Positions 1 to 64,000 of a stretch of DNA of 64,000 nt are shown here, piece after piece; position 1 is the first letter of the stretch, and the number at the start of each line of letters is the position of its first letter. The notes beneath the pieces are model-generated. The model was not told where the DNA came from. It searched no databases and worked only from the letters and a program-made list of their open reading frames with translations. The stretch comes from Phycisphaerales bacterium. GTDB lineage: Bacteria; Planctomycetota; Phycisphaerae; Phycisphaerales; UBA1924. The position numbers were made by a program, and so were the translations under genes. The DNA lies in NCBI GenBank assembly GCA_022843545.1, contig JALHNL010000002.1, positions 47,992 to 111,991 on the forward strand, written 5' to 3'.

Positions 1-263
1 GCGGCGACGAGTTTGCGATCCTGCTGCCCGAGACCGATGAGCGCAGCGCGCAGACGGTCATCCGCAAACTGCGCGAACGCGTCCAGGAGGCGATGGACAA
101 GCAGGGGTGGCCCGTGACGCTCAGCATGGGCGTGGCGACGTTCGTGGAACCGCCCGAGGCGGCCGATGTGCTGGTGGGCAAGGCCGACCAGCTGCAGTAC
201 GAGGTCAAGCACGCGGGCAAGAACTCGGTGAGGTTCCAGACCATCGGGCGCAAGGCGGCCTGA
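1..263 (+). CDS. GGDEF-domain diguanylate cyclase, C-terminal fragment (5' end outside window)
   Basis: Frame 3 reads GDEFAILLPETDERSAQTVIRKLRERV...LSMGVATF...GKADQLQYEVKHAGKNSVRF. This is the (G)GDEF motif plus the conserved C-terminal segment of GGDEF domains. Stop TGA at 261-263. Confidence 0.8.
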   Translation, partial: GDEFAILLPETDERSAQTVIRKLRERVQEAMDKQGWPVTLSMGVATFVEPPEAADVLVGKADQLQYEVKHAGKNSVRFQTIGRKAA

Positions 264-349
264 AGGGCGGTTTTGCCCGGAACCACCGGGGTCCCGGGGC
301 GGTATAGCCTTGTAACTCCGCTCGTGGTCAACCTTGGCGAGGGTCAGCG

Positions 350-1465
350 ATGAACCGCCGTATTCACTCCGCACTGACCGCCACTGTTCTGACAGCCGCG
401 ATGAGCACGCCGAGCTTGGCGCAGTGCGTGGGCGGGTCGTGCGCCCCTCGTGGGCCCTCGACGCGGGCGTTCTTTCCAGACTCGGCTTCGCGCGTGTTTG
501 ACCCGAGCCGCCCGCCGCAACTGGCGCTTCCCGAGGGCGTCCCGGTGGGCGTGGCGGAGCATGAGCTGACCCCGGAGCAAACGAAGCTGCTCGCGGAGCA
601 CAACAAACGCCGCGTGGAGGGGGAGCGGAAGCTGCGCGTGCTGTGGCGCAATCACTTCGACAACACCAAGAACGCCAAGATTCGCGCCGAGGGCCTGGCG
701 AAGCTGCGCGAGTTTGACGACCCCGCGCTCTACCCGCTGCTCATGACCGTGTTCGACCGCAAGGACCACGAGGTACGCGGCGCGGTGCTGGACCTGCTGG
801 CGGAGCGGCGGTCGTACGAGGCGGACGCCACGCTGGCCTGGGGCGCGATGTTCGACAAGGACGAGTGGTTCCGCGATGAGGCGCAGAAGCGGCTGCTCTC
901 TCGCGTGAAGACCGAGGGTGGCAAGGTCCCCGGCGCGGTCTCGTCGGTCATCGCCTCGGCCTTCCTCACCAGCGACCCGCACACCCACACTCGGGCGGGC
1001 CAGTTGTCCCAGACCCTCGGGCTCATCGAGGCCATCCCCGCGATGATCTCCGCGCAGGCCGGCACGTCGGCCTCGCCCTCGCGGTCCAGCAGTGACGGCA
1101 ACCTGGCCACCATCGTGATCGGGCGGCAGGTCACGTTCATCTCCGACCTCACGCCCGTAGTGGGCGAGAACGCCGTGGGCTTTGATCCTCAGGTGAGCAC
1201 GCTCACCGAGGGCGTGTACATCAACGTCAACGACGCGGTGGTCACGTGGCGGAACGTGGCGCTCAACTCTCAGCTCAAGGCGTGGGCCTCGGCCCTCACC
1301 GGCAAGAACGTGGCCCATCTGGACTTCGACCACAACGCGTGGCGGCGCTGGTACTTCGACGACCTGAAGCCGCAGATGACCCGCCGGTCCCAGCTCGTCG
1401 CCGCGATGGTCGGCGAGCCTGAGTCAGAACTGGCCCCCAGCCGAACGCCCGCCAACGCCCAGTGA
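350..1465 (+). CDS. Hypothetical secreted protein with helical-repeat-like region
   Basis: 371-aa ORF with an N-terminal signal-like segment MNRRIHSALTATVLTAAMSTPSLAQ. The middle part (DDPALYPLLMTVFDRKDHEVRGAVLDLLAERR) looks HEAT-like. No family recognised. Confidence 0.55.
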   Translation: MNRRIHSALTATVLTAAMSTPSLAQCVGGSCAPRGPSTRAFFPDSASRVFDPSRPPQLALPEGVPVGVAEHELTPEQTKLLAEHNKRRVEGERKLRVLWRNHFDNTKNAKIRAEGLAKLREFDDPALYPLLMTVFDRKDHEVRGAVLDLLAERRSYEADATLAWGAMFDKDEWFRDEAQKRLLSRVKTEGGKVPGAVSSVIASAFLTSDPHTHTRAGQLSQTLGLIEAIPAMISAQAGTSASPSRSSSDGNLATIVIGRQVTFISDLTPVVGENAVGFDPQVSTLTEGVYINVNDAVVTWRNVALNSQLKAWASALTGKNVAHLDFDHNAWRRWYFDDLKPQMTRRSQLVAAMVGEPESELAPSRTPANAQ

Positions 1466-1493
1466 CGGGCCGCGGGCGGGGCATCACGTCATC

Positions 1494-3719
1494 TCACTTC
1501 ATCTCGTCGGGCATCCACTCCGGCAGGTCGGCGATGGACCGGTGGGCCTCCTCGCTCGTGGGCACGCCCCACTTCTGGAAGAACGGCCCCAGGTTGCGCC
1601 CCGCGGCGCGGCTGAACCTCACCATCCACTGGTCGCGTTCCTGCTGCTCGCCGCGAGGCCGCTGATTCTGGGGCAGAGCGCGATACTCGGCGAACACCTT
1701 CTTGTACGTTTCCCAGCCGAACGCTTCCTGCAACTGCATGTACATCTCGAGCGCCAGGAACGGGTCGGACTTCCACTTCTCGAACGGCGCGCCCGCGGCC
1801 ATGTGCGTGCGCATCTTCTCAACGCGCTGCGAGCGGTCGTTCACCGCGTCGTGGCCCGTGCGCGGCGGTTTGCCGCAGACGGTCTCGGAGACGTACAGCG
1901 AGAAGAGGTTGCAGGTGACCTCGACCGTGCCGCTGAAGGTCCACATCGCGTCCTGATGGTTGTGCCCCATCTCGTGGAAGAGCCCCCAGTTGCCCGAGGC
2001 CAGTTTGGCCGCGATGACCATGTCGTCGGCGGCATCCAGGTGGGTCATGATGGGGTAGCCCGCGTGCATGTAGCCCGCGGAGATCTGCACATCGGCGACG
2101 TAGCGCTCGGGCCGCGCTCGCTCGCGCGGCATGGCCGCCAGATCGGCGCAGGCGTCCATCACGCGGTCCCAGAGTTCCAGCACGGGGCGAGGGTCGTCGA
2201 TATCCCGGACGTGCTCGCTGGGCACGGTCACGATGACCTTGGACGTGGCGAACTCAGCCCAGGGGCCCGGCGCGTTGCGAAGCCGGCTTCGCCACTCCGC
2301 GGGGTCGGTCTTTCCGAGCACGAAGAGCGGCGCCTCCACCGCGCCCTCAATGCGAACACTCACCTCGCCCTTCGACGGCTTCTCCACGCACACATACACC
2401 AGCCCGCCGAAGGGCGACGCGATCTCCATCTCCTCGTCGCCCGCGCCGGCGGTGACCTCCATCGGCCGACTCAGGGTAATCTCGGGCACACGGCTCCACG
2501 AGTCCTTGTGCCACAGGCGATCGGTGTGACTGCCGATCTGAACCCGCGCTGTGCCGGGCTTGATCGCGCCCCCCGCCGGCCAGGTCAGCCGCACCACCTC
2601 GCCCGGCGCGGCGTACAGCCCCAGGCTGTGCCAGCCCGGTGTGGACAGACTGATCGTGCGCTCCGCGGTGATGCGCGGGGCCTGGCTCGGGACCGCGCCC
2701 GGAAACTCCGCCGCTCGCGGGTCAGCCGCCACCTCAACCGGGGCGAGCGACGCCATGGACTCCACGGCGTACGTCACCAAAGCCCGCTCCGCCGGGCGGT
2801 TTGCCCGCAGCGGGGACTTGGCGCTGATCTTCACCGCGCTTAGCCGATCGCGCACCAGCCCGTCCAGCCGCGTGCGATAGACCATGTCGTCGGGCGGCAA
2901 GAGCCGCGTGCCCATCGCCACCGTAACGCCGGCCTGCGGATCGCGCGTGGCGCTGGCCTGTTCCTGCCCGGCGGGAGGAAACAGCGCATCCATCGCGCGG
3001 TCAAAGCGGAGCAACGCTCCCGGCGTTTCGGTCGCGTCAAATCGCTCGGGCAACTGCGGCGCAACGAAATCGTCCGTCCACGCGATCCCCGCTTCACGCA
3101 GCAGGATGCTCGGCTCATGCGTGCGCATGTCGGCCCCGCCGTTGATCTGCTGCCAACCCCACCCCGTCTGCGCGATGATCAGCCCGCCGCCCTCCTTCAC
3201 GAACTTCGCCACGCGCTCTCGAACGTCCGGGGGCATGGACGAACGCGCGGAGACCACCACGTCCACGCCGCTGAGGTCGGGCCACTTCGCCCCGGCCGCG
3301 CGGGCATCGCCATCATGCTGGTTCAGCCACTCGTGCGCGCGAGAGTCCACCGTCAGCACGCGCGGAGGCCGAATCCCCGCGCTGGCGCTGACTTTGACCG
3401 CCCCCGCCCACGCCACGGCGTTCAGAAGCAACCGCCCGGTGTCGCCCTGATCGAGCGTCGCCGGGTCGAGGTAGCCGCTGTGCCCCAGCGCCACCACTCG
3501 CCCGCGCCCCCAGGTGGAGGCGACCACCACCGCCGCCTTTGCGCTCCCGTCCATCTTGCCCACCACCACGGCCTCAGCCGGCGAAGCCAGCGCGATGACC
3601 GCACCGGGCGAGCCCGGCGCGGCGATCTGCTTCACACCCGCGAGCAGAGCCTCTCGCGGCTCGGCGGGCGGGGCGACGGTGAACACACAGACGACACACG
3701 CGGCGAGATAAGCGAGCAT
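1494..3719 (-). CDS. Peptidase M60-like (enhancin/TCAF-like) zinc metallopeptidase with N-terminal amidotransferase-like domain
   Basis: 741 aa with a short signal-like N-terminus. Has the HEMGHNHQ zincin motif typical of M60-like peptidases (HExxHxxQ). The N-terminal half has a GGGLIIAQTGWGWQQ segment like TCAF-type proteins. Confidence 0.7.
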   Translation of the reverse strand: MLAYLAACVVCVFTVAPPAEPREALLAGVKQIAAPGSPGAVIALASPAEAVVVGKMDGSAKAAVVVASTWGRGRVVALGHSGYLDPATLDQGDTGRLLLNAVAWAGAVKVSASAGIRPPRVLTVDSRAHEWLNQHDGDARAAGAKWPDLSGVDVVVSARSSMPPDVRERVAKFVKEGGGLIIAQTGWGWQQINGGADMRTHEPSILLREAGIAWTDDFVAPQLPERFDATETPGALLRFDRAMDALFPPAGQEQASATRDPQAGVTVAMGTRLLPPDDMVYRTRLDGLVRDRLSAVKISAKSPLRANRPAERALVTYAVESMASLAPVEVAADPRAAEFPGAVPSQAPRITAERTISLSTPGWHSLGLYAAPGEVVRLTWPAGGAIKPGTARVQIGSHTDRLWHKDSWSRVPEITLSRPMEVTAGAGDEEMEIASPFGGLVYVCVEKPSKGEVSVRIEGAVEAPLFVLGKTDPAEWRSRLRNAPGPWAEFATSKVIVTVPSEHVRDIDDPRPVLELWDRVMDACADLAAMPRERARPERYVADVQISAGYMHAGYPIMTHLDAADDMVIAAKLASGNWGLFHEMGHNHQDAMWTFSGTVEVTCNLFSLYVSETVCGKPPRTGHDAVNDRSQRVEKMRTHMAAGAPFEKWKSDPFLALEMYMQLQEAFGWETYKKVFAEYRALPQNQRPRGEQQERDQWMVRFSRAAGRNLGPFFQKWGVPTSEEAHRSIADLPEWMPDEMK

Positions 3720-3760
3720 CCGAGCAGTCTACCACGAGGCCCCGCCGGAGCAACACCGAT

Positions 3761-5752
3761 TCACATCCCCGGCAGGTGCTTCTCGACCCAGTCGTCCTGA
3801 CGGAGCGTCTCGGCGCGGAGTCGGCGGTCGCGGTTCTGGCTTGCGCCCTGGGCGAAGGCGAACAGCCTCAGCGTGGCCGCCCGCTTCCAGCCCGCGAGTT
3901 CGCCCGGCTCGTTGCAGGTCTTTTTGAGCGACGCAGCCGCGGTCTTGGCGTAGAGCGCCAGCAGCTCGTCCTCGAGGCTCAGGAACATCTGGGCCGAGCC
4001 GGGGTCACCCTGCCGCCCGGCGCGCCCGATGAACTGCCGATCAACACGTTTGGCGGCGTGCATCTCGGTGAGAATGACGTGAAGCCCGCCGGCCTGCCGC
4101 GCGTCTTTGTCCAGCTTGATGTCGGTCCCGCGGCCGGCCATGTTGGTGGCGACCACGATCCCCCCCGAGTGCCCGGCCTGCGCGATGATGCCGGCCTCGT
4201 CCTTGTCGAAGTTGGCGTTGAGGACCTTGTGGGGTAGCCGCCGGGCGGTCAGCCGCTCAGCCAGCGTCTGCGAGGCCTCGATGCTGCGCGTGCCGGCGAG
4301 GATCGGTCGCCCCTGCGCGTGCAGCGCGGCGACGCTCTCGGCGACCGCGTCCCACTTGGCGGCGGCGGACCCGAAGGCGCGGACGGGCCACGTCTCGCGG
4401 ATGACCGGGCGGTTGGTGGGGATCACCGTCACGCGGCGCTGGTACGTCTTCTCCATCTCCAGCGTCGCGTCGGCCGCGGTGCCGGTCATGCCGCACATCA
4501 CCGGATAGCTGCGGAAGAACCGCTGGAAGGACATGCGGGCGATGGTCTCGCGGTCGGCGGTGATCTCCAGCCCTTCCTTGGCCTCCACCGCCTGGTGCAG
4601 CCCGTGCTCCCACGAGCGGTCCGGGAGGAACCGGCCGGTGAACTCATCGACGATGACCACCCGCCCGTCGACGATCTGGTACTGCCGACCGTGGTGATAG
4701 CACGTGAGCGCGATGACGGCCTGGCGCACCAGTTCCTCGGCGCGACGAGTGGCCCGCCAGATCGGGTCCGCCCGCTGGACGAACATCGCGGCGCACTTGG
4801 CGCGGCCGGCGCGGGTGAGTTCCGCCTGCTTGCGGAGGGCGTCGACCGTGACGTCGGTGCGGACCTTCAGCTCGCGCGCCATGGCGGCGGCGTCGCGGTA
4901 GATCGCCGCCATCTCGTCGCTCTTGCGGCTCTGGGCGATAATCAGCGGCACCACCGCCTCGTCGATGAGCACCGCGTCGGCCTCGTCCACCATCGCGGCC
5001 CGCAGCCCCGGCACGATTGGCCCCTGGCTGGCGACGCCCTCGCCCCCCAGCATCCGCAGACCGCCCCACGCGCTGCGCAGCGCGCCCAGGCGGATCTGGT
5101 CGCGGAGCCAGTCCGCGACGATCTGCTTGGGCGTGCCGTAGACGATGGGGAGGGCGTAGACGCGAGCGCGCAGCGCGTGCTCCTGCTCCTGCTGGATCGC
5201 GCCCACCTGCAGCATGCAGCGCTCGTAAATGCCGCGTCGGCTGTCGGCGTCGCGCTTGGCGAGATAGTCATTGACGGTGAGGACGTGCAGGTGGCGATGC
5301 TCCCAGGCCAGGAGCGGGGCGGCGATGGAGCCGGTCAGCGTCTTGCCCTCGCCGGTCAGCATTTCGACGATGCGCCCGCGGTACAGGGCCATCGCCGCCA
5401 TGAGCTGCACGACGTACGCCTCTTCCCCGATCTCGCGCCGCGCGTGTTCACGCGTGATGGCCAGCGCCGCGCGGACCACGGCGTCGTCCTGCCGCCCGCG
5501 CAGGAAGGTCTCGCGCACCTCGGCCGTTCGGTCGGCAAGGGCCGCCTCGCCCAGCGACCGCAGACCCGGCGACAGTTCACGGTCGATGGCCTCCGCCTGC
5601 TTGCGGAGCCACGAGAGCGTGTAGCGACCCGTGCGCACCCTCACGCCCAGCCACGCGGCGAGCTTGTCGAGCCCCTTGAGCGGCAGCGGCTTCTTCTGCC
5701 GCGAACGCAACGACTCGAAGAGCGTCGCGTAGTTGGTCAGGGCCTGGCTCAC
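3761..5752 (-). CDS. SecA-like ATPase, truncated (NBD1-PPXD-NBD2 only; no HWD, two-helix finger or C-terminal tail)
   Basis: 663 aa. SecA signature blocks present: EMLTGEGKTL (Walker A), HVLTVNDYLAKRD, MVDEADAVLIDEAVVPLII, TNMAGRGTDIKL, GRAGRQGDPGS. Only 77 aa follow the last block. The GTG start overlaps the stop of the upstream M50 gene (GTGA). Confidence 0.85.
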   Translation of the reverse strand: MSQALTNYATLFESLRSRQKKPLPLKGLDKLAAWLGVRVRTGRYTLSWLRKQAEAIDRELSPGLRSLGEAALADRTAEVRETFLRGRQDDAVVRAALAITREHARREIGEEAYVVQLMAAMALYRGRIVEMLTGEGKTLTGSIAAPLLAWEHRHLHVLTVNDYLAKRDADSRRGIYERCMLQVGAIQQEQEHALRARVYALPIVYGTPKQIVADWLRDQIRLGALRSAWGGLRMLGGEGVASQGPIVPGLRAAMVDEADAVLIDEAVVPLIIAQSRKSDEMAAIYRDAAAMARELKVRTDVTVDALRKQAELTRAGRAKCAAMFVQRADPIWRATRRAEELVRQAVIALTCYHHGRQYQIVDGRVVIVDEFTGRFLPDRSWEHGLHQAVEAKEGLEITADRETIARMSFQRFFRSYPVMCGMTGTAADATLEMEKTYQRRVTVIPTNRPVIRETWPVRAFGSAAAKWDAVAESVAALHAQGRPILAGTRSIEASQTLAERLTARRLPHKVLNANFDKDEAGIIAQAGHSGGIVVATNMAGRGTDIKLDKDARQAGGLHVILTEMHAAKRVDRQFIGRAGRQGDPGSAQMFLSLEDELLALYAKTAAASLKKTCNEPGELAGWKRAATLRLFAFAQGASQNRDRRLRAETLRQDDWVEKHLPGM

Positions 5753-7941
5753 AGCGTGACCTTCCCTTGAACCGCCTTCTGCAGCATCTCCACCGCCTGG
5801 TGCAGGATCGGGCGGCTGGGCAGCGTGAAGCGGATGTAGACGCGCTGGCCCAGCGCCGCATCCGCAAGCTGCGCCGGATCGACATCCACATAGATCGTGA
5901 ACAGATCGGTGGTCGCGACGCGGTGCGAGCGGTCGTCGGGCATCGTGGCGATCTGCCCGCCGCCGGCGTGGCCCAGCGCCGCGTGCGGGAGGATCCGCTG
6001 CCCCGCGGGGATGGCCCGAAGCCCCGTGGCCTCGATCACCTGGTGCACACGCGACACCAACCGGGCCTGCACGCGGTACTCATCCGGGCTCATCTGGAAC
6101 AGCCAGCCCGAGTCGCCCTGGGGCACGCTCGCCGTGATGCGCCGCTGAGAGAGATCCGCCACCTGGCACACCGGCTCACCCGTGCGCTGGAACGCCCCCA
6201 GGAGGTCTCGCGGATTGGCGCCCACGATGGTCCCGTCGTGCGGCGCTCTCACCACCAGAGCCGCCTCGCGCCGCGCGATGTCGCTGAGCTGCTCCTCCAG
6301 CGCGGCAATCCCGCTCTGCGCCACCGCCGCGCCCGCCGGGTCGTCCTTCGAGAACGCCTCGGCGAGCTTGAGCCTGGCATCAGCGATGGAGGCGATAACG
6401 AACTGCCGCTCCGCGGAGAGTTCCGGGCTCGAGAGCGTGAGGATCGGCTCGTCCTTCTTCACGCTCTGCCCGAGGCGGACATGGACGTCGGAAACGAACC
6501 CGTCGGTGCCCTGGAAGACGCCGGTGATGAGCGGGCTGTCCACCACGCCCACGACGCGCCGGTAATCGGGCACGGGCACCAGCCCGATCAGAGCCGCCCC
6601 GACGGCCGCCAGACCCAGCGTGCCCAGGATCGCTCGGGTGCGATACTCGAGCAGTTGCGGGCTGGTGGCCAGCCAGTGGACGAACTTGCCGATGGGCAGG
6701 ATGAACCACATGGCCGCGGTCCACAGCGCCAGGAAGAGCCCGACGAAGAAGAAGATGCCCAGCACATACAGCGTGATGACGACGAACAGGAAGATGCGGT
6801 AGATCAGCGCCAGCACGCCGTAGGTGATCAGGATCGCCACCTCCCCCGGCTGGTTGCTGGGCGGGCGGGCCTGCTTGATGCGGTAGAAGTAGCGCTGGAA
6901 CAGATGCTGCAGCATCTTGTTGGAGCGCATCATGAGGTTGGGCACCTCGATGAGGTCCGAAAGGATGTAGTACCCGTCGAACCGCATGAGCGGGTTGGCG
7001 TTGAACACCACCGTGCTGATGCCCGAGGTGAGCATGACGTAGTACGAGATCTGCTTGGCGAACGAGCCGTCGGGCGAGGCCAGCCACACCAGCGCCGCGA
7101 TCGAGGCGGCGAACAGCTCGAACATCATGCCGCCCGCGCCCACCGCCACACGCTGCCACTTGTTCGGGAACGACCAGCAACTGGAAGCGTCCACGAAAGG
7201 CGAAGGGATGAGCACCAGCAGCATCGCGCCGAACTCGGGCACCTGCCCGCCGAAGCGGTGGCAGATGACGCCGTGCCCGGTCTCGTGCCAGAGTTTGAGC
7301 AGGATGTAGACCAGGATCATCCAGCCCCAGTTGGAGGGGCTGGTGACCGAGTCAAACTGCCCGACCAGGCGCGGCCACTCGGGGATGATCTGGACGAGCG
7401 CGAAGATCAACAGCCCCAGCCACGCCAGGAAGCCCCAGCGGTTGAGCACCGGCCGCAAGATCGGCTCGATGAAGTTCAGGATCGGCGTGGGGTTGAAGAG
7501 CCGCAGCTTGAAGTACATCAGGCCGATGGCCTGCTGCATCACACGCTTCCTCACGCGCTCACGCCCGCGGGTGAGCAGCTGCTCGGTCTCCGGCGAGGCA
7601 TCAGCCGACAGCAGGTTGCTGTTGTAGAGCTGCCCGAGCAGTTCGATGACCTCGTTCTGCGTGGGGGCCATGTCGCCGAACTTGGAAAGGCTGATCTTCC
7701 AGGCTTCCTCAACGGTGCGCGCGCCGTCGAGCAGCCCGATGAGGTCGTAGGCGATGGGCGAGAGGCGGTAGAACTGGTTGCTGGTCGGGTCGTGCGCGAC
7801 ATGCCAGCGCCGCCCGCGGTAGTGCTGCCGGGTGATCTGCACGTGCGGGCGAAGCCGGGGCTTCATCGCGCGGACACGGTGCCAGAACGGGCTGAAGGTG
7901 GGGCGTTCCATGAGAAAGAGAAGGCACTCGGCAGCGGGCAA
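5749..7941 (-). CDS. M50 (site-2 protease family) intramembrane metalloprotease with PqqD/RRE-like N-terminal module and HlyD-like C-terminal periplasmic module
   Basis: 730-aa ORF (alternative start at 7911, MERPTF). Has HETGH plus NANPLMRFDG, the M50 HExxH and NxxPxxxxDG motifs, and multiple TM helices. N-terminal FYRLSPIAYDLIGLLDGARTVEEAWKISLSKFGDMAPTQNEVIELLGQLYNSNLL resembles PqqD-family peptide-binding domains. The C-terminal approx 270 aa look like a barrel-sandwich plus coiled-coil adaptor. Confidence 0.8.
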   Translation of the reverse strand: MPAAECLLFLMERPTFSPFWHRVRAMKPRLRPHVQITRQHYRGRRWHVAHDPTSNQFYRLSPIAYDLIGLLDGARTVEEAWKISLSKFGDMAPTQNEVIELLGQLYNSNLLSADASPETEQLLTRGRERVRKRVMQQAIGLMYFKLRLFNPTPILNFIEPILRPVLNRWGFLAWLGLLIFALVQIIPEWPRLVGQFDSVTSPSNWGWMILVYILLKLWHETGHGVICHRFGGQVPEFGAMLLVLIPSPFVDASSCWSFPNKWQRVAVGAGGMMFELFAASIAALVWLASPDGSFAKQISYYVMLTSGISTVVFNANPLMRFDGYYILSDLIEVPNLMMRSNKMLQHLFQRYFYRIKQARPPSNQPGEVAILITYGVLALIYRIFLFVVITLYVLGIFFFVGLFLALWTAAMWFILPIGKFVHWLATSPQLLEYRTRAILGTLGLAAVGAALIGLVPVPDYRRVVGVVDSPLITGVFQGTDGFVSDVHVRLGQSVKKDEPILTLSSPELSAERQFVIASIADARLKLAEAFSKDDPAGAAVAQSGIAALEEQLSDIARREAALVVRAPHDGTIVGANPRDLLGAFQRTGEPVCQVADLSQRRITASVPQGDSGWLFQMSPDEYRVQARLVSRVHQVIEATGLRAIPAGQRILPHAALGHAGGGQIATMPDDRSHRVATTDLFTIYVDVDPAQLADAALGQRVYIRFTLPSRPILHQAVEMLQKAVQGKVTL

Positions 7942-7968
7942 TGGGCATCAGGTGAGAGACGCGGGACT

Positions 7969-7989
7969 CGGCCATCGGCCATCGCAGAA
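7969..7989. repeat. Heptamer tandem array CGGCCAT x2 followed by CGCAGAA
   Basis: Plus strand reads cggccatcggccatcgcagaa, 27 nt upstream (in transcript sense) of the M50 ORF start. About 20 of 24 positions match the element at 28812-28835 by my hand comparison. Confidence 0.8.
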
Positions 7990-8024
7990 AGGAAGAGATC
8001 GGGGACCACTCCGACGCGGGCGGG

Positions 8025-9983
8025 TCACCACAACCACAGACGAACAGTGTCGATGATCCTCCGCGTCCCGATCTCCAGGAGCGTGCGGCGGCCGGTGTCG
8101 AGGCTGACGCGGCCTTCCATGCCTGGGCGCATCCACGCGGCGGATTCATCGAGCTTGACGCGCACCTCGAAGAGGTTCTTGCCGTCCTTTGCCTCCGCGA
8201 GCGGCACGATCCGCTCGATGGTGACGGGGAACTCGGTGCCGGGGTGGCTGCGGGTCACGATCGCGCCCCTGCCGCCCTCCTTGATGAGGGCGACGTCGCT
8301 CTCATCCACGCGGACGACCGCGATCATCTCGGCGAGCGGCGCGATTTCGAAGAGCCCTTCGCCCAGCTTCACCGTCGAGCCCACGCGGTTCTTCAGGTCG
8401 CCCGAGATCAGCGTGCCGCCGATGGGCGCGACGATCTTCGTCCGCTCCAGCCGCGACTCCAGCAGCGCCAGCCGGGCGCGGGCCTGCTCGATCTGGGCCT
8501 CGGCCTTCTTGGCCTCGCCCGTGTTCTGCTGGGCGCGGGCCGTGTCCAGCGTCTTCTGCGCCACCAGCATCTGCGAGCGCGACTCCTCAGCCTGCAGGCG
8601 CAGTTCGCTGTCATCCAGTTCCGCGAGCAGCTGCCCGGCCTGGATCGACGCCCCGGGCTCGATGCCCGGCATCACCTTCTTGATCACCCCGTCAAAGGGC
8701 ATGGAGAGGGCCCGCTTCTCGCGGGGGCGCAGTTCGGCCCCGGCGCCGATGCGGTACTCCGCGGAGAAGACCGTCACGATGATCATCGCGACGATGAGCG
8801 CGACACCCGCCAGCTTCCACGCCGTGTGCTTCGGGCCCACCAGCCACGCCCCGGTCCACATCATCGAGTCCCACACCCGCAGCGGCAGGATGCGGTCGTC
8901 GGACCGGCGCACCCGCATCACGGGCGACACCAGGTCCATCGTCGCCTGCAGCAGTTCGACGGTCTTGAGGTCCACCCCCGGCGAGTCGGGCGTGGCGCGC
9001 GATTCGATGGTGATCACGCCCAGCACGTCCTCGCCCACGCGCATCGGGATCGAGCACACGTGCAGGTTCTTCTCGCCCGACGCCAGTTCCTTGTGCGCGT
9101 GGCTGATCGCTTGCGACAGCAGCACGTCCTGATCCGCCGGCGGCACCGGATGCACCACCGCCTGGTCCTGGTCCAGGCACTCGTCCATCGCCGCCTGCAT
9201 CTTCTGCACCATCGTCATCCGGCGGTCAAAGTGCTCGGTGTCGCTGATGGCCATGACGCGGACGCTGTTGCCCCTCAGCCAGCCCATCGCGACGCGGTCG
9301 GCGCCCAGGGTCTTGGCCAGGTCGTTCACGGTCTGGATCGCCGCGCCCTTGAACCCCTGCGCGGAGTTGATCGCGCCGATGAGCCGCGTGGCCAGGTCCA
9401 GCGCCCGCGTGCTCTGGGTGTTGCGCTTGAGTTCCTGACGCACCGCGTGCGTGTGCACGTAGCCCGCGATCACCTCCGCCATCGCCAGCGTGCTCTGGAT
9501 CGCCTGGCGCGAGCGCGGCTCGACCAGCAGCGTGATCGCGCCCGCGCTGCGCCCGCCCTCGCCCGGCAGCGCCAGCGAGAGCACATACCCCGCCCCGCTC
9601 GCCCCGTCGTACAGCTCGCTGGCGTCCTCCATCGCAAAGACGTGCGACGATGAACTCTCGAGCGCCGCCAGCGCGGCCCGCTTCACCTCGGGCAGGCTCT
9701 GGATCTGCGCCACGTCGGCCGGCCCGGGCGCCACGCCCGCCGCGGGCGGCGCCCCTACCGCTCCAGCGGGGAACATCGCGATGGGCATCGCCTCGCCCTC
9801 GCCGCCCTGACCGCCGCCCGAGGCGCTGATCGGGACGAAGAGCACCGCCTGGCGCGCGGCGGACACCAGCGTGAGGATCCGCAGCAGCCGGTCCATGAAC
9901 ACGCGGTCGTCGGGCGCGGAACTGGTGAGTTCCGCCACCACGCGCTGCCAGCCCGCCGCCTTCAGATGAGTCGCGTCAATCAC
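8025..9983 (-). CDS. GAF-like (tandem) - TM - HlyD-type membrane-fusion adaptor fusion protein
   Basis: 652 aa. The N-terminal approx 390 aa are cytoplasmic with GAF-like segments (LAKTLGADRVAMGWLRGNSVRVMAISD...VCSIPMRVGEDVLGVITIESRA). One TM helix (WKLAGVALIVAMIIVTVF) follows. Then a lipoyl-like, coiled-coil and beta-barrel pattern (IQAGQLLAELDDSELRLQ...IVAPIGGTLISGDL). Confidence 0.7.
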   Translation of the reverse strand: MIDATHLKAAGWQRVVAELTSSAPDDRVFMDRLLRILTLVSAARQAVLFVPISASGGGQGGEGEAMPIAMFPAGAVGAPPAAGVAPGPADVAQIQSLPEVKRAALAALESSSSHVFAMEDASELYDGASGAGYVLSLALPGEGGRSAGAITLLVEPRSRQAIQSTLAMAEVIAGYVHTHAVRQELKRNTQSTRALDLATRLIGAINSAQGFKGAAIQTVNDLAKTLGADRVAMGWLRGNSVRVMAISDTEHFDRRMTMVQKMQAAMDECLDQDQAVVHPVPPADQDVLLSQAISHAHKELASGEKNLHVCSIPMRVGEDVLGVITIESRATPDSPGVDLKTVELLQATMDLVSPVMRVRRSDDRILPLRVWDSMMWTGAWLVGPKHTAWKLAGVALIVAMIIVTVFSAEYRIGAGAELRPREKRALSMPFDGVIKKVMPGIEPGASIQAGQLLAELDDSELRLQAEESRSQMLVAQKTLDTARAQQNTGEAKKAEAQIEQARARLALLESRLERTKIVAPIGGTLISGDLKNRVGSTVKLGEGLFEIAPLAEMIAVVRVDESDVALIKEGGRGAIVTRSHPGTEFPVTIERIVPLAEAKDGKNLFEVRVKLDESAAWMRPGMEGRVSLDTGRRTLLEIGTRRIIDTVRLWLW

Positions 9984-10047
9984 TCGTCTTCTCCACCGTG
10001 CTCGTCGCCCCCGCCACCCCGCCGCCTACACGCCATCGCCGAGTCGA

Positions 10048-11052
10048 TCACTTCGCCGCCGCCGCGCTCTTGGGCGATTCGCCCTCGACCGGGGGCGAAA
10101 AGCGGACCCGCACCCGCACGCCCGCGGGCCACTCGCGCGGGTTGGGAGCCTCCACACGCACGCGCCGGCTGCCGCTGGTGTCCACCACGCGCGACACGTC
10201 CAGCACCTTCCCCTTCACCACCGCGTCGCTCTCGGGCGCGCCCGGCGCGTCGAACAGCACCCATGCCGAGTCGCCCGCCTTCAGCCCGCGGATCAGCGTC
10301 TCGTCCGTCGGCGTCGGCACGTCGATCCACACCGGATCGATGCTCACCACGCGCACCACCGGGCCCGCCTGCTCAAAGGCCTGCCCCACTTCGCACGCCA
10401 CCGCCTCCACCACGCCGTCAAACGGCGCTTCCAGCCGGTAGCGCTCCAGTTGCTTCTCGAGCTGAACCAGCCGCGCGGCCTCTTCCTTCATGTCGGACTT
10501 GGCGTTCGCCACCGCGGCCTCGGAGCTCTTCACCTGCGCCACGCGCTCGTCGATCTCCGACTGGTTCAGCGCGTCCTTCGCGAACGCCTCCTGCCCCGTG
10601 CGCAGCCGGATCCTCGCCAGTTCCAGCGACGCCTCCGCGTTCTTCACCGGCGCATCGTTCACCGAGCGAACACGCTGAACCTCGATGCTCGCCACCACCT
10701 CCGCGTCGCGACCGCGGATGAGCAGCTCGCCGCGCTTCACCCGCTGCCCCCCCACCACGCGCACCTCCTGGACCTCCATCGGGATGGTGAAGCCCATGAT
10801 GGCGTCTCGGCTCGGACGCGACACCCACTCAAAGCCCCCGAACGCACGCGCCTTGGACTCCCAGTCCTTGCTCGGCGGGATCGGAACAATCTGCGGGCTC
10901 AGAGCGGGGGCCGCGCCGGCGTAGCCGGGGGCCGACTCGCTCGACGCCGCCGGGCCGGGCTGCGCGATCGCCATCGCCCCCAGCGCCAGCCACGAACACA
11001 CGATGATCCACCCCGCTCGGGGTCCAGGCATTCGTCCGGTCATAGTCCGCAT
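10048..11052 (-). CDS. HlyD/RND-type periplasmic adaptor (membrane fusion protein)
   Basis: The ORF runs to 11235, but the plausible start is ATG 11052 (MRTMTGRMPGPRAGWIIVCSWLALGAMAIAQ signal-anchor). Has a lipoyl-like motif (VKRGELLIRGRDAEV), a coiled coil and a beta-barrel C-terminus. Confidence 0.7.
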   Translation of the reverse strand: MRTMTGRMPGPRAGWIIVCSWLALGAMAIAQPGPAASSESAPGYAGAAPALSPQIVPIPPSKDWESKARAFGGFEWVSRPSRDAIMGFTIPMEVQEVRVVGGQRVKRGELLIRGRDAEVVASIEVQRVRSVNDAPVKNAEASLELARIRLRTGQEAFAKDALNQSEIDERVAQVKSSEAAVANAKSDMKEEAARLVQLEKQLERYRLEAPFDGVVEAVACEVGQAFEQAGPVVRVVSIDPVWIDVPTPTDETLIRGLKAGDSAWVLFDAPGAPESDAVVKGKVLDVSRVVDTSGSRRVRVEAPNPREWPAGVRVRVRFSPPVEGESPKSAAAAK

Positions 11053-11256
11053 GATAGTGGTCTCACGCCCCCACACTCCGAGCGCACCCCCCAAGCTCAC
11101 CCCCGGCGCTCTCGACAACTTCCCTACGCGAGCGCCCGCCGCGCGGATCGGGCGACGTCGCGAACACGCCCGTCGGCAACCGGGAACCCGCGGACTTGAA
11201 CATACCTCTGCCGCCCGCCCCCTCCTATCCTCCATCCTCCCCTAGGAGCCCCCGAC

Positions 11257-12453
11257 ATGACGACCACTGCCACCAACCCGACCTCTTCCCGAACCCTGGC
11301 CATGAACGGCGGCACGCCCGTGAGCGCGACGCCCGTGCCCTTCATGCTCCCCGGGCTGGCCGAGGCGGACATCGAGGCGGCGGTGAAGGTCTTGAAGTCA
11401 GGCATGCTCCGCGCGGCCAAGAAGTGCGAGGAGCTCGAGACCCGCATGGGCCAGCTCTCCGGCGCCAAGCACGCCATGACCTGCGCCAACGGCACCTGCG
11501 CCCTCCAACTCGCCTATGAGCCGCTCCTGCAGCCCGGCGACGACGTGCTCGTCCCCGCCTGGTCCTACATCGCCACCGTCAGCATGATCGTCGCACGCGG
11601 GTGCAACCCCATCTTCGTCGACGCCGACCCCAAGACCGGCCAGATCGACCTCACCGACGCCGCCGGTCGCGTCACCGAGAACACCAAGGGCATCGCCGCG
11701 ACGCACATGTACGGCTGCCCCGTGGACATCGACGGCGTGCAGAGCCTCGCCCGCAGCCACGGCCTGAAGGTGATCTACGACGCGGCCCAGGCCCACCTCG
11801 CCACCTGGAAGGGCCAGGGCATCGGCGCGTTCGGCGACGCCGTCACGTATTCCTTCTACGCCACCAAGAACCTGCCCACCGGCGAGGGCGGGATGGTCAC
11901 CTGCAACAACGACGCGCTGGCACGCCAGATCAAGCTCCTGCGCAGCCACGGTGAAACCGAGAAGTACCTGCACGAGCAGGTCGGTTACAACTATCGCCTC
12001 AACGACATCGCCGGCGCGCTGGGCTGCTCGCGGCTCGACCGCCTGCAGAAGGAAACCGACGCGCGGCGCGCCGCCGCGGCCCGATACGGGCAACTGCTCG
12101 CGAACGTCAAGGGCATCACGCCGCTGGGCGTCACCCCCGGCGCGGTCAGCGCGTATCACCTGTACACGGTGACCTTCGACCCCAAGCAGTTCCGCTGCAC
12201 CCGCGACGAGTTCTGCAAGGCCCTGAACGCCGAGGGCGTGCCCACCGCCCTGCACTACCCGCGCTCGCTCCCGCAGCAGCCCGCCTTCGCCCGCTTCATC
12301 GACAACCAAAGGAACTCCTTCGGCGGCTGGCCCGTCGCAGAGCGCCTCGCGAGCACCGTTTTCAGCCTCCCCATGCACCACGGCCTCTCCGAGGCCCACT
12401 TCGCGGTCATGGCCGAAGCGATCGACAAGGTGGCAGCGGCCTACCGGGCCTGA
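11257..12453 (+). CDS. DegT/DnrJ/EryC1/StrS-family PLP-dependent sugar aminotransferase
   Basis: 398 aa. Family-typical blocks: AxTCANGTCALQLA, GDDVLVPAWSYIATV and YSFYATKNLPTGEGGMV (PLP lysine). Confidence 0.85.
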   Translation: MTTTATNPTSSRTLAMNGGTPVSATPVPFMLPGLAEADIEAAVKVLKSGMLRAAKKCEELETRMGQLSGAKHAMTCANGTCALQLAYEPLLQPGDDVLVPAWSYIATVSMIVARGCNPIFVDADPKTGQIDLTDAAGRVTENTKGIAATHMYGCPVDIDGVQSLARSHGLKVIYDAAQAHLATWKGQGIGAFGDAVTYSFYATKNLPTGEGGMVTCNNDALARQIKLLRSHGETEKYLHEQVGYNYRLNDIAGALGCSRLDRLQKETDARRAAAARYGQLLANVKGITPLGVTPGAVSAYHLYTVTFDPKQFRCTRDEFCKALNAEGVPTALHYPRSLPQQPAFARFIDNQRNSFGGWPVAERLASTVFSLPMHHGLSEAHFAVMAEAIDKVAAAYRA

Positions 12454-12560
12454 GTGTGGATTCCACGACAAGGTGTTCGATGGCACGGCGTCCCGCCTGT
12501 GTCCCCCGGCGATCCTGCGCGCAAATGCGAGCACCCCCGGCCCCCACTCTGAGAGAACGC

Positions 12561-12600
12561 CTCCGTCGCTCCACACTTCGTCACTTCGTCACTTCTCCCC
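12561..12600 (-). repeat. Octamer array (sense strand GAAGTGAC GAAGTGAC ...) just 3' of the MFS gene stop
   Basis: Plus strand reads ctccgtcgctccacacttcgtcacttcgtcacttctcccc with 8-nt period. On the minus strand it reads AGAAGTGACGAAGTGACGAAGTGTGG, directly downstream of the stop at 12608-12610. Confidence 0.8.
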
Positions 12601-12607
12601 AGCTCCA

Positions 12608-14158
12608 TCACTTCCCCGGCCAATGCTCCTTGGCCAGGATCGCGTCCACCAGCCCCGTGCGTGCGGCGGGCCGGCGCGGCATCCCGTCCACCTCCGGCGT
12701 GCGCTTGATGAGCATGAACACGCCGGCGACCATGAGCGGCACCGAAAGCACCAGCACCGCCGCCTGAGCGCCGTACCACGCCGCGTCGGCCTTGCCCAGG
12801 TCACTGACCAGCCGGGCCAGGACGATCTCGCCCACGAACCCGCCCAGCAGCACGCCCAGTGCGGTCGCCCCGAATGACGCGGTGTTGGCGATCGCCATCA
12901 CGCGCCCGCGCATCGCGTCGGGCACCAGGTTCTGCATCGCCGCCCACGTCTGGTTGAACGACCAGATCCAGAACACGCCCACCACGAACATGATCGGCCA
13001 GCCCAGCCAGAGCAGCGGGTTGAGCGCAAACGCGGTGATCGCCACGCCCAGACCCGAGAGCGCCATCGGGATGAAGTGGTGCTTGGGGTACCACGCGGGC
13101 AGCCAGCGCAGCGCGATCCCGCCGGTCACCGCGCCCACGCCCTGCACCGCCAGCAGCCACCCCACGATCGATTCGACTGAGGCCTTGCTCGCCCCGAAGG
13201 CGTCGAGTGTGAACTGCGAGAGCAGTCGCACCAGCGGCGCGGCGAACATGCTCGCCACCACCATCGCCAGAAACACCGCCAGCGGGCCGCGGTTGCGCGT
13301 CACAAACTGCCACGCCGACCACAACTGCGCCCGCGCCTTGCGACCATCTTGCGGGGGCGGGGGCGCCGCGGGCGTGCGCGACACCGCCAGCACCACGCCC
13401 AGAAATGTCAGCGTGTTGATCGCGAACAGGGGCGTGGGGCCCGCGGCGTGCATGAGCACCCCGCCCAGGGCCGGGCCCACCACCCGCGCCAGGTTGAACT
13501 GGATGCCGTTGAGCGTGATCGCCTTGGTGAGTTCTTCCCGCGGCACCAGCCGCGGCGTCAGCACCTGCCACGCCGGCATGTTGAACGACATGATCACCGC
13601 GTTGATCGCGCCCAGCCCGATGAGCACCCAGGGCAGCGTCCGCCCCTCGTGAGGCAACAGCGCGCTAGCCAGCGCCACGCACGCCGCCACGCCCATCAGC
13701 ATCACCTGCGTTACGATCAGCAGTTTGCGCCGGTCAACCCGGTCGGCGACCAGCCCGCCGAAGAGCCCCATGAGCAGGATGGGCAGCATCTGGGCCGCGC
13801 CCAGGTACGCCGCCATCTTCAGTTCGCCGGTGATCTTGGCCATCAGCAACTGGACGCCGACCAGTTCCATCCAGCTGCCCACGTTGCTCACAAACGCGGC
13901 GATCCACACGTTGCGGAAGTGCCCGTGCCGCAGAACGCTGCGCTGATACTCCGCCTTCACCGCGCCGACGATCTCGGAATAGCGCCCGCCCGCCGCGCCC
14001 CGCGCCCGCGGCATCGCCGACTGCGCGTCCGCCTCAAACGACGACGCCGCGCCCGTCGCGCTCAGCGAAGCGCGATCACCGTCCGCCTGCGCGTCGGCTT
14101 TGGGAGAGGTTGGCTGTTCAGAGGACACGATCCGGGCTCCGTCCCGCCTTCGTTCCAA
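12608..14158 (-). CDS. MFS transporter (EntS/MFS_3-like)
   Basis: 516-aa ORF with about 12 hydrophobic helices and an MFS motif-A-like GGLVADRVDRRKLL. The N-terminal 60-70 aa are low complexity, so the true start may be internal. Confidence 0.75.
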   Translation of the reverse strand: MERRRDGARIVSSEQPTSPKADAQADGDRASLSATGAASSFEADAQSAMPRARGAAGGRYSEIVGAVKAEYQRSVLRHGHFRNVWIAAFVSNVGSWMELVGVQLLMAKITGELKMAAYLGAAQMLPILLMGLFGGLVADRVDRRKLLIVTQVMLMGVAACVALASALLPHEGRTLPWVLIGLGAINAVIMSFNMPAWQVLTPRLVPREELTKAITLNGIQFNLARVVGPALGGVLMHAAGPTPLFAINTLTFLGVVLAVSRTPAAPPPPQDGRKARAQLWSAWQFVTRNRGPLAVFLAMVVASMFAAPLVRLLSQFTLDAFGASKASVESIVGWLLAVQGVGAVTGGIALRWLPAWYPKHHFIPMALSGLGVAITAFALNPLLWLGWPIMFVVGVFWIWSFNQTWAAMQNLVPDAMRGRVMAIANTASFGATALGVLLGGFVGEIVLARLVSDLGKADAAWYGAQAAVLVLSVPLMVAGVFMLIKRTPEVDGMPRRPAARTGLVDAILAKEHWPGK

Positions 14159-14272
14159 GGGTCGGAGCGGATGCTAGGAGGCGTGAGCAGTGGCGAATCG
14201 GAAATCGGCAGCGGGCCATGGACACTCGCCGTCCCGCGGGGGCTTCTGGCCTGTGGCCTCGTCCTTCCTTCT

Positions 14273-15061
14273 TTATGCCCCACTCCCGTTCTTGCCCCTG
14301 GGCATGTTCGCAAACCGGCACCGTCTCACCGCCACATACACCAGCACCTCAAACACCATCAGCCCCACCAGCCACCCCGCAAAGGGCGCGATGGGCAGGT
14401 GGGCGTCGAACATCAGGTTCCAGAGCGCCACGTCCGAAGTGCCGCCGAGCAGCCACCGCGTATCAGGCCACCGCGCAAGGATCGCAAAGAGCAAACCCCC
14501 GATGATCCAGCCCACACCCGCATGGGCCACCGCCATCATGCCGATGTCCAGCGTCACACGCCACCGCCGCCGCCGCGAGAAGAAGACCACGCCCCGGCGC
14601 TCCACCTCCGATAGCGCCAGCAGCAACACCCACAGCGGGAAGAACAGCCACAGCGCGATCGGCAGGCTTCGCGGATCGGTCTGCAGGTACGGCCGCCCCA
14701 TGGGCAGCGGGAAGAGGTCCACCAGCGCCAGCGCGATCCCGCCCGCGATCAGCCCCGCCCCCAGCAGCGTGTTGATCAGCAGCAGCACCCGGTCGGCCGC
14801 GCGCACGCTCGCCCCGCGGAACATCGCCCCCGGGCTCCTCAGCGCTCGCCACGTCGCCCCGCACCACCCCACGAACCCCGGCGACCGCTGCCAGGGCGTG
14901 CCCGGGCGTCGCTCGGGCAAACTGGCGAAAATCGCCGTCCCGCATTCGGGGCAGGCCGCCGCGGGGGCGTCGATGTCCAGCCCGTCCAGCACATAGCCGC
15001 ACCGCTCGCACAACAGGGTGCGAGGGTGCATGGGGTCGCGTGCAGCGGGCGATGAGCTCAC
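14273..15061 (-). CDS. Zinc-ribbon membrane protein (paralog family A)
   Basis: 262 aa. N-terminal CERCGYVLDGLDIDAPAAACPECGT, then several TM helices. Same CxxC-x-Y-x-L-x-GL...CPECG motif as 24663-24725, 26472-26534 and 56620-56682. Confidence 0.6.
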   Translation of the reverse strand: MSSSPAARDPMHPRTLLCERCGYVLDGLDIDAPAAACPECGTAIFASLPERRPGTPWQRSPGFVGWCGATWRALRSPGAMFRGASVRAADRVLLLINTLLGAGLIAGGIALALVDLFPLPMGRPYLQTDPRSLPIALWLFFPLWVLLLALSEVERRGVVFFSRRRRWRVTLDIGMMAVAHAGVGWIIGGLLFAILARWPDTRWLLGGTSDVALWNLMFDAHLPIAPFAGWLVGLMVFEVLVYVAVRRCRFANMPRGKNGSGA

Positions 15062-15247
15062 GGCGGAGGGTACCCGCGGGGTCTGCCCGGCATGGGCCGA
15101 GCCTCCGCATGACGCGATCAGTCCCGCACCTCGCTTTGGTCACGCAAGACACCAACCCGCCCCCCAACCTCGCCCCCACTTCCCATCCCCCGCCGGCCTC
15201 CCTACCATTGGCCCCCAAACGCAAACCCAATTCGCGAGAGGTTCCCC

Positions 15248-15802
15248 ATGAAGGCGATCGACATGCGGCCCGGCCAGGGCATGAAGTACGAAGGCAAGCT
15301 CTGGGTCATCACCGGCTACGAGTTCCGCAACCCCGGCAACCTCCGCTCGTTCGTCAACCTCAAGATCCGCGACCTGCAGCGCGGCGGCATCATCGAACGC
15401 CGCTTCCAGCCGTCCGAGGATGTCGAGCTCATCGAGATCGACCGCCGCCCGATGGAGTTCCTGTACCCCGAGGGCAAGGACGCGGTCTTCATGGACAGCG
15501 AGAACTACGAGCAGTACACGATCGGCGAGGCGGTGCTCGGGGACACCCTGCTGTATCTCCGCCCCAACGCCTCCGCGACCGTCTCGCTCTATGAAGGTCG
15601 CCCCATTCTGGTCGAGCTTCCGCCCAGCGTGGAACTGGTGGTCCAGGAAACCACCCCGAGCGTGAAGAACGCCACCGTGACGAACGTCATGAAGGACGCC
15701 ACCATGGAAACGGGCCTCAAGACCCGCGTTCCGGACTTCATCGGCGAAGGCGAGACCGTGCGCATCAGCACCGCCGACGGCGCGTACCAGTCCCGCGCCT
15801 GA
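15248..15802 (+). CDS. efp: Translation elongation factor P
   Basis: 184 aa that aligns without gaps to E. coli EF-P (GYEFRNPGNLRSFVNLKIRD versus SEFVKPGKGQAFARVKLRR). GAGAGG lies upstream of the ATG. Confidence 0.95.
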   Translation: MKAIDMRPGQGMKYEGKLWVITGYEFRNPGNLRSFVNLKIRDLQRGGIIERRFQPSEDVELIEIDRRPMEFLYPEGKDAVFMDSENYEQYTIGEAVLGDTLLYLRPNASATVSLYEGRPILVELPPSVELVVQETTPSVKNATVTNVMKDATMETGLKTRVPDFIGEGETVRISTADGAYQSRA

Positions 15803-15849
15803 TCGCTCCCCGCGCACCAGGCCCCGCACCGACCGACGCAACGCACGCG

Positions 15850-16434
15850 ATGGCCTCACCGCCCTCCCCACTTCCGCCCTCGGTGCCGCCGCTGGTCATC
15901 CTCGCCGGTCCGCGCGGCAGCGGCAAGACCCAGGTGGCCGGCCTCCTCTCCGCCGCCCTCGCGCGCCCGTTCATCGACCTCGATGACCGCACCGCCGCCA
16001 CGGCGGGCTTCGCCGCCTGCGCCGATGCCCTGCGCACCTTGGGCGAGCCCCGGTTCCGCGCCGCCGAGTGCGATGCGCTGCGGGCCGTGCTGGCACGCCA
16101 GCTCCCCGCCGGCGCGGTGCTCGCCCTGGGCGGCGGCACGCCCACCTACGCACCGTCGCTCGAACTGCTGCAGGCCGCCCGCGCCCGGTCGCGCGCCGCG
16201 GTGGTCTATCTCCAGGCCTCCGCCGGCGCGCTGCGCGCCCGGCTCAGCGCCACCGATCTCTCCGCCCGCCCGCCGCTGATGGGCGCCGACCCGCTCTCGG
16301 AGATCGAGCAGCTGCTCGCCGCCCGCGAGCCGGTGTACCGCGCCGTCGCCGATCTGGTGCTCAGCACCGAGTCGCTGACGCCGCAGACCGCCGCCGACCA
16401 CATCACAGCATGGCTGCGCCGGGGTCGGGCCTGA
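15850..16434 (+). CDS. aroK: Shikimate kinase
   Basis: 194 aa with Walker A GPRGSGKT, FIDLDD, and LALGGGTP. Confidence 0.8.
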   Translation: MASPPSPLPPSVPPLVILAGPRGSGKTQVAGLLSAALARPFIDLDDRTAATAGFAACADALRTLGEPRFRAAECDALRAVLARQLPAGAVLALGGGTPTYAPSLELLQAARARSRAAVVYLQASAGALRARLSATDLSARPPLMGADPLSEIEQLLAAREPVYRAVADLVLSTESLTPQTAADHITAWLRRGRA

Positions 16435-17581
16435 CGCGATCCAGTTCCGCCTTGAGTTCGTCGAAGAGCGCCAAGTCATCCGCCGCGCTCAGGCGCGTCC
16501 GCAGCCCGCTCAGCATGCCCGCCGCCCGCTCCGGCTGGTTGAACTCCCGCAGGCAGACCATCGCCACCAGCAATCGCACCTGCCGGGCTTCGGGTTCGTC
16601 CCGATACACCTTCGCGAATCGCTCATACGCCAGCACCCCCAGCACACGCTCCCCCGTGGCCATCAGGTGCGTCGCCAATTCGAGCTGAGCCTTCCGCGGC
16701 AGCGTCGTCGCCGCGTCCGCGCCCGCGTGCGCCGCGACCAGTTCCGCATACAGCCTCGCCGCGCCCGCCAGGTCGCGGGCCGCCACACGCTCGCTGATCG
16801 CCGCCCGCCTGAGGGCGATGTCGTTCAGAGCCTGCTCATCCACCGGCGAGACCCGCCTCGACGCCGCCGCGCGCTCACCCTCAGCCACGCTCGCGCGGAA
16901 GGCGCTCTTGCGCCGCCACCGCTCGAACATCGACAACACGTCAAACGGGCTCCGCGGCAACAGGCGCAGCCAGAGCAGCACCAGCGCCGACACGATCCCC
17001 ACGCCATAGCCGCCCAGGTGGGCCCAGGTGGCGATGTTCCCGGCCAGCGCGTGCCCCGGCCCGCTGAGGTACAGGTCCTTCGCGATGTACAGCCCGATCA
17101 GAACCCACGCCGGGATGGGCACCGTCGCCAACGGCACCATCAGTCGCACCGTGGGCCACAGGATCAGGAAAGCCCCGGCCACCGCCGCGATCGCCCCCGA
17201 GGCCCCCACCGCCGGCGCGCCGGTCATCCCGATGTGAGCCAGCGCCGCCCCCACCGCGCCGCACACATACAGCAGCCCGAACCCGATTCGACCCAGCCTC
17301 GCCTCCACCAAGGGTCCGAAAACCATGAGCCCCAGCATGTTGAAGATGAGGTGCATCCACCCCGCATGGATCAGGGCGTGGCTCAGGAGCGTCCACCACC
17401 GCCCCCCCGAAGGGTCCAGCGCCAGTTGCATCGCCGCCGGGCTCGCCCATGGGGGGAACCCCGGCGGGGCCTGACCCGACCACAGGAGCTGCCAGAAAAA
17501 CACCAGCACCGTCAGCGCGATGATCCCCCCGGTCACCACCGGCGGGCTGTGCGATCGGTCGGTGGTTGGGAAGATGGGCAT
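16403..17581 (-). CDS. Rhomboid-family intramembrane serine protease with C-terminal helical (TPR-like) domain
   Basis: 392 aa with HAGWMHLIFNMLGL, GASGAIAAVAGAF (catalytic Ser) and HLGGYGVG (catalytic His). The C-terminal approx 170 aa are soluble and helical. Confidence 0.8.
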   Translation of the reverse strand: MPIFPTTDRSHSPPVVTGGIIALTVLVFFWQLLWSGQAPPGFPPWASPAAMQLALDPSGGRWWTLLSHALIHAGWMHLIFNMLGLMVFGPLVEARLGRIGFGLLYVCGAVGAALAHIGMTGAPAVGASGAIAAVAGAFLILWPTVRLMVPLATVPIPAWVLIGLYIAKDLYLSGPGHALAGNIATWAHLGGYGVGIVSALVLLWLRLLPRSPFDVLSMFERWRRKSAFRASVAEGERAAASRRVSPVDEQALNDIALRRAAISERVAARDLAGAARLYAELVAAHAGADAATTLPRKAQLELATHLMATGERVLGVLAYERFAKVYRDEPEARQVRLLVAMVCLREFNQPERAAGMLSGLRTRLSAADDLALFDELKAELDRVRPDPGAAML

Positions 17582-17770
17582 GGGTGACCGAACACACGGA
17601 GCAACGCCGCAGACCCACGGCTAAAGGGCCGAGCCGGGCAAGGGCGAGGTTACGCCGACCCGAGTTCAGAGACCGCCAATGCTTCGCTCGCCGCACGCGC
17701 GCGTCTATAGTCGGGACCACCCATGAACAGCGCTCCCAACGCTCCCCGCTCAGCTCAGGAATCCACACCC

Positions 17771-18901
17771 ATGACCGCGTACAGCAAGGGCCTCGAAGGC
17801 GTCGTCGCCGCTGAAACCAAGATGTCCTTCATCGACGGGGAGAAGGGCGTGCTCGAGTACGTCGGCATCCCCATCGGCGACCTCGCCAAGAACAGCACCT
17901 TTGAGGAAACCGTCTTCCTGCTGTGGAACGGCCGGCTTCCCAAGGCCGCCGAACTGGCCGCGTTCACCGCCGAGATCCGCAAGCACTACGAGCTCCCCGC
18001 GGGCATGGAGCAGCGTCTGCTGGCGCTCCCGCGCGACGCCAAGCCCATGCACATGATCCGGACGATGGTGTCCGCGCTGTCGATGCACGACCAGAACCCC
18101 GACGCCAACGACGCGCCCTCGCTGCGCGAGCGCGCCATCAGCATCCTCGGGCGCGTCCCCACCCTGCTCGCCTACTTCCACCGCTACCGCTCGGGCATGC
18201 CGCTGGTCCGCCCCGACACCTCGCTGAGTATCGCCGAGAACTTCCTCTACATGCTCAACGCCGCCCGACCCACCGCCACCATGGCCAAGGCCATGGACGT
18301 GTGCCTCGTCCTCCACGCCGACCACGGGCTCAACAACTCCACGTTCTCCGCCCGCAGCGTCATCAGCACCCAGAGCGACATGTACTCCGCCATCACGGCC
18401 GCCATCGGCAGCCTCAAGGGCCCGCTGCACGGCGGCGCCAACGAGGGCGTGATGGTGATGCTCAACGAGATCCCCAGCGTCGAGGCCGCCGAGAAGTACG
18501 TACTCGACAAGCTGTCTCGCAAGGACAAGATCATGGGCTTCGGGCACCGGATCTACAAGTCCTACGACCCCCGCGCGACCCACCTGAAGGTGCTCGCCAA
18601 GCAGCTCGCCTCCGACACCGGCAACATGGCTCTGTACGAGAAGTCCACCGCCATCGAGAAGACGATGGAAACCGCGGTCGCGGCCAAGGGCATCTACCCC
18701 AACGTCGACTTCTACAGCGCGACCACGTATCACTGCATCGGGCTGCCGCTGGACCTGTTCACGCCCGTCTTCGTGATCGCCCGCGTCGGCGGCTGGGCCG
18801 GGCACGTGATCGAGCAGATGGGCGACAACCGCCTCTATCGCCCCGATGTGCTCTACAAGGGCCCCCACAACGCCCCGTACGTGCCGATGGCGCAGCGCTG
18901 A
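17771..18901 (+). CDS. gltA: Citrate synthase
   Basis: Has MTAYSKGLEGVVAAETKMSFIDGEKGVLEYVG..., HADHGLNNSTF and GFGHRIYKSYDPRA. The ORF opens at 17723; ATG 17771 matches usual citrate synthase N-termini better. Confidence 0.9.
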   Translation: MTAYSKGLEGVVAAETKMSFIDGEKGVLEYVGIPIGDLAKNSTFEETVFLLWNGRLPKAAELAAFTAEIRKHYELPAGMEQRLLALPRDAKPMHMIRTMVSALSMHDQNPDANDAPSLRERAISILGRVPTLLAYFHRYRSGMPLVRPDTSLSIAENFLYMLNAARPTATMAKAMDVCLVLHADHGLNNSTFSARSVISTQSDMYSAITAAIGSLKGPLHGGANEGVMVMLNEIPSVEAAEKYVLDKLSRKDKIMGFGHRIYKSYDPRATHLKVLAKQLASDTGNMALYEKSTAIEKTMETAVAAKGIYPNVDFYSATTYHCIGLPLDLFTPVFVIARVGGWAGHVIEQMGDNRLYRPDVLYKGPHNAPYVPMAQR

Positions 18902-19068
18902 TCCGCCGCTTCCCGCGACCCCTTGGCCATCCGGTAGCGGAGCCCCGTGCGCTCAGCATGCTGAGCAGGCTCGGCATCGCACAGGCGAAAGCGAACCAGG
19001 CGAAGCTCCGCAACGAGCCCGCCCTCATGCGGTGGATGAAGATCGCCTCACGCCCCACACACGCTTCC

Positions 19069-19944
19069 CTACCGGAGCGTGCCGTCCCGCTTCATCGACT
19101 CCAGCAGCGGCGCAAACCGCAGGGCCAACTCAACCCGGTTGGACACCCCCAGCAGACGATAGATCTTCTTGACATGATCGTGGACGGTGTGACGACTGCG
19201 GAAGATCCTGGCTGCGATTTCGGCCTCGGAGAGTCCTTCCACCAGAAACGGCAGCAGCGCTCGCTGCGTCTCGCCGAGCTTCTCATAGGCCGCCATCGCC
19301 AGATGCGGGCGACCCTCGCGCGAGGTCGCCGCCTCGCCCTTCAGCATCGCGGGAAGAACGTGCTGATGAGCCAGTTCGATCACGCCGTTCTCAATCGGCC
19401 CGAAGTCGGGAGTGGGAGTTTGACGCGCCAGGGCGAATCCCGCGATCCAGTTGGGCTCGTCGGGAATGGGCTGGAACCCCAGCACGCGCGACGAGATCCC
19501 CAGTTGGCTGACCAGCGAAGGATGGCCCTGGCCCAGGTCCAGCCCGTCGTGGTCGCGGCTGCCCGATCGCGCGTAGAACAAAGCGGGCGTGCGCGCCCGG
19601 CACGCCTTGGCCACCAGAGGATCGCGCATGCTCGGTTCGGCTTGCGAGGTGAGGGCCTCAAGCCACGGAGCGGGACCCTCGAACGCGGCCCATCCGGTCT
19701 GGAAGCACGAGTTGATATCCACCTTTCGGTTCTGCCCCATGTCACGGTGAACAAAGCCGACCCAAACGCACGGACATGGAACCAACCGCTTCAGCCCTAA
19801 TCCCAACGCCTCAGCGGCCTTAGCAAAAGGTTGGCCACGCATGGCGGCCTGTGTCTCGAGCAAGGTGCGTGCATACGCAATCGGGTCCGAGACCGTTGAC
19901 GGTTCTTGAGCATCACCACATTCTGGGTCAGCCATTTCGCTCAC
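19069..19944 (-). CDS. LuxR-family transcriptional regulator (C-terminal HTH)
   Basis: 291 aa with a C-terminal LSEAEIAARIFRSRHTVHDHVKKIYRLLGVSNRVELA GerE/LuxR-type HTH. The N-terminal domain is unassigned. The 5' part of the gene and its upstream spacer are visibly lower in GC. Confidence 0.7.
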   Translation of the reverse strand: MSEMADPECGDAQEPSTVSDPIAYARTLLETQAAMRGQPFAKAAEALGLGLKRLVPCPCVWVGFVHRDMGQNRKVDINSCFQTGWAAFEGPAPWLEALTSQAEPSMRDPLVAKACRARTPALFYARSGSRDHDGLDLGQGHPSLVSQLGISSRVLGFQPIPDEPNWIAGFALARQTPTPDFGPIENGVIELAHQHVLPAMLKGEAATSREGRPHLAMAAYEKLGETQRALLPFLVEGLSEAEIAARIFRSRHTVHDHVKKIYRLLGVSNRVELALRFAPLLESMKRDGTLR

Positions 19945-20144
19945 TCGATCTCTTAGCCATTTTCAATCAGTCCAACGTAACTCTGATTGTGGCGAGATCG
20001 GCGTGACTTTTGACGAAGAAGTGCCCTCGCACTGTCCACGACCACCCACTCAGGCGGTCTGAATGGGAACAAGTACTTAGCGCATTGGGCTGGGAAAGCA
20101 CGGCTGCCAGCTTGTCGATGCGGAGCCCGACACCCACTTGGGCG

Positions 20145-20549
20145 TCACAGCTCGCCGAGCACGGTCAGCACATCCCGCAAGACCAGCTCACTCCGCGTCC
20201 GGTCGCCGAAGGGGGTGAGGTGGATCTCGATCAGCGTCCCCCCCGGCTGGGCGGAGGCGGTGATCTGATACTCCTCAACCACTGACCCGCCAGCGAACCG
20301 GGCGCGGATCCGCGAACGCTCTTCGCTGGTGTATCGCCCAACCAAAACCCAACCACGAGACTCTACCACCTGCTCGGCCGCCGCCTGGACGGTGAGCGGA
20401 TCCACATTCGGGACCAGCGTCCGTGTGACCGCCAGGTCGTAGGTGGCGACCAGCCCCGTGTCGGCGATGGGCTGGGGTGAACCACAGCCCCCAAGGAGGG
20501 CCGGGGCGAGCGAGGCGAGAGCGAGCGTGCGGAGGCGGGACATGCTCAA
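20145..20549 (-). CDS. Hypothetical lipoprotein
   Basis: 134 aa with signal plus lipobox MSMSRLRTLALASLAPALLGGC. Confidence 0.55.
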   Translation of the reverse strand: MSMSRLRTLALASLAPALLGGCGSPQPIADTGLVATYDLAVTRTLVPNVDPLTVQAAAEQVVESRGWVLVGRYTSEERSRIRARFAGGSVVEEYQITASAQPGGTLIEIHLTPFGDRTRSELVLRDVLTVLGEL

Positions 20550-20695
20550 GGAATCGGACCGCGGACGGGCGCCCCGTCAATCCTGGGCGGAATACCCCGA
20601 ATTCACTTGACCTGAGCGGGCGGGCGGGCTTCAGTTGGGGCCCTGAAAACCAACCCGTCCAGGCCTGGGCGGGAACTCTGAAAGGTGAGATTCGA

Positions 20696-20986
20696 ATGGC
20701 GATCCGCGTGAAGTCCCGTAGCGGCGAGTCCGCCGAGCAGATGATGCGCCGGTTCAAGAAGCTCTGCGAGAAGGAGGGCTTGAACAAGGACATCAAGCGG
20801 AAGGAATACTACGAGAAGCCCTCGGAGCGCAACCGCCGCGACCAGCGCAAGGCCATCGCGCGGCGCATCCGCGAGCAGATGGAAGCCTCCGGCGAGCGGC
20901 CCATGCGCATGGGCCGCGGCGGCCCGGGCATGAAGGCCGGCGGCGGTCCGGGCGGGCCCGGCGGTCCGCGCGGCGGGTCGCGCTGA
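20696..20986 (+). CDS. rpsU: 30S ribosomal protein S21 with Gly/Pro-rich C-terminal tail
   Basis: MAIRVKSRSGESAEQMMRRFKKLCEKEGLNKDIKRKEYYEKPSERNRR is classic S21. AAAGGTGAG lies upstream of ATG 20696. Confidence 0.9.
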   Translation: MAIRVKSRSGESAEQMMRRFKKLCEKEGLNKDIKRKEYYEKPSERNRRDQRKAIARRIREQMEASGERPMRMGRGGPGMKAGGGPGGPGGPRGGSR

Positions 20987-21005
20987 AATCAGACTGATCC
21001 TGCTC

Positions 21006-21040
21006 AACCGCCCGCGGATGACGCGGGCGGTTGTCTTTTT
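21006..21040 (+). terminator. Rho-independent terminator after rpsU
   Basis: Stem aaccgcccgcg / cgcgggcggtt with loop gatga, followed by gtcttttt. Confidence 0.7.
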
Positions 21041-21256
21041 GGGGGCCCGGCGGCCGGCGGCGGGACCTTGTGGTCACTTGACGGGTGGGCCGCCCCACGG
21101 CAAACTAGGAACCCTTGTCCCCAAGTCCCTTCCTCTTAGGGGTTTGCGGGGCTACTGTCCGCCCTTCTCTTCGGCACGGCGGGGTCGTGCCGATACTGCC
21201 CCGCAGCCCCATCGTTCGCAAATCGTGCGGTTCTTCTTTGCCCGGAGGCAAACATC

Positions 21257-24124
<2,868 letters not shown>

Positions 24125-24127
<3 letters not shown>

Positions 24128-24168
24128 CGAAATGACGAAGTGACGGAGTGACGGAGTGACGAAGTGAA
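24125..24168 (+). repeat. Octamer array TGACGRAG x5-6, starting with the hppA stop codon
   Basis: Reads tgacgaaa tgacgaag tgacggag tgacggag tgacgaag tgaag. TGA recurs every 8 nt and so falls in all three frames. Confidence 0.9.
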
Positions 24169-24176
24169 GATCAAGA

Positions 24177-24205
24177 CCCCGCCCGGGTGACTGGGCGGGG
24201 TTTTT
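24177..24205 (+). terminator. Rho-independent terminator after hppA
   Basis: Stem ccccgccc / gggcgggg followed by ttttt. Confidence 0.7.
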
Positions 24206-24282
24206 CGTTTGTGGAGTGAAGGTGTCGCGAAGCGCTGCGGGGCGGGTGATGGCGTGCTCGTGTTGCTCGCTACTGTTTGCCC

Positions 24283-24749
24283 ATGCGCGTGTGGCGGAAC
24301 ATGAGGTGGCGGACGCGGACGGCTACCGCCCTCGCCGTGTTCGTCTCCATTTCCTATGCCGCGGCGTCTTTAGGCGAAATCGCCTGGAATCGCGCCGACG
24401 ATCGCCTACTTCTGGCGCTCTCTGAGGGTTCCGTCGGAGGCTCCTATATGGACGGGGCACCACGCTGGCCCATCACAGACACGGGCTGGAGTGCGAAGTG
24501 GAGCCGCTTTCCGAATCGATGGTGGTTCTGGTTCGATCGCACGTCATCGTTCCGAGGCGCACCAGTCGTCTACACAGCGTCAATCCCGCTCTGGGTCCCC
24601 AGCGTCATAACCTGGGGCGCCGCGCTCTGGCTGTGGCGGATCGACCGGCGGCGCTGGGCACTTGCCGCGGCTGCGGCTATAGCCTGCGCGGCCTGCGGCT
24701 CGGCGCGGCGTGCCCGGAGTGCGGGCAGATACCCCGGCCCGCTCCATAG
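24283..24749 (+). pseudogene. Zinc-ribbon membrane protein paralog B, apparently frameshifted
   Basis: The frame from ATG 24283 encodes a membrane-like protein (...VVYTASIPLWVPSVITWGAALWLWRIDRRR). The CRGCGYSLRGLRLGAACPECGQIPRPAP* ribbon lies in the adjacent frame (24663-24749). The switch must fall near 24640-24660. There are more A/T-ending codons than in neighbouring genes. Confidence 0.45.
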
Positions 24750-24851
24750 CCGCATTGCGCGTCTGGCAAGTCTGTCGATGATGACGGCTGAGACGAGATC
24801 GAAGAAGGCAGCAAGCCACGCGGCATCGAGGCATCAAGCCCGAACACTCGA

Positions 24852-24899
24852 CCACTCCGCTACTCCGTCACTCCGTCACTCCGTCACTCCGTCACTTCT
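24852..24899 (-). repeat. Octamer array (sense strand AGTGACGG x4-5) immediately 3' of the nuoD stop
   Basis: Plus strand reads ccactccg ctactccg tcactccg tcactccg tcactccg tcacttct. Minus strand reads GAAGTGACGGAGTGACGGAGTGACGGAGTGACGGAGTAGCGG just after the TAG stop (24902-24904). Confidence 0.9.
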
Positions 24900-24901
24900 T
24901 C

Positions 24902-26188
24902 CTACCGGTCCAGTTCCGCCGCCACCACGTTGATCGAGCCGATGATCGCGACCACGTCGCTGACCAGGTGGCCTTCGGTGAGCTTGCTCATCATGCTGTA
25001 GTTGATGAAGCACGGCGGGCGGACCTTGACGCGCCAGGGGCGGGGGCCGCCGTCGGCGACGATGTAGTAGCCCAGTTCGCCGTTGGGGCTCTCGACCGCG
25101 GCGTAGGCCTCGGCGACCGGGGCCTTCCAGCCGCGGTTGCTCATGATGAGCTCGAAGTGCTGGATGAGGCCTTCGATGGAGCCGTAGACGTCCTTCTTGG
25201 GCGGCTTGACGACCTTGCCGTCGGCGAGGGTGTCGACGGGGCCCTTGGGGATGTTGTCGATGAGTTGGCGGACGATGGAGAGCGACTCGCGCATCTCGTG
25301 AGCGCGCACGAGGTAGCGGGCGTAGCAGTCGCCCTCGGTGGCGATGGGGACCTGGAACTTGACGGCGGGCGCGCCCTGGCCGTCCCAGTTGTCGGCGTAG
25401 CAGAGGTACGGGTTGTCCTTGCGCAGGTCGCGGCGCACGCCGCTGGCGCGGGCCATGGGGCCGCTGAGCGACCAGGCGATCGCGTCCTCCTTGGAGATGA
25501 CGCCGATGCCCTGGGTGCGGTCCATGAAGATGCGGTTGCGGAGCAGGAGCCCGTCCATCTCGTCGACGGTCTTGGCGATGTCGTCGACGGCGCGCTTGAC
25601 GAGGCGCTTGAACATCTCCTCGTCGGGCACGTCCTGCATGAGCCCGCCGACGCGGGTCCAGTCGGGGTGGAAGCGCTGGCCGCTGACGTAGTCGCACAGG
25701 TCGTAGATGAGTTCGCGGCTGTTGAAGCCGTAGATGAACGCGGTGAACGCGCCCAGGTCGAGCCCGGCGGCGCCGCAGCAAAGCAGGTGGTTCTGGATGC
25801 GGCCCAGCTCGAACATGATGGTGCGGAGGGCCTTGCAGCGCGGGGTGATGTCGATGTCGAAGAGGTGCTCGACGGCGTGGTGCCAGGCGATGTCGTTGCA
25901 GATGGGCGAGAGGTAGTCCATCCGCGAGACGACGGTGACGTACTGGTTGTAGTCGTGGTGCTCGGCGAGCTTCTCGAAGCCCGAGTGGAGGTAGCCGATG
26001 TGGGGCGTGCAGCGGACGACGCGCTCGCCGTCGAGCTCGAGCACCAGGCGCAGGGTGGTGTGCGTGGCGGGGTGCTGGGGGCCGAAGTTCAGGACCCAGC
26101 GCTCGCCGGTGTCGACGTGCTGCTTGATGTAGTCGATGCGCTCGACGTCAACGTCGAATCCGTCGTGGGGCTTCAGCGTGAAGGCCAT
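24902..26188 (-). CDS. nuoD: NADH-quinone oxidoreductase subunit D
   Basis: Has MAFTLKPHDGFDVDVERIDYIKQHVDTGERWVLNFGPQHPATHTTLRLVLELDGE and ends ...IGSINVVAAELDR. Start ATG 26188 is preceded by GAGGAG. The upstream ORF extension (26189-26368) is repeat-derived. Confidence 0.9.
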   Translation of the reverse strand: MAFTLKPHDGFDVDVERIDYIKQHVDTGERWVLNFGPQHPATHTTLRLVLELDGERVVRCTPHIGYLHSGFEKLAEHHDYNQYVTVVSRMDYLSPICNDIAWHHAVEHLFDIDITPRCKALRTIMFELGRIQNHLLCCGAAGLDLGAFTAFIYGFNSRELIYDLCDYVSGQRFHPDWTRVGGLMQDVPDEEMFKRLVKRAVDDIAKTVDEMDGLLLRNRIFMDRTQGIGVISKEDAIAWSLSGPMARASGVRRDLRKDNPYLCYADNWDGQGAPAVKFQVPIATEGDCYARYLVRAHEMRESLSIVRQLIDNIPKGPVDTLADGKVVKPPKKDVYGSIEGLIQHFELIMSNRGWKAPVAEAYAAVESPNGELGYYIVADGGPRPWRVKVRPPCFINYSMMSKLTEGHLVSDVVAIIGSINVVAAELDR

Positions 26189-26236
26189 GAACGAAGGCTC
26201 CTCTGCGGGTGAGGCGGAGTGTAGGGCCCGGGGGGG

Positions 26237-26306
26237 AGGGGAGTCGGGAGCTGGCCATCGGGAGTCGGCCATCGGCCATCGGCCATCGGCATCCGGCAAT
26301 CGCCGA
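26237..26306. repeat. Heptamer array, about 10 units of CGGNNNT (core CGGCCAT x3)
   Basis: Reads ggggagt cgggagc tggccat cgggagt cggccat cggccat cggccat cggcatc cggcaat cgccgag. Lies in the divergent spacer between nuoD and 26367. Confidence 0.9.
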
Positions 26307-26366
26307 GAAGAGATGCCGTAACGCTCACCAGACTCTGGCCCGTGGCGCGGATCGGTAGAATGAGGC

Positions 26367-27236
26367 ATGGAGGCTCGATCGATGGTGGGTCATCCCGGGC
26401 TGACGGGCCGCCAGGCGGACACCGCCATCGGCCCGATGGGCCTGGGTGAGGTGATCGAGCTGCCGGTGACGTGCCGGCGCTGCGGGTACCGGCTGGAAGG
26501 CCTTCTGGTGTCGGGCCAGTGCCCCGAGTGTGGGCTGAGCGTCCTGACATCGCTGCGTCGCGGTGAACTGAGGTTCTCCACGCCCGGGCATCGGGCTCGG
26601 CTCTCTCGGGCGTGCCTGTTCATTGAGTACTCGCAGTTCGGCGTGTTCCTCGCGGTGCTCTGTCTAGGGCTGGATGGCGCGATCAGAACGGGGCTCATCA
26701 GCGGTCCACAAGGTTGGCTGAGCGTTCTGGCGGCGCTGCTGGCGCTCACGGGGCAGGTGCTGGGGCTGCTGGGATGGTGGCGACTGGCTACGCCCGACCC
26801 CGCCACGGTCGATGTGCGGGCGGATCGGGTCACCCGCGCGCTGATCCGTGGAGTGGTCGTGCTGCAGTCGGTCGGCGTGATCTGGACGGTGGCGAGTTCG
26901 GTGCTGACCGGCGCGGCGCTGGCCACCGAACCCCGCAGCGCCGCCGGGATGGCATCGGCGACCGGATTGAACTTCGCGGTGCTGCTGGGCGTGGCGACGT
27001 GGGTCGCGGGCGTGGTTGTCGGTCTGGTCTGTCTTTCCCGGATCTTGGCCAGCCTGCCCGCGCCGTGGGCCAGCGTGATGGCCTCGGCTTCCGCGGTGGC
27101 GGTTCCCGCTCTGCTGACGGCCATGTTCTTCAACTCGCTGATGGCACTGGCCATCGGATTGCTGCTAGCCCCGCTCGTTCCGGCGATCTTTGCCGATCGG
27201 TTGCGAGTCTTGCTTCGCGGCGTGAAGTCGTCGTGA
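26367..27236 (+). CDS. Zinc-ribbon membrane protein (paralog family C)
   Basis: 289 aa with CRRCGYRLEGLLVSGQCPECG at residues 36-56, then at least 6 hydrophobic helices. Confidence 0.6.
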   Translation: MEARSMVGHPGLTGRQADTAIGPMGLGEVIELPVTCRRCGYRLEGLLVSGQCPECGLSVLTSLRRGELRFSTPGHRARLSRACLFIEYSQFGVFLAVLCLGLDGAIRTGLISGPQGWLSVLAALLALTGQVLGLLGWWRLATPDPATVDVRADRVTRALIRGVVVLQSVGVIWTVASSVLTGAALATEPRSAAGMASATGLNFAVLLGVATWVAGVVVGLVCLSRILASLPAPWASVMASASAVAVPALLTAMFFNSLMALAIGLLLAPLVPAIFADRLRVLLRGVKSS

Positions 27237-27283
27237 TCAGGCCTGAACCTCCGCAGGGCCGTGGACGGCGCGGCTTCACCCGT

Positions 27284-28795
27284 TCACGGCGCTTGGAACT
27301 CGCGCCACAGATCGCGGTAGGCCTTCTCGCCGTCCTCGATCGCTCGGGCCCACTCTTCGATGACTTTGGCCCGGGCTTTGGCGTCGGGCGAGGGGGCGCC
27401 CGGGCCCTCGGCGGCCCCCCACTGCACGGTGGCGGCGAAGAAGCCCGGGGGCATGGGCTCGTAGAGGTAGGCCTTGGGGATGGCGGAGGCGGCCTGATCG
27501 AGGCGGGCGGCGGGCGAGGTCGGGGCGTTGTCGCCGAAGAGGCCCCAGATGTCGAGCGCGGCTTCGGCGTGGGCGGTCCAGCGCTCGGCGAAGCCCAGCG
27601 TCGTGAGGTAAGCCTCGACCGAGTCCACGCCGCGGAAGTCCTCGCGCAGGGCCAGCAGATGGCCCAGGCGGGCGGGGATCGGCTTGTCGAGGTCGGCGGG
27701 GTCCTTCAGGCCTGACTCCTTGAGGGCCTGCACGTGCCGCTGGGCGTGCGACTCGATCAGCAGGGCCAAGTCCCAGGCTTCTTTCTTGAGTTCGGGCGTG
27801 ACCTCGTGCTCTTCGCCGGGCTTGGCGAGGAAGGCGCAGACGCGGTTCTTGCCGGGCTCGCGCTTGGCTTTGGGGTCGACTTCGAAGCGGCGCAGAATGG
27901 CGCGGGCCATGTGAAAGGCCGGGGGGACGGGAGAGGCCTTGCCGAGCGGGCGCAGCAGGGCTCGCGCGGTGGCCAGGGCCTGGCGCGGGTCGTCGGTCAT
28001 CATCGCGGTGACCCAGTCCACGCAGGGGTTGAGCACGGCGGGGTCGGGGAGCGTGTCGATGCCGGGCAGGCGGCGGAGCATGGCCATGACGTGGCCCTGC
28101 GAGGTGAGGGCGTTGACGGCGTCGAGCGAGAGGGCGTAGGGCGTCTCTTCGTCGGCGGTGCCGTGGGCGAGCACGAGGGGCACGGCCTGCACGCCGCCGG
28201 TCATGGGCATGCCCTCGGCGGTGCCGCTGGCGATGGCGACGACGCCGTCGATGAGTCTGGGGAACGCCCCGGCGAAGAGGACGGCGAACCGCGCGCCCTG
28301 GCGGTAGCCGACGAGGATGATGCGATTGGTGGGGAAGCGGCGCGAGGCTTCGAGGATGAAGTCGCGCATCACGACGGCGTCGGCGTTGTCGAGGCGGAAG
28401 ATCCGCATGGCGTCGTCGGCTTCGGAGGTGCCGTCGACGCACACGACGATGTCGGCGGGACGGAAGGCCCCGGGGGCCAGGCGGGCGTGGCCCCAGCGGT
28501 AGTCGACGCCCAGGCCGTGCAGGACGATGACGAGGTTGCGGGGCTCGTCGGGCTTGAAGCCCTCGGGGAGCGCGAAGGTGTAGCGGAGGGGCGCGACGCG
28601 GGCGCGGACGGTGGAGAGGCCCTTGGTCTCGGCGACGGCGCGGTAGACCACGCCGGGCTTGGCGTTATCGAGGCCCTCAGCGGGGTTGAGTTGCTGGATG
28701 GTCTGCGGATCAGGGAGCGGGGGCTGGGCGGAGGCGGAGGCGGCGGCACCGAGCGCGATGGCGAGAGTCGCGATGAGGGCGGCGAGGGAGGGCAT
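27284..28795 (-). CDS. Secreted alpha/beta-hydrolase-fold (phospholipase/carboxylesterase-like) protein with C-terminal helical domain; nucleophile position is Arg
   Basis: Start ATG 28795 (MPSLAALIATLAIALGAAASASAQ signal). Has LVIVLHGLG, ILVGYRQGARFA (where the family has GFSQGG) and LAHGTADEETP. Confidence 0.6.
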   Translation of the reverse strand: MPSLAALIATLAIALGAAASASAQPPLPDPQTIQQLNPAEGLDNAKPGVVYRAVAETKGLSTVRARVAPLRYTFALPEGFKPDEPRNLVIVLHGLGVDYRWGHARLAPGAFRPADIVVCVDGTSEADDAMRIFRLDNADAVVMRDFILEASRRFPTNRIILVGYRQGARFAVLFAGAFPRLIDGVVAIASGTAEGMPMTGGVQAVPLVLAHGTADEETPYALSLDAVNALTSQGHVMAMLRRLPGIDTLPDPAVLNPCVDWVTAMMTDDPRQALATARALLRPLGKASPVPPAFHMARAILRRFEVDPKAKREPGKNRVCAFLAKPGEEHEVTPELKKEAWDLALLIESHAQRHVQALKESGLKDPADLDKPIPARLGHLLALREDFRGVDSVEAYLTTLGFAERWTAHAEAALDIWGLFGDNAPTSPAARLDQAASAIPKAYLYEPMPPGFFAATVQWGAAEGPGAPSPDAKARAKVIEEWARAIEDGEKAYRDLWREFQAP

Positions 28796-28811
28796 GAGGG
28801 AAGGCGGTGGG

Positions 28812-28830
28812 CGGCAATCGGCAATCGCAG
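28812..28830. repeat. Heptamer array CGGCAAT x2 followed by CGCAG(AA)
   Basis: Reads cggcaatcggcaatcgcag, 16 nt upstream (transcript sense) of the 28795 start. Related to 7969-7989 and to the end of 26237-26306. Confidence 0.8.
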
Positions 28831-28859
28831 AAGCGTAAACGAGGGATGCCCGGTGGATG

Positions 28860-28884
28860 CTCAGCACTCAGCACTCAGCACTCA
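28860..28884 (-). repeat. Heptamer array (sense strand TGAGTGC x3) starting with the stop codon of 28882..30384
   Basis: Plus strand reads ctcagca ctcagca ctcagca ctca. Sense strand reads TGAGTGCTGAGTGCTGAGTGCTGAG, with TGA every 7 nt, covering all three frames. Confidence 0.9.
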
Positions 28885-30384
28885 CTTCCCCTCGCCCCGC
28901 ACCGCGTGCTGCAGGGCGACAAGGGAGTAGGCGCTGATGAGGATGGGGTTGTTCTCCATCCAGCGGTCGTCGATGGAGCGGAAGGAGCCGTCGGGGTTCT
29001 GCAGGCGGGCGAACTGTTCGATCATGTCGTCGCGCCAGTTGCGGGATTGGGGGACATCGGGGTTGTTGGTCATGGAGGCGATGATGGGCTTGCCCTTGAA
29101 GTCCACGCCGTCGAGGGCCTTGGTCGCCGCCTGGGCCTTGTCTTCAGAGCCGAAGTAGGCGAAGGCGAAGGATCGCGCGGGCTTGATGGGCGGGCCGGGC
29201 CACACGAGGACGGCCTGGGCGTCCTTGAGCGCGTCGAGCGTGCGCAGGTCGGCCTCGCTGGTGCCTTCGGGCATGCCAGCGATCCACACCACGCCGCGGT
29301 ACGGCGCAAAGCGCGTGACCTCGATCGAGTCCAGGCCCGAGGAGTTCAGGGCGCGGGCCATGGCGATCAGGAAGTAGTAGTACCCGTCGGTGCCCATGCC
29401 CGGGTTCTCGGCGAGCGTGTAGTTGCCGCGGATCCAGTCCATCGCGGCGACCACGCGCGGGTCGCTCGGGCTCAGGCCCGCGTAGATGTACGACTTGAAG
29501 CCGATGTAGGTCGTCGAGCCGTACGCGCGGAGCTTGGAGACGTTGCTGCCGTCGTCCATGGACTCCTCGATGGTGCCGGCGAAGGACTGGCCCTTGCCGG
29601 CGGTCTGGTCGTTCTCGCCGGTGGCGTAGATGAAGCCGCCCTGCTTGGAGCCCTTGGCGTAGGGCAGGTCGTTGACGACCGTGCCGTCGGGGGCCTTCTC
29701 CAGCATCTGGCAGCGCTGCAGGAAGACGATGGCGCGCTGGAAGGCGGGGTCGTCGGTGGGCAGGCCCGTGTCGTGCCAGGCCTGGATGGCGAAGGCGAGG
29801 TTGGACAGGTCCGGACGCCCGCGGTTGCCGTAGCCCAGACCGCCGTAGAACGGATGGTCGCGGCTCACGGCGGCGGGGGTTTCGGTGCCGTGCGGGCCCG
29901 CGGCCTTCATGCCCACGGGCGTGGCGGAGCCCCACTGCTGGTTCTTGAGGAAGTCCTGCGCGGGCTTGATCCTGGCCTGCGCCTCGGGCGTGTTCACACG
30001 CGCGAGGGCCGAGAGGGAGATGGCGGTGTTGTACGACGGGAGGGCCGAGTCGTAGATCCCGCCGTCGGGCTGCGCGTGAGAGAGGAGGTAGCGGACGCCC
30101 GCGGCGACGGCGGGGTCCTTCTCATCAACGCCCGGCTGCAAAAGCAGGCCGTTCAGGACCAGGCCGGAGATGGCGGGGTAGTTGGGGATGCCCTTGCCCG
30201 GCGGGGGCACGGCCCAGCCGCCGGAGTCCTTGTCCTGCTGGGCGCGGAGGTAGGCGATGGCCTTGTCGATCATCTCCTCGCCCTGCTTCCGACGCTCGGG
30301 GCTGGGCCCGGCGAACGCGGCCAGCGGGGCGGCGAGGGACAGGACGAAGCAAGCGAGACGGCGGGGGATGGGGAGCATGGGCAA
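28882..30384 (-). CDS. Secreted prenyltransferase/squalene-oxidase-repeat (alpha/alpha toroid-like) protein with inserted RRM-like module
   Basis: 500 aa with a signal peptide MPMLPIPRRLACFVLSLAAPLAAFA. Repeats of the type AIAYLRAQQDKDSGGW, GVRYLLSHAQPDGGI and FARLQNPDGSF. The insert at residues 364-437 has RNP-like VVWIAGMP and RSFAFAYF. Confidence 0.6.
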   Translation of the reverse strand: MPMLPIPRRLACFVLSLAAPLAAFAGPSPERRKQGEEMIDKAIAYLRAQQDKDSGGWAVPPPGKGIPNYPAISGLVLNGLLLQPGVDEKDPAVAAGVRYLLSHAQPDGGIYDSALPSYNTAISLSALARVNTPEAQARIKPAQDFLKNQQWGSATPVGMKAAGPHGTETPAAVSRDHPFYGGLGYGNRGRPDLSNLAFAIQAWHDTGLPTDDPAFQRAIVFLQRCQMLEKAPDGTVVNDLPYAKGSKQGGFIYATGENDQTAGKGQSFAGTIEESMDDGSNVSKLRAYGSTTYIGFKSYIYAGLSPSDPRVVAAMDWIRGNYTLAENPGMGTDGYYYFLIAMARALNSSGLDSIEVTRFAPYRGVVWIAGMPEGTSEADLRTLDALKDAQAVLVWPGPPIKPARSFAFAYFGSEDKAQAATKALDGVDFKGKPIIASMTNNPDVPQSRNWRDDMIEQFARLQNPDGSFRSIDDRWMENNPILISAYSLVALQHAVRGEGK

Positions 30385-30457
30385 GCGTAGAACGGGGTGG
30401 GGAACCGGGGGCTGAGGGTGAATTCGTCTTTGGGCGGGGAGGCGGTTGCGAAGGAGG

Positions 30458-30486
30458 CAAAAGAAAACGCCCGCGGGGCGGGCGTT
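30458..30486 (-). terminator. Rho-independent terminator after rpoA
   Basis: Minus strand reads acgcccg ccccg cgggcgt followed by tttcttttg. Confidence 0.65.
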
Positions 30487-30532
30487 GTGGAGTGGTGAGT
30501 TATGGGGGAGGAGCCGGCCGGATGAGCGGGCC

Positions 30533-31534
30533 TTACTTGGTGAGGCTCACGCCCTCGGGGAGGGACATGCCCAGCTGGAGGTTGAGGTCCTCGAGCTTCT
30601 TCTTGACCTCGCGGAGCGAGGTGCGGCCGAAGGAGCGGACCTTGAGCAGATCCGACTCGGTGCGCGTGACCAGGTCGGCGACGGTGACGATGCGGGCCGA
30701 CTCCAGGCAGTTGCTGGCGCGGACCGAGAGGTCCATGTCGGTGATCGGCATGTTGAGCTTGCGGATGAGCTCTTCGTCGACGCTGGCGGCGGCGGCGGCC
30801 TCCTGCGAGACGCGGTCCTGGCCCAGCTCGAAGTACTGCAGGAAGACGTTGAGGTGCTTGCGGAGGATCTTGGCGGCCTCGACCAGCGCCATCTCGGGCG
30901 TGATCGTGCCGTTGGTCCAGATCTCCATGATGAGCTTGTCGTAGTTGGTCTTCTGGCCGACGCGGGTCTCTTCGACGAAGTAGCGCACGCGCTGGACGGG
31001 GCTGAAGGCGGCGTCGAGCGGGATGACGCCGATCTCCTGCTCCTCACCCTTGTTGTAGCGCTCGGCGGCGGGGACGTAGCCGCGGCCCTTCTCGACCTTC
31101 ATCTCCATCTCGAAGTCCACCTTGTCGGTGAGCGTCGCGAGGACCAGGTCCTTGTTGATGATGCTGACGGCCGGGTCGGCCTCGACCATGTCGCAGGCGA
31201 CCTCGCCCGGGCCGCGGCAGAGCAGCTTGATGGTCTTGGCCTCGTCGCCCTCGAGCTTGACGATCATGCTCTTGACGTTGAGGATGATGTCCGTCACATC
31301 CTCGAGCACGCCGGGGACCGTGCTGAACTCGTGCTGCACGCCCTTGATCTTGACGCTGGTGAGCGCCGCGCCCTCGAGCGACGAGAGCAGGATCCGCCGG
31401 AGACTGTTGCCCACGGTGGTGCCCATGCCGCGCTCGAAGGGCTCGATCGCGAAGCGACCGAACGTGCCCGACTTGAAGCGGGGATCGGCGGAAATCTTGG
31501 ACGGAAGTTCCAGACCGCGCCAGCGAATGCGCAT
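30533..31534 (-). CDS. rpoA: DNA-directed RNA polymerase subunit alpha
   Basis: 333 aa with FAIEPFERGMGTTVGNSLRRILLSSLEGAA plus a C-terminal domain (DLSVRASNCLESARI). Confidence 0.95.
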   Translation of the reverse strand: MRIRWRGLELPSKISADPRFKSGTFGRFAIEPFERGMGTTVGNSLRRILLSSLEGAALTSVKIKGVQHEFSTVPGVLEDVTDIILNVKSMIVKLEGDEAKTIKLLCRGPGEVACDMVEADPAVSIINKDLVLATLTDKVDFEMEMKVEKGRGYVPAAERYNKGEEQEIGVIPLDAAFSPVQRVRYFVEETRVGQKTNYDKLIMEIWTNGTITPEMALVEAAKILRKHLNVFLQYFELGQDRVSQEAAAAASVDEELIRKLNMPITDMDLSVRASNCLESARIVTVADLVTRTESDLLKVRSFGRTSLREVKKKLEDLNLQLGMSLPEGVSLTK

Positions 31535-31659
31535 GATGTACCCTCACATGTGCGGCGTGCCAGGGTGAGCAAGCCCGACCGGGTATCGAGAAGCGACCAG
31601 GAACGCCGCGGTCCTGGGGGTCTCTGCTGTCCGGGGGCGGGGACGACCAGAAAGCGAAA

Positions 31660-32037
31660 TCAGACGCGGCGGCGCTTGGTGGGGCGGCAGCCGTTGTGCG
31701 GGACCGGGGTGTGGTCCTCGATGGCGGTGACGCGCATGCCGGTGGAGACCAGCCCGTTGACGGCGGCCTCGCGGCCGGCGCCGGCGCCCTTGATGCGGAC
31801 CTCGAGCTCCGAGACGCCCAGCTTGCGGGCCTTCTGGCCGCACTCTTCGCCCGCGCGGGTGGCGGCGAAGGGCGTGCTCTTGCGGGTGCCCTTGAAGCCG
31901 ATGGTGCCGGCGGAGGCCCAGGCGAGGGCCTCGCCGTTCATGTCGGTGATGGTGACCATCGTGTTGTTGTTGCTCGCCTTGATATGGGCGATGCCACGCA
32001 CGACGTTCTTGCGGACTTTCTTGACCTTCTTCGACAT
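31660..32037 (-). CDS. rpsK: 30S ribosomal protein S11
   Basis: Reads [45 protein letters not shown]. Confidence 0.95.
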
Positions 32038-32142
32038 AGGTGGCTCGGCTGGAGGCTGGGGACTTGAGGCGAAAGACGGGGGGCGTGAGACCGAAGACGC
32101 GGGGCGGGGCGGGTCGCTGAGCCGGAGACCGGCTCAGGCGGC

Positions 32143-32520
32143 TTAGCCCTTGACGCCCTTCTTGCCGGCGACGGTCTTGCGCTTGCCCTTGCGGGTGCGG
32201 CTGTTGGACCGGGTGCGCTGACCGCGGACGGGGAGGCCCTTGCGGTGGCGCTCGCCGCGATAGGCGCGGATGTCCTTGAGGCGCTGGATGTTCTGGCTGA
32301 CCTGGCGACGCAGGGCGCCCTCGACGAGGAAGCCCGCGTCGATGATCGCGTTGATGCGGGCGAGGGCCTGCTCGTCCACCTGGCCGGCGCGCAGGTCGGG
32401 GTTGACCTCGGCCTGGGCGAGGATGTCCTTGGCGAACTTGGCCCCGATGCCGTGGATGTACTGCATCGCGAAGAGGATCTTCTTCTTCTCGGGCACGTCG
32501 ATACCGGCGATACGCGGCAT
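32143..32520 (-). CDS. rpsM: 30S ribosomal protein S13
   Basis: Reads MPRIAGIDVPEKKKILFAMQYIHGIG... Confidence 0.95.
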   Translation of the reverse strand: MPRIAGIDVPEKKKILFAMQYIHGIGAKFAKDILAQAEVNPDLRAGQVDEQALARINAIIDAGFLVEGALRRQVSQNIQRLKDIRAYRGERHRKGLPVRGQRTRSNSRTRKGKRKTVAGKKGVKG

Positions 32521-32567
32521 GGCTTTCCTCGTTCACGGGCCCCGATTGGGCCCGGCTTGGTGCTTGA

Positions 32568-32684
32568 TCAGCCCTGGACCTGCTTGTGCTTGGGATCGGC
32601 CTTGCAGATCACGCGGACCTTGTTCTTGCGGCGGACGATCTGGCAGTCCTTGCACATTCTCTTGACGCTGGCTCGAACCTTCAC
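32568..32684 (-). CDS. rpmJ: 50S ribosomal protein L36
   Basis: Not in the ORF track because it is under 60 aa. GTG start; my translation is [38 protein letters not shown]. The Cys/Cys/Cys/His zinc ligands are present. Confidence 0.9.
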
Positions 32685-32772
32685 GGGACGCCCTTTCGCA
32701 GAAATCCGGGTGAACAACCCGGGTCGAGATAATAGGCCGGGAGTAAGGGAAAGAGAAGTGCGGGAATGCCGG

Positions 32773-32994
32773 TCAGTGACGGAAGGTGATTCGGGCTTTG
32801 GTCAGGTCGTAGGGGGACATCTCGACGGTGACGCGGTCGCCGGGGAGGATGCGGATGTAGTTCATCCGCATCTTGCCGCTGACGTAGCCCAGGACGGTGA
32901 CGTTGTTGGGGAGCTTGACGCGGAACATGGCGTTGGGCAGGGCCTCAACCACCTCGGCTTCCATCGTCAGTTTGTCGGAGTCGGCTTTGGCCAT
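32773..32994 (-). CDS. infA: Translation initiation factor IF-1
   Basis: Reads [61 protein letters not shown]. Confidence 0.95.
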
Positions 32995-33015
32995 AAGGGG
33001 ATCAGATGTGCGGGG

Positions 33016-34401
33016 CTAGTACATGGACCGGGCGGACTGGATGCGCGGGCCGCGGCCCTCGTCACCCGAGAGGAACCCGGCGTAGTTGCGCATGAGCAGG
33101 TTGGCCTCGACACGCTGGATGAAGTCCAACACGACCGAGACCACGATGAGCAGGCCCGTGCCGCCCAGGAACTGGGTGACCATCATGTCCACGCCCATGG
33201 CGCGGCTGACGATCATGGGGAGCACGGCGATGGCGGCGAGGAAGGCGGCGCCGACGTAGGTGATGCGGTCCATCACCGCCTGGAGATAGTCACGGGTGCG
33301 GGGGCCGGGGCGCAGACCGGGGATGAACGCGCCCGTGTCGCGGAGCTGCTTGCTCATCTCCTCGGGGTTGAACTGCACGGTGATCCAGAAGTAGCTGAAG
33401 AAGTAGATCATCAGCACTTCGCAGAGGATGTAGGGGAACTCGCCGTAGGAGAACTGATTGTGCAGCCAGCTCACCACCGGGCCGGCGAACGTTTCCTGCG
33501 TCACCGAGTCGAGCATGCCGAAGATGGTGACGGGGAAGATCATCAGCGAGCTGGCGAAGACCACCGGCATGACGCCGGCGTGATTCAGGCGGAGGGGCAG
33601 GTAGGAGCGCTGCCCGCCGTAGACCTTGCGGCCGCGGGTGTGCTTGGCCTGCTGGATGGGGATGCGACGCTGAGCGACGGTGAGGAGCACCGCGCCCGCG
33701 ACGACCACCACGAAGCCGGCGACGAGCGAGAGCACGGCGGGCACGCCCAGCTTGGCCGGGTCGCTGGGGTCGAAGTTGCCGTACACGGTCTGGATGGCGC
33801 CGGGCATCTGCGAGAGGATGCCGGCCATGATGATCATGGAGATGCCGTTGCCGATGCCGAAGCGGTCGATCTGCTCACCGATCCACATGAGGAAGACGCA
33901 GCCGGCGGTGAGCGCGGCGATCGCCATGACCCACCACATGGGGTTGGTGGTGTACTCGGCGTAGAGAATGCCCTGGGAGTTGGCGATGCCCAGGTACGTC
34001 CAGCCCTGGAAGATGGAGAGGGCGATGGTGGCGTATCGGGTCCACTGCTGGATCTGCTGGCGACCGGTGGGCCCCTCCTCTTGGAGCTTCTTGAGCGCCG
34101 GGAGGACGGTCATGAGCAACTGGAAGATGATGCCCGCGGTGATGTATGGCATGACGCCCAGGCCGAAGATGGTGGAGTGGGAGAAAGACCCGCCCGACAT
34201 CATGGCCACGAACTGGCCGACAGCGGCGAGGGTGCCGCCTTCCTGCTGGGACTTGGCGAAGGTCTCGGCGATCTTGTCCTGGTTCACGCCCGGAAGGGGG
34301 ATCCAGTGGCCGATGCGGAACACCGCCAGCATAGCGATGGTGAAGAGGATCTTGTTCCGGAGTTCCGGGATCTTCCAGACATTGATGAACGCTTGGAGCA
34401 T
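33016..34401 (-). CDS. secY: Preprotein translocase subunit SecY
   Basis: 461 aa, polytopic, with KIPELRNKILFT and GISMIIMAGI. Sits between rplO and infA. Confidence 0.95.
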   Translation of the reverse strand: MLQAFINVWKIPELRNKILFTIAMLAVFRIGHWIPLPGVNQDKIAETFAKSQQEGGTLAAVGQFVAMMSGGSFSHSTIFGLGVMPYITAGIIFQLLMTVLPALKKLQEEGPTGRQQIQQWTRYATIALSIFQGWTYLGIANSQGILYAEYTTNPMWWVMAIAALTAGCVFLMWIGEQIDRFGIGNGISMIIMAGILSQMPGAIQTVYGNFDPSDPAKLGVPAVLSLVAGFVVVVAGAVLLTVAQRRIPIQQAKHTRGRKVYGGQRSYLPLRLNHAGVMPVVFASSLMIFPVTIFGMLDSVTQETFAGPVVSWLHNQFSYGEFPYILCEVLMIYFFSYFWITVQFNPEEMSKQLRDTGAFIPGLRPGPRTRDYLQAVMDRITYVGAAFLAAIAVLPMIVSRAMGVDMMVTQFLGGTGLLIVVSVVLDFIQRVEANLLMRNYAGFLSGDEGRGPRIQSARSMY

Positions 34402-34550
34402 GGACAGGGGGTCCTACCGCGGGCCGTTCCGGGCGATTCGCGGGGGGAGAGTCTAGGCGAACGGGGATGGGGTGGTAGAAGGTGAAGGATGAAGACGAAG
34501 GCCCGACTCAAGGAGCCGGGGCACCCACACGACCCGGGGAACACCCCGGA

Positions 34551-35186
34551 TCACTCGGCGGGCGTGCCCTTGCCCTTGGCCTCGGGCTTGGCGGGCTCGG
34601 CGTCCCCCACTGCGACGGGCTTGGCGCCGGCCTTGCGGCCGCGCTTGAGCTTCTTGGTGAGGTTCTTGGGGGTGCGGTCTTCGCTGTTGCGATCCACGCC
34701 GCGGTTCTTGTCGCGGAGGGTGCCGACCTCATTGACCGAGCCGCCGGCATCGACGATGGCCTTGCGGGCGGAGGCGGAGAGGCGCGCGACCTCGACGGTG
34801 AACTTGGCCTTGAGGGTCTTGGCCTCGCCCAGATCGCCCAGGATCTTCACATCGCGCGAGTCGTCGCGGATGAGACCCGCGGCGGCGAGCGACTCGGTGT
34901 TCACCTTGCCGCCCTTGGCAAACGCCGGGTGCGACACGATGTCCATGAGGTTCACGATCCAGAACTCCGTCGCGAAGCGGGCGTTGCTGAACCCGAACTT
35001 GCGGATGCGGCGGAAGAGCGGCATCTGGCCGCCTTCGAAGGCCTTCTTGCGGGCGGTGCCGGAGCGCGAGCCCGCGCCCTTCTGGCCGCGGCCGGAGGTC
35101 TTGCCAAGACCGGAGCCCTTGCCGCGGCCGACGCGGGTGCGGCGGCGGTGAGGACCGGCGAGAGCGGTGACTTCGTGGATCATCAT
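34551..35186 (-). CDS. rplO: 50S ribosomal protein L15 with approx 60-aa basic C-terminal extension
   Basis: Has RVGRGKGSGLGKTSGRGQKG...EGGQMPLFRRIRKFGF. The tail reads RTPKNLTKKLKRGRKAGAKPVAVGDAEPAKPEAKGKGTPAE. Confidence 0.95.
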   Translation of the reverse strand: MMIHEVTALAGPHRRRTRVGRGKGSGLGKTSGRGQKGAGSRSGTARKKAFEGGQMPLFRRIRKFGFSNARFATEFWIVNLMDIVSHPAFAKGGKVNTESLAAAGLIRDDSRDVKILGDLGEAKTLKAKFTVEVARLSASARKAIVDAGGSVNEVGTLRDKNRGVDRNSEDRTPKNLTKKLKRGRKAGAKPVAVGDAEPAKPEAKGKGTPAE

Positions 35187-35227
35187 GGCGGGGACTCGGG
35201 AAGAAGGGACAGGGAACTGGGAAGACC

Positions 35228-35259
35228 GGTGTCGAGGTGACGGGGTGACGAGGTGTCGA
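35228..35259. repeat. Octamer array GGTGWCGR x4
   Basis: Reads ggtgtcga ggtgacgg ggtgacga ggtgtcga. It is the inverted partner of the array at 35283-35330. Confidence 0.85.
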
Positions 35260-35282
35260 GAACTGGCGATGCTGGAGGCTAC

Positions 35283-35330
35283 TTCGTCACTGCGTCACAT
35301 CGTTACTTGGTGACTGGGTAACTGGGAATC
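35283..35330 (-). repeat. Octamer array (plus strand NNNGTNAC x6; sense strand GTGACGNA-like) just 3' of the rpsE stop
   Basis: Reads ttcgtcac tgcgtcac atcgttac ttggtgac tgggtaac tgggaatc. Confidence 0.85.
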
Positions 35331-35336
35331 TTCGGA

Positions 35337-36041
35337 TCAGGCCTTGGGGGCTTCGCCGGCGGGGGCGTCGCCCGACTGCTGGACAACGACCTGATCGCGG
35401 CGCGGGCCACGACCGGGACCGCCGCGACCGCCGCGGCCGCCCTTGCCGCCGCGCTCGTTGCCGACGGTGTTGACGGGGCCCTTGGGCTTGTCGCCCTTCT
35501 TGACGGGGGCGGCGAACTGCTTGCCGCGCTCGATCTTCTGGGCGATTTCGGTCATTTCGAGGGTCTGCGACCGCAGCTCGGCGATGTGCCCGGGGGTGCG
35601 GAGCTTCTCGATGGCGTTGAAGACGGCCTTGAGCACGTTCTGCGGGTTGGTGGACCCGTAGCACTTGGTGAGGCAGTCGGCGATGCCGGCGAGCTCGAGC
35701 ACGGCGCGGACGACGGTGCCCGCGACGACGCCGGTGCCCGGGGAGGCGGGGATCAGCCGCACCTTGGTGGAGGAGAAGCGACCCTCGACCTCGTGGTGGA
35801 TGGTGGTGCCGATGCGGGTGAGCTTGATGATGTTGCGCTGGCCGTCCTTCTGGGACTTCTCGATGGCCTGCGGAACCTCACCGCCCTTGGCGTAGCCAAA
35901 GCCGACCTCGCCGTTGCGATTGCCGACGACGACGAGGGCGCCGAAGCTGAAGCGGCGACCACCCTTCACCGTGGCGGACGTGCGGTACACGCCGATGGTG
36001 GTGGACTCGATACTGGAACGTTCGTCAAGCAACTCGGGCAT
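35337..36041 (-). CDS. rpsE: 30S ribosomal protein S5 with Gly/Arg/Lys-rich C-terminal extension
   Basis: Has RTSATVKGGRRFSFGALVVVGNRNGEVGFGYAKG. The tail reads ...KKGDKPKGPVNTVGNERGGKGGRGGRGGPGRGPRRDQ... Confidence 0.95.
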   Translation of the reverse strand: MPELLDERSSIESTTIGVYRTSATVKGGRRFSFGALVVVGNRNGEVGFGYAKGGEVPQAIEKSQKDGQRNIIKLTRIGTTIHHEVEGRFSSTKVRLIPASPGTGVVAGTVVRAVLELAGIADCLTKCYGSTNPQNVLKAVFNAIEKLRTPGHIAELRSQTLEMTEIAQKIERGKQFAAPVKKGDKPKGPVNTVGNERGGKGGRGGRGGPGRGPRRDQVVVQQSGDAPAGEAPKA

Positions 36042-36142
36042 GGGAGGGTCTCGGATGGCGGTCGAGGCGGGTGACGTGATCTAGAGGCGTGAGGCGTTGG
36101 CGGCGGGAACCGGCTTATTCAGCCGGGATACCCACGGCCCGG

Positions 36143-36505
36143 TCAGAACTTGAGGCCGGCCTTGCGGGCGGCGTCGGCGAGGGCCTTGACGCGGCCGTGG
36201 TACTTGAACCCGGCGCGGTCGAAGGCGACGGCGGAGACGCCCTTGGCGATGGCGCGCTTGGCGAGCAGCTCGCCGACGGCGGCGGCGGCCTGAGCGTTGC
36301 CGGTCTTGGGCAGCTTCAGGTCCTTGTCCATCGTGGAGGCCTGGGCGATGGTGCCGCCCTTGAGGTCGTCGATGACCTGGGCGTACATGTGGGCCAGGCT
36401 CTTGTACACGCACAGACGCGGGCGAGAGCCGGTGCCCTCGACCTTCTTGCGGATGCCGATGTGCCGGCGGGCGCGGCGGACTTGCTTGTGCTTGGCGGTG
36501 TCCAT
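36143..36505 (-). CDS. rplR: 50S ribosomal protein L18
   Basis: Reads [20 protein letters not shown]...[26 protein letters not shown]. Confidence 0.95.
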
Positions 36506-36514
36506 GGTTGTCTC

Positions 36515-36549
36515 GGGAGTCTTGAGTCGCGAATCGCGAATCGTGTCTG
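36515..36549. repeat. Heptamer array (NNGARTC x4-5; core GCGAATC x2) in the rplF-rplR spacer
   Basis: Reads gggagtc ttgagtc gcgaatc gcgaatc gtgtctg. Confidence 0.8.
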
Positions 36550-36591
36550 CGGGTGGAAAGTCCTGAGCCGGATGCTCGGCCCGGGGGTGTC

Positions 36592-37149
36592 TCAGGCGGT
36601 GCCGAAGGCCTTGCCGCTCTTGCGCTTGATGACCTCGCCGAAGTACTTGACACCCTTGCCGTTGTAGGGCTCGGGCTTGCGCTTGGAGCGCATGTCGGAG
36701 GCGAACTGCCCGACCATGCGCTTGTCCGGGCCCTGGATCTTGACGAGCTGCTTGTCGACGGTGACCTTCAGCGAGTCGGGGATGGGCATGGAGATCTTGT
36801 TGGCGAAGCCCAGGACCATCTCGAGGGACTTGCCCTTGATGGCGGCCGTCCAGCCGACGCCGACGACTTCCATCTGCTTCTCGAAGCCCTTGGTGACGCC
36901 CTCGATGCTGGTCTGGATGAGAGCGCGGGTGGTGCCCCAGAGCGCGCGGACGGCGCGGTTCTCGCCGAACTTGCTCTCGTCGATGGCGACGTGCACTTCC
37001 TTCTTGGCCTGGTCCACGTTCACCTGGACCTCGGGCTTGAAGGGGGTCTTGAGCTCGCCCAGGGGGCCCTTGACGGTGACGACATGATTCGCCACCGAAA
37101 CGGTGACCTTGTCGGGGACGGCGATGGGTTTGCGGCCGATACGGGACAT
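36592..37149 (-). CDS. rplF: 50S ribosomal protein L6
   Basis: Reads [19 protein letters not shown]...[10 protein letters not shown]. Confidence 0.95.
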
Positions 37150-37191
37150 GTTCGAATCCTCAGGGGTGAGGTGGAATCTCGGGAAGCCGAA

Positions 37192-37590
37192 TCACTCGAC
37201 GATGCAGAGCAGCTCGCCGCCGACCTTCTGGGTGCGGCACTTGCGGTCGCTGAGCACGCCCTTGCTGGTGCTGACGACGGCGATGCCCAGGCCCTGCACG
37301 GGGCGGGGCAGTTCGCCGACCTTCTTGTACACGCGGCGTCCGGGCTTGGACGAGCGGGTGACGTTGGTGATGACCTGCTCGCCGCGCGGGCCGTACTTGA
37401 GGGCGACGCGGAGCTTGCCGCCGCGGCCGTCGTCGACGACGGAGTAGCTCTCGATGTAGCCCTCGTCGCGGAGGACGTCGGCGATGCCGCGGCACACGCG
37501 GGAGTTGATGCAATCCACCGACTTGGCCTTGTTGGCCAGGGCGTTGCGGAGCCTGGTGACCATGTCGCTGATGGGGTCGTTGACTGCCAT
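37192..37590 (-). CDS. rpsH: 30S ribosomal protein S8
   Basis: Reads DPISDMVTRLRNALANKAKSVD...VLRDEGYI...GIAVVSTSKGVLSD. Confidence 0.95.
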   Translation of the reverse strand: MAVNDPISDMVTRLRNALANKAKSVDCINSRVCRGIADVLRDEGYIESYSVVDDGRGGKLRVALKYGPRGEQVITNVTRSSKPGRRVYKKVGELPRPVQGLGIAVVSTSKGVLSDRKCRTQKVGGELLCIVE

Positions 37591-37696
37591 GGGTCGTCTT
37601 CTCGTGAGAGGGAACTCTGTCGGTCTTCGGTCGTCGATGGTCGGTGTTGATCCCGGTCAACGCGGGCGGGTGGCCCGCGGCGCCGGGGCACGTGGG

Positions 37697-37882
37697 TTAC
37701 CAGGAGGCCTTGCGCATGCCGGGGATCTTGCCCTCAAGCGCGAGCTTGCGGAGCATGATGCGGCTGATGCGGAACTTGCGGTACACGCCGTGGGCGCGGC
37801 CGGTGAGTTCGCAGCGGCGGACGGTGCGCGTCGAGAACTTGGGGGTGCGCTTGGAGCGGGCGGTCTGGGCTTTGGTGGCCAT
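37697..37882 (-). CDS. rpsN: 30S ribosomal protein S14, short (61 aa) form lacking three of four zinc-ligand cysteines
   Basis: Reads [61 protein letters not shown], versus the CxxC...CxxC pattern of type-Z S14. Confidence 0.9.
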
Positions 37883-37903
37883 AAGAGTCTCGTGTGTGCG
37901 TGG

Positions 37904-37931
37904 TGCCTGTTCTTCGAATGCCTGATGCCTC
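37904..37931. repeat. Heptamer array (ATGCCTG ATGCCTC; TGCC family) abutting the rplE stop
   Basis: Reads tgcctgt tcttcga atgcctg atgcctc, followed by tta (the rplE stop on the minus strand). Confidence 0.7.
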
Positions 37932-38669
37932 TTACTTCTTCCCGCCCTTGGTCTCTTCGGGCTTGCGGAACGGGAACCCCAGTTCGGACAGGATGAAGCG
38001 GCTGAGCTTGGGGCTGCTCTTCTTGAAGCCGATGGAGATGTTCATGCCGTGGGTGAAGGTGGCCTCGGCCATGTTGATCTCGGGGAACACGCCCTGCTCG
38101 GTGAGGCCGCAGCCGTAGTTGCCCTGCTTGTCGAAGGCCTCGTCGTTCAGACCGCGGAAGTCCTTGATACGCGGGCAGGCGAGGTTGATGAAGCGGTCGA
38201 GGAAGTGCCACATGCGGTCGCGGCGGAGGGTGACCATGGCGGCGGTCTCGACGCCCTCGCGGACCTTGAAGTTCGACACGCTCTTCTTGGCCTTGAGGAC
38301 GACGGGCTTCTGACCGGTGACCTTGACGATCGTGTCAAGCACGGTCTGCTTCACGTTCGCGGGGATCTTGGTCCCCTCGAGGTGGCGGCCCATGTTGATG
38401 TTCACGATGATCTTCTCGAGGCGGGGCTGCTGCATGGGGTTGCGCAGGCCAAGCTCGTCGGCCAGCTTCTGGCGGACGTGGGTCTTGAACCGCGTCTGGA
38501 GGCGCGGCTCAACCCGCGGCTCGGTGGACGCGTCGGGGGCGTCGGCGTGCTTGGGCTTGCCGGAGCCGCCCTTGGGCTTGCCGCCGCCGGCGCCTTCGGG
38601 GCGGCCGCCCTTCTGGGGGCCGTCCTTCTTGGGCTGCTGGTCGGGCTTGTTCTTCTTGTCGTCGGCCAT
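37932..38669 (-). CDS. rplE: 50S ribosomal protein L5 with approx 55-aa Lys/Gly/Pro-rich N-terminal extension
   Basis: The L5 core begins [39 protein letters not shown]. The leader reads [41 protein letters not shown]... Confidence 0.95.
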
Positions 38670-38723
38670 GGCTGAGTCTCGTGGTCTGGGCGTCGCGCGG
38701 GTGCGGACGCGGATGGGCGGTCT

Positions 38724-39071
38724 TTAGCGGGCGCCGCTGACGGCGCCGAGTTCCTTGAGTTCCTTCTTCCCGCGGGTGGCGACGCGGACCTTGCTCCCGT
38801 CGCTGTTGATCTTGAACCGCACGCGGCAGGGCTTGCCGTCGACGACGGGCGAAACCTTGGACATGTGCAGCGGGGCCTCGCGGGTGACGACGGCGCCCTG
38901 GGGGTTCACGCGGGTGGGCCGCATGTGCTTGGTCACCAGGTTCACGCCCTTGATGAACACGCGGCTGTTCTTGGTGTCCACGCGCATGATCACGCCGGTC
39001 TGACCCTTGAGGTCGCCCGAGCGGATGATCACGGTGTCACCTTTGCGGATGTGACGAGCCATATCAGACAA
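38724..39071 (-). CDS. rplX: 50S ribosomal protein L24
   Basis: Reads [25 protein letters not shown]. The alternative start at 39062 (MARHI) would remove the 8-nt overlap with rplN. Confidence 0.95.
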
Positions 39072-39450
39072 CCTCCGGAGCGAGGGAAACGATCTTCATG
39101 TAGTTCTTGTCACGCAGCTCGCGCGCCACCGGCCCGAAGATGCGGGTGCCCTTGGGGTTCCCGTCGTCCTGGATCAGGACCACGGCGTTGGCGTCGAACT
39201 TCACGTACGAGCCGTCGGCGCGGCGGGTGGCCTTGGTGGTGCGCACGACCACGGCCTTGCTCATGTCGCCGGCCTTCACGTCGGCGCCGGGAAGAGCCTT
39301 CTTCACCGAGACGAACACCCGGTCGCCGATGTTGGCGATGCGGCGGGTGAACTTGCCGGTGGCGGTGGACCCGCCGTACACGCGGATGACGTAGGCGATC
39401 TTCGCCCCGCTGTTGTCCGCGACTTCGCACCTGGTTTCTTGTTGCAGCAT
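39064..39450 (-). CDS. rplN: 50S ribosomal protein L14
   Basis: Reads [17 protein letters not shown]...[11 protein letters not shown]. Confidence 0.95.
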
Positions 39451-39497
39451 GGTCTACCTCGTATCGGGCGCGGGCCCGGGGAAGCGAGCGGAACGAA

Positions 39498-39824
39498 TCA
39501 GGCCTTGGCCTCGTCCTTGCCGGGGGCCTCGATGCCTTCGAACTTCATGGACGCGCCCTTGCGCACCACGCGGACCAGAGCCCAGCTCTTGGTCTTGCTC
39601 ACGGGGTTGCACGGGGCGATCTCCACCAGGTCGCCGGTGCGCGACACGTTCTTCTCGTCGTGAACGTTCAGCACCGTCTTGCGGCGGATGATCTTGCCGT
39701 ACTTGGGGTGGATCTGCTCGTTGGGCAGCACCACCTTGCGGGTCTTGGAGCGCTTGTCCCCGTCGACGAGCCCGATGCGGGTCGCCTGGGTCTTCTTCGC
39801 CTTGTCCTTGGTCGTCGTGGCCAT
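39498..39824 (-). CDS. rpsQ: 30S ribosomal protein S17
   Basis: Reads KIIRRKTVLNVHDEKNVSRTGDLVEIAPCNPVSKTKSWALVRVV. Confidence 0.95.
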   Translation of the reverse strand: MATTTKDKAKKTQATRIGLVDGDKRSKTRKVVLPNEQIHPKYGKIIRRKTVLNVHDEKNVSRTGDLVEIAPCNPVSKTKSWALVRVVRKGASMKFEGIEAPGKDEAKA

Positions 39825-39876
39825 GGGTGTCTCGGGGGAGTTCTTGAGTCAGGGTTCGTCGGTCGTCGCGGGGCGA

Positions 39877-40200
39877 TCAGGCCTTCTTGGCGGCCTTGGC
39901 GGGCTTGGAGGTCTTGGCGGGCTTGGCCGTCTTGGCGGCGGCGGGCTTGGAGGCCTTGGCCTTGGCGGCGGGCGCCGTCTTGGGGGCCGAGGTCTGGACG
40001 ACCTTCTGCCCGGAGATGCGCCGCGCGCTGGCCTCGGTGTTCAGGCGGGCGATGTCCTTGCGGATCTTCGCGATCGCCGACGTGTCCTCCACCTTCTCGG
40101 TGGTCTTCTGGATCCGCAGTTCAAAGAGCTTCTCGCGGAGCTTCTTGGTCTCCGCGGTGATCTCTTCGCTGGTCATCTTCTTGACTTCTTCACCGGTCAT
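39877..40200 (-). CDS. rpmC: 50S ribosomal protein L29 with Ala/Lys/Pro-rich C-terminal tail
   Basis: Reads MTGEEVKKMTSEEITAETKKLREKLFELRIQK... with tail APKTAPAAKAKASKPAAAKTAKPAKTSKPAKAAKKA. The track ORF extends to a GTG at 40248 that lies inside the repeat array, so ATG 40200 is preferred. Confidence 0.9.
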   Translation of the reverse strand: MTGEEVKKMTSEEITAETKKLREKLFELRIQKTTEKVEDTSAIAKIRKDIARLNTEASARRISGQKVVQTSAPKTAPAAKAKASKPAAAKTAKPAKTSKPAKAAKKA

Positions 40201-40242
40201 GTCTGACTCCGATTGCTCGCTGCTCTGGCCTTCATCATCCTG

Positions 40243-40281
40243 GATCACTGATCACCGATCATTGATCACGTCTTGGATCAC
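40243..40281 (-). repeat. Heptamer array (sense strand GTGATCN x4-5) starting at the rplP stop codon
   Basis: Plus strand reads gatcact gatcacc gatcatt gatcacg tcttg gatcac. Sense strand reads TGATCCAAGACGTGATCAATGATCGGTGATCAGTGATCC, with TGA every 7 nt. Confidence 0.9.
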
Positions 40282-40697
40282 ACCACCACGCGCCGGCCGA
40301 CCATGCGGGTCTGGCAGGGCATCTTGTTCGCCACGCGGGCGAAGACCTGCTTCGCGACCGCCTCGCTCACGCCGGCGATCTCGAAGAGCATGGTGCCGGG
40401 CTTCACGCGGGCCGCCCAGTATTCCACTTCGGCCTTGCCGGTACCCATTCGGGTTTCCAGGGGCTTCTTGGAGATGGGCTTGTCCGGGAAGACGCGGATG
40501 AAGAGCTTGCCCTCGCGCTTCATGAAGTGCTGAGCGGCGATACGCCCGGCCTCGATCACGCGGCCCGGGAGCCACACCGACTCCAGCGACTGCAGGCCGA
40601 AGTCGCCGAACGCGACGTAGTTGCCCTTCGTCGCCTTGCGCGGGCGGACGCGCCGCATCTCCTTGCGGAACTTGACTCGTTTGGGCATCAGCGCCAT
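40278..40697 (-). CDS. rplP: 50S ribosomal protein L16
   Basis: Reads MALMPKRVKFRKEMRRV...GNYVAFGDFGLQ. Confidence 0.95.
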   Translation of the reverse strand: MALMPKRVKFRKEMRRVRPRKATKGNYVAFGDFGLQSLESVWLPGRVIEAGRIAAQHFMKREGKLFIRVFPDKPISKKPLETRMGTGKAEVEYWAARVKPGTMLFEIAGVSEAVAKQVFARVANKMPCQTRMVGRRVVV

Positions 40698-40774
40698 GGC
40701 TTGCTCCGTCGATCTTCGTCAGGCGGCCCAGGCCGCCAAGGGTGCAGGGAAAGGGAACGCGGGAACAGGTCTGA

Positions 40775-41485
40775 TCAGCGACGACCGCGGGCGCGGCTGC
40801 GTCCGCCGGCGGCCACCGGCTCGGTGGTCTCGGGCGCGGGGGCCTCGGCCTCGTACAGGCCCTTGTAGATCCACACCTTCACGCCGATCACGCCGTAGGA
40901 CATGACCGCCTCGGCCACGTTGTAGTCGATGTTGGCCTGGAGGGTGGACAGGGGGAGAGAGCCCTGGCGGACTTCGGCGGTACGGGACATTTCGGCCCCG
41001 CCCAGGCGACCGGCCATGACGATCCAGACGCCCTTGGCGCCGGCGGCCATGACCGCGTCGGCCTTCATCTTCATCGCGCGGCGGAAGGCGACGCGCTTGC
41101 GGATCTGCTCGGCGACGCCCTCGGCGACGAGCTTGGCGTCGACGTCGGGGTTCTTGATCTCCATGATGGAGATGGCGACCTTGCGCCCGGTCATGTACTG
41201 GAGCTCTTCGGTGAGACGCTCCACCTCGGCGCCCTTGGGGCCGATGACTAGGCCCGGGCGGGCCGACTTGATGATGACCTTGAGCTCCTCGCGGGTGCGC
41301 TCGATGTGAACATCGGCGACGGCCGCGAAGGGGGGCTTGCGGTTGAGCCGCTGGTCGATGAAGTTGCGGATCTTGTAGTCCTCGACGAGCAGCTCGCCGA
41401 ACAGCGCCTTGGGCGCGTACCAGCGGCTCTTGTGGGGCTCGGTGATCCCGACTCGCATTCCGTATGGATGTGTCTTCTGGCCCAT
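40775..41485 (-). CDS. rpsC: 30S ribosomal protein S3
   Basis: Reads MGQKTHPYGMRVGITEPHKSRWYA... Confidence 0.95.
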   Translation of the reverse strand: MGQKTHPYGMRVGITEPHKSRWYAPKALFGELLVEDYKIRNFIDQRLNRKPPFAAVADVHIERTREELKVIIKSARPGLVIGPKGAEVERLTEELQYMTGRKVAISIMEIKNPDVDAKLVAEGVAEQIRKRVAFRRAMKMKADAVMAAGAKGVWIVMAGRLGGAEMSRTAEVRQGSLPLSTLQANIDYNVAEAVMSYGVIGVKVWIYKGLYEAEAPAPETTEPVAAGGRSRARGRR

Positions 41486-41543
41486 GGCGTTCTCGTGGTG
41501 GTGGTCGCTGCGGTGCAGTCTGGTCGGGGGCGGGGGGTCGGGG

Positions 41544-42089
41544 TTAGATCTTCTCGGCGAGGCTGACGCGGAGGTGGCTCATGCGCTTGAGGATGGCGTG
41601 AGCGCGGCCGCGGTCCTTGGGCTGGATGCGCTTCATCACCGGGCCCTTGTCCGCCGAGGCTTCGATGACGATGAGGTTGGTGAGGTCAACGTTGGCCTGC
41701 TCCGCGTCGGCGACGGCGGAGAGCAGGGCCTTCTTCACGTCCACCGCCGCCTTCTTGATGTTGAAGGAGAGCAGGTTGGTGGCGGTGTCCATGTCCTTGC
41801 CGCGGATGAGGTCCACCAGCAGCTTGGCCTTGCGGGGAGACCCGCGGTGGAAGCGGAAGATGCAGGTGAACTTGGCGATCTTGCCCGCGTCGACGCCCAA
41901 AGCGTCGGCCATCTTGCGGATGTCGTCGGCCTTGCAGCGCGGGTGGTCGGAGCCGCGCATCCAGTTCTTGACGGCGCTGACCGCCTTCTTGCCGCGGAGC
42001 CCGTCGCGCTCGATGACGCGCGCCAGATCCTCGGCGGTGGCCTTCTTGGCTTCGGCGGTCTTGCTCAGTCGTTGGGCGTCGATTCTCAC
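41544..42089 (-). CDS. rplV: 50S ribosomal protein L22 with approx 75-aa N-terminal HTH-like extension
   Basis: The L22 core reads FRFHRGSPRKAKLLVDLIRGKDMDTATNLLSF...RIQPKDRGRAHAILKRMSHLRVSLAEK. A GTG at 42089 is preceded by AGAGGA. The extension keeps strong GC3 codon bias and so appears coding. The ORF-track entry runs far upstream across rpsS in another frame. Confidence 0.85.
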   Translation of the reverse strand: MRIDAQRLSKTAEAKKATAEDLARVIERDGLRGKKAVSAVKNWMRGSDHPRCKADDIRKMADALGVDAGKIAKFTCIFRFHRGSPRKAKLLVDLIRGKDMDTATNLLSFNIKKAAVDVKKALLSAVADAEQANVDLTNLIVIEASADKGPVMKRIQPKDRGRAHAILKRMSHLRVSLAEKI

Positions 42090-42151
42090 GGCGAGGTCCT
42101 CTGCTGGGGCCGACCGCGGATGGGTCGGCCGATGGAGTCGTGCGGAAGGGG

Positions 42152-42469
42152 TTACTTCTTGGGGGCCGGGGCGGGAGCGGCGCCCTTGGCGCCGTCGGCG
42201 ATGCCTTCCTTCTTGTTCGTGTGCCCCTTGAACGTGCGGGTCGGCGAGAACTCGCCGAGCTTGTGCCCGACCATGTCCTCGGTCACGAACACGTCGATGA
42301 AGGCGCGACCGTTGTGCACCTTGAAGCTGTGACCCACGAACTCGGGCACGATCGTGCAGGCCCGACGCCAGGTCTTCATCGCTTCCTTCTTGCCCATCTG
42401 GTTCAGACGCTCCACCCGGCGGTAGAGACGCTCGTCGACAAACGGGCCTTTCTTGCTGCTGCGGCTCAT
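42152..42469 (-). CDS. rpsS: 30S ribosomal protein S19
   Basis: Reads [15 protein letters not shown]...[38 protein letters not shown]. Confidence 0.95.
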
Positions 42470-42550
42470 GCGTTGGTTCTCGTGGGTTCTCGTGCCTGCT
42501 GGGCGACTTCTCTGCTCTGGCCTGGTGCCGGTTGACGGCTGCCTTGGGGA

Positions 42551-43411
42551 TTACTTGCTCACCAACCCGTAACGCTGGCTCATGCGCCGGCGGATGATCA
42601 GCTTGGTGGAGTGCTTCTTCTTGTTGCGGGTGCGGCCGCCCTTGGCCAGCACGCCGGTGGGCGAGCAGGGCGGACGGTTGCCCTTGCTGCGGCCCGAGCC
42701 GCCGCCCAGCGGGTGGGCGTTGTGGCTCTTGGCGACGCCGCGGGTGATGGGGCGACGCCCCAGGTACCGCATGCGGCCGGCCTTGCCCCAGCGGACGTTC
42801 TGCTGGTCGGGGTTGCCGACTTCGCCGATCGTCGCGCGACACTCGACGTGCACCATGCGGATTTCGCCCGACGGGAGCACGAGGGTGGCGTACTGGCCTT
42901 CCTTGTTGGACAGGCGGGCGTAGTTGCCCGCGCTGCGGCAGAGCTGCGCGCCCTTGCCCGGGGTCATCTCGATGCAGTGCACCGCGAGACCGGTGGGGAT
43001 GTTCTTGAGCGGCATGTTGTTGCCGGGCTTGGGGTCCACCGACTCGGTGGCGCTGCTCACCACCGTCTGCCCGACCTGGAGGTCGCGCGGGGCGATGATG
43101 TAGCGCTTCACGCCGTCGGTGTACTGGATCAGCGCGACGTGGGCGGTGCGGTTGGGGTCATACTCGATGCCCACGACCTTGCCCTGGACGCCGTCGCGGT
43201 CATAGCGGCGGAAGTCCACGAGGCGGTAGAGGCGCTTGGCGCCGCCGCCGCGGCCGCGCGAGGTGATCTTGCCGCTGTGGTTGCGACCGCCCTTCTTGGG
43301 CAGCGGGCGCAGGAGCGACTTCTCGGGCTTGGTCTTGGTGACCTCGGCGTTGAGGTTCACCGAGCTGAAGCGACGCCCGGCGCTGGTCTTGTCGTAGATG
43401 CGGATCGGCAT
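42551..43411 (-). CDS. rplB: 50S ribosomal protein L2
   Basis: Reads [22 protein letters not shown]...[20 protein letters not shown]. Confidence 0.95.
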
Positions 43412-43437
43412 GGTGTGCTCTCTTTACGGTCTTCCGG

Positions 43438-43470
43438 GCCCAGTGCCTGTTGCCCGATGCCTGATGCCTT
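43438..43470. repeat. Heptamer array (plus strand CCNNNTG x4; sense strand GGCATCA GGCATCG GGCAACA GGCACTG) in the rplW-rplB spacer
   Basis: Reads cccagtg cctgttg cccgatg cctgatg ccttc. Confidence 0.8.
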
Positions 43471-43477
43471 CGTGTTC

Positions 43478-43759
43478 TTAGAACAACTCGATCTTCTGAC
43501 CTTCGGCCACGCGGACCAGGGCGTGCTTGGTGATCTTGCCCGGGACGCGGCCGTAGCGCAGGGTGCGCTCGCGGGCCTTGCGGACCTGGGTGTTGATCTT
43601 GACGACCTGGACCTTGTACAACTGCTCCACCGCGGCCTTGATGTCCTTCTTCGTGGCGCGAAGATCGACCTCGAAGGCGTAGCGATTCTGCTCGCTGGAC
43701 GCGAACGTGTTCTTCTCGGTGAGCAGAGGCTTCTTGATGACGTAAACGGGGTCGATCAT
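43478..43759 (-). CDS. rplW: 50S ribosomal protein L23
   Basis: Reads IKKPLLTEKNTFASSEQNRYAFEVDLRATKKDIKAAVEQLYKVQV. The ATG overlaps the rplD stop (ATGA). Confidence 0.95.
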   Translation of the reverse strand: MIDPVYVIKKPLLTEKNTFASSEQNRYAFEVDLRATKKDIKAAVEQLYKVQVVKINTQVRKARERTLRYGRVPGKITKHALVRVAEGQKIELF

Positions 43760-44448
43760 GCGGCCACCTCGTTCTTCTTAGCGGCGCCCTTGGGGGACAC
43801 CTTGGCGTCCTTGCCGGTCTGGCTGGACGGGCCGGTGAGCCACGCCTCCAGATCGGCGCGCCCGATCACCAGGTAGCGGTGATTGAGCATCTCGAACAGG
43901 TTCATCTGCTCGGGGCGGGTGAGCGAGACGTTGTCGAGGTTGCGGGCGGCCAGACGGGCGTTGCGCTCGTCGGCCTTCACCGCGATCAGCGCGGTCTTGT
44001 CGATCTTGAGCGCCTCGAGCACCGTCTGCAGGTCGCGCGTCTTGGGCGACGACAGCTTCAGGTCGTCCACCACGCGCACCTCGTTATCCACGAGCTTGCT
44101 GAGCAGCGCGTTGCGGTTGGCCTTGCGGCGCATCTTCTTGGGCATGTCCAGGCGGTAGTCCTCGCGGGTCCGCTTCTTGGAGTGCGCGTGACCGCCGCCC
44201 TTCATCAGATTGGCCTTCCGGTCGCCGTGACGGGCGTTGCCGGTGCCCTTCTGCTTGTAGAGCTTCTTGGTCGAGCCCTCGACCTCTTTGCGGTTCTTGG
44301 TTCGGCTGGAGCCCTGGCGCAGGTTGGCGTGGTAACGCACATACGCCTGCTTGATGAGGGCGGGGATCACTTCGCCGCCGAGCGACTGCTCGTCGATAGT
44401 GATCTGGCCCACCTGGGAGCCTTGCTTGTTATAGACGGGGACTTGCAT
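43756..44448 (-). CDS. rplD: 50S ribosomal protein L4
   Basis: Reads KKLYKQKGTGNARHGDRKANLMKGGGHAH. Confidence 0.95.
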   Translation of the reverse strand: MQVPVYNKQGSQVGQITIDEQSLGGEVIPALIKQAYVRYHANLRQGSSRTKNRKEVEGSTKKLYKQKGTGNARHGDRKANLMKGGGHAHSKKRTREDYRLDMPKKMRRKANRNALLSKLVDNEVRVVDDLKLSSPKTRDLQTVLEALKIDKTALIAVKADERNARLAARNLDNVSLTRPEQMNLFEMLNHRYLVIGRADLEAWLTGPSSQTGKDAKVSPKGAAKKNEVAA

Positions 44449-44783
44449 CAGTCTGCTCTCGTCTGGACGCCTCGTGATCGCCCCTCGTGTTCCCCAGGCC
44501 CATGTGCCGGGGGGTGAGGGGCGCCCTCGCCTATCCGCTCGCTCGTTTCGCCCGGGCTTTCGCTTGGGGCCGCCCGGACCATCCGGACGCGAGACGAGTC
44601 GGAATCGACTCGGCTGTCTCGCGGCGGGGGTCGGAGTTCAGCCCTTGCCCGCCGCGCTTTCGCCTTGTTCTCGCCCGGTGGTTGTCTTTCGACCCTTCCG
44701 AGCGGCCGGGGTGATCCGCGGACCACCCAAGCTTCTGACCATCACTCGTTCACTTCCTCAATCCGTCAGTCTGTCAAAGTCTC
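44449..44783 (-). other. 335-nt non-coding spacer inside the S10 operon; candidate structured RNA element
   Basis: rplC and rplD are normally adjacent. The sense strand has four CGAAAG/CGAAAC GNRA-type loop motifs and a strong hairpin at 44588-44623 (cgcgagacgagtcg gaat cgactcggctgtctcgcg). The only ORF here has poor codon bias. Confidence 0.4.
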
Positions 44784-45467
44784 TTACTCGGTCTTGCCGG
44801 CGGCGATCCGCGCCTTGGGCTTGTACAGCCGCGTGGCGGGGCGGATCATCACCATGCCGCGCTTGCCGCCGGGCACGGAGCCCTTCACCAGAAGCAGGCC
44901 CTTCTCAGCATCTATGCGGACCAGGTCCAGCGAGCGGCAGGTGACGCGGACGTCACCCATGTGCCCGGCCATGCGCTTGCCCTTCTTCAGACCGCCGCCG
45001 TAACCGCGGTTGGAGCAGAGCGAGCCGATGGAGCCCGGCGAGCGGTGCTTACGCTCGGTGCCGTGGCTGGCGAACATGCCCTTGAAGTGGTGGCGCTTCA
45101 TCGTGCCCTGGAAGCCCTTGCCCTTGGACCGGCCGATGACGTCAACAAACTTGACGCCCTCCAGGTCCTTGGCGCTGAGCTCCTGGCCGGGCGAGAACTT
45201 GCCCGCCACCTCGGGCGTGCAGCGGAACTCGCGGTGATGACGCTTGGGGCCCGTGCCCGCCTTGAAGTCGTGGGCGATGATGGGCTGCGTGCTGCGACGG
45301 GCCTTGATGTCGCCGGCGCCGACCTGAACGGCGGAATAGCCGTCCTTGTCGAGCGAGCGGATCTGCGTCACAACGTTCTTGCTCACCTGGATGACGGTGA
45401 CGGGGAGCGAAACGCCCTCGGCGTTGAACACTCGCGTCATCCCCAGTTTGGTTCCCATCAGCAGCAT
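44784..45467 (-). CDS. rplC: 50S ribosomal protein L3
   Basis: Reads MGTKLGMTRVFNAEGVSLPVTVI...KGKGFQGTMKRHHF. Confidence 0.95.
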   Translation of the reverse strand: MLLMGTKLGMTRVFNAEGVSLPVTVIQVSKNVVTQIRSLDKDGYSAVQVGAGDIKARRSTQPIIAHDFKAGTGPKRHHREFRCTPEVAGKFSPGQELSAKDLEGVKFVDVIGRSKGKGFQGTMKRHHFKGMFASHGTERKHRSPGSIGSLCSNRGYGGGLKKGKRMAGHMGDVRVTCRSLDLVRIDAEKGLLLVKGSVPGGKRGMVMIRPATRLYKPKARIAAGKTE

Positions 45468-45576
45468 GTTCTCAAGTCCTTTGCGAGCGTGGGTCCGTCA
45501 CTTGTCCGTCCCAGAGGCTCGATGTCTACTTCAGTTTCCGCGAGTGACCGGAGCCGCTTGCGCGACGCCGGGAATT

Positions 45577-45885
45577 TCAAGCCTTGATCTTAATGAACAC
45601 GCCCGCAGGGACGACGAGGCGGTTCAGGGCCTCGACGGTGCGGGCGTTGGGCTCGACGATGTCGATGATGCGCTTGTGCGTGCGGATCTCAAACTGCTCG
45701 CGCGACTTCTTGTCGATGAACGGCGAACGCAGCACGGTGTACCGCTCCACGCGCGTCGGAAGCGGGATCGGGCCCGCAACTTTGGCGTTGGTGCGCTTGG
45801 CGTGGTCCACGATCTCCTTGGCGCTGGCGTCCAGAGCCATGTGGTCGTAGGCCTCCATCCGAATTCGAATCCGGCCGCCCTGCAT
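45577..45885 (-). CDS. rpsJ: 30S ribosomal protein S10
   Basis: Reads [47 protein letters not shown] 45885 is preceded by AGGAAG. The track ORF extends to 45957. Confidence 0.93.
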
Positions 45886-46122
45886 GCGTCGTCTTCCTGT
45901 TGCTTCCGTCGCCATCTCTCGCGAACCAGCCGATTTGACCGCCGTGCCCGGATTCACAACCGGGTCACGACTCTCGATCGCAGAGGCTTCGCGTCCTCAG
46001 GCCGAAGAATTCCGGCCCGACCTGCACAGCCCAAGCTCTCAACCGCCCGGCTCCGCCGGACCGTGTCCCACGCACAAGGCGCACGCGCACGCCGCCCGCT
46101 GGTCAAGCGGACGGGGAAGGGA

Positions 46123-46150
46123 AGGGTAGACACCTCCCGGAGATTGTCAA
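46123..46150 (-). promoter_or_regulatory. Candidate sigma70-type promoter of the S10-spc-alpha superoperon
   Basis: Minus strand reads TTGACA, a 16-nt spacer (atctccgggaggtgtc), then TACCCT. This would give an approx 230-nt leader before rpsJ. Confidence 0.35.
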
Positions 46151-46242
46151 CTGCTCTTCACGGTTGGGGTCGAGGTGTGGATGAACCGCGGCCATCTTTC
46201 GCCCACCCTCCCCCACTTCTCCGGTCCCTATCCTGCGGTCCC

Positions 46243-47808
46243 ATGCCGCCACTTCCGAAGTTCTGCCTCGGCTTCACTTTACTCCTGTGCCTAGTCTCCG
46301 CGGCGTCGGGCCAGCCGGGCAACCGCGAGCCGAGGGTCGCCCGCCCAGGCGGAGCGACGGCGCCGGCCGGCGCACAGCCCTCTCAGAGTCCAAGTTCGCC
46401 CAAGGCCGGCGATGGCATCCCCTATTTTGAGGGATATCCAACCCTGCTCTCCGATGAGTGGGTTGATGTTCCTGAGGCCGATGCCCGGCTGCGCTTGCCG
46501 GCGGAGGCCCTGGCCACCCGCACCCAGAACGGGGGAGTGTCCACCATCGACCTCCGCGCATCCACCGGGCGGTGGACGCTGAAAGTCAGTTCCATCCGCG
46601 GGAGCACCCCGGCGGCGACGGTGAGCGAGGTGCTGGACGCCGCGCTGCTGGACCTGGCCAAGCGGGCCGGTGTCCTCGTGGATCCCAAGACGCGCAAGCC
46701 GTTTGCCACACCGGTGCGGTTTGTGGAGCCGGCGCCGGGGGCATCGCGGGCGATCCGCCTGCGCGGCGCGACGGGGCCGGCGGAGCGGGTGGTGGTGGCG
46801 GTGCCCGAAGAAGACGGGCAGGGCGCGATCCGCGGGATCGCGCTGGTGCGCGCCACGGGCGATCGCTTTGTGCTGGTCGATCTGTTCACGTCCGAGGCGA
46901 ACCTCGACGAAGGGCGGCGAGTGTTTGACGCGGTGCTGGCGAGCATCGTGATCCGCAGCGGCGCGGAGGCGAGCGCGGAGCGCCAGCGCCTGATCGCGAC
47001 GGGCGACGCGCTGCTGCGCCGCTGGTCCGGCGGCGAGCTCGCGGGCGCGCTGCCCGAGAAGCAGGAGTGGTTCCGGCTCTACTCGCCCGCGGGCGAAGAC
47101 GGCGCGGAGAAGGAGCACGGCTATCGCGGCGTGAGGGGCTGGACGGGCAAGCGGAGCGAACTGGGCCTGGGCAACCCCGGCGGCGAGGACCCCAGCGGCT
47201 ACCTGGCGGAGATCGTGGCACGCGTGGTGCAGCCCACGGGCGGCGAGGACAAGGCCTGGTTCATCACCGACACGCGCGCGGTGTTCTTTCTCTCCACGGA
47301 CCGTCGCGAGGAGGCCTGGTCGGTGATGACCACGGCGCGCGACTCGCGGGTGACCAAGGGTCAGACGTACTCTGAACTGGGCGCGCGTTCCGGCGGCAGC
47401 ATGAGCGTGCAGCTCTCGCAGCCGGGTCGGCCCATGCGGCAGATCAAGCCCACCGTACCGCCCGAGGGATTCCTGAGCCAGCTCGAGACGATCGTCTTGC
47501 CCAGGCTGCTGGTCAAGACGGGCGCGGAAGCCGAGGCGGGCTTCTACGCGTATCGCTCGGACGCCGAGGCGGTGACGATGCGGCGCGACACGCTGAAGCG
47601 CGACGCGGCGGGCGCGTGGGAGCTCACCAGCACGTTCCGCGAGGGCGAGCCCGCGCAGACCAGCACGCTCGGGGCCGACGGGGCGATCACCCAAACACGC
47701 TTGTTCGACGGGCGACGCTGGGCCCCCACCACGCTTGATGAACTCACCGCGCTGTGGAAGCGGCAGGGGCTGCCGACCACCGGCGACGCGGCCTCAGGCT
47801 CGCGCTGA
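46243..47808 (+). CDS. Hypothetical secreted protein
   Basis: ATG 46243 gives MPPLPKFCLGFTLLLCLVSAASGQ, a signal peptide; 521 aa. The upstream part of the 820-aa track ORF is antisense to rpsJ/rplC and is not credible. No family recognised. Confidence 0.6.
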   Translation: MPPLPKFCLGFTLLLCLVSAASGQPGNREPRVARPGGATAPAGAQPSQSPSSPKAGDGIPYFEGYPTLLSDEWVDVPEADARLRLPAEALATRTQNGGVSTIDLRASTGRWTLKVSSIRGSTPAATVSEVLDAALLDLAKRAGVLVDPKTRKPFATPVRFVEPAPGASRAIRLRGATGPAERVVVAVPEEDGQGAIRGIALVRATGDRFVLVDLFTSEANLDEGRRVFDAVLASIVIRSGAEASAERQRLIATGDALLRRWSGGELAGALPEKQEWFRLYSPAGEDGAEKEHGYRGVRGWTGKRSELGLGNPGGEDPSGYLAEIVARVVQPTGGEDKAWFITDTRAVFFLSTDRREEAWSVMTTARDSRVTKGQTYSELGARSGGSMSVQLSQPGRPMRQIKPTVPPEGFLSQLETIVLPRLLVKTGAEAEAGFYAYRSDAEAVTMRRDTLKRDAAGAWELTSTFREGEPAQTSTLGADGAITQTRLFDGRRWAPTTLDELTALWKRQGLPTTGDAASGSR

Positions 47809-48903
47809 GTCGCTCTGGCCCACCGGGTCGAGCCAAGGGACGACCATCCGGACCCGCGGCGCGGGCGGGTTTTGGATCGCGTCCAGCAGCGGGCCGGGCT
47901 CGAGCGTGGCGATGATGTTCGCGTCGGGGCGGTCGGATGCGGCGCACTCGGCGATACCGACTTCGAAGGCGGCCTGGCGCACGGCCCACGCGCCGGGCCC
48001 GGGCTGCACGAACGCGGCGCGGTCGATCAAGCCTTGCTGCTGCGCGGACTCCATCGCCTGGCGGGCTTGGTGAAGGCCTGTGACGCGGTCCCACCAGGCT
48101 CGCGGCAGGGGGCGGCGCACCTGACGGGCCCGGGTCACCATGAGGTCGGCGATGGCCTGGTCGTAGCCCACCATCGCGTGCTCGTGGGCGGCGGTGGTCC
48201 GCAGCGAGGCCAGCGCGTGCTCGACGTGCCAGTCGATCTGGTCCGCGGGGGCGTAGCGCTGGATCGTCCACACGGTGTTGCGGACAAGCCGGCGGATGTC
48301 GGCGACCACGTCTGTCCCGCCCGCCCGGCGGTGCATCACGGCGAAGCGGCGATCCAGTTGCACCCGACGGCCAGCCAGAATGATCCGGGCGCACAGGTCG
48401 GCGGCCTCGCCGCCACGCTCCATCGCGGCGTCGTAGCCCCCCACCGCCAGGAACAGATCGCGCCGCACCGCGCCGGCGCAGGAAGCGAAGACCTCGGGGA
48501 GCCCGCCGGAGTCATGCCGTGGGGCGTCGTCGGGTGCGGGGCGGAAGACTTCCGCGGCGATCGCGCCGGTCTCGTCGTGCGCTTCGCGCAAGGCGGCGAA
48601 GAGCCCCTCGTGCAGCGGGTGGGCGTCGTCGTGGAGCAGGACCAGCCAGTCCGACCGAGGGTCCGCAGTTCGCGCGGCGGCGTTGCACGCGGCGGCGGGC
48701 GACGGCCCCGCGTCGCGGATGACCTTCACCGGCACGCCCGAAGGCAGGGCCGGCCCGACGGTGACGGGCTGGGCGGAGGCATGGTCGGCGACGATGACCT
48801 CGGCCCCACCCACCTCCGCGTGAACCCCCAGCCGGTGGATGGCCTCGAGCGTCCAGGCCAGTTCGGCGGGTCGGTCACGGGTTGTGATGACGTAGGAGAT
48901 CAT
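47794..48903 (-). CDS. Glycosyltransferase family 2-like
   Basis: Start ATG 48903 (MISYVITTRDRPAELAWTLEAI), with VIVADHASAQP and a LVLLHDDAHP (DxD-like) motif. Confidence 0.65.
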   Translation of the reverse strand: MISYVITTRDRPAELAWTLEAIHRLGVHAEVGGAEVIVADHASAQPVTVGPALPSGVPVKVIRDAGPSPAAACNAAARTADPRSDWLVLLHDDAHPLHEGLFAALREAHDETGAIAAEVFRPAPDDAPRHDSGGLPEVFASCAGAVRRDLFLAVGGYDAAMERGGEAADLCARIILAGRRVQLDRRFAVMHRRAGGTDVVADIRRLVRNTVWTIQRYAPADQIDWHVEHALASLRTTAAHEHAMVGYDQAIADLMVTRARQVRRPLPRAWWDRVTGLHQARQAMESAQQQGLIDRAAFVQPGPGAWAVRQAAFEVGIAECAASDRPDANIIATLEPGPLLDAIQNPPAPRVRMVVPWLDPVGQSDSARA

Positions 48904-48990
48904 TCGGCGTGAATCGGCGGGATCGAACACCGGGGTTATCGGCAGGGCGGGGCGGGCACGATTCAGAATGAGCGGCGGGATTATCGGTCC

Positions 48991-49350
48991 GTGCGGCTCA
49001 ACCGGGCCGTCCCGAGGTCCGATACGGAGATCATGGAACACGACCGCCGCCTGCACCCTCGCGTCCAGATTCAGAAGCCGGTCAAGGTGTACATCCCGTC
49101 GACGCGCCAGTACGTGGGCGGGGCGACAGGGGACGTCTCGATCGGGGGCGTGCTGCTGGAACTGCACAGCGCCCGCCCGCTGAACGTGGGCGACCGCATC
49201 GACGTGGGCGTGGCCTGGACCGGCGCGCCGATCCTGGCGGGCGAGCGCCTCATCCCCAGCCGCGTGGTGCGCGTTCATGCGCGGCGCGACGGCGTGCAGA
49301 GGCTCGCGCTGTCGTTCATGGAGCGGCAGGCGCTGGCGGCGGCGGCCTGA
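48991..49350 (+). CDS. PilZ-domain protein (putative c-di-GMP receptor)
   Basis: Has DRRLHPRV (RxxxR) and GDVSIGGV (D/NxSxxG) with the usual spacing. The likely start is ATG 49033 (MEHDRRL). Confidence 0.7.
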   Translation: MRLNRAVPRSDTEIMEHDRRLHPRVQIQKPVKVYIPSTRQYVGGATGDVSIGGVLLELHSARPLNVGDRIDVGVAWTGAPILAGERLIPSRVVRVHARRDGVQRLALSFMERQALAAAA

Positions 49351-49368
49351 TCCATCGCACTTCGGCGA

Positions 49369-51102
49369 TCACGCGAAGAACCGGTCGGCGCCGAGCACCA
49401 CCGAGGACAGATGCGAGAAGTCCGCGGGCTGGGAGCTCGCGTGGGCGAACGCCGAGAGGCTCAACTTGAGTTCGACCTTGGGCTGCGTGCCCTGATCCGA
49501 AGCCAGTTCGGCATCGCGGGCGCGGGCCGAGCGGACGTTGAAGCGGACCTGGACATTCTGGGCCTGCGACTGCGCGCCCGAGGGGTCCACGGCCTTGATG
49601 CTGAAGGCGGTGACGGTGCCGCTGCGGACCGGGGAGGTCCAGGTGAAATTCGTGCCCGGGGTGATGAGCACCTCGCCGCGGATGCGCTTGCCGTTGAGCA
49701 TGCCCACGCCGCGCTTGACGGTGAGCTGATAGGAGAGGGTGTCGCCGTCGGCGTCGAAGTCGCTCGCCGCGGCGTCGAGCACGGCGTGTGAGAAGACGAT
49801 GCGCTGGCTGCGCTGGTTGACGGCGATGGGGTCGACGCCGGTGAGCGTGGGCGCGTCGTTGATGTCGGGGTTGCCCGCGGGGGGCGGGTCGGCGGGCGGG
49901 TTGGCGGGGGGAGAAGGGTTGGCCGGCGCGCCCATGGCGGCGATCGCGGAGGCCATCGCGAGCATGTCCACCCGCTTGTACGAGGCGTTCGTGTTCACCA
50001 CGTTGTCGTTCTCGTCGTCGCCGTCCTGGATGACCGCGGCGGTGGTGGTGAGCACCTGGCGGAACTCGCTGACGGAGAGCTTGCGACCCAGGAACTGGAT
50101 CGCGACCTGCTGGGCGAGCACCGCCGCGCCGGCGATGATGGGCGAGGCCATCGACGTGCCGGCCATGCTGACGAAGCCCGAGCCCGACTTGGCGGCGCCG
50201 GAGAGGAACGCGCCGGGGGCGAAGATGTCCATGTTCGAGGATCGCTGCGAGAAGGGCGCGATCACGTTGGGCGCGCTGGAGTGCGCCGTGGAGTTGCTGA
50301 AGCCCACCGGGCCGTAGTTCGCCGCGAAGGTGGCCCCCACCGCGATGGTGTTGGGGTCGGCGGCGGGATAGGCCAGGCCCGGGGTGTTGAACGAGCCGTA
50401 CGAATTGCCCGCGGCGGCGGCGACGATCACGCCCATGCCGGCCAGGGCGGAGAGTTCATCGGCGAGCCCGAATCGACCGGCGCGGGTGGTGTAGTTGCCG
50501 CCGTCGCCCAGAGACATGTTCACCGAGGCGATGTTGTACGCGGCGGCGTTGGCGACGCACCACTGGAGCGCGGCCTCGATGGCGGCGAAGGAGCCCGCGC
50601 CGCTGTTGTCCAGCACCTTGAGCGCGATGATGTTTGCGCCCGGAGCCACGCCGGGGAAGGACGAACCGCCGCCCGCGACGAGGCTGGCGACGTGCGAGCC
50701 GTGACCATGGGCGTCGCCGGCGAGTGCCGCGCCGGAGGTGAAGTCGCGCTGGAAGACGATGCGATCGGCGATGCCGTTGGCGTTGGCGTCGGGCCCGAAG
50801 ACGGGGTGGCTGCTGTTGATGCCGGTGTCGATGATGACCGTCGAGAAGCCCTGCCCGATCATGTTCCCGAAGCGGGCGTCGGCGCGGAAGCCGCCCAGGT
50901 TGATGGCGGTGTGGGCGGCGATGCCCGAACTCCCGCCGGCGGACACGATGATCGGCGGCAGCGAGGCGACGGCGCTGGACGCGGTGGTCGTCAGCCCGCC
51001 CATGAGATCGCTGACCGAAGCGACGGCCAGCAGCGCGCGGGGTTCGAGCGCCTCGAAGGCCTCGGGGGGCGTGCCTGGCTGACGGGCGATGAACTTGGGC
51101 AC
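49369..51102 (-). CDS. Subtilisin-like (S8) serine protease with cadherin-like C-terminal domain
   Basis: Has VIIDTGINSSHPVF (Asp), HGHGSHVASLVAG (His) and GTSMASPIIAGAAVL (Ser). The C-terminus has DINDAPTLTG...DADGDTLSY. The N-terminus reads FEALEPRALLA. Confidence 0.85.
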   Translation of the reverse strand: MPKFIARQPGTPPEAFEALEPRALLAVASVSDLMGGLTTTASSAVASLPPIIVSAGGSSGIAAHTAINLGGFRADARFGNMIGQGFSTVIIDTGINSSHPVFGPDANANGIADRIVFQRDFTSGAALAGDAHGHGSHVASLVAGGGSSFPGVAPGANIIALKVLDNSGAGSFAAIEAALQWCVANAAAYNIASVNMSLGDGGNYTTRAGRFGLADELSALAGMGVIVAAAAGNSYGSFNTPGLAYPAADPNTIAVGATFAANYGPVGFSNSTAHSSAPNVIAPFSQRSSNMDIFAPGAFLSGAAKSGSGFVSMAGTSMASPIIAGAAVLAQQVAIQFLGRKLSVSEFRQVLTTTAAVIQDGDDENDNVVNTNASYKRVDMLAMASAIAAMGAPANPSPPANPPADPPPAGNPDINDAPTLTGVDPIAVNQRSQRIVFSHAVLDAAASDFDADGDTLSYQLTVKRGVGMLNGKRIRGEVLITPGTNFTWTSPVRSGTVTAFSIKAVDPSGAQSQAQNVQVRFNVRSARARDAELASDQGTQPKVELKLSLSAFAHASSQPADFSHLSSVVLGADRFFA

Positions 51103-51345
51103 GGCGACACTCCCCGGCGGTCGGCGCCTGTCCCCACGAGGGCGCGGCCGACACCAGAGCGTGCGATTGAGACCGTTTGCATGCCCGGCGCGTGAAGCGG
51201 GGCGAAGTGAAGGGGTGCGGGCGGGAGGGGTGGGGCAAAGGGCGGGCGGTTATGGGGCGGGGGGGCGGCACGAGGGCAGGGGCCGGGGTGACGCATTGTT
51301 GACAGTTCTGCATCCATTTGCCAACGGTGGGCATATCATGGCGAG

Positions 51346-52056
51346 ATGCCGATGGGTCGTGAAGAGCGTGTGAGGCTGATGACGCCGGACAAGTGGCGGG
51401 TGATGCTGTCGCCCGTGCGCGCGGACCTGTCCGAGAATCTGCGGTCCATCGGCCCGTGCTCCATCGCGGAAATCGCGGCGATGATCGGGCGCCGCCCGGA
51501 CACGCTGTATCGGCATGTGGCGACGCTGATTAGGGCGGGGTTCGTGAAGCCGGCGGGCTATCGCAAGAACGGGCGGCACGTCGAGCAGTTGATTGACGCG
51601 ACGGCCGACGACTTCATGATCGACCTTGGCCGCCACGGCGACGTGGATGAGGGCAACGAGGGCGTCGCGGCGACGGCGGCGGGCTTCCTGAAGAGCGCGG
51701 CGCGGACCATCGTGAGGGCCTCCGAGGCGCGGATGCTGCGGCTGACCCCGCACGACCGCAACGTGACGGTGCTCTACGAGCAGAGCCGGCTGACTCCGCA
51801 GAAGTTCAAGCGCGTGAGGGAACTGCTGTTTGAGGCCAAAAGGATCATGGACGAGTGCAAGGGCTCGCCCGAGGGCCAGTTGTACATGCTGGTCATGGCG
51901 GCATCGCCCGTGCCGCTGGGATCACGCCAGCGCCCGCGGAACAAGCCAGCGCCTCACCGCACCGCCGGGAACCGCGGGCTGCAACAGCCCAAGGCCGCCC
52001 GCGCGCCCAAACGACGCGACCTTCGCTCAGGCCCCCGCGCGGAGGTCGCACCATGA
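51346..52056 (+). CDS. Winged-helix (ArsR/MarR-like) transcriptional regulator with basic C-terminal tail
   Basis: Reads GPCSIAEIAAMIGRRPDTLYRHVATLIRAGFVKPAGYRKNGR. Confidence 0.6.
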   Translation: MPMGREERVRLMTPDKWRVMLSPVRADLSENLRSIGPCSIAEIAAMIGRRPDTLYRHVATLIRAGFVKPAGYRKNGRHVEQLIDATADDFMIDLGRHGDVDEGNEGVAATAAGFLKSAARTIVRASEARMLRLTPHDRNVTVLYEQSRLTPQKFKRVRELLFEAKRIMDECKGSPEGQLYMLVMAASPVPLGSRQRPRNKPAPHRTAGNRGLQQPKAARAPKRRDLRSGPRAEVAP

Positions 52057-52229
52057 GGCCCTAGCGACCGGACCAGCCAACCCGAGCCACCGGCCGGGCG
52101 TGCCGAGCGGGGTGTTCCCATCGGCACGCCCGATTTTTTTGCCCGGGGCGAGCGGGCCTGGTGACGGCGGCGGGCACGCCGACCTCCCCCACTCCGCTCC
52201 GCCGGGCCGGGCGCACGGTACCATGCGGC

Positions 52230-53303
52230 ATGCCCGAGGCCGGAACACACGATGCGCCGGTGCTGCTCCCGCGGCGGGTGCTGATCATCCGCCCCAGCGC
52301 GCTTGGCGACGTGTGCCGGTCGGTGCCTCTGGCGGCGAGCCTTCGTGCGGCGTGGCCGCAGGCGCGGATCGAGTGGCTGGTGCAGGACACGTTTGCGCCC
52401 GCGGTGAGCGCCCACCCGGCGGTGGACGAGGTGGTGCCGTTCCCGCGTTCGCGGCTGTCGCGGCTGTGGGTGCCAGGGGTGGCGAAGGAGGCGTTCTCGT
52501 TCCTGCGCGGGCTGGGCGAACCGGGCTACGACGTGGTGATCGACGCGCAGGGCCTCTTGCGGAGCGGGCTGTTCACGTTCGCGACACGGGCGAAGATCCG
52601 CGTGGGCTACGCCAATGCTCAGGAACTGGGCTGGCTGGGGTGCAACGTCCGCGTCACGGCCCCGCGCGGGGCGCACGCGGTGGACCGGATGCTCAAACTG
52701 CTGGAGCCGCTGGGGGTGCCCGAGGTGCGCGACCTGCGGCTCTATGCGCCCTCGCCCGAGCGCGAGGCCGCCGCACGCGACGAGCGGCTGTCGGGGCCCT
52801 TTGCGCTGCTTTCGCCCACGAGCCGCTGGCCGGGCAAGCGGTGGGCGGCGGGGCGGTTTGCGCAGTTGGCGCGCCGGCTGCTCGACGCGGGCGCGGTGCA
52901 GCGCGTGGTGGTGGTGGGCGGCAAGTCGGAGCGCGATCAGTGCGGCCCGCTGCTGGACATGGCCTCGGGCGACCGGCGCGTGGTGGACCTGATCGGGGCG
53001 ACCTCCGTGGGCGGGCTGATGGCGGCGGTTGAGCGGGCGGCGGTGGTGATCGCCAACGACAGCGCGGTGCTGCACATGGCGGTGGGGTTTGACCGCCCGA
53101 TGGTCGGGCTCTACGGCCCCACGGACGTGGCCCGCGTGGGCCCGTATGGGCGGAGCGACCGGGTGATCCAGCACGTGGGCGTGGGCGAGAGGCTGGACCA
53201 CAAGGACGAGGACCTGGGGCGCGGGTACATGGACCGCATCACCGTGGACGAGGTGGAGGCGATGGCGCTGCAGTCGCTGCGGCCGGCCGCCAGCAACGCC
53301 TGA
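52230..53303 (+). CDS. Glycosyltransferase family 9 (heptosyltransferase-like)
   Basis: Has RVLIIRPSALGDVCRSVPL, IDAQGLLRSG, SRWPGKRW and ANDSAVLHMAVGF. The ORF opens at GTG 52161; ATG 52230 is preferred. Confidence 0.8.
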   Translation: MPEAGTHDAPVLLPRRVLIIRPSALGDVCRSVPLAASLRAAWPQARIEWLVQDTFAPAVSAHPAVDEVVPFPRSRLSRLWVPGVAKEAFSFLRGLGEPGYDVVIDAQGLLRSGLFTFATRAKIRVGYANAQELGWLGCNVRVTAPRGAHAVDRMLKLLEPLGVPEVRDLRLYAPSPEREAAARDERLSGPFALLSPTSRWPGKRWAAGRFAQLARRLLDAGAVQRVVVVGGKSERDQCGPLLDMASGDRRVVDLIGATSVGGLMAAVERAAVVIANDSAVLHMAVGFDRPMVGLYGPTDVARVGPYGRSDRVIQHVGVGERLDHKDEDLGRGYMDRITVDEVEAMALQSLRPAASNA

Positions 53304-53377
53304 AACGAGAAGCGGCGACGGCGTGGTGCGCCGTCGCCGCGGGTGATGGTCTGCGTGCGCGCCGGTCGGCGCGGGGT

Positions 53378-55177
53378 TCAGCGGAACAGGATGACGCTGG
53401 GGCTGACCAGCAACACCGGCTCGCGGTGGAGCTGGATCATCGCGTCAAGGTGCGTCTGCACGGAGCGCCAGTGGTCGGGCCCGATGAGCTGCTGCCCGAT
53501 GGCGGAGATGTCGCGCATGGGCCCGGTGAGCGAGCCGCCGACCGACGGCGCCGCGGCATGGCCCATCATCTCCTCGAGCATCTCGGCGAAGGACTTGGGC
53601 GCGGGGTAGTCGAGCACGTCGTAGGACCCCGACGAGAGGCCAACCTTGGCGGCGAGGTCGCCGATGGCGTCCTGATAGGTGCCGATCTCGTCGGCCATCT
53701 TGAGGTCGACGGCCTTCTTGCCGGTGAAGAGGCGGCCCGCGGCGGTCTTGTCGAGGTCGATGCCGGGACGACCCGCGGTGACGCGCGAGGTGAACTGGTC
53801 GTAGGTCTGGGTCATCTTCTGACGCACCAGGGCCTTGTCCTGCTCGTTCCACGGCTTGGCCATGGACATCATGTCGGCCCGCGGCCCGCGCGAGCGCGAG
53901 ACCACGTTGACCTTCACCATGTCCATGAGCCCGCCCAGGGCGAGCTTGCCGCCCACCACGCCAATGGAGCCCACGATCGACGACGGGTTGACGTAGATCT
54001 TCTCGCCCGAGACGGCGATGTAGTACCCGCCCGAGGCGGCCATGGAGCCCACGCTGACCCAGACAGGCTTCTTGGCGGCGACGCGCTTGACGCCGCGCCA
54101 GATGACCTCCGACGCGATGGCCGAACCGCCGGGGGAGTCGATGCGGATGACGACGCCCTTGATCTTGTCCTCATCCTCGATGGCCGCGAGGGCCTTGCGG
54201 ACGGTGCGCGAGCCGACGCTGCCCTCGCCGCCGAAGAGGCCGCCGCCGGTGGAGTCACCGTCGACGATCGCGCCGTCGATGTGGAGGACCGCGATGGTGT
54301 CGCGCTTGGGGGCGCGGTTGGGCGTTTCGCCCAGCATGCGGAAGATGGCGAAGGGGTTGCCCATGTCCATCTCGCGCTTGGCGCTGGGCAGCACGTTGTT
54401 GTTCCAGTTCACATCGGAGGCGGAGTGCGCCTTCTTGATGTGCGCCTCGAGGTCGGGCAGGTCCACCGCGGAGTCGACCAGGCCCACCTTCACCGCCTCG
54501 TCGGCGTCGGCCATCCACGCCACCTTCATCGCCTCATCGAGCTTGGCGTCGTCCATGCCGCGGCCGGCCTTCAGTTCGTCGCGGAGCACGCCGTACATGG
54601 AGTCGAGGAGCTGGTTGATGTTCTCGTCCCAGGCCTTGCTGGGCTTGCTGTTGGCCATCATCTCGCTGGCGCCCTTGTAGTCGCCCACCTGCACGAAGTC
54701 GGGGGAGATGCCGACCCACTTGAGCATGTCGGCCAGGAACATCTCGTCCATGTGCATGCCCGGGAGCGAGACCGCGCCGCCGGCCTGCACGATCACCTCG
54801 TCGGCGTAGGAGCCCAGGCGGAGTTCGCCGGTGTCGAAGAGTTCGGAGAAGAGGTGGACCTTCTTGCCGGAGGCGCGGAAGTCCTTGAGGGCGGCGCCGA
54901 TCTCCTCGATCTGCGCGCCGTTCATGCTCGCGTCGCGGAGGCGGATGAGCAGGGCGTCCACCTTGTCGTCGGTCTTGGCCCGCTCGATGGCGCGGACCAG
55001 GTCGCGCAGCGAGATGCCCGAAGAGCTGCCGAAAAGCGACTGCTCGGGGGCGCGGTCGTTGACCGAGCCCTTGAGCTCGATGACGCCCACGTCGAGAGGC
55101 CCGCTCGCGGAGGCGGAACCCGCGAGCGCGGCGAGGGTGAGCGTGGACAGGGCGGCGAGGCGGGAGAACGTACGCAT
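53378..55177 (-). CDS. sppA: Signal peptide peptidase SppA, 67K type (S49)
   Basis: 599 aa with a signal peptide and two S49 repeats, including SMAASGGYYIAVSGEKIYVNPSSIVGSIGV. Confidence 0.85.
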   Translation of the reverse strand: MRTFSRLAALSTLTLAALAGSASASGPLDVGVIELKGSVNDRAPEQSLFGSSSGISLRDLVRAIERAKTDDKVDALLIRLRDASMNGAQIEEIGAALKDFRASGKKVHLFSELFDTGELRLGSYADEVIVQAGGAVSLPGMHMDEMFLADMLKWVGISPDFVQVGDYKGASEMMANSKPSKAWDENINQLLDSMYGVLRDELKAGRGMDDAKLDEAMKVAWMADADEAVKVGLVDSAVDLPDLEAHIKKAHSASDVNWNNNVLPSAKREMDMGNPFAIFRMLGETPNRAPKRDTIAVLHIDGAIVDGDSTGGGLFGGEGSVGSRTVRKALAAIEDEDKIKGVVIRIDSPGGSAIASEVIWRGVKRVAAKKPVWVSVGSMAASGGYYIAVSGEKIYVNPSSIVGSIGVVGGKLALGGLMDMVKVNVVSRSRGPRADMMSMAKPWNEQDKALVRQKMTQTYDQFTSRVTAGRPGIDLDKTAAGRLFTGKKAVDLKMADEIGTYQDAIGDLAAKVGLSSGSYDVLDYPAPKSFAEMLEEMMGHAAAPSVGGSLTGPMRDISAIGQQLIGPDHWRSVQTHLDAMIQLHREPVLLVSPSVILFR

Positions 55178-55261
55178 TCGGGGGCTCCTCTAAGGTTGCC
55201 AAGGATATTGCCAGCGTTCGCGGCGGTTGCGGGCTGAAGGACCGGGCGGGCCATGGGCGGC

Positions 55262-55681
55262 TCAGCCGTAGCCCAGCTCCTCAAGATCGTCCTCATCCAG
55301 CCCGAAATGGTGCCCGATCTCGTGCAGGAGCGTGATGCGGATCTCCTCGTAGACCTCGCCGTCGGCGTGCTCCTGGTCCCACCCGCCGGCGAACTCCACG
55401 ATCGCCTCGCGGAAGACGTGGATGGTGCCCGGCAACTGGACCGGCCCGTCCACCGAGGCCTCGGTGATCGCCACCCCGCTGTGCAGGCCCATGAGCGCGT
55501 CGTCGGGATCGGCCCCCGGCTCGATCAGCCCGTCGCGCTTCAGTTCGGCCATCATCTTCTCGTCGGGCGTGTCCACCACGATCACGGGCACCTCGGCGAT
55601 GACGTCGTGGGCCGCGGGCGGAAGCGATTCGAGCACATCTTCGAGCAGGCGGTCGAAGCGTTGTTGGAGATCGGGGGACAT
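55262..55681 (-). CDS. Small zinc metallopeptidase-family protein (HExxH)
   Basis: Start ATG 55681 (MSPDLQQRF), with LLHEIGHHFGLDEDDLEELGY at the C-terminus. Confidence 0.7.
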   Translation of the reverse strand: MSPDLQQRFDRLLEDVLESLPPAAHDVIAEVPVIVVDTPDEKMMAELKRDGLIEPGADPDDALMGLHSGVAITEASVDGPVQLPGTIHVFREAIVEFAGGWDQEHADGEVYEEIRITLLHEIGHHFGLDEDDLEELGYG

Positions 55682-55751
55682 CGGGGGAGGGTAGAGGTGT
55701 GAGGCCGAAGGATGAAGGATGAGGGCCAGGTTCGTGTGGGCACTCTGCGAA

Positions 55752-55800
55752 TGCCGGGTGCCTGATGCCGAGTGCCCGATGCTTGTTGCCCGTTGCCCCA
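55752..55800. repeat. Heptamer array TGCCNNN x7
   Basis: Reads tgccggg tgcctga tgccgag tgcccga tgcttgt tgcccgt tgcccca. Nearby, 55706-55724 reads gaaggat gaaggat gagggcc. Confidence 0.85.
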
Positions 55801-55815
55801 CGCCTCACCACTCGC

Positions 55816-56871
55816 TCACTCGCTCTTGGTTCCTCTTCCCACGCCCAGCACCCGGCCCAGCCCAGGCGCGGGGGCCATGACGGCGCGGGCGATACGGGCG
55901 GCGTCAACCGCCGAGCCGATCAGCCCGATGAGCAGGAGGATCGCCCCGATGATCATGAGGCCCATGCCGAAGATGAAGCAGAACTCAGCGAGCAGCCCCC
56001 CCACGAAGAGCGTGAGCAGGGTGATGAGGTCGCCCAGAATGAGCAGGGCCACCGCGGCGCACATCGCGAGCATGGTCTGCCGATCCACCCGTCCGGTGCG
56101 GAGGGCCAGCGACCGCGCGACGAGCAGGCGGGCGTTGGGGCGCAGCCCGATCAGAATCCCCAGCACCAGCCCGAAGGCGGTGAGCCGCCAGATCGTGTGC
56201 TCGACGATCGGGGCCACGCCCACCACCGCGCCGGCGCGGGCGGACTCCGCCGCCAGGTCGCCCAGGTGCAGCACGACGAGCCCGAGCGGGACATAGAGCA
56301 CGACCGCGGCGGCCGCCATCAGGCGATGCCGCAGCGAGATGCCTTCGTGAGGCCGCACGAGCATGACCGCGCCCAGGCCTGAGAGCCAGACGCACGCCGC
56401 CACCGCGCGGGACGAGAGCAGCCACTCGGCGGGCACCAGCCCCAGCGTGCCCGCGCCGGCCCAGTCGCGGGCGACCGACGCGCACACGATGGTCATCGCG
56501 AACAGCGCCCCCACCACCCAGACGATGAGCCCCAGCGCCACGCCCCAGCGTGATCGGATGGGCTGCAGTTCCGCCGCGTGCGGGTCCACCACCGCCAGGA
56601 TCGTCGCCCGCACCGCGGTCCCGCACTCCGGGCACACGCCCAGGATCGACAGGCCCTTGAGGTCATAGCGGCAACTGACGCAGGGCAGAGGGCCGGCCAG
56701 CGACCGCTCGATCAGAGCGGCCATCTTCATGGCCTCAGATGCATCGACCGGGCTGTGGTCATCCCCGACCGGGCCCGGCCCCACGGCGTCCGTCATGCCA
56801 TGACGATATCCGAAGCGGAGCGCCGGCGCACGCCGTAGGGCGGTTGCCCAGGTTCCCACGACCTGGCCCAC
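55816..56871 (-). CDS. Zinc-ribbon membrane protein (paralog family D)
   Basis: Has CVSCRYDLKGLSILGVCPECGT followed by at least 7 hydrophobic helices. The true start is probably internal (M26 or M49/M51). Confidence 0.6.
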   Translation of the reverse strand: MGQVVGTWATALRRAPALRFGYRHGMTDAVGPGPVGDDHSPVDASEAMKMAALIERSLAGPLPCVSCRYDLKGLSILGVCPECGTAVRATILAVVDPHAAELQPIRSRWGVALGLIVWVVGALFAMTIVCASVARDWAGAGTLGLVPAEWLLSSRAVAACVWLSGLGAVMLVRPHEGISLRHRLMAAAAVVLYVPLGLVVLHLGDLAAESARAGAVVGVAPIVEHTIWRLTAFGLVLGILIGLRPNARLLVARSLALRTGRVDRQTMLAMCAAVALLILGDLITLLTLFVGGLLAEFCFIFGMGLMIIGAILLLIGLIGSAVDAARIARAVMAPAPGLGRVLGVGRGTKSE

Positions 56872-56898
56872 GCAGGGCCACCACGCCGTGCGTGATGG

Positions 56899-57552
56899 TC
56901 AGGGCTTCAGCGCGTCTCGCCCGCGCGGAATCTCGAAGCGATCGCGGGTGGTGCAGTACGACGCACCGCCCAGGCGGCCGATGGCGTCGAGCAGGGCCGG
57001 GTCAACGTGGTTGCGTGCATTGACCAGCCCGTCGCGTGCGTGGATGCGCACCACGCGCCCGATCACGATGTTCCCGCCGTCGGGCACGCCGGGAGCCAGG
57101 CGCAACACCTGCATCGTCCGGCACTCAAAGGCGAGGGGGGCCTCGGCGACGCGCGGCGGCTTCACCGCGCTGGACGGCGCGGGGGTCAGGCCGGCGAAAT
57201 CAAACTCGCTCTCGCCGTAGGGCAGGGGCTCCGCCGTGGCGGACATGCGCGTGCCCAGGTCCGCCGAGACCATGTTCACGACGAACTCGCCGGTGCCCGA
57301 GAGCCCGGGCACGCCGACGGACGGGGCGGCGTTCTTGAGGGTGTCCTTGGGCTCGCCATCGCCCTTGTTGGCTGGGCAGAAGAGGAGGGCCATGGGCTCG
57401 GAGCCCACGCCGCTGAAGAAGGAGAACGGGGCGAGATTGAGTCGTCCATCGGGCGAGATGGTGGAGACCCAGGAGATGGGGCGCGGCACGATCGCGCCGA
57501 TCATGAGTTTGTAGCGGTCGGCCTGGCTGATCGACTGCGGGTCAAGATCCAT
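56899..57552 (-). CDS. Flavin reductase-like (FMN-binding split-barrel) protein
   Basis: Start ATG 57552 (MDLDPQSISQADRYKLMIGAIVPRPISWVSTISPDGRLNLAPFSFF). The longer track ORF extends upstream into low-complexity sequence. Confidence 0.7.
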   Translation of the reverse strand: MDLDPQSISQADRYKLMIGAIVPRPISWVSTISPDGRLNLAPFSFFSGVGSEPMALLFCPANKGDGEPKDTLKNAAPSVGVPGLSGTGEFVVNMVSADLGTRMSATAEPLPYGESEFDFAGLTPAPSSAVKPPRVAEAPLAFECRTMQVLRLAPGVPDGGNIVIGRVVRIHARDGLVNARNHVDPALLDAIGRLGGASYCTTRDRFEIPRGRDALKP

Positions 57553-57619
57553 GGGAGATGGGTAGCCCGCCCGCACGGGCCCCAGCGGCGCGGATGCCGG
57601 GGGCGTCCTACACCTCTGC

Positions 57620-58432
57620 ATGCCTAAACAGCCCGCCGAACTGCCCGATGTCACCTGGGCCGCGCTGCTTGCGAAGTGGACCACGCTCGCCAAGGCCTCG
57701 GCGGCGCTGCCGCGTACGCCCTCGGGCGAACGCTGGCGGGCGGCCGTGCCCGCGGTGATCTCGCTGCAGGCGGTGACGCTGGCGCTGCGCGACTTGTCCG
57801 CGCTGTCGGGCGATGAGCGGGCGCTGGCGCAGACCAAGGCCGGCGTGCTGATCCGCAAGGACGCGGGCACGCTCAACGGTCTGTGGCGGGGCGAGCCGAT
57901 GCCCGAGGAAGTGGATCTGCTGATCACCGACGCACGCGAGGCCCTGCGGATCGCGGGCGAGTCGGGCGTGGAGTGGCTGGTGGGTTCGGAGGCTCTGGAC
58001 GCGCCGGAGTGGGGCCCGGTGATGGACGCGCTGGGCGACCCGGGGGCGCTGGGGCTGGTCATGCTGCCCGCGCCCGGGGAGACGCTCTTGCCCGGCACGC
58101 CCATGATTTTCGTGCGCGGGCGGTTCGGCGGAGGCCCGGGCGCGGAGGCTCAGGCCCGGGTGAGCGCGGCTCTGGGCGGGCTCGCCTTCGCCGAAGCCAG
58201 CGGGCCGCGGCAGGTGTACCGCCAGAACAACCCCGAGACGGGCGGCGTGGCGCGTGATGTGGTCGCGCCGATGGCCACGGTGATCGTCGCGGGCCGGCCT
58301 CTGTTGCATGAAGCGCTGGTTGACGGGGTAGCGCGGGAAACGCCCGCCCGGGCCAAGTCGCGCCGGGCCCAGTTGGCGACCGTGGGGACGTGGCGGGTGG
58401 TGGTGCAGAACGCGCCGGAGGAAGGGCGATGA
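57620..58432 (+). CDS. Hypothetical protein
   Basis: 270-aa ORF with good GC3 bias. Its stop overlaps the start of the next gene (ATGA). No family recognised. Confidence 0.5.
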   Translation: MPKQPAELPDVTWAALLAKWTTLAKASAALPRTPSGERWRAAVPAVISLQAVTLALRDLSALSGDERALAQTKAGVLIRKDAGTLNGLWRGEPMPEEVDLLITDAREALRIAGESGVEWLVGSEALDAPEWGPVMDALGDPGALGLVMLPAPGETLLPGTPMIFVRGRFGGGPGAEAQARVSAALGGLAFAEASGPRQVYRQNNPETGGVARDVVAPMATVIVAGRPLLHEALVDGVARETPARAKSRRAQLATVGTWRVVVQNAPEEGR

Positions 58433-58929
58433 ACGTGGAACGACTGGTGCCCGACGATGCCCCGCTGTTCGTCGCACTGCGGCGCGAGATGCTGCTGGAC
58501 ACCCCCCACGCCTTCGGGGCCGACCCCGCCACCGACCGCGGCAGCGACGAGGCCAACGTGCGGGCCCAGCTTGGCCGCGACGGCTACGCGATCTTCGCGG
58601 TGCGTGAGGGCGGGCGGCTGGTCGCCAGCGCGGGGCTGAAGCGCGAGGAGTCGCCCAAGGCGGCGCACCTCGCGGTCATCTGGGGCGTGTACGTCACCCC
58701 GTCGCGCCGCAAGAAGGGCCTTGCCCGCGCGGTCGTGAACGCGGCGATCCGGCATGCCCACACGTGGCCCGACCTGCTCAGCCTGCGTCTGAGCGTGAAC
58801 GCCGCCTCGCCTCACGCTCAGGGGCTGTACGAGAGCCTCGGATTCCGCGTGTATGGCAAAGACCCCGGCGCTCTTCGCGTCGCCGGGGTCTTGTATGACG
58901 AAGTCATGATGTACCGACCGATGACCTGA
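58429..58929 (+). CDS. GNAT-family N-acetyltransferase
   Basis: Has VIWGVYVTPSRRKKGLARAVVNAAI (Q/RxxGxG/A-like acetyl-CoA site) and LYESLGFRVYG. Confidence 0.75.
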   Translation: MNVERLVPDDAPLFVALRREMLLDTPHAFGADPATDRGSDEANVRAQLGRDGYAIFAVREGGRLVASAGLKREESPKAAHLAVIWGVYVTPSRRKKGLARAVVNAAIRHAHTWPDLLSLRLSVNAASPHAQGLYESLGFRVYGKDPGALRVAGVLYDEVMMYRPMT

Positions 58930-58932
58930 AGA

Positions 58933-59646
58933 TCAGGCCCGGCGCCGGCGCGACGCCAGCAGACCGCCCAGGCCCAGCAGCGCCGCGGCGCCCGGCGAGG
59001 GCACGAAGCCCTCGTCATCCGGCTCGTCGAGGGCGGTGCCATACTGGACCTTCACCGCCACGATCCGAGACAGGCTGAAGCCGCTGGGCAACCCGCCGAG
59101 GGTGAACGTGACGGAGTTCTTGATGAGCGGCGTCATGATGCCGCCGTTGCCCGTCGCGGGGTTGTCTCCCGCGGTGGTGATGCCGTACTCGAGGCCGTTC
59201 ACGTTGGTGGGCGGATGAAGGTCATTGCCCGGGAAGCGGTCGCCAGGGCCGAAGACGCCCAAGCCGGCGGAACTGATGCCGTGGTTCATGCCCTTGACAC
59301 TGAGGGCGCCCTTGTAGGCCCATTCGCCGCCGACCACGTTGCCGGGATCAACCCCGCCGCCGAGGGTGACCGACGAACCGGCGGTCAGGACGGCCGAAGT
59401 GCGCGACAGCGTCACGCCCGGGCCGTCGATCATGAAGAACACGCCCGTGATCACGTCGATCGGCACCATGGCGTCGATCGTGGAGGTGTTCGTGAGAACC
59501 ACCTTCAGCGATGACCCCGTGATGTCAAAGGACACCGACGCGGCGCGGCCGTTGGTTCCGGTGCTGTTGAAGACAAGGGGGGTCGCGAGGGCCGGGGTGG
59601 CCGAAGCGGCGACGATCAGACAAGCGATGGCTGCACGGACAGTCAT
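58933..59646 (-). CDS. PEP-CTERM sorting-domain protein
   Basis: Start ATG 59646 after GAGGAGGAGAGG. Signal peptide MTVRAAIACLIVAASATPALA. The C-terminus reads VPSPGAAALLGLGGLLASRRRRA. Confidence 0.8.
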   Translation of the reverse strand: MTVRAAIACLIVAASATPALATPLVFNSTGTNGRAASVSFDITGSSLKVVLTNTSTIDAMVPIDVITGVFFMIDGPGVTLSRTSAVLTAGSSVTLGGGVDPGNVVGGEWAYKGALSVKGMNHGISSAGLGVFGPGDRFPGNDLHPPTNVNGLEYGITTAGDNPATGNGGIMTPLIKNSVTFTLGGLPSGFSLSRIVAVKVQYGTALDEPDDEGFVPSPGAAALLGLGGLLASRRRRA

Positions 59647-59908
59647 TCCTCTCCTCCTCAAGTTGGTCGCTTGGTCGATGCCGCTCGGTACTCGCAGAGT
59701 GGGCGAGTCTGGAGAGAGAGGCGTGAACCAGCGATGGATCATTCCGGACGGGAATCTCGACATTGTCAAAGGTAATCCACAGACCCCGGAACAACCACAG
59801 GAGAAGCATAGAAAACTGTGAAATCCCACGGGTTGGGGTGCAAGATTTATCGAACCAACTTGCAGCAATCCCCCATCTTACCAGCCATCGCCCTTACCGG
59901 ACCGTAAC

Positions 59909-60658
59909 TCACCGCCCGCGCCGGCGGGAGGTGAGCACCAAGCCCCCCAGCAGGGCCAGCGCCCCCGCCCCTGGGGTGGGCACCAGCATGGTGATCTGAT
60001 CCTGCACGCCCTCGGCCCGCAGCAGCACGAGCGACACCTGAGGGCCGGGCAGGTCGACCTGATCGAGCATGGTCTGGGCCAGCGAGTTGATGGCGTTGTT
60101 CAGCCCGGTGTTCATGCGCGAGGTGTTGTCGAAGAGGTTCAGCGCGCCCGACTTGGACTCAAAGGCGATCTTCCACTGCGCGACCTGGAAGGCCGCGGCG
60201 TACGTCTGGTCGGTCCAGACCTTGGACATGTCCACCCCGGCCCACAGCCGCTCCAGCCGCTGAGTGCGCAGCCCATCGAAGGTGGTGATGCCCGTGGTGG
60301 CGGCGCTGGTGGTTGACGCGCCCAGCAGCGGGATGACGTCGAAGAGGTACTTGGTGCCTCCCGCGCCGTTGACGCTCACGCCGATGTTCTCGCTCACCTC
60401 GACACAGAACGACAGGAACGTGCTGTCGATGCCGGCGAACTCGCCGGGGCCGATGGGCATGTCCTGGCGCATGCCCTTGATGGACACGGCCGGCACGCTC
60501 AGGGTGATGAGCGACGAGGAGCCCGCGGGCAGGAACGAGAACGACGTGTTGTTGCCCGGGTTCCAGGGGATGCTGAACTTCGCGGAGATGGTGTCGCCCA
60601 TCGCGGCGGAACCGGCAGCGAGCGAAAGAGCGGCGGCGAGGGCGATGCGGGTCTTCAC
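59909..60658 (-). CDS. PEP-CTERM sorting-domain protein
   Basis: Likely GTG 60658 after AGGAGA (VKTRIALAAALSLAAGSAAMG signal). The C-terminus reads VPTPGAGALALLGGLVLTSRRRGR. Confidence 0.75.
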   Translation of the reverse strand: MKTRIALAAALSLAAGSAAMGDTISAKFSIPWNPGNNTSFSFLPAGSSSLITLSVPAVSIKGMRQDMPIGPGEFAGIDSTFLSFCVEVSENIGVSVNGAGGTKYLFDVIPLLGASTTSAATTGITTFDGLRTQRLERLWAGVDMSKVWTDQTYAAAFQVAQWKIAFESKSGALNLFDNTSRMNTGLNNAINSLAQTMLDQVDLPGPQVSLVLLRAEGVQDQITMLVPTPGAGALALLGGLVLTSRRRGR

Positions 60659-60792
60659 GGTGCGTCTCCTGAGTTGGGCGGGCGTCGAATCGCCCGCTGG
60701 AGACACCGTGCGATTCAAAGCCGCGACGCACCCAGGGCGTTGGGCCGCGGGTTGAGTTCCAGGACCTCAGGATCGTGCGGGATCGCCCGGAT

Positions 60793-61452
60793 TCACACGC
60801 TTCGCAGGGCCGAGGCGATCAGCCGGGCCGCCGCGCCGCGGTGAGAGCGGGCGTTCTTCTCGGACTCGGCGAGTTCCGCGCCGGTGCGGACGAAATCGGG
60901 GGCGACGAGGAAGAGCGGGTCGTAGCCGAAGCCATGCGATCCGCGGGGCACCTGGCCGGGAAGACCGATCCGCCCCTCAAACTCGCCGCGGCGCTGAAGA
61001 ACCACGCGCCCCTCGGGATCGGCGATGGACATGACGCACACGAATCGGGCGGCGCGGCGCTCGGGGGGCACGCCCTGGAGCTCGCGGAGCACTCGGGCGT
61101 TGTTGGCCGCGTCGCGCTCGGCCCGCGCGGCTCCGGTCTCACGCCCGTCGGTGCTGTAGTGCGAACTGATCACGCCGGGGCGGCCGCCCAGCGCGTCGAT
61201 CTCCAGCCCGGAGTCGTCGGCGAGGCACCACATGCCGGTGCGGCGTGCGTACCACGCGGCCTTGAGCGCGCTGTTGGCCTCGAAGGTGTCGCCCGTCTCG
61301 GCGGGCTCGGGGATCGGCCCGCCGGCGGTCAGGTCAGCCAGCCCGATGATGGGGATTCTGAGATCGGCGAAGATCGCCCGCATCTCCTGCACCTTGTGCG
61401 GGTTGCCCGTGGCCAGCGCGAGCGTGGTGCCCGGGGGAAGCGGCGAGTTCAC
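60793..61452 (-). CDS. rdgB: Non-canonical purine NTP pyrophosphatase (RdgB/HAM1 family)
   Basis: Has LATGNPHKVQEMRAIF, GRPGVISSHY and GSHGFGYDPLF. The GTG start overlaps the kinase stop (GTGA). Confidence 0.85.
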   Translation of the reverse strand: MNSPLPPGTTLALATGNPHKVQEMRAIFADLRIPIIGLADLTAGGPIPEPAETGDTFEANSALKAAWYARRTGMWCLADDSGLEIDALGGRPGVISSHYSTDGRETGAARAERDAANNARVLRELQGVPPERRAARFVCVMSIADPEGRVVLQRRGEFEGRIGLPGQVPRGSHGFGYDPLFLVAPDFVRTGAELAESEKNARSHRGAAARLIASALRSV

Positions 61453-63155
61453 GACAAGCCCCTCTGATCGCGCGGCTCGGCCGACGCGGCGGCCGGCGTC
61501 GCGGCGGGCCTGCCCGGGCCGGGCTCGATCGCGATCGGCAGCAGCACGCTGAACATCGCGCCGCGGTTGAGGTCCGAGTCCACCATGATCTCCCCTTGCA
61601 GCAGCGTGGTGAGCTGCTTGCAGATGTACAGCCCAAGCCCCGTGCCGGCGTGGCGGCGGGTGATCCCGCTGTCGAGCTGCGTGAACTTCTCGAAGATGCG
61701 CTTGTGGTCCTCGGGCGCGATGCCCGGGCCCGTGTCCAGGACGCTGATGCGGACGCGCTCGGCATCCGCGGAGCCGGGGCGCAGGTGCTCAACCCGCAGC
61801 GTCACCAGCGCGGAGCGGGCCTGGGCGCCGGGAGACACGTTGTCCAGCGCGGCCTGCGCCATGGCCGCCGCGCGGGCCGCATCGGCGGCGTCGGCGGTGA
61901 ACTTCACCGCGTTGGAGAGCAGGTTGAAGAGGATCTGTTTGAGCTTGTCGGGGTCGGTGAAGATCGTCGGCAGTTCCGCCGGAGCCTCCAGGCGGATCTC
62001 CACCGAGCGCTTGTCGGCCATCGGCTTCATCAGCGCGGCCTGAAGCTCGGCGAGGGCCCGCAGGTCGGTGGGCTTGACCTTCAGTTCCGAGCGCCCCGCC
62101 TCCATCTTGGCCATTTCGAGCAGGTTGTTGATGAGTTCCAGCAGCCGCTTGCCCTCGGACAGGATGTTCTCGACATAGCGGCGGCGCTTGGTGAGGCGGA
62201 CGGCGTCGTAGTCGGTGCCTTCGTCCTTCTGCACCTGCTCTTCGAGCAGTTCGGCGAAGCCCAGCACGCTGTTCATGGGCGTGCGCAGCTCGTGGGTGAC
62301 GCTCGCGAGGAACTCGTCCTTGATGCGAGAGGCCTCGTACAGCGCGATGTTGCGCTCCGCCAGTTCGTTCACCTGCTCGTCCAGCGAGGTGTTGATGCGC
62401 CGCAACTGGTCCTGGCTGTCGGCCAGACCCTGCACCATGTGGTTGAAGGTCTCGGCGAGCTCCTCGAACTCGTCGCCGGTGGCGATGTCGGACCGGATCG
62501 CCAGGTCGCCCTGCTGCACCGACTCGGCGGTCTCGCGCAGGGCGCGCACGGGCGAGAGGATGATCCGGCTGGTGATGAGGTAGAAGACCAGCACGGCGAG
62601 GCCCAGAGCCACGAAGCCCGCGCTGAAGAGATAGATCGTGTTGCGCCACACGCTCCAGGCGGCGTCGGAACTGGCCCGGCGGAGCAGGATCACGCCCTCC
62701 AGCGCGCCCGTCTCGTCGCGCACGGCCCGGGCGAACTCGTACTCGCGCTGCGTGAATGACCACGACGCCCTCGCGTGCTCGCCCGCGTCGGGGTCGCGCT
62801 CAAACTTCGCCCATGCCTCGGCCAGGAAGCGGTCCTGCGCCGCCCGTTCCCGCACCTCGTCGGTCATCATCACGTTCAGCATCGCCCCGCCGGGGAGGGC
62901 CCGCTGCTCCGGGCGCAGGGGCGTGGTGGTGGTCGGGGGCGGCGAGTCCGGGGCGGGTGGCGTGGCGGCGGGCGGTGCGCGCCGGGCCATGCGATCAAAG
63001 ACCCCCACCATCTGGCGAGAGATCGCCACCTCGGCGTCGTCCACCATCGCGTTCATGCGCAGCCAAGGCACCGCCAGCGCGGCGATGATGATGAGCACGA
63101 CCGCCAGGCCGAACAGGATCAGGCACTTGTTGGCCAGCGAGATCCGCCCCAGCAT
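61449..63155 (-). CDS. Sensor histidine kinase (TM - periplasmic-like - TM - HAMP - HisKA - HATPase_c)
   Basis: Has FLASVTHELRTPMNSVLGFAELL (H-box), LLSNAVKFT (N-box), and DTGPGI with GTGLGLYICK (G-boxes). No response regulator lies adjacent. Confidence 0.85.
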   Translation of the reverse strand: MLGRISLANKCLILFGLAVVLIIIAALAVPWLRMNAMVDDAEVAISRQMVGVFDRMARRAPPAATPPAPDSPPPTTTTPLRPEQRALPGGAMLNVMMTDEVRERAAQDRFLAEAWAKFERDPDAGEHARASWSFTQREYEFARAVRDETGALEGVILLRRASSDAAWSVWRNTIYLFSAGFVALGLAVLVFYLITSRIILSPVRALRETAESVQQGDLAIRSDIATGDEFEELAETFNHMVQGLADSQDQLRRINTSLDEQVNELAERNIALYEASRIKDEFLASVTHELRTPMNSVLGFAELLEEQVQKDEGTDYDAVRLTKRRRYVENILSEGKRLLELINNLLEMAKMEAGRSELKVKPTDLRALAELQAALMKPMADKRSVEIRLEAPAELPTIFTDPDKLKQILFNLLSNAVKFTADAADAARAAAMAQAALDNVSPGAQARSALVTLRVEHLRPGSADAERVRISVLDTGPGIAPEDHKRIFEKFTQLDSGITRRHAGTGLGLYICKQLTTLLQGEIMVDSDLNRGAMFSVLLPIAIEPGPGRPAATPAAASAEPRDQRGLS

Positions 63156-63194
63156 GGGGGCAGTCTAGCGGACATCCGGGATACACCGCGCGGC

Positions 63195-64000
63195 TCAGGC
63201 GGGCAGGGCGGCCAGATCGTCGGCGACCTGCTTCCAGGTGCGCTCGATCTTGGACGGGGAGAAGTCAAAGTCCAGCCCCGCGGCTCGGAAGAGCTCGGGC
63301 AGCGGACGCGAGCCGCCCAGGGTGAGGGCCTTCTTGTAGTCGCGGATGGCGGCGGCGCGATCGCGCTTGTAGTTGCCGTAAAGCTGGATCGCGCCGAGCT
63401 GCGCGATGCCGTACTCGATGTAGTAGAACGCGCTGGTGTACAGGTGGCCCTGGCGCTGCCACATGGCGTCGCGGGCGTTCTCGATCCCCGAGAAGTCGAC
63501 GCCGGGGTAGAAGCGGTCCATCAGCGAGTTCCACGCGCGGGTGCGCTCGTCGGCGGTGTGACCGGGGTTGAGGTACACCCAGTGCTGGAACTGGTCGATG
63601 GTGGCGATCCACGGCAGGATGCTGGCGATGCCCTCCAGGTGCTTGCGCTTGGCGCGCTGGGCCTGCTCGGGGGTGTAGAACTCGTCCAGGAACGGGTGCG
63701 ACGTGAGTTCCATCGACATCGAGGCCACCTCGCAGAACTCGATGGGCACCTCGCTGCGGTAGGCCAGCAGGTTCTCCGCCCGGCACAAAAGCGAGTGGAA
63801 GGCGTGCCCCGCCTCGTGCACCATCGTCTCCACGTCGCGCTGCAGGCCGGCGGCGTTCATGAAGATGAAGGGCATGCGCTGGCGGTCACGCGTGGCCTGG
63901 TAGCCGCCCGGGGCCTTGCCCTTGCGCGAGTCCAGATCAAGGCACCCGCCGGAACGCATGCTCTTGAAGAGTTCGCCCAGCGACGGGTCCATGCGCTCAA
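63195..64000 (-). CDS. M3-family oligoendopeptidase (PepF-like), C-terminal part; 5' end outside window
   Basis: Has MVHEAGHAFH (HExxH) with a downstream EVASMSMEL. The reading frame stays open to the window edge. Confidence 0.8.
   Translation of the reverse strand, partial: ERMDPSLGELFKSMRSGGCLDLDSRKGKAPGGYQATRDRQRMPFIFMNAAGLQRDVETMVHEAGHAFHSLLCRAENLLAYRSEVPIEFCEVASMSMELTSHPFLDEFYTPEQAQRAKRKHLEGIASILPWIATIDQFQHWVYLNPGHTADERTRAWNSLMDRFYPGVDFSGIENARDAMWQRQGHLYTSAFYYIEYGIAQLGAIQLYGNYKRDRAAAIRDYKKALTLGGSRPLPELFRAAGLDFDFSPSKIERTWKQVADDLAALPA

Follow-up and report, generated by a model that had tools for sequence, protein, structure and literature searches.

Why do unrelated genes of one bacterium end in copies of the same octamer, each array reading in the direction of translation? 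The question is raised by a 64,000-nucleotide stretch of a Phycisphaerales genome (hereafter, the window; GC content, 68%), in which arrays of the unit GTGACGRR accompany the stop codons of genes. Because the unit contains TGA and its length of 8 nt is not a multiple of three, no reading frame stays open for more than three units of an array in the sense orientation. The initial annotation of this DNA offered a fail-safe against read-through or frameshifted ribosomes as one possible role, beside a protein-binding array and an element for 3′-end processing or stability, and knew of no earlier description of the arrangement.

Octamer Arrays in the Window

The four arrays first pointed out, those of hppA, nuoD, an MFS gene, and rpsE, are all present where they had been placed, and the sequence bears out that they lie in the sense orientation at, or just 3′ of, the stop codons of these genes (Table 1). 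The four host genes are indeed unrelated: they encode an H+-PPase (PF03030), NuoD (PF00346), an MFS transporter, and the ribosomal protein S5 (PF00333), respectively, so that the gene names hold. When up to one mismatch is allowed, GTGACGRAGTGACGR has 11 matches in the window against 0.02 expected, and a chance origin of these matches is excluded. According to TRF, the arrays in the window have a period of 8 and 2.8–5.9 copies. All of the tight arrays are non-coding, and four of the five non-coding arrays are located no more than 45 nt past a stop in the sense orientation, a placement with a probability of about 5e-4 if both position and orientation were random.

Table 1. Positions and composition of the repeat arrays and of one associated terminator in the window
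Feature	Position	Strand	Composition and context
MFS-gene array	12574..12600	-	AGAAGTGACGAAGTGACGAAGTG; stop at 12608-12610, 16 nt to the first array TGA
hppA array	24121..24168	+	Six units, GAAGTGAC/GAAATGAC/GGAGTGAC; TRF period 8, 5.9 copies
hppA intrinsic terminator	24173..24212	+	GC-rich stem of 14 bp and T run (24173-24204 in the terminator call); 5 nt after the array
nuoD array	24850..24901	-	Stop TAG (24902-24904), GAAGAA, (GTGACGGA)x4, GTAGCGGA, GTGG; period 8, 5.5 copies
Heptamer array (GTGCTGA)x3.6	28860..28884	-	Overlaps the stop of gene 28882..30384
Antisense arm, rpsE-rplO spacer	35228..35260	+	GGTGTCGAGGTGACGGGGTGACGAGGTGTCGAG; copy GGTGACGGGGTGACGAGG at 35237-35251
rpsE array, degenerate	35283..35330	-	Stop at 35337-35339; GTNAC core every 8 nt; ends GTGACGCA GTGACGAA GTAG
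Heptamer array (GTGATCA)n	40243..40277	-	Directly after the rplP (L16) stop at 40278-40280
rplC (L3, Pfam) array, degenerate octamer	44741..44778	-	After the stop TAA at 44784-44786
(GAGCGAGT)x2	55809..55825	-	Overlaps the stop of gene 55816..56871

The array of hppA is the most regular case. The 3′ end of the gene reads ...GGGGGGAAG TGA CGAAATGACGAAGTGACGGAGTGACGGAGTGACGAAGTGAAG, and, as had been proposed, the stop codon itself (24125–24127) is the TGA of unit 1, in which the last Lys codon is also included. From there TGA recurs every 8 nt and all three frames are closed within 21 nt. Since the array lies upstream of the intrinsic terminator of hppA, it is part of the transcript, as a 3′ UTR, and its RNA is predicted to be unstructured and single-stranded. 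On the other strand, the product of nuoD ends in the family-typical ...ELDR before its TAG, and the predicted fold of the array RNA does not differ from that of shuffled sequences. The array of the MFS gene contains two TGA units only and thus closes two frames, the third being closed 164 nt downstream. The degenerate run after rpsE, AGTTACCC AGTCACCA AGTAACGA TGTGACGC AGTGACGA AGTAGCC, closes the three frames within 47 nt by TAA, TGA, TGA, and TAG.

Arrays of this kind are not limited to the four genes. After the stop codon of rplC, five TGAs are found exactly 8 nt apart on the minus strand (44744–44776), while the remaining positions of the units vary. The spacer between rpsE and rplO has a second, antisense arm, which is C-rich in the sense of the operon and located about 40–70 nt upstream of the rplO start codon. 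This arm can pair with the sense arm to form a hairpin of -30.7 kcal/mol (z -1.9). Heptamer arrays and a two-copy repeat, all of them TGA-bearing, are also located at, or overlap, stop codons (Table 1), and an exact 10-mer, GGGGAAGTGA, is found at the end of three unrelated genes, namely hppA, the MFS gene, and the gene at 28882..30384. The arrays of hppA and nuoD have opposite orientations, and the 680-bp segment between them contains a frameshifted small ORF.

Several other identities were considered for the arrays. No match to Rfam 15 at the gathering score was obtained anywhere in the window, and there are no tRNAs in it. A CRISPR array, with repeats of 24–48 nt and unique spacers of similar size, was rejected, as the 8-nt units are contiguous and spacer-free. 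The array is not itself an intrinsic terminator, because it has no hairpin and, at hppA, a separate terminator follows it. G-quadruplex repeats require at least four closely spaced runs of three or more G, and neither of the units in the window, GAAGTGAC and GGAGTGAC, contains a GGG run; the GTGACGGG variants of other genomes would fit this definition. A Shine–Dalgarno-like or mini-ORF reading (GGAG ... GTG ACG GAG TGA) was dropped, since leaders in this genome lack GGAGG and SD-based initiation looks unimportant here. Conservation gives no support to a Rho rut site in the antisense, C-rich strand, to GGA arrays of the CsrA type, or to DNA sites of a CRP- or sigma-like kind.

Occurrence and Placement in Public Genomes

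The pattern (GTGACGNN)x2GTGACG was scanned with one genome per species, and at least 120 loci were obtained. Among the matches listed, the octamer arrays, which reach 14 copies outside the window, come from many phyla and are distributed over Phycisphaerae, other Planctomycetota, Streptomyces, Burkholderia, Sorangium, Steroidobacter, Longimicrobium, Anaerolineae, and cyanobacteria, and several genomes have three to five such loci each. Genes were called by GC3 in the public loci with a GC content of at least 58%. Among the matches listed (n = 97), 39 arrays near a 3′ end are sense and 6 are antisense, 43 are intergenic and away from any 3′ end, and nine are inside ORFs, all nine in antisense. 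The bias in position and orientation relative to stop codons is thus real and general beyond the window, and arrays are not equally common inside genes; a finding of no bias, or of equal frequency within genes, is what the initial annotation had named as evidence against its view.

In the sense cases (38 among the matches listed), the stop codon of the gene is usually one of the TGAs of the array. When well-defined short spacers were compared among the matches listed, the stop codon was included in 18 of 35 arrays, and in 5 of 29 single GTGACG motifs. Furthermore, the stop supplied by an array is in unit 1, 2, or 3 at a ratio of about 11:12:0, in place of the equal thirds expected (counts read from the listed matches). 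Neutral seeding at stop codons alone was rejected as the cause: by a rough estimate about 28% of TGA-bearing arrays would coincide with a stop by chance, and the data-based control gave only 4–17% for single motifs, so that simple seeding does not explain the enrichment at stops.

Conservation and Turnover

The initial annotation suggested that related genomes be searched for the same arrays at orthologous 3′ ends, and they are absent there for hppA, nuoD, and the rpsE–rplO spacer. In four loci of about 22 kb each, representing three proteins orthologous to HppA (82% identity), neither the array nor any GTGAC repeat is found, and the stop codon is followed by about 45 nt and a terminator. For nuoD, none of 80 orthologues from related Phycisphaerae (71–81% identity) has the array. 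About 10 of these 80 have unrelated tandem repeats of 7–12 nt right after the stop codon (among them TTGGCCA, CACAGAGG, and GGCACNAA), in most cases free of stop triplets, and the copy number of one of them differs between two near-identical contigs. The rpsE–rplO spacers of relatives, five strains of one species included, have no such arrays.

Comparison with two close relatives gives a view of how these sites change. In contig L206, S5 is identical to that of the window, the flanks are 99.5% and 98.4% identical, and two neighboring spacers align without gaps; the rpsE–rplO spacer, however, consists of 53 unrelated nt in place of the 129 array-bearing nt of the window. Contig L125 is 95% identical over hppA, and the gene there ends in TAG followed by GAAGTGACGGAGTGACG; the string TAG GAAG..TGACGGAGTGACG is common to hppA of this contig and nuoD of the window. 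HppA homologues have variable tails of 2–20 residues after the conserved YGMxI, and the protein of the window stops after GGK in unit 1 of the array, a situation that fits an array which may have overwritten a dispensable C-terminal tail. The arrays are lineage-specific and hypervariable, the strain-level part of this statement coming from two short contigs. They fail conservation, the decisive test for a function at the level of the gene.

Polarity of Arrays with and without TGA

Arrays without the GTGAC core were classified in co-directional spacers by strand and by the nearer gene boundary. Arrays that are G-rich in sense are nearer the stop codon in 14 cases and nearer the start codon in 1, while the corresponding numbers for those C-rich in sense are 5 and 13 (Fisher p = 0.00025). 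GTGAC arrays in co-directional spacers behave in the same way, with 14 nearer the stop and 3 nearer the start for the G-rich sense, and 1 and 4 for the C-rich sense (p = 0.021). From the ORF on their 5′ side the arrays are separated by a median of 14 nt, and from that on their 3′ side by one of 83.5 nt. In array-free spacers the skew polarity is weak and non-significant, and the idea that arrays simply mirror the composition of the local spacer was rejected on this ground.

Since arrays without the GTGAC core share the polarity, TGA is not what sets the orientation. The octamer is G-rich, and so the general rule alone predicts that it would be sense after stops and antisense before starts; the rpsE–rplO spacer has exactly this layout, with the sense array after the stop and the antisense one before the start. 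Nor is it a general rule that post-stop arrays carry stops, because 21 of 30 non-GTGAC arrays near 3′ ends, among the matches listed, have no stop triplet.

The degenerate units that flank the arrays tell the same about the triplet itself. Their mismatches are concentrated at the CpG (GTGATG, 30; GTGACA, 27), CpG transitions being the main route of decay, and T2 and A4 are as variable as G1, so that the stop is not specifically conserved. TGA is kept in 121 of 203 degenerate units, and about 40% is estimated if mismatches were even across the six unit positions; this excess is explained by CpG decay at positions 5–6.

Relation to Known Repeat Families

The arrays share every testable defining feature of the class of dispersed intergenic short-unit repeats. 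The units are arranged head to tail (about 6–9 bp and a few to tens of copies in the class), one motif is found at several loci with unrelated flanks, the arrays are non-coding with the stop-bearing strand kept out of ORFs, the turnover is rapid (the strain evidence being two contigs), and the G-rich strand is the coding one near stops and the non-coding one near starts. The STRR heptamers of cyanobacteria likewise have the same motif at many intergenic loci without shared flanks, and are not known to be associated with stop codons or to have a strand polarity. REP/BIME and MIRU elements are intergenic, often 3′ of genes or between genes of an operon, and transcribed, and MIRU is oriented with translation. 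REPs are imperfect palindromes of 20–40 nt mobilized by RAYT transposases, and MIRUs are units of 40–100 bp with small ORFs. The octamer is neither of them, and the intergenic location 3′ of genes is what is shared; REP/BIME was further rejected for want of self-complementarity in the 8-nt unit and of structure in the array RNA.

A literature search for the motif and for octamer repeats in Planctomycetes found no description of this family. The claim of novelty nevertheless does not survive, as three-frame closure (PMC4679880) and post-stop placement on the coding strand (PMC4692102) are already in print. The heptamers GGGAATC of Xanthomonas and GGGGA(C/T)T of Nostoc are found in tandem in 2–26 copies, dispersed and mostly intergenic (Rehm et al., 2015; PMC4692102). 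On the coding strand they are located within 50 bp of a stop, overlaps with the stop included, and on the non-coding strand they precede ORFs; they form convergent inverted pairs and are transcribed, with no known function (PMC4692102). Like them, the present arrays consist of short G-rich tandem units, and the polarity test described above reproduces the rule found for them (PMC4692102). Unlike them, the Phycisphaerales unit has 8 nt and contains TGA, and those of its variants that are found in the window, GAAG and GGAG, are unable to form G-quadruplexes.

Direct repeats of the heptamer TAACTGA have been reported in Beggiatoaceae, cyanobacteria, and Bacteroidetes (MacGregor, 2015; PMC4679880). 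Forward repeats of this unit have stops in all three frames and so can be located only at the ends of ORFs; 13 sets overlap the stop of the upstream gene, reverse copies are found inside ORFs, and the repeats are absent from close relatives (PMC4679880). The likeness lies in a stop-bearing tandem unit with a period that is not a multiple of three. TAACTGA repeats are AT-rich, are mostly just upstream of starts, and have been read as post-transcriptional regulatory sites (PMC4679880), whereas the Phycisphaerales arrays follow stops, also at convergent gene ends with terminators. In Burkholderia, intergenic VNTRs of 6–9 bp are duplicated elsewhere as the motif only, without flanks, and have a high rate of copy-number change, with no stop-codon association or strand polarity reported (U'Ren et al., 2007; PMC1853098). 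There too, one motif is present at many intergenic loci with unshared flanks, though the motifs differ. The ambush hypothesis, finally, holds that additional stops make read-through or frameshifting less costly, and concerns single triplets within or after the coding sequence (PMC5909447). The stops treated here are, in contrast, in tandem arrays and without conservation to support selection.

Origin and Maintenance of the Arrays

The best explanation is a family of dispersed simple repeats that is specific to the lineage, hypervariable, and tolerated in the interval from a stop codon to the terminator or the following gene; a probability of roughly 0.6 is given to this reading. The G-rich 8-bp unit, GAAGTGAC or GGAGTGAC, would be the Phycisphaerales counterpart of the 6–9 bp repeats in cyanobacteria, Xanthomonas, Beggiatoaceae, and Burkholderia. 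Probably, arrays are gained, expanded, shrunk, and replaced through slipped-strand or short-duplication events, with a turnover that would be far faster than point substitution. They would persist where an out-of-frame 8-bp repeat is harmless, chiefly in the untranslated slot after a stop, as has in part been shown.

Two causes may act on orientation. One, seen in the polarity test, is the general rule that the G-rich strand is coding near stops and the C-rich strand near starts. The other would be a tolerance filter: a sense array can presumably extend over the final codons of a gene and its stop, or replace them, without harm, while an antisense array without stops would lengthen the protein. 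Neither cause requires a translational function. Three-frame closure would then be an arithmetic by-product, which may explain where arrays are tolerated, and not an evolved fail-safe.

A purely neutral account does not explain everything. It does not explain the recurrence of one motif, with unshared flanks, at five to six places within 64 kb, nor the threefold inclusion of the stop codon in arrays as compared with single GTGACG motifs. It also leaves unexplained why the array-supplied stop is in unit 1 or 2 and never 3, why inverted partners are convergent, and why all five units after rplC retain TGA with drift at their other positions. Among the matches listed, 20 of 129 arrays have a convergent inverted partner within 300 nt and 1 has a divergent one, about 3.6 being expected.

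This surplus of convergent partners speaks for another reading, in which the arrays would be functional nucleic-acid elements, either multivalent protein-binding arrays or G-rich arms of a stem that pair with a downstream C-rich inverted array. In the paired-arm version, a putative role would be in protection of mRNA 3′ ends, in termination, or in translational coupling of operon genes. Both arms are present in the rpsE–rplO spacer and pair there, the order G-rich then C-rich recurs with unrelated motifs at other loci (e.g., L195, L201, L095, and L021), the hppA array is within the transcript upstream of the terminator, and the degenerate units of rpsE retain GTNAC, a palindromic core. The arrays of hppA and nuoD, however, have no nearby partner, with RNA that is unstructured or folds no better than shuffles, and the rpsE hairpin is marginal by its z value. 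In addition, neither conservation across relatives nor an Rfam match is found, and the need for a hairpin alone would not determine the order of the arms. Such an element is considered possible though unlikely.

A selected translational fail-safe, by which arrays are kept to halt read-through or frameshifted ribosomes in every frame, has its appeal in a genome of 68% GC, where off-frame stops are scarce. Most genes in the window need more than 400 nt after the stop for all three frames to be closed, only about 6 of the 57 called genes achieve it within 50 nt, and all of these do so through arrays. The arrays do, then, change what a frameshifted ribosome would meet. Their enrichment exactly at stop codons, the five TGAs after rplC, and the retention of TGA in degenerate units above the estimate are also in line with selection. 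Against selection, such arrays accompany only about 6 of the 57 genes, and they are missing from all orthologues examined and replaced between closely related contigs. Moreover, the MFS-gene array leaves a frame unclosed, post-stop arrays of relatives mostly lack stop triplets, stop-less arrays have an equal polarity, the T and A of TGA vary like the G before them with the surplus retention due to CpG decay, and arrays of 5–14 units far exceed the three needed. Conservation in orthologues and stop triplets more conserved than their neighbors, the marks of a tandem-stop signal, are not seen, with the rplC array as the single exception. A fail-safe against read-through or frameshifting is thus not supported, on account of the orthologues without arrays, the stop-less arrays of the same polarity, and the CpG decay, and it is held to be improbable.

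A broader proposal is that GTGACG-type arrays in GC-rich bacteria of several phyla are generated at, or selectively kept on, TGA stops, whether through a process directed by the motif or through selection for fast closure of all frames where off-frame stops are hundreds of bases away. It would explain the enrichment at stops, the placement in unit 1 or 2, the 20:1 ratio of convergent to divergent pairs, and the TGAs of rplC, and is nonetheless regarded as a long shot. Least probable is a mobile cassette, in which the arrays would be the termini or the remains of a small element, mobile or foldback-like, that inserts at 3′ ends with its own stop: the shared 10-mer at three gene ends, the string common to nuoD of the window and hppA of L125, the inverted arrays around the 680-bp segment, the strong surplus of convergent pairs, and the replacement of an entire spacer in L206 would suit it, but flanks are unshared beyond the motif both in the window and within multi-array genomes, neither target-site duplications nor a nearby transposase are present, the terminator that separates the arrays is that of hppA itself as in orthologues, and the array edges are fuzzy and degenerate, as slippage predicts.

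Implications

In practice, arrays of this kind break short-read assemblies, and they set gene ends and so affect the annotation of C-termini; they would make good markers for strain typing. Should three-frame closure be under selection, or a directed process act at stops, this would be a new form of translational error control in GC-rich genomes. With dispersed simple repeats as the preferred reading, Phycisphaerales and an octamer motif are added to the bacteria with abundant dispersed 6–9 bp intergenic repeats, and the rule that the G-rich strand is on the coding strand near stops is independently reproduced in a phylogenetically broad sample. A stop-bearing motif offers a handle on this class of repeats, as effects on orientation and frame can be read straight from the sequence.

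Repeats and the ends of genes

Several gene ends in the window share a short sequence: an exact 10-mer, GGGGAAGTGA, is present in three copies in the window, and at all three the TGA within it is the stop codon of the gene, the genes being unrelated to one another. Two further copies with one mismatch likewise terminate genes. This recurrence suggests either that repeat-derived sequence wrote the gene termini or that a Gly-Lys-stop ending is strongly preferred.

Among the matches listed for L001–L120, the public loci recovered by a pattern scan for GTGACG octamer arrays, the stop codon supplied by the array lies in the first strict repeat unit in about 11 cases, in the second in about 12 and in the third in none; if open reading frames merely ran into arrays, the three frames would be equally likely. 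Downstream of the rplC stop, five TGA triplets follow each other at a spacing of exactly 8 nt; the other positions of these units have all drifted, with all mismatches (10/10) falling outside TGA. Locally, this array alone hints that the stop triplet itself is under selection. The window also holds two dispersed families of other short units, each at two unrelated intergenic sites.

Coordinates of the features (in the window unless a locus is named)
Feature	Position	Strand
GGGGAAGTGA, exact	12608-12617	-
GGGGAAGTGA, exact	24118-24127	+
GGGGAAGTGA, exact	28882-28891	-
GGGGAAGTGA, one mismatch	3761-3770	-
GGGGAAGTGA, one mismatch	10048-10057	-
TGA array after rplC	44741-44778	-
(ATGCCYG)n	43430-43469	
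(ATGCCYG)n	55748-55798	
(GAAGGAT)n	34480-34500	
(GAAGGAT)n	55707-55722	
Small ORF	24277-24933	+
C-terminal motif in second frame	24498-24749	+
GC skew sign switch	~20000-22000	
Seemingly gene-poor stretch	18.9-20.5 kb	
Ribosomal protein operon spacers	36042-44448	-
(CTGACGC)n, L208	1100-1160	
Paired arrays, L195	4308-4490	
Paired arrays, L201	5145-5211	
Paired arrays, L095	1648-1755	
Paired arrays, L021	7240-7367	
Paired arrays, L131	2693-2821	

Arrays in relatives and other phyla

In two near-identical contigs (L134 and L135), a G-rich 12-mer array directly follows the nuoD stop, and its copy number differs between them. In a relative, L208, the L18-S5 spacer carries a TGA-containing heptamer array, (CTGACGC)n; the corresponding array of the window stands in another spacer, rpsE-rplO. 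In operon spacers of relatives and of other phyla, a G-rich array often stands right after the stop and a reverse-complement array ahead of the next start, e.g., (CACAGAGG)n and (CTCTGTG)n; the two arrays of one spacer therefore make long stems of tandem units.

Other features of the window

The small ORF between the hppA and nuoD arrays appears to be frameshifted, with its N-terminal part in one frame and a zinc-ribbon-like C-terminal motif, CxxCGYSLRGL...CPECG, in another; the ORF has no Pfam match. The GC skew switches from negative to positive at the same place as the cumulative skew minimum, and the nearby stretch that seems poor in genes contains a LuxR-type gene. If this minimum were an origin, the ribosomal protein operon would be head-on to replication, because it lies to the right of the minimum on the minus strand.

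Leaders of start codons in the spacers of this operon are C-rich and devoid of GGAGG, and a CGAGAC(A/C)CC-like motif repeatedly stands immediately upstream of ATG, a pattern seen in relatives too. Because GGAGG is missing and such a motif precedes ATG, the leader sequences suggest that initiation in the ribosomal protein operon is independent of Shine-Dalgarno pairing.

What the first reader, a model, noticed from the sequence alone, without database searches (positions are those of the whole stretch)
26237..26306. Seventy-nucleotide heptamer array (CGGNNNT x10) and a recurring CGGC(C/A)ATCGGC(C/A)ATCGCAGAA element upstream of start codons
The nuoD / 26367 divergent spacer contains ten consecutive 7-nt units with a core of CGGCCAT x3, ending CGGCAATCGCCGAGAAG. 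Closely related elements, about 20 of 24 positions identical by hand comparison, lie at 7969-7989 (cggccatcggccatcgcagaa) and 28812-28830 (cggcaatcggcaatcgcag). All three lie 16-50 nt upstream of minus-strand start codons (7941, 28795, 26188) in the same orientation. Related TGCC/GGCA heptads occur at 55752-55800 (seven units, opposite orientation relative to the flanking genes), 43438-43470 and 37904-37931. GAATC heptads occur at 36515-36549. Seven nt is not a helical repeat of DNA, and the arrays sit in transcribed leaders. They could be translation-initiation enhancers in a genome with weak SD usage, protein-binding arrays, or slippage-prone tracts that tune expression.
Basis: seen in the sequence. 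Interest (0 to 1): 0.62.

Follow-up and report, generated by a model that had tools for sequence, protein, structure and literature searches.

The report
Polar heptamer repeat arrays between genes
The 70-base tract upstream of nuoD is a real run of ten 7-base repeats, one of about 200 such arrays between the genes of this Phycisphaerales genome; this repeat class is already described in other bacteria, its function is unproven, and nothing found here gives the tract a role specific to nuoD.

Summary
Ten heptads in register lie at 26238-26307, one base off the reported start. The CGGCMATCGGCMATCGCAGAA element has 2 exact and 5 near copies, all intergenic.

The tract is not special to nuoD. The 3.4-Mb genome has 139 heptamer and 59-61 octamer arrays of at least 3 copies in intergenic DNA. 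Shuffles give 2.8 and 3.7.

The arrays sit close to gene ends with mirror polarity. In 125 of 150 skewed arrays the 5' end of the G-rich strand is the end nearer a gene. Within 20 nt of a gene end the counts are 71:10 G-rich on sense after stops and 1:16 before starts.

The nearest genus has the same rule (20:0 and 1:9) with different units. Array positions are mostly not shared between orthologues.

Rehm et al. (2015) published this rule for Xanthomonas and Nostoc, and this scan has noted it in many other genomes. I file it as a new member of a known kind.

Best reading (0.55): slippage-made, copy-spread repeats whose orientation is filtered at the RNA level, with no role specific to nuoD.

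Extra: 9 of 10 four-helix-bundle (PF05635) genes here and in the nearest genus lie between matching inverted arrays.

Copy-number variation could not be tested.

The parts
26238..26307 (.). Ten heptads in register (core CGGCCAT x3, then CGGCATC CGGCAAT CGCCGAG). They lie in the middle of the divergent spacer between nuoD (-) and ORF 26367 (+). G/C skew is near zero. No inverted partner lies within 1 kb.
7969..7989 (.). CGGCCATCGGCCATCGCAGAA, a copy of the recurring 21-nt element, 58 nt upstream of ATG 7911 of a minus-strand gene.
28812..28832 (.). CGGCAATCGGCAATCGCAGAA, a copy of the recurring element, 17 nt upstream of the start at 28795 (-).
7923..7947 (.). GGCA heptads (GGCACTC GGCAGCG GGCAATG GGCA), 11 nt from start 7911. 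TGCC is on the sense strand.
28860..28884 (-). (TGCTGAG)3.6 on the sense strand. It starts inside the stop codon of gene 28882-30378 (-).
24121..24167 (+). (GAAGTGAC)5.9. It overlaps the TGA of the H+-pyrophosphatase gene and forms the G-rich arm of a matched inverted pair.
24853..24896 (-). (ACGGAGTG)5.5 on the nuoD sense strand, 5 nt after the nuoD stop. On the + strand it is the C-rich arm of the same pair.
43444..43469 (-). (TCAGGCA)3.7 on the sense strand, 8 nt after a stop inside the ribosomal-protein operon.
55748..55798 (-). GGCA heptads on the sense strand, 39 nt after the stop of gene 55816-56796 (-).
36527..36543 (.). (TCGCGAA)2.4, a short array with a palindromic core in an operon spacer.
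40243..40269 (-). (AGTGATC)3.9 on the sense strand. It fills the 29-nt spacer after the stop at 40278.
24902..26188 (-). nuoD (Complex1_49kDa), the left flank of the spacer. GAGGAG lies 8 nt before its ATG.
26367..27236 (+). Hypothetical membrane protein with a CxxCGY...CPECG zinc ribbon, the right flank of the spacer.

Best explanation
The tract is a long simple-sequence repeat of the heptamer/octamer kind, one of about 200 in this genome.

Shown:
- Such arrays are about 50-fold (period 7) and 16-fold (period 8) over chance.
- They are largely confined to DNA between genes.
- They are typically 4-5 units long (median 32 nt).
- They belong to a few recurring unit families.
- They sit close to gene ends, with the G-rich strand reading 5' to 3' away from the nearest gene.

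Inferred origin:
- Replication slippage of 7-8-nt units makes and resizes them.
- Short stereotyped arrays are also copied between spacers.
- Frameshifts remove them from coding DNA.

Inferred cause of the polarity: selection on the transcribed RNA filters orientation.
- The C-rich reading in front of a start codon is almost free of structure (-0.06 kcal/nt), and in the major skewed families it lacks start codons.
- The G-rich reading is more structured (-0.23 kcal/nt), often carries TGA in all frames, and is tolerated only behind stop codons.

The nuoD tract is a nearly unskewed member in the middle of its spacer. It most likely has no function specific to nuoD. At most, a change in copy number would alter the spacing in the divergent promoter and leader region.
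For: Enrichment and restriction to intergenic DNA.

Polarity:
- 71:10 after stops against 1:16 before starts within 20 nt (Fisher 8e-11).
- 125 of 150, true in all four spacer types.
- GGCA heptads 20:2 against 1:11.

Replication in the nearest genus, G017, with other units: 20:0 against 1:9, p 7e-7.

Turnover:
- Orthologue test: 0 of 13 arrays at 5' ends shared; 5 of 25 at 3' ends against 22 of 301.
- Paralogues with the same C-terminus carry different arrays or none.
- Arrays show blocks of variant units in series.

Copying: the same variant unit recurs at the same place in copies at many loci.

RNA asymmetry.

Literature:
- The same ORF-orientation-independent rule, a shortage in divergent spacers and a preference for about 4 units are published for Xanthomonas and Nostoc (PMC4692102).
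- Heptamer excess attributed to polymerase slippage: Mrazek 2007, as summarised in PMC4679880.
Against: - The RNA filter needs two separate mirror-image rules. There is no clear reason why the C-rich reading should be harmful behind the last gene of a convergent pair.
- PF05635 genes break the rule at both ends. They have G-rich arrays in front of their starts and C-rich arrays behind their stops.
- One family (AGGCATCG) prefers the opposite orientation after stops, 2:8.
- CGGCMAT units carry ATG or TTG on the sense strand of the genes they precede.
- No transcript, read or strain data were available, so slippage and transcription are inferred.
- Gene calls are my own crude codon-model calls. 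Starts are approximate and some small genes are missed.
Confidence: 0.55

Rival explanations
1. The arrays are arms, single arms or decayed arms of a cassette resembling a 23S rRNA intervening sequence (IVS), built around PF05635 four-helix-bundle genes. Two inverted arrays bracket a cargo. They form a stem that RNase III can cut in the transcript, or a hairpin used for insertion. The nuoD tract would be an orphan arm.
For: - 4 of 5 PF05635 genes here and 5 of 5 in G017 lie between a G-rich array and its reverse complement. Each uses a different major unit family.
- There are 16 adjacent inverted same-family pairs against 3.8 +/- 1.9 expected. All have the G-rich arm first.
- The Coxiella IVS has AGAAGA followed by (GACAGAT)2-3 in front of its S23p ORF inside an RNase III-cut stem (PMC4990558). 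The GAAGAAG header before arrays here is similar.
Against: - Most arrays have no matching partner. The target has none within 1 kb.
- The two ends of a spacer are no more complementary to each other than to the ends of other spacers.
- G065 has 14 PF05635 hits, yet no 7/8-nt array was seen in the 200 kb sampled from it.
- No transposase-like enzyme (RAYT or reverse transcriptase), target duplication or empty/filled site pair was found.
Confidence: 0.2
2. Leader-side arrays act as translation-initiation enhancers or ribosome standby sites in a genome with weak Shine-Dalgarno use.
For: - An SD-like motif precedes only 30% of starts.
- C-rich arrays lie 3-30 nt before starts and are almost unstructured as RNA.
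Against: - Two thirds of arrays follow stop codons.
- No leader array is shared with the orthologue in G017, 0 of 13.
- nuoD has its own GAGGAG, and the tract lies 50-119 nt upstream and reads AUGGCCG on its sense strand.
- Genes with arrays upstream are not markedly poorer in SD motifs, 22% against 30%.
Confidence: 0.08
3. The arrays are binding platforms for an oligomeric nucleic-acid-binding protein. Each subunit would read one 7-8-nt unit, as HutP or TRAP read spaced triplets. Candidates include the pentameric PF05635 protein, S1, Csp or Rho.
For: - The GGCA heptads keep a conserved 4-nt core with 3 variable bases.
- The typical length is 4-5 units.
- The S23p homologue of Xanthomonas is a homopentamer (cited in PMC4990558).
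Against: - Dozens of unrelated cores are used in one genome, and the dominant units differ between genera. One sequence-specific factor is therefore unlikely.
- No binding data exist.
Confidence: 0.1
4. The arrays are contingency loci. Changes in copy number switch or tune expression of the flanking genes (phase variation).
For: - The unit length is prone to slippage.
- The heptamer copy number differs between Coxiella strains (PMC4990558).
Against: - The arrays flank housekeeping genes of every class, including ribosomal-protein genes and nuoD.
- Most lie behind stop codons, where length has no evident effect.
- Rehm et al. found no link to surface or adaptation genes.
Confidence: 0.05

Closest known systems
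GGGAATC (Xanthomonas) and GGGGA(C/T)T (Nostoc PCC 7120) heptamer repeats, Rehm et al. 2015 (PMC4692102)
   Same: - Intergenic heptamer arrays, about 180 per genome, with a preference for about 4 units.
- They lie within 0-50 bp of ORFs or overlap stop codons.
- The G-rich strand is on the coding strand downstream of ORFs and on the non-coding strand upstream, whatever the ORF orientation.
- They are rare between divergent genes.
- Length and sequence turn over between relatives.
   Different: - Here there are dozens of unit families rather than one.
- Most lack GGG runs, so a G-quadruplex cannot explain them.
- Octamers are also abundant.
- The host is a Planctomycetota lineage.
Long simple-sequence repeats with 5-11-nt units, heptanucleotides predominating (Mrazek et al. 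2007, as summarised in PMC4679880)
   Same: - A statistical excess of long tandem arrays with non-triplet periods in non-coding DNA of free-living bacteria.
- Polymerase slippage proposed as the origin.
   Different: That survey did not describe polarity or any link to PF05635 genes. No Phycisphaerae report was found in the searchable library.
TAACTGA direct repeats of marine Beggiatoaceae, cyanobacteria and some Bacteroidetes (MacGregor 2015, PMC4679880)
   Same: - Intergenic heptamer arrays, also found inside ribosomal-protein operons.
- The unit carries stop codons.
- A regulatory role has been proposed but not shown.
   Different: - That is a single unit, mostly within a few nucleotides upstream of start codons.
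- Here most arrays follow stop codons and the units are GC-rich.
23S rRNA intervening sequences carrying an S23p/PF05635 ORF (Coxiella burnetii, PMC4990558)
   Same: - A purine header (AGAAGA) followed by tandem heptamers in the 5' arm.
- An inverted-repeat stem around a four-helix-bundle gene.
- Heptamer copy number varies between strains.
   Different: - That element sits in rRNA helix 45 and is cut out by RNase III.
- Here the armed genes sit between, or in frame within, protein-coding genes.
- The target tract has neither a partner array nor a cargo gene.
Geobacter metallireducens multicopy elements: GGGACCG x4 at 49 sites, and paired sites on opposite strands of 3 tandem TCTCCGTS[Y] units or 5 MTYCTGA units (PMC2700814)
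   Same: Stereotyped arrays of 3-5 units of 7-9 nt, dispersed over the genome, often as inverted pairs at a variable distance.
   Different: - They were annotated as putative binding sites for global regulators.
- Some lie within genes.
- No polarity analysis was done.

Membership tests
Heptamer/octamer long simple-sequence repeats with mirror polarity (Mrazek 2007; Rehm 2015) | Tandem array of 5-11-nt units, longer than chance allows | tested here: met
   TRF scores 55-56 for the target. Genome-wide, 139 against 2.8 (period 7) and 59 against 3.7 (period 8) in shuffles.
Heptamer/octamer long simple-sequence repeats with mirror polarity (Mrazek 2007; Rehm 2015) | Confined to non-coding DNA | tested here: met
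   Period 7: 139 intergenic against 35 'coding'. Period 8: 61 against 23. This holds although 85% of the genome is called coding.
Heptamer/octamer long simple-sequence repeats with mirror polarity (Mrazek 2007; Rehm 2015) | 5' end of the G-rich strand abuts an ORF whatever the ORF's orientation | tested here: met
   Genome-wide, 125 of 150. For the target itself the test is inconclusive: skew is 0.03 and the tract lies mid-spacer, 49 and 59 nt from the two starts.
Heptamer/octamer long simple-sequence repeats with mirror polarity (Mrazek 2007; Rehm 2015) | Rare between divergent genes, with a preference for about 4 units | tested here: met
   Density is 0.26 per kb in divergent, 0.61 in co-directional and 0.87 in convergent spacers. 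Median copy number is 4.4 and 4.2.
G-quadruplex-forming heptamers (Rehm 2015 subset) | Four or more GGG runs spaced so as to fold a quadruplex | tested here: not met
   CGGCCAT and CGGCAAT units have no G3 run. Most major families (CGTGGTG, AGTGATC, TGCTGAG) have none either.
TAACTGA repeats (MacGregor 2015) | Unit TAACTGA, placed mostly directly upstream of start codons | tested here: not met
   The unit is absent from the family list. 133 of 200 arrays lie nearest a stop codon.
REP/BIME elements | Imperfect palindromic unit of 20-40 nt plus a RAYT (Y1 transposase) gene in the genome | tested here: not met
   No PF01797 hit in the 92.6%-complete assembly. The arrays are direct repeats, and the target RNA folds no better than shuffles (z -0.4 to -1.0).
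IVS-like PF05635 cassette arm | A matching inverted array nearby, with or without a four-helix-bundle gene in between | tested here: not met
   No inverted partner of the target within 1.2 kb. The feature is met elsewhere: 16 pairs genome-wide, and 4 of 5 PF05635 genes.
Phase-variable contingency SSR | Copy-number polymorphism within populations that alters expression | not testable with these tools
No same-genus genome or strain contig was found.
Known RNA family (Rfam) | Match at the gathering score | tested here: not met
   No match in the whole window.

The most novel reading that the evidence does not exclude
The heptamer and octamer arrays of this and similar genomes are not free-standing microsatellites. 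They would be the arms, single arms and worn-down arms of a widespread cassette system that lacks a transposase and resembles 23S rRNA intervening sequences. Its cargo is the PF05635 four-helix-bundle gene, and its inverted arrays direct insertion or RNase III processing. The mirror polarity rule would then be the chirality of the cassette (G-rich arm first), not two separate RNA-level constraints. The pentameric protein may read about five units.
Probability: 0.2. Interest if true: 0.7.

Novelty: new member of a known kind. Interest (0 to 1): 0.3.

Why it matters
For the tract itself, little is at stake. It is an ordinary member of a repeat class known since 2007-2015, and it should not be annotated as a nuoD regulator.

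For the class, this genome adds two useful points.

1. The mirror polarity published for G-quadruplex-type heptamers holds just as strictly for many unit families that cannot form quadruplexes. It also holds in a second genus with different units. The rule therefore does not depend on quadruplexes or on a conserved sequence.

2. The same unit families form the inverted arms around nearly all PF05635 four-helix-bundle genes in both genomes. Two of these armed genes are inserted in frame inside DnaE-type polymerase genes. This ties an unexplained repeat class to an unexplained protein family and gives a testable handle on both.

Tried and rejected
- Spacer-closing hairpin. The two ends of a spacer are no more complementary to each other than to the ends of other spacers. 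The target spacer folds like its shuffles.
- Arrays as part of intrinsic terminators. Only 12 of 68 after-stop arrays have a hairpin plus T-run within 90 nt.
- Directional growth, such as telomere-like 3' extension from gene ends. There is no gradient of unit decay along arrays, 0.46 against 0.54 mismatches per unit, p 0.52. No reverse transcriptase gene was found.
- General base composition as the cause of polarity. Spacers without arrays show only a mild C excess before starts and none after stops.
- Back-up stop codons as the sole cause. TGA-bearing families are strictly polar, but the stop-free CGTGGTG family is also polar, 16:5.
- REP/RAYT elements and known RNA families. Neither fits.
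- Conservation at orthologous genes. It is weak at 3' ends (p 0.044) and absent at 5' ends.
- Simple co-occurrence of PF05635 genes with arrays across genomes. G065 has 14 hits, yet no arrays were seen in the 200 kb sampled from it.
- Strain-level copy-number comparison. This was not possible.

Full report
**1. What is there**

The window is C2:47992-111991 of a 3.42-Mb assembly of 149 contigs with 68.7% G+C. nuoD relatives place it in Phycisphaerales. The best match has 84% protein identity, and every relative held belongs to another genus.

The spacer between nuoD (24902-26188, minus strand) and ORF 26367-27236 (plus strand) holds ten heptads in one register at 26238-26307: GGGGAGT CGGGAGC TGGCCAT CGGGAGT CGGCCAT x3 CGGCATC CGGCAAT CGCCGAG. 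TRF scores it 56 at period 7 (x7.1) and 55 at period 14 (x4.2).

The element CGGCMATCGGCMATCGCAGAA is exact at 7969-7989 and 28812-28832. It has five further copies with at most 2 mismatches, all intergenic. The flanks of these copies show the same neighbours in the same order: G-rich arrays to the left and CTCAGCA or AGGCATCG arrays to the right. Whole stretches of spacer are therefore related, not only the repeat unit.

**2. It is a genome-wide feature**

I called genes with a simple codon log-likelihood model. This gave 2644 genes covering 84.5% of the genome. The calls are crude: starts are approximate and some small genes are missed.

In the remaining 523 kb, TRF finds 139 period-7 and 59 period-8 arrays of at least 3 copies. 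Ten dinucleotide-preserving shuffles give 2.8 and 3.7. Periods 4, 5, 10 and 11 are only 2-3 times above shuffles. Plain autocorrelation shows extra peaks at lags 7 and 14.

The median array has 4.4 units and is 32 nt long. A few unit families recur:
- CGTGGTG: 30 arrays
- AGTGATC: 22
- TGCTGAG: 18
- GGAGTGAC: 14
- AGGCATCG: 10
- GGCA-N3 heptads: 34 intergenic loci

Rfam has no match in the window.

**3. Position and polarity**

Two thirds of the arrays (133 of 200) lie nearest a stop codon. Of these, 95 are within 20 nt and 20 overlap the stop.

Within 20 nt of a gene end the strand counts are as follows (Fisher 8e-11):

| Position | G-rich on sense | C-rich on sense |
|---|---|---|
| After stops | 71 | 10 |
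| Before starts | 1 | 16 |

Without reference to gene strand, 125 of 150 skewed arrays have the 5' end of their G-rich strand nearer an ORF. The median distance is 16.5 nt on that side against 101 nt on the other. This holds in ++, --, +- and -+ spacers.

Array density falls from convergent (0.87 per kb) through co-directional (0.61) to divergent spacers (0.26).

GGCA heptads obey the same rule: 20:2 after stops and 1:11 before starts.

Many after-stop arrays are preceded by a purine header such as GGGGAAGAAG.

**4. Relatives**

The results for sampled relatives are as follows:

| Genome | Relation | Sample | Arrays of period 7/8 |
|---|---|---|---|
| G017 | nearest genus | 1 Mb | 56 in 121 kb of spacer |
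| G013 | same family | 200 kb | 8 |
| G006 | same family | 200 kb | 4 |
| G027 | another family of the order | 200 kb | none |
| G065, G074 | more distant Planctomycetota | 200 kb each | none |

- In G017 the polarity is the same, 20:0 against 1:9 (p 7e-7).
- Its dominant units are different: AGGGCCG, GCGGGAA, GAAGTGGC.
- One 32-nt copy, AGGGCCGAGGGGTTAGGGCCGAGGGCCGAGGG, recurs at many loci with the same variant unit in second place. That points to copying rather than independent slippage.

Among 326 reciprocal-best gene pairs between G000 and G017:
- None of 13 leader-side arrays is matched in the orthologue.
- 5 of 25 trailer-side arrays are matched, against 22 of 301 for genes without an array (p 0.044).

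In the nuoD loci of 80 relatives, three have an array upstream of nuoD.

Ten paralogues in this genome share the same C-terminus. They carry different arrays after the stop, or none.

**5. Mechanism**

Tests that failed:
- A hairpin that closes each spacer.
- A link to intrinsic terminators, 12 of 68.
- A polar gradient of unit decay.
- REP/RAYT elements or reverse transcription.

One physical asymmetry does exist. As RNA, the C-rich reading is almost free of structure (-0.06 kcal/nt). The G-rich reading folds at -0.23 kcal/nt and is more stable than its shuffles. In the major skewed families the C-rich reading also lacks ATG, GTG and TTG, while most G-rich units carry GTG and TGA.

SD-like motifs precede only 30% of called starts, and position -1 is C in 61%.

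My best reading has three parts:
1. Slippage, plus copying of short arrays, creates the repeats.
2. Frameshifts keep them out of genes.
3. Orientation is filtered by what the RNA does at gene ends.

This reading has weak points. It needs two mirrored rules, and the rule behind stop codons lacks a clear cost. AGGCATCG prefers the opposite orientation. CGGCMAT units carry AUG or UUG on the sense strand of the genes they precede.

For the nuoD tract itself, nothing indicates a specific role:
- Skew is 0.03.
- It has no inverted partner.
- It folds no better than chance.
- nuoD has its own GAGGAG 8 nt before the ATG.

**6. Link to PF05635 genes**

The lead came from earlier notes of this scan. I tested it here.

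- The genome has five PF05635 (23S_rRNA_IVP/S23p) genes. Four lie between a G-rich array on their 5' side and its reverse complement on their 3' side. Each uses a different major family.
- All five PF05635 genes of G017 are armed in the same way.
- Genome-wide there are 16 adjacent inverted same-family pairs against 3.8 +/- 1.9 expected. All have the G-rich arm first. Three hold a PF05635 gene.
- Relative to these genes the polarity rule is inverted. A single chirality of the whole unit (G-rich arm first) explains this more simply than RNA filters do.
- The Coxiella 23S intervening sequence has the same layout in its 5' arm: AGAAGA followed by (GACAGAT)2-3, with strain variation in copy number and RNase III cutting the stem (PMC4990558).

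Evidence against a general link:
- Most arrays are unpaired.
- G065 has 14 PF05635 hits but no arrays in the sample.
- No movement, enzyme or target duplication was seen.

**7. Comparison with the literature**

- Rehm et al. (PMC4692102) describe the same layout for Xanthomonas and Nostoc. They note closeness to the 5' neighbouring ORF irrespective of its orientation, overlap with stop codons, a shortage in divergent spacers, about 4 units, and turnover between relatives. They found no function.
- Mrazek et al. (2007, as summarised in PMC4679880) reported the heptamer excess and proposed slippage.
- MacGregor (PMC4679880) describes TAACTGA repeats.
- Aklujkar et al. (PMC2700814) list dispersed and paired arrays of 3-5 units in Geobacter.
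- I found no paper on Phycisphaerae.
- This scan has noted the same rule in many other genomes, and on this window for the octamers.

**Verdict**

This is a new member of a known kind. No strain-level sequence was found.

Noticed in passing
window 24121-24896: The octamer arrays after the H+-PPase and nuoD stops form a matched inverted pair, (GAAGTGAC)n and (CACTCCGT)n. They enclose an intrinsic terminator (24173-24204) and a lower-GC small gene (about 24301-24749, +). That gene encodes a CxxCGYxLxGL...CPECG zinc-ribbon membrane protein and is a paralogue of ORF 26367-27236. My gene caller missed it.
   Followed up: partly
genome contig C11:3-3206 (-), outside the window: A DnaE2/ImuC-like polymerase reading frame stays open for 1068 aa straight through an inserted PF05635 four-helix-bundle cassette with GGTGKCGA arms. 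The insert lies between the MKVDCLGL and VFQIES motifs. The chance of about 210 codons staying open at this G+C is about 1% (my estimate).
   Followed up: partly
L197 (G017:C19:42797-46105): In the nearest genus, the dnaE frame stays open over the whole 3.3-kb locus (1102 aa) through a PF05635 cassette with GAAGTGGC arms. The insert is at the equivalent site, between KMDFLGL and VFQFES. This arm variant lacks the TGA of the GAAGTGAC unit.
   Followed up: partly
L194 (G017:C8:123622-126936): A PF05635 cassette with (GAGGGCC)n and (GGCCCTT)n arms is wedged between what look like accB and accC. These are the end of a biotin carboxyl carrier protein and the MFNRILIANRGEIA start of a biotin carboxylase.
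   Followed up: no
whole genome (starts as called): Start codons have an unusual context. Position -1 is C in 61% and position -2 in 48%. An SD-like motif lies in -18..-4 of only 30% of genes, against 12% for random 20-mers. Many starts read CTCCCCC-ATG.
   Followed up: partly
genome contigs C48, C65, C1, C19, C64: About ten paralogous genes end in the same C-terminal domain (...ADITDIGDTGAGPDG.LTVDDIIAFVNAFGDGC*). Only three of them have arrays after the stop, and the arrays differ from one another.
   Followed up: partly
whole genome: Other multicopy 22-mers turned up. A CRISPR-like repeat (GTCGCCCGCTCACGGGCGGGCGTGGATTGAAAC) occurs at 13-15 places. A palindromic CACAGGCGGGACGCCTGTGCCA occurs at 12 loci.
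   Followed up: no
G017 sample (L137, L138, L140, L141): A stereotyped 32-nt element, AGGGCCGAGGGGTTAGGGCCGAGGGCCGAGGG, sits 0-7 nt after many stop codons, with the same variant second unit each time. This shows that short arrays are copied between loci.
   Followed up: partly
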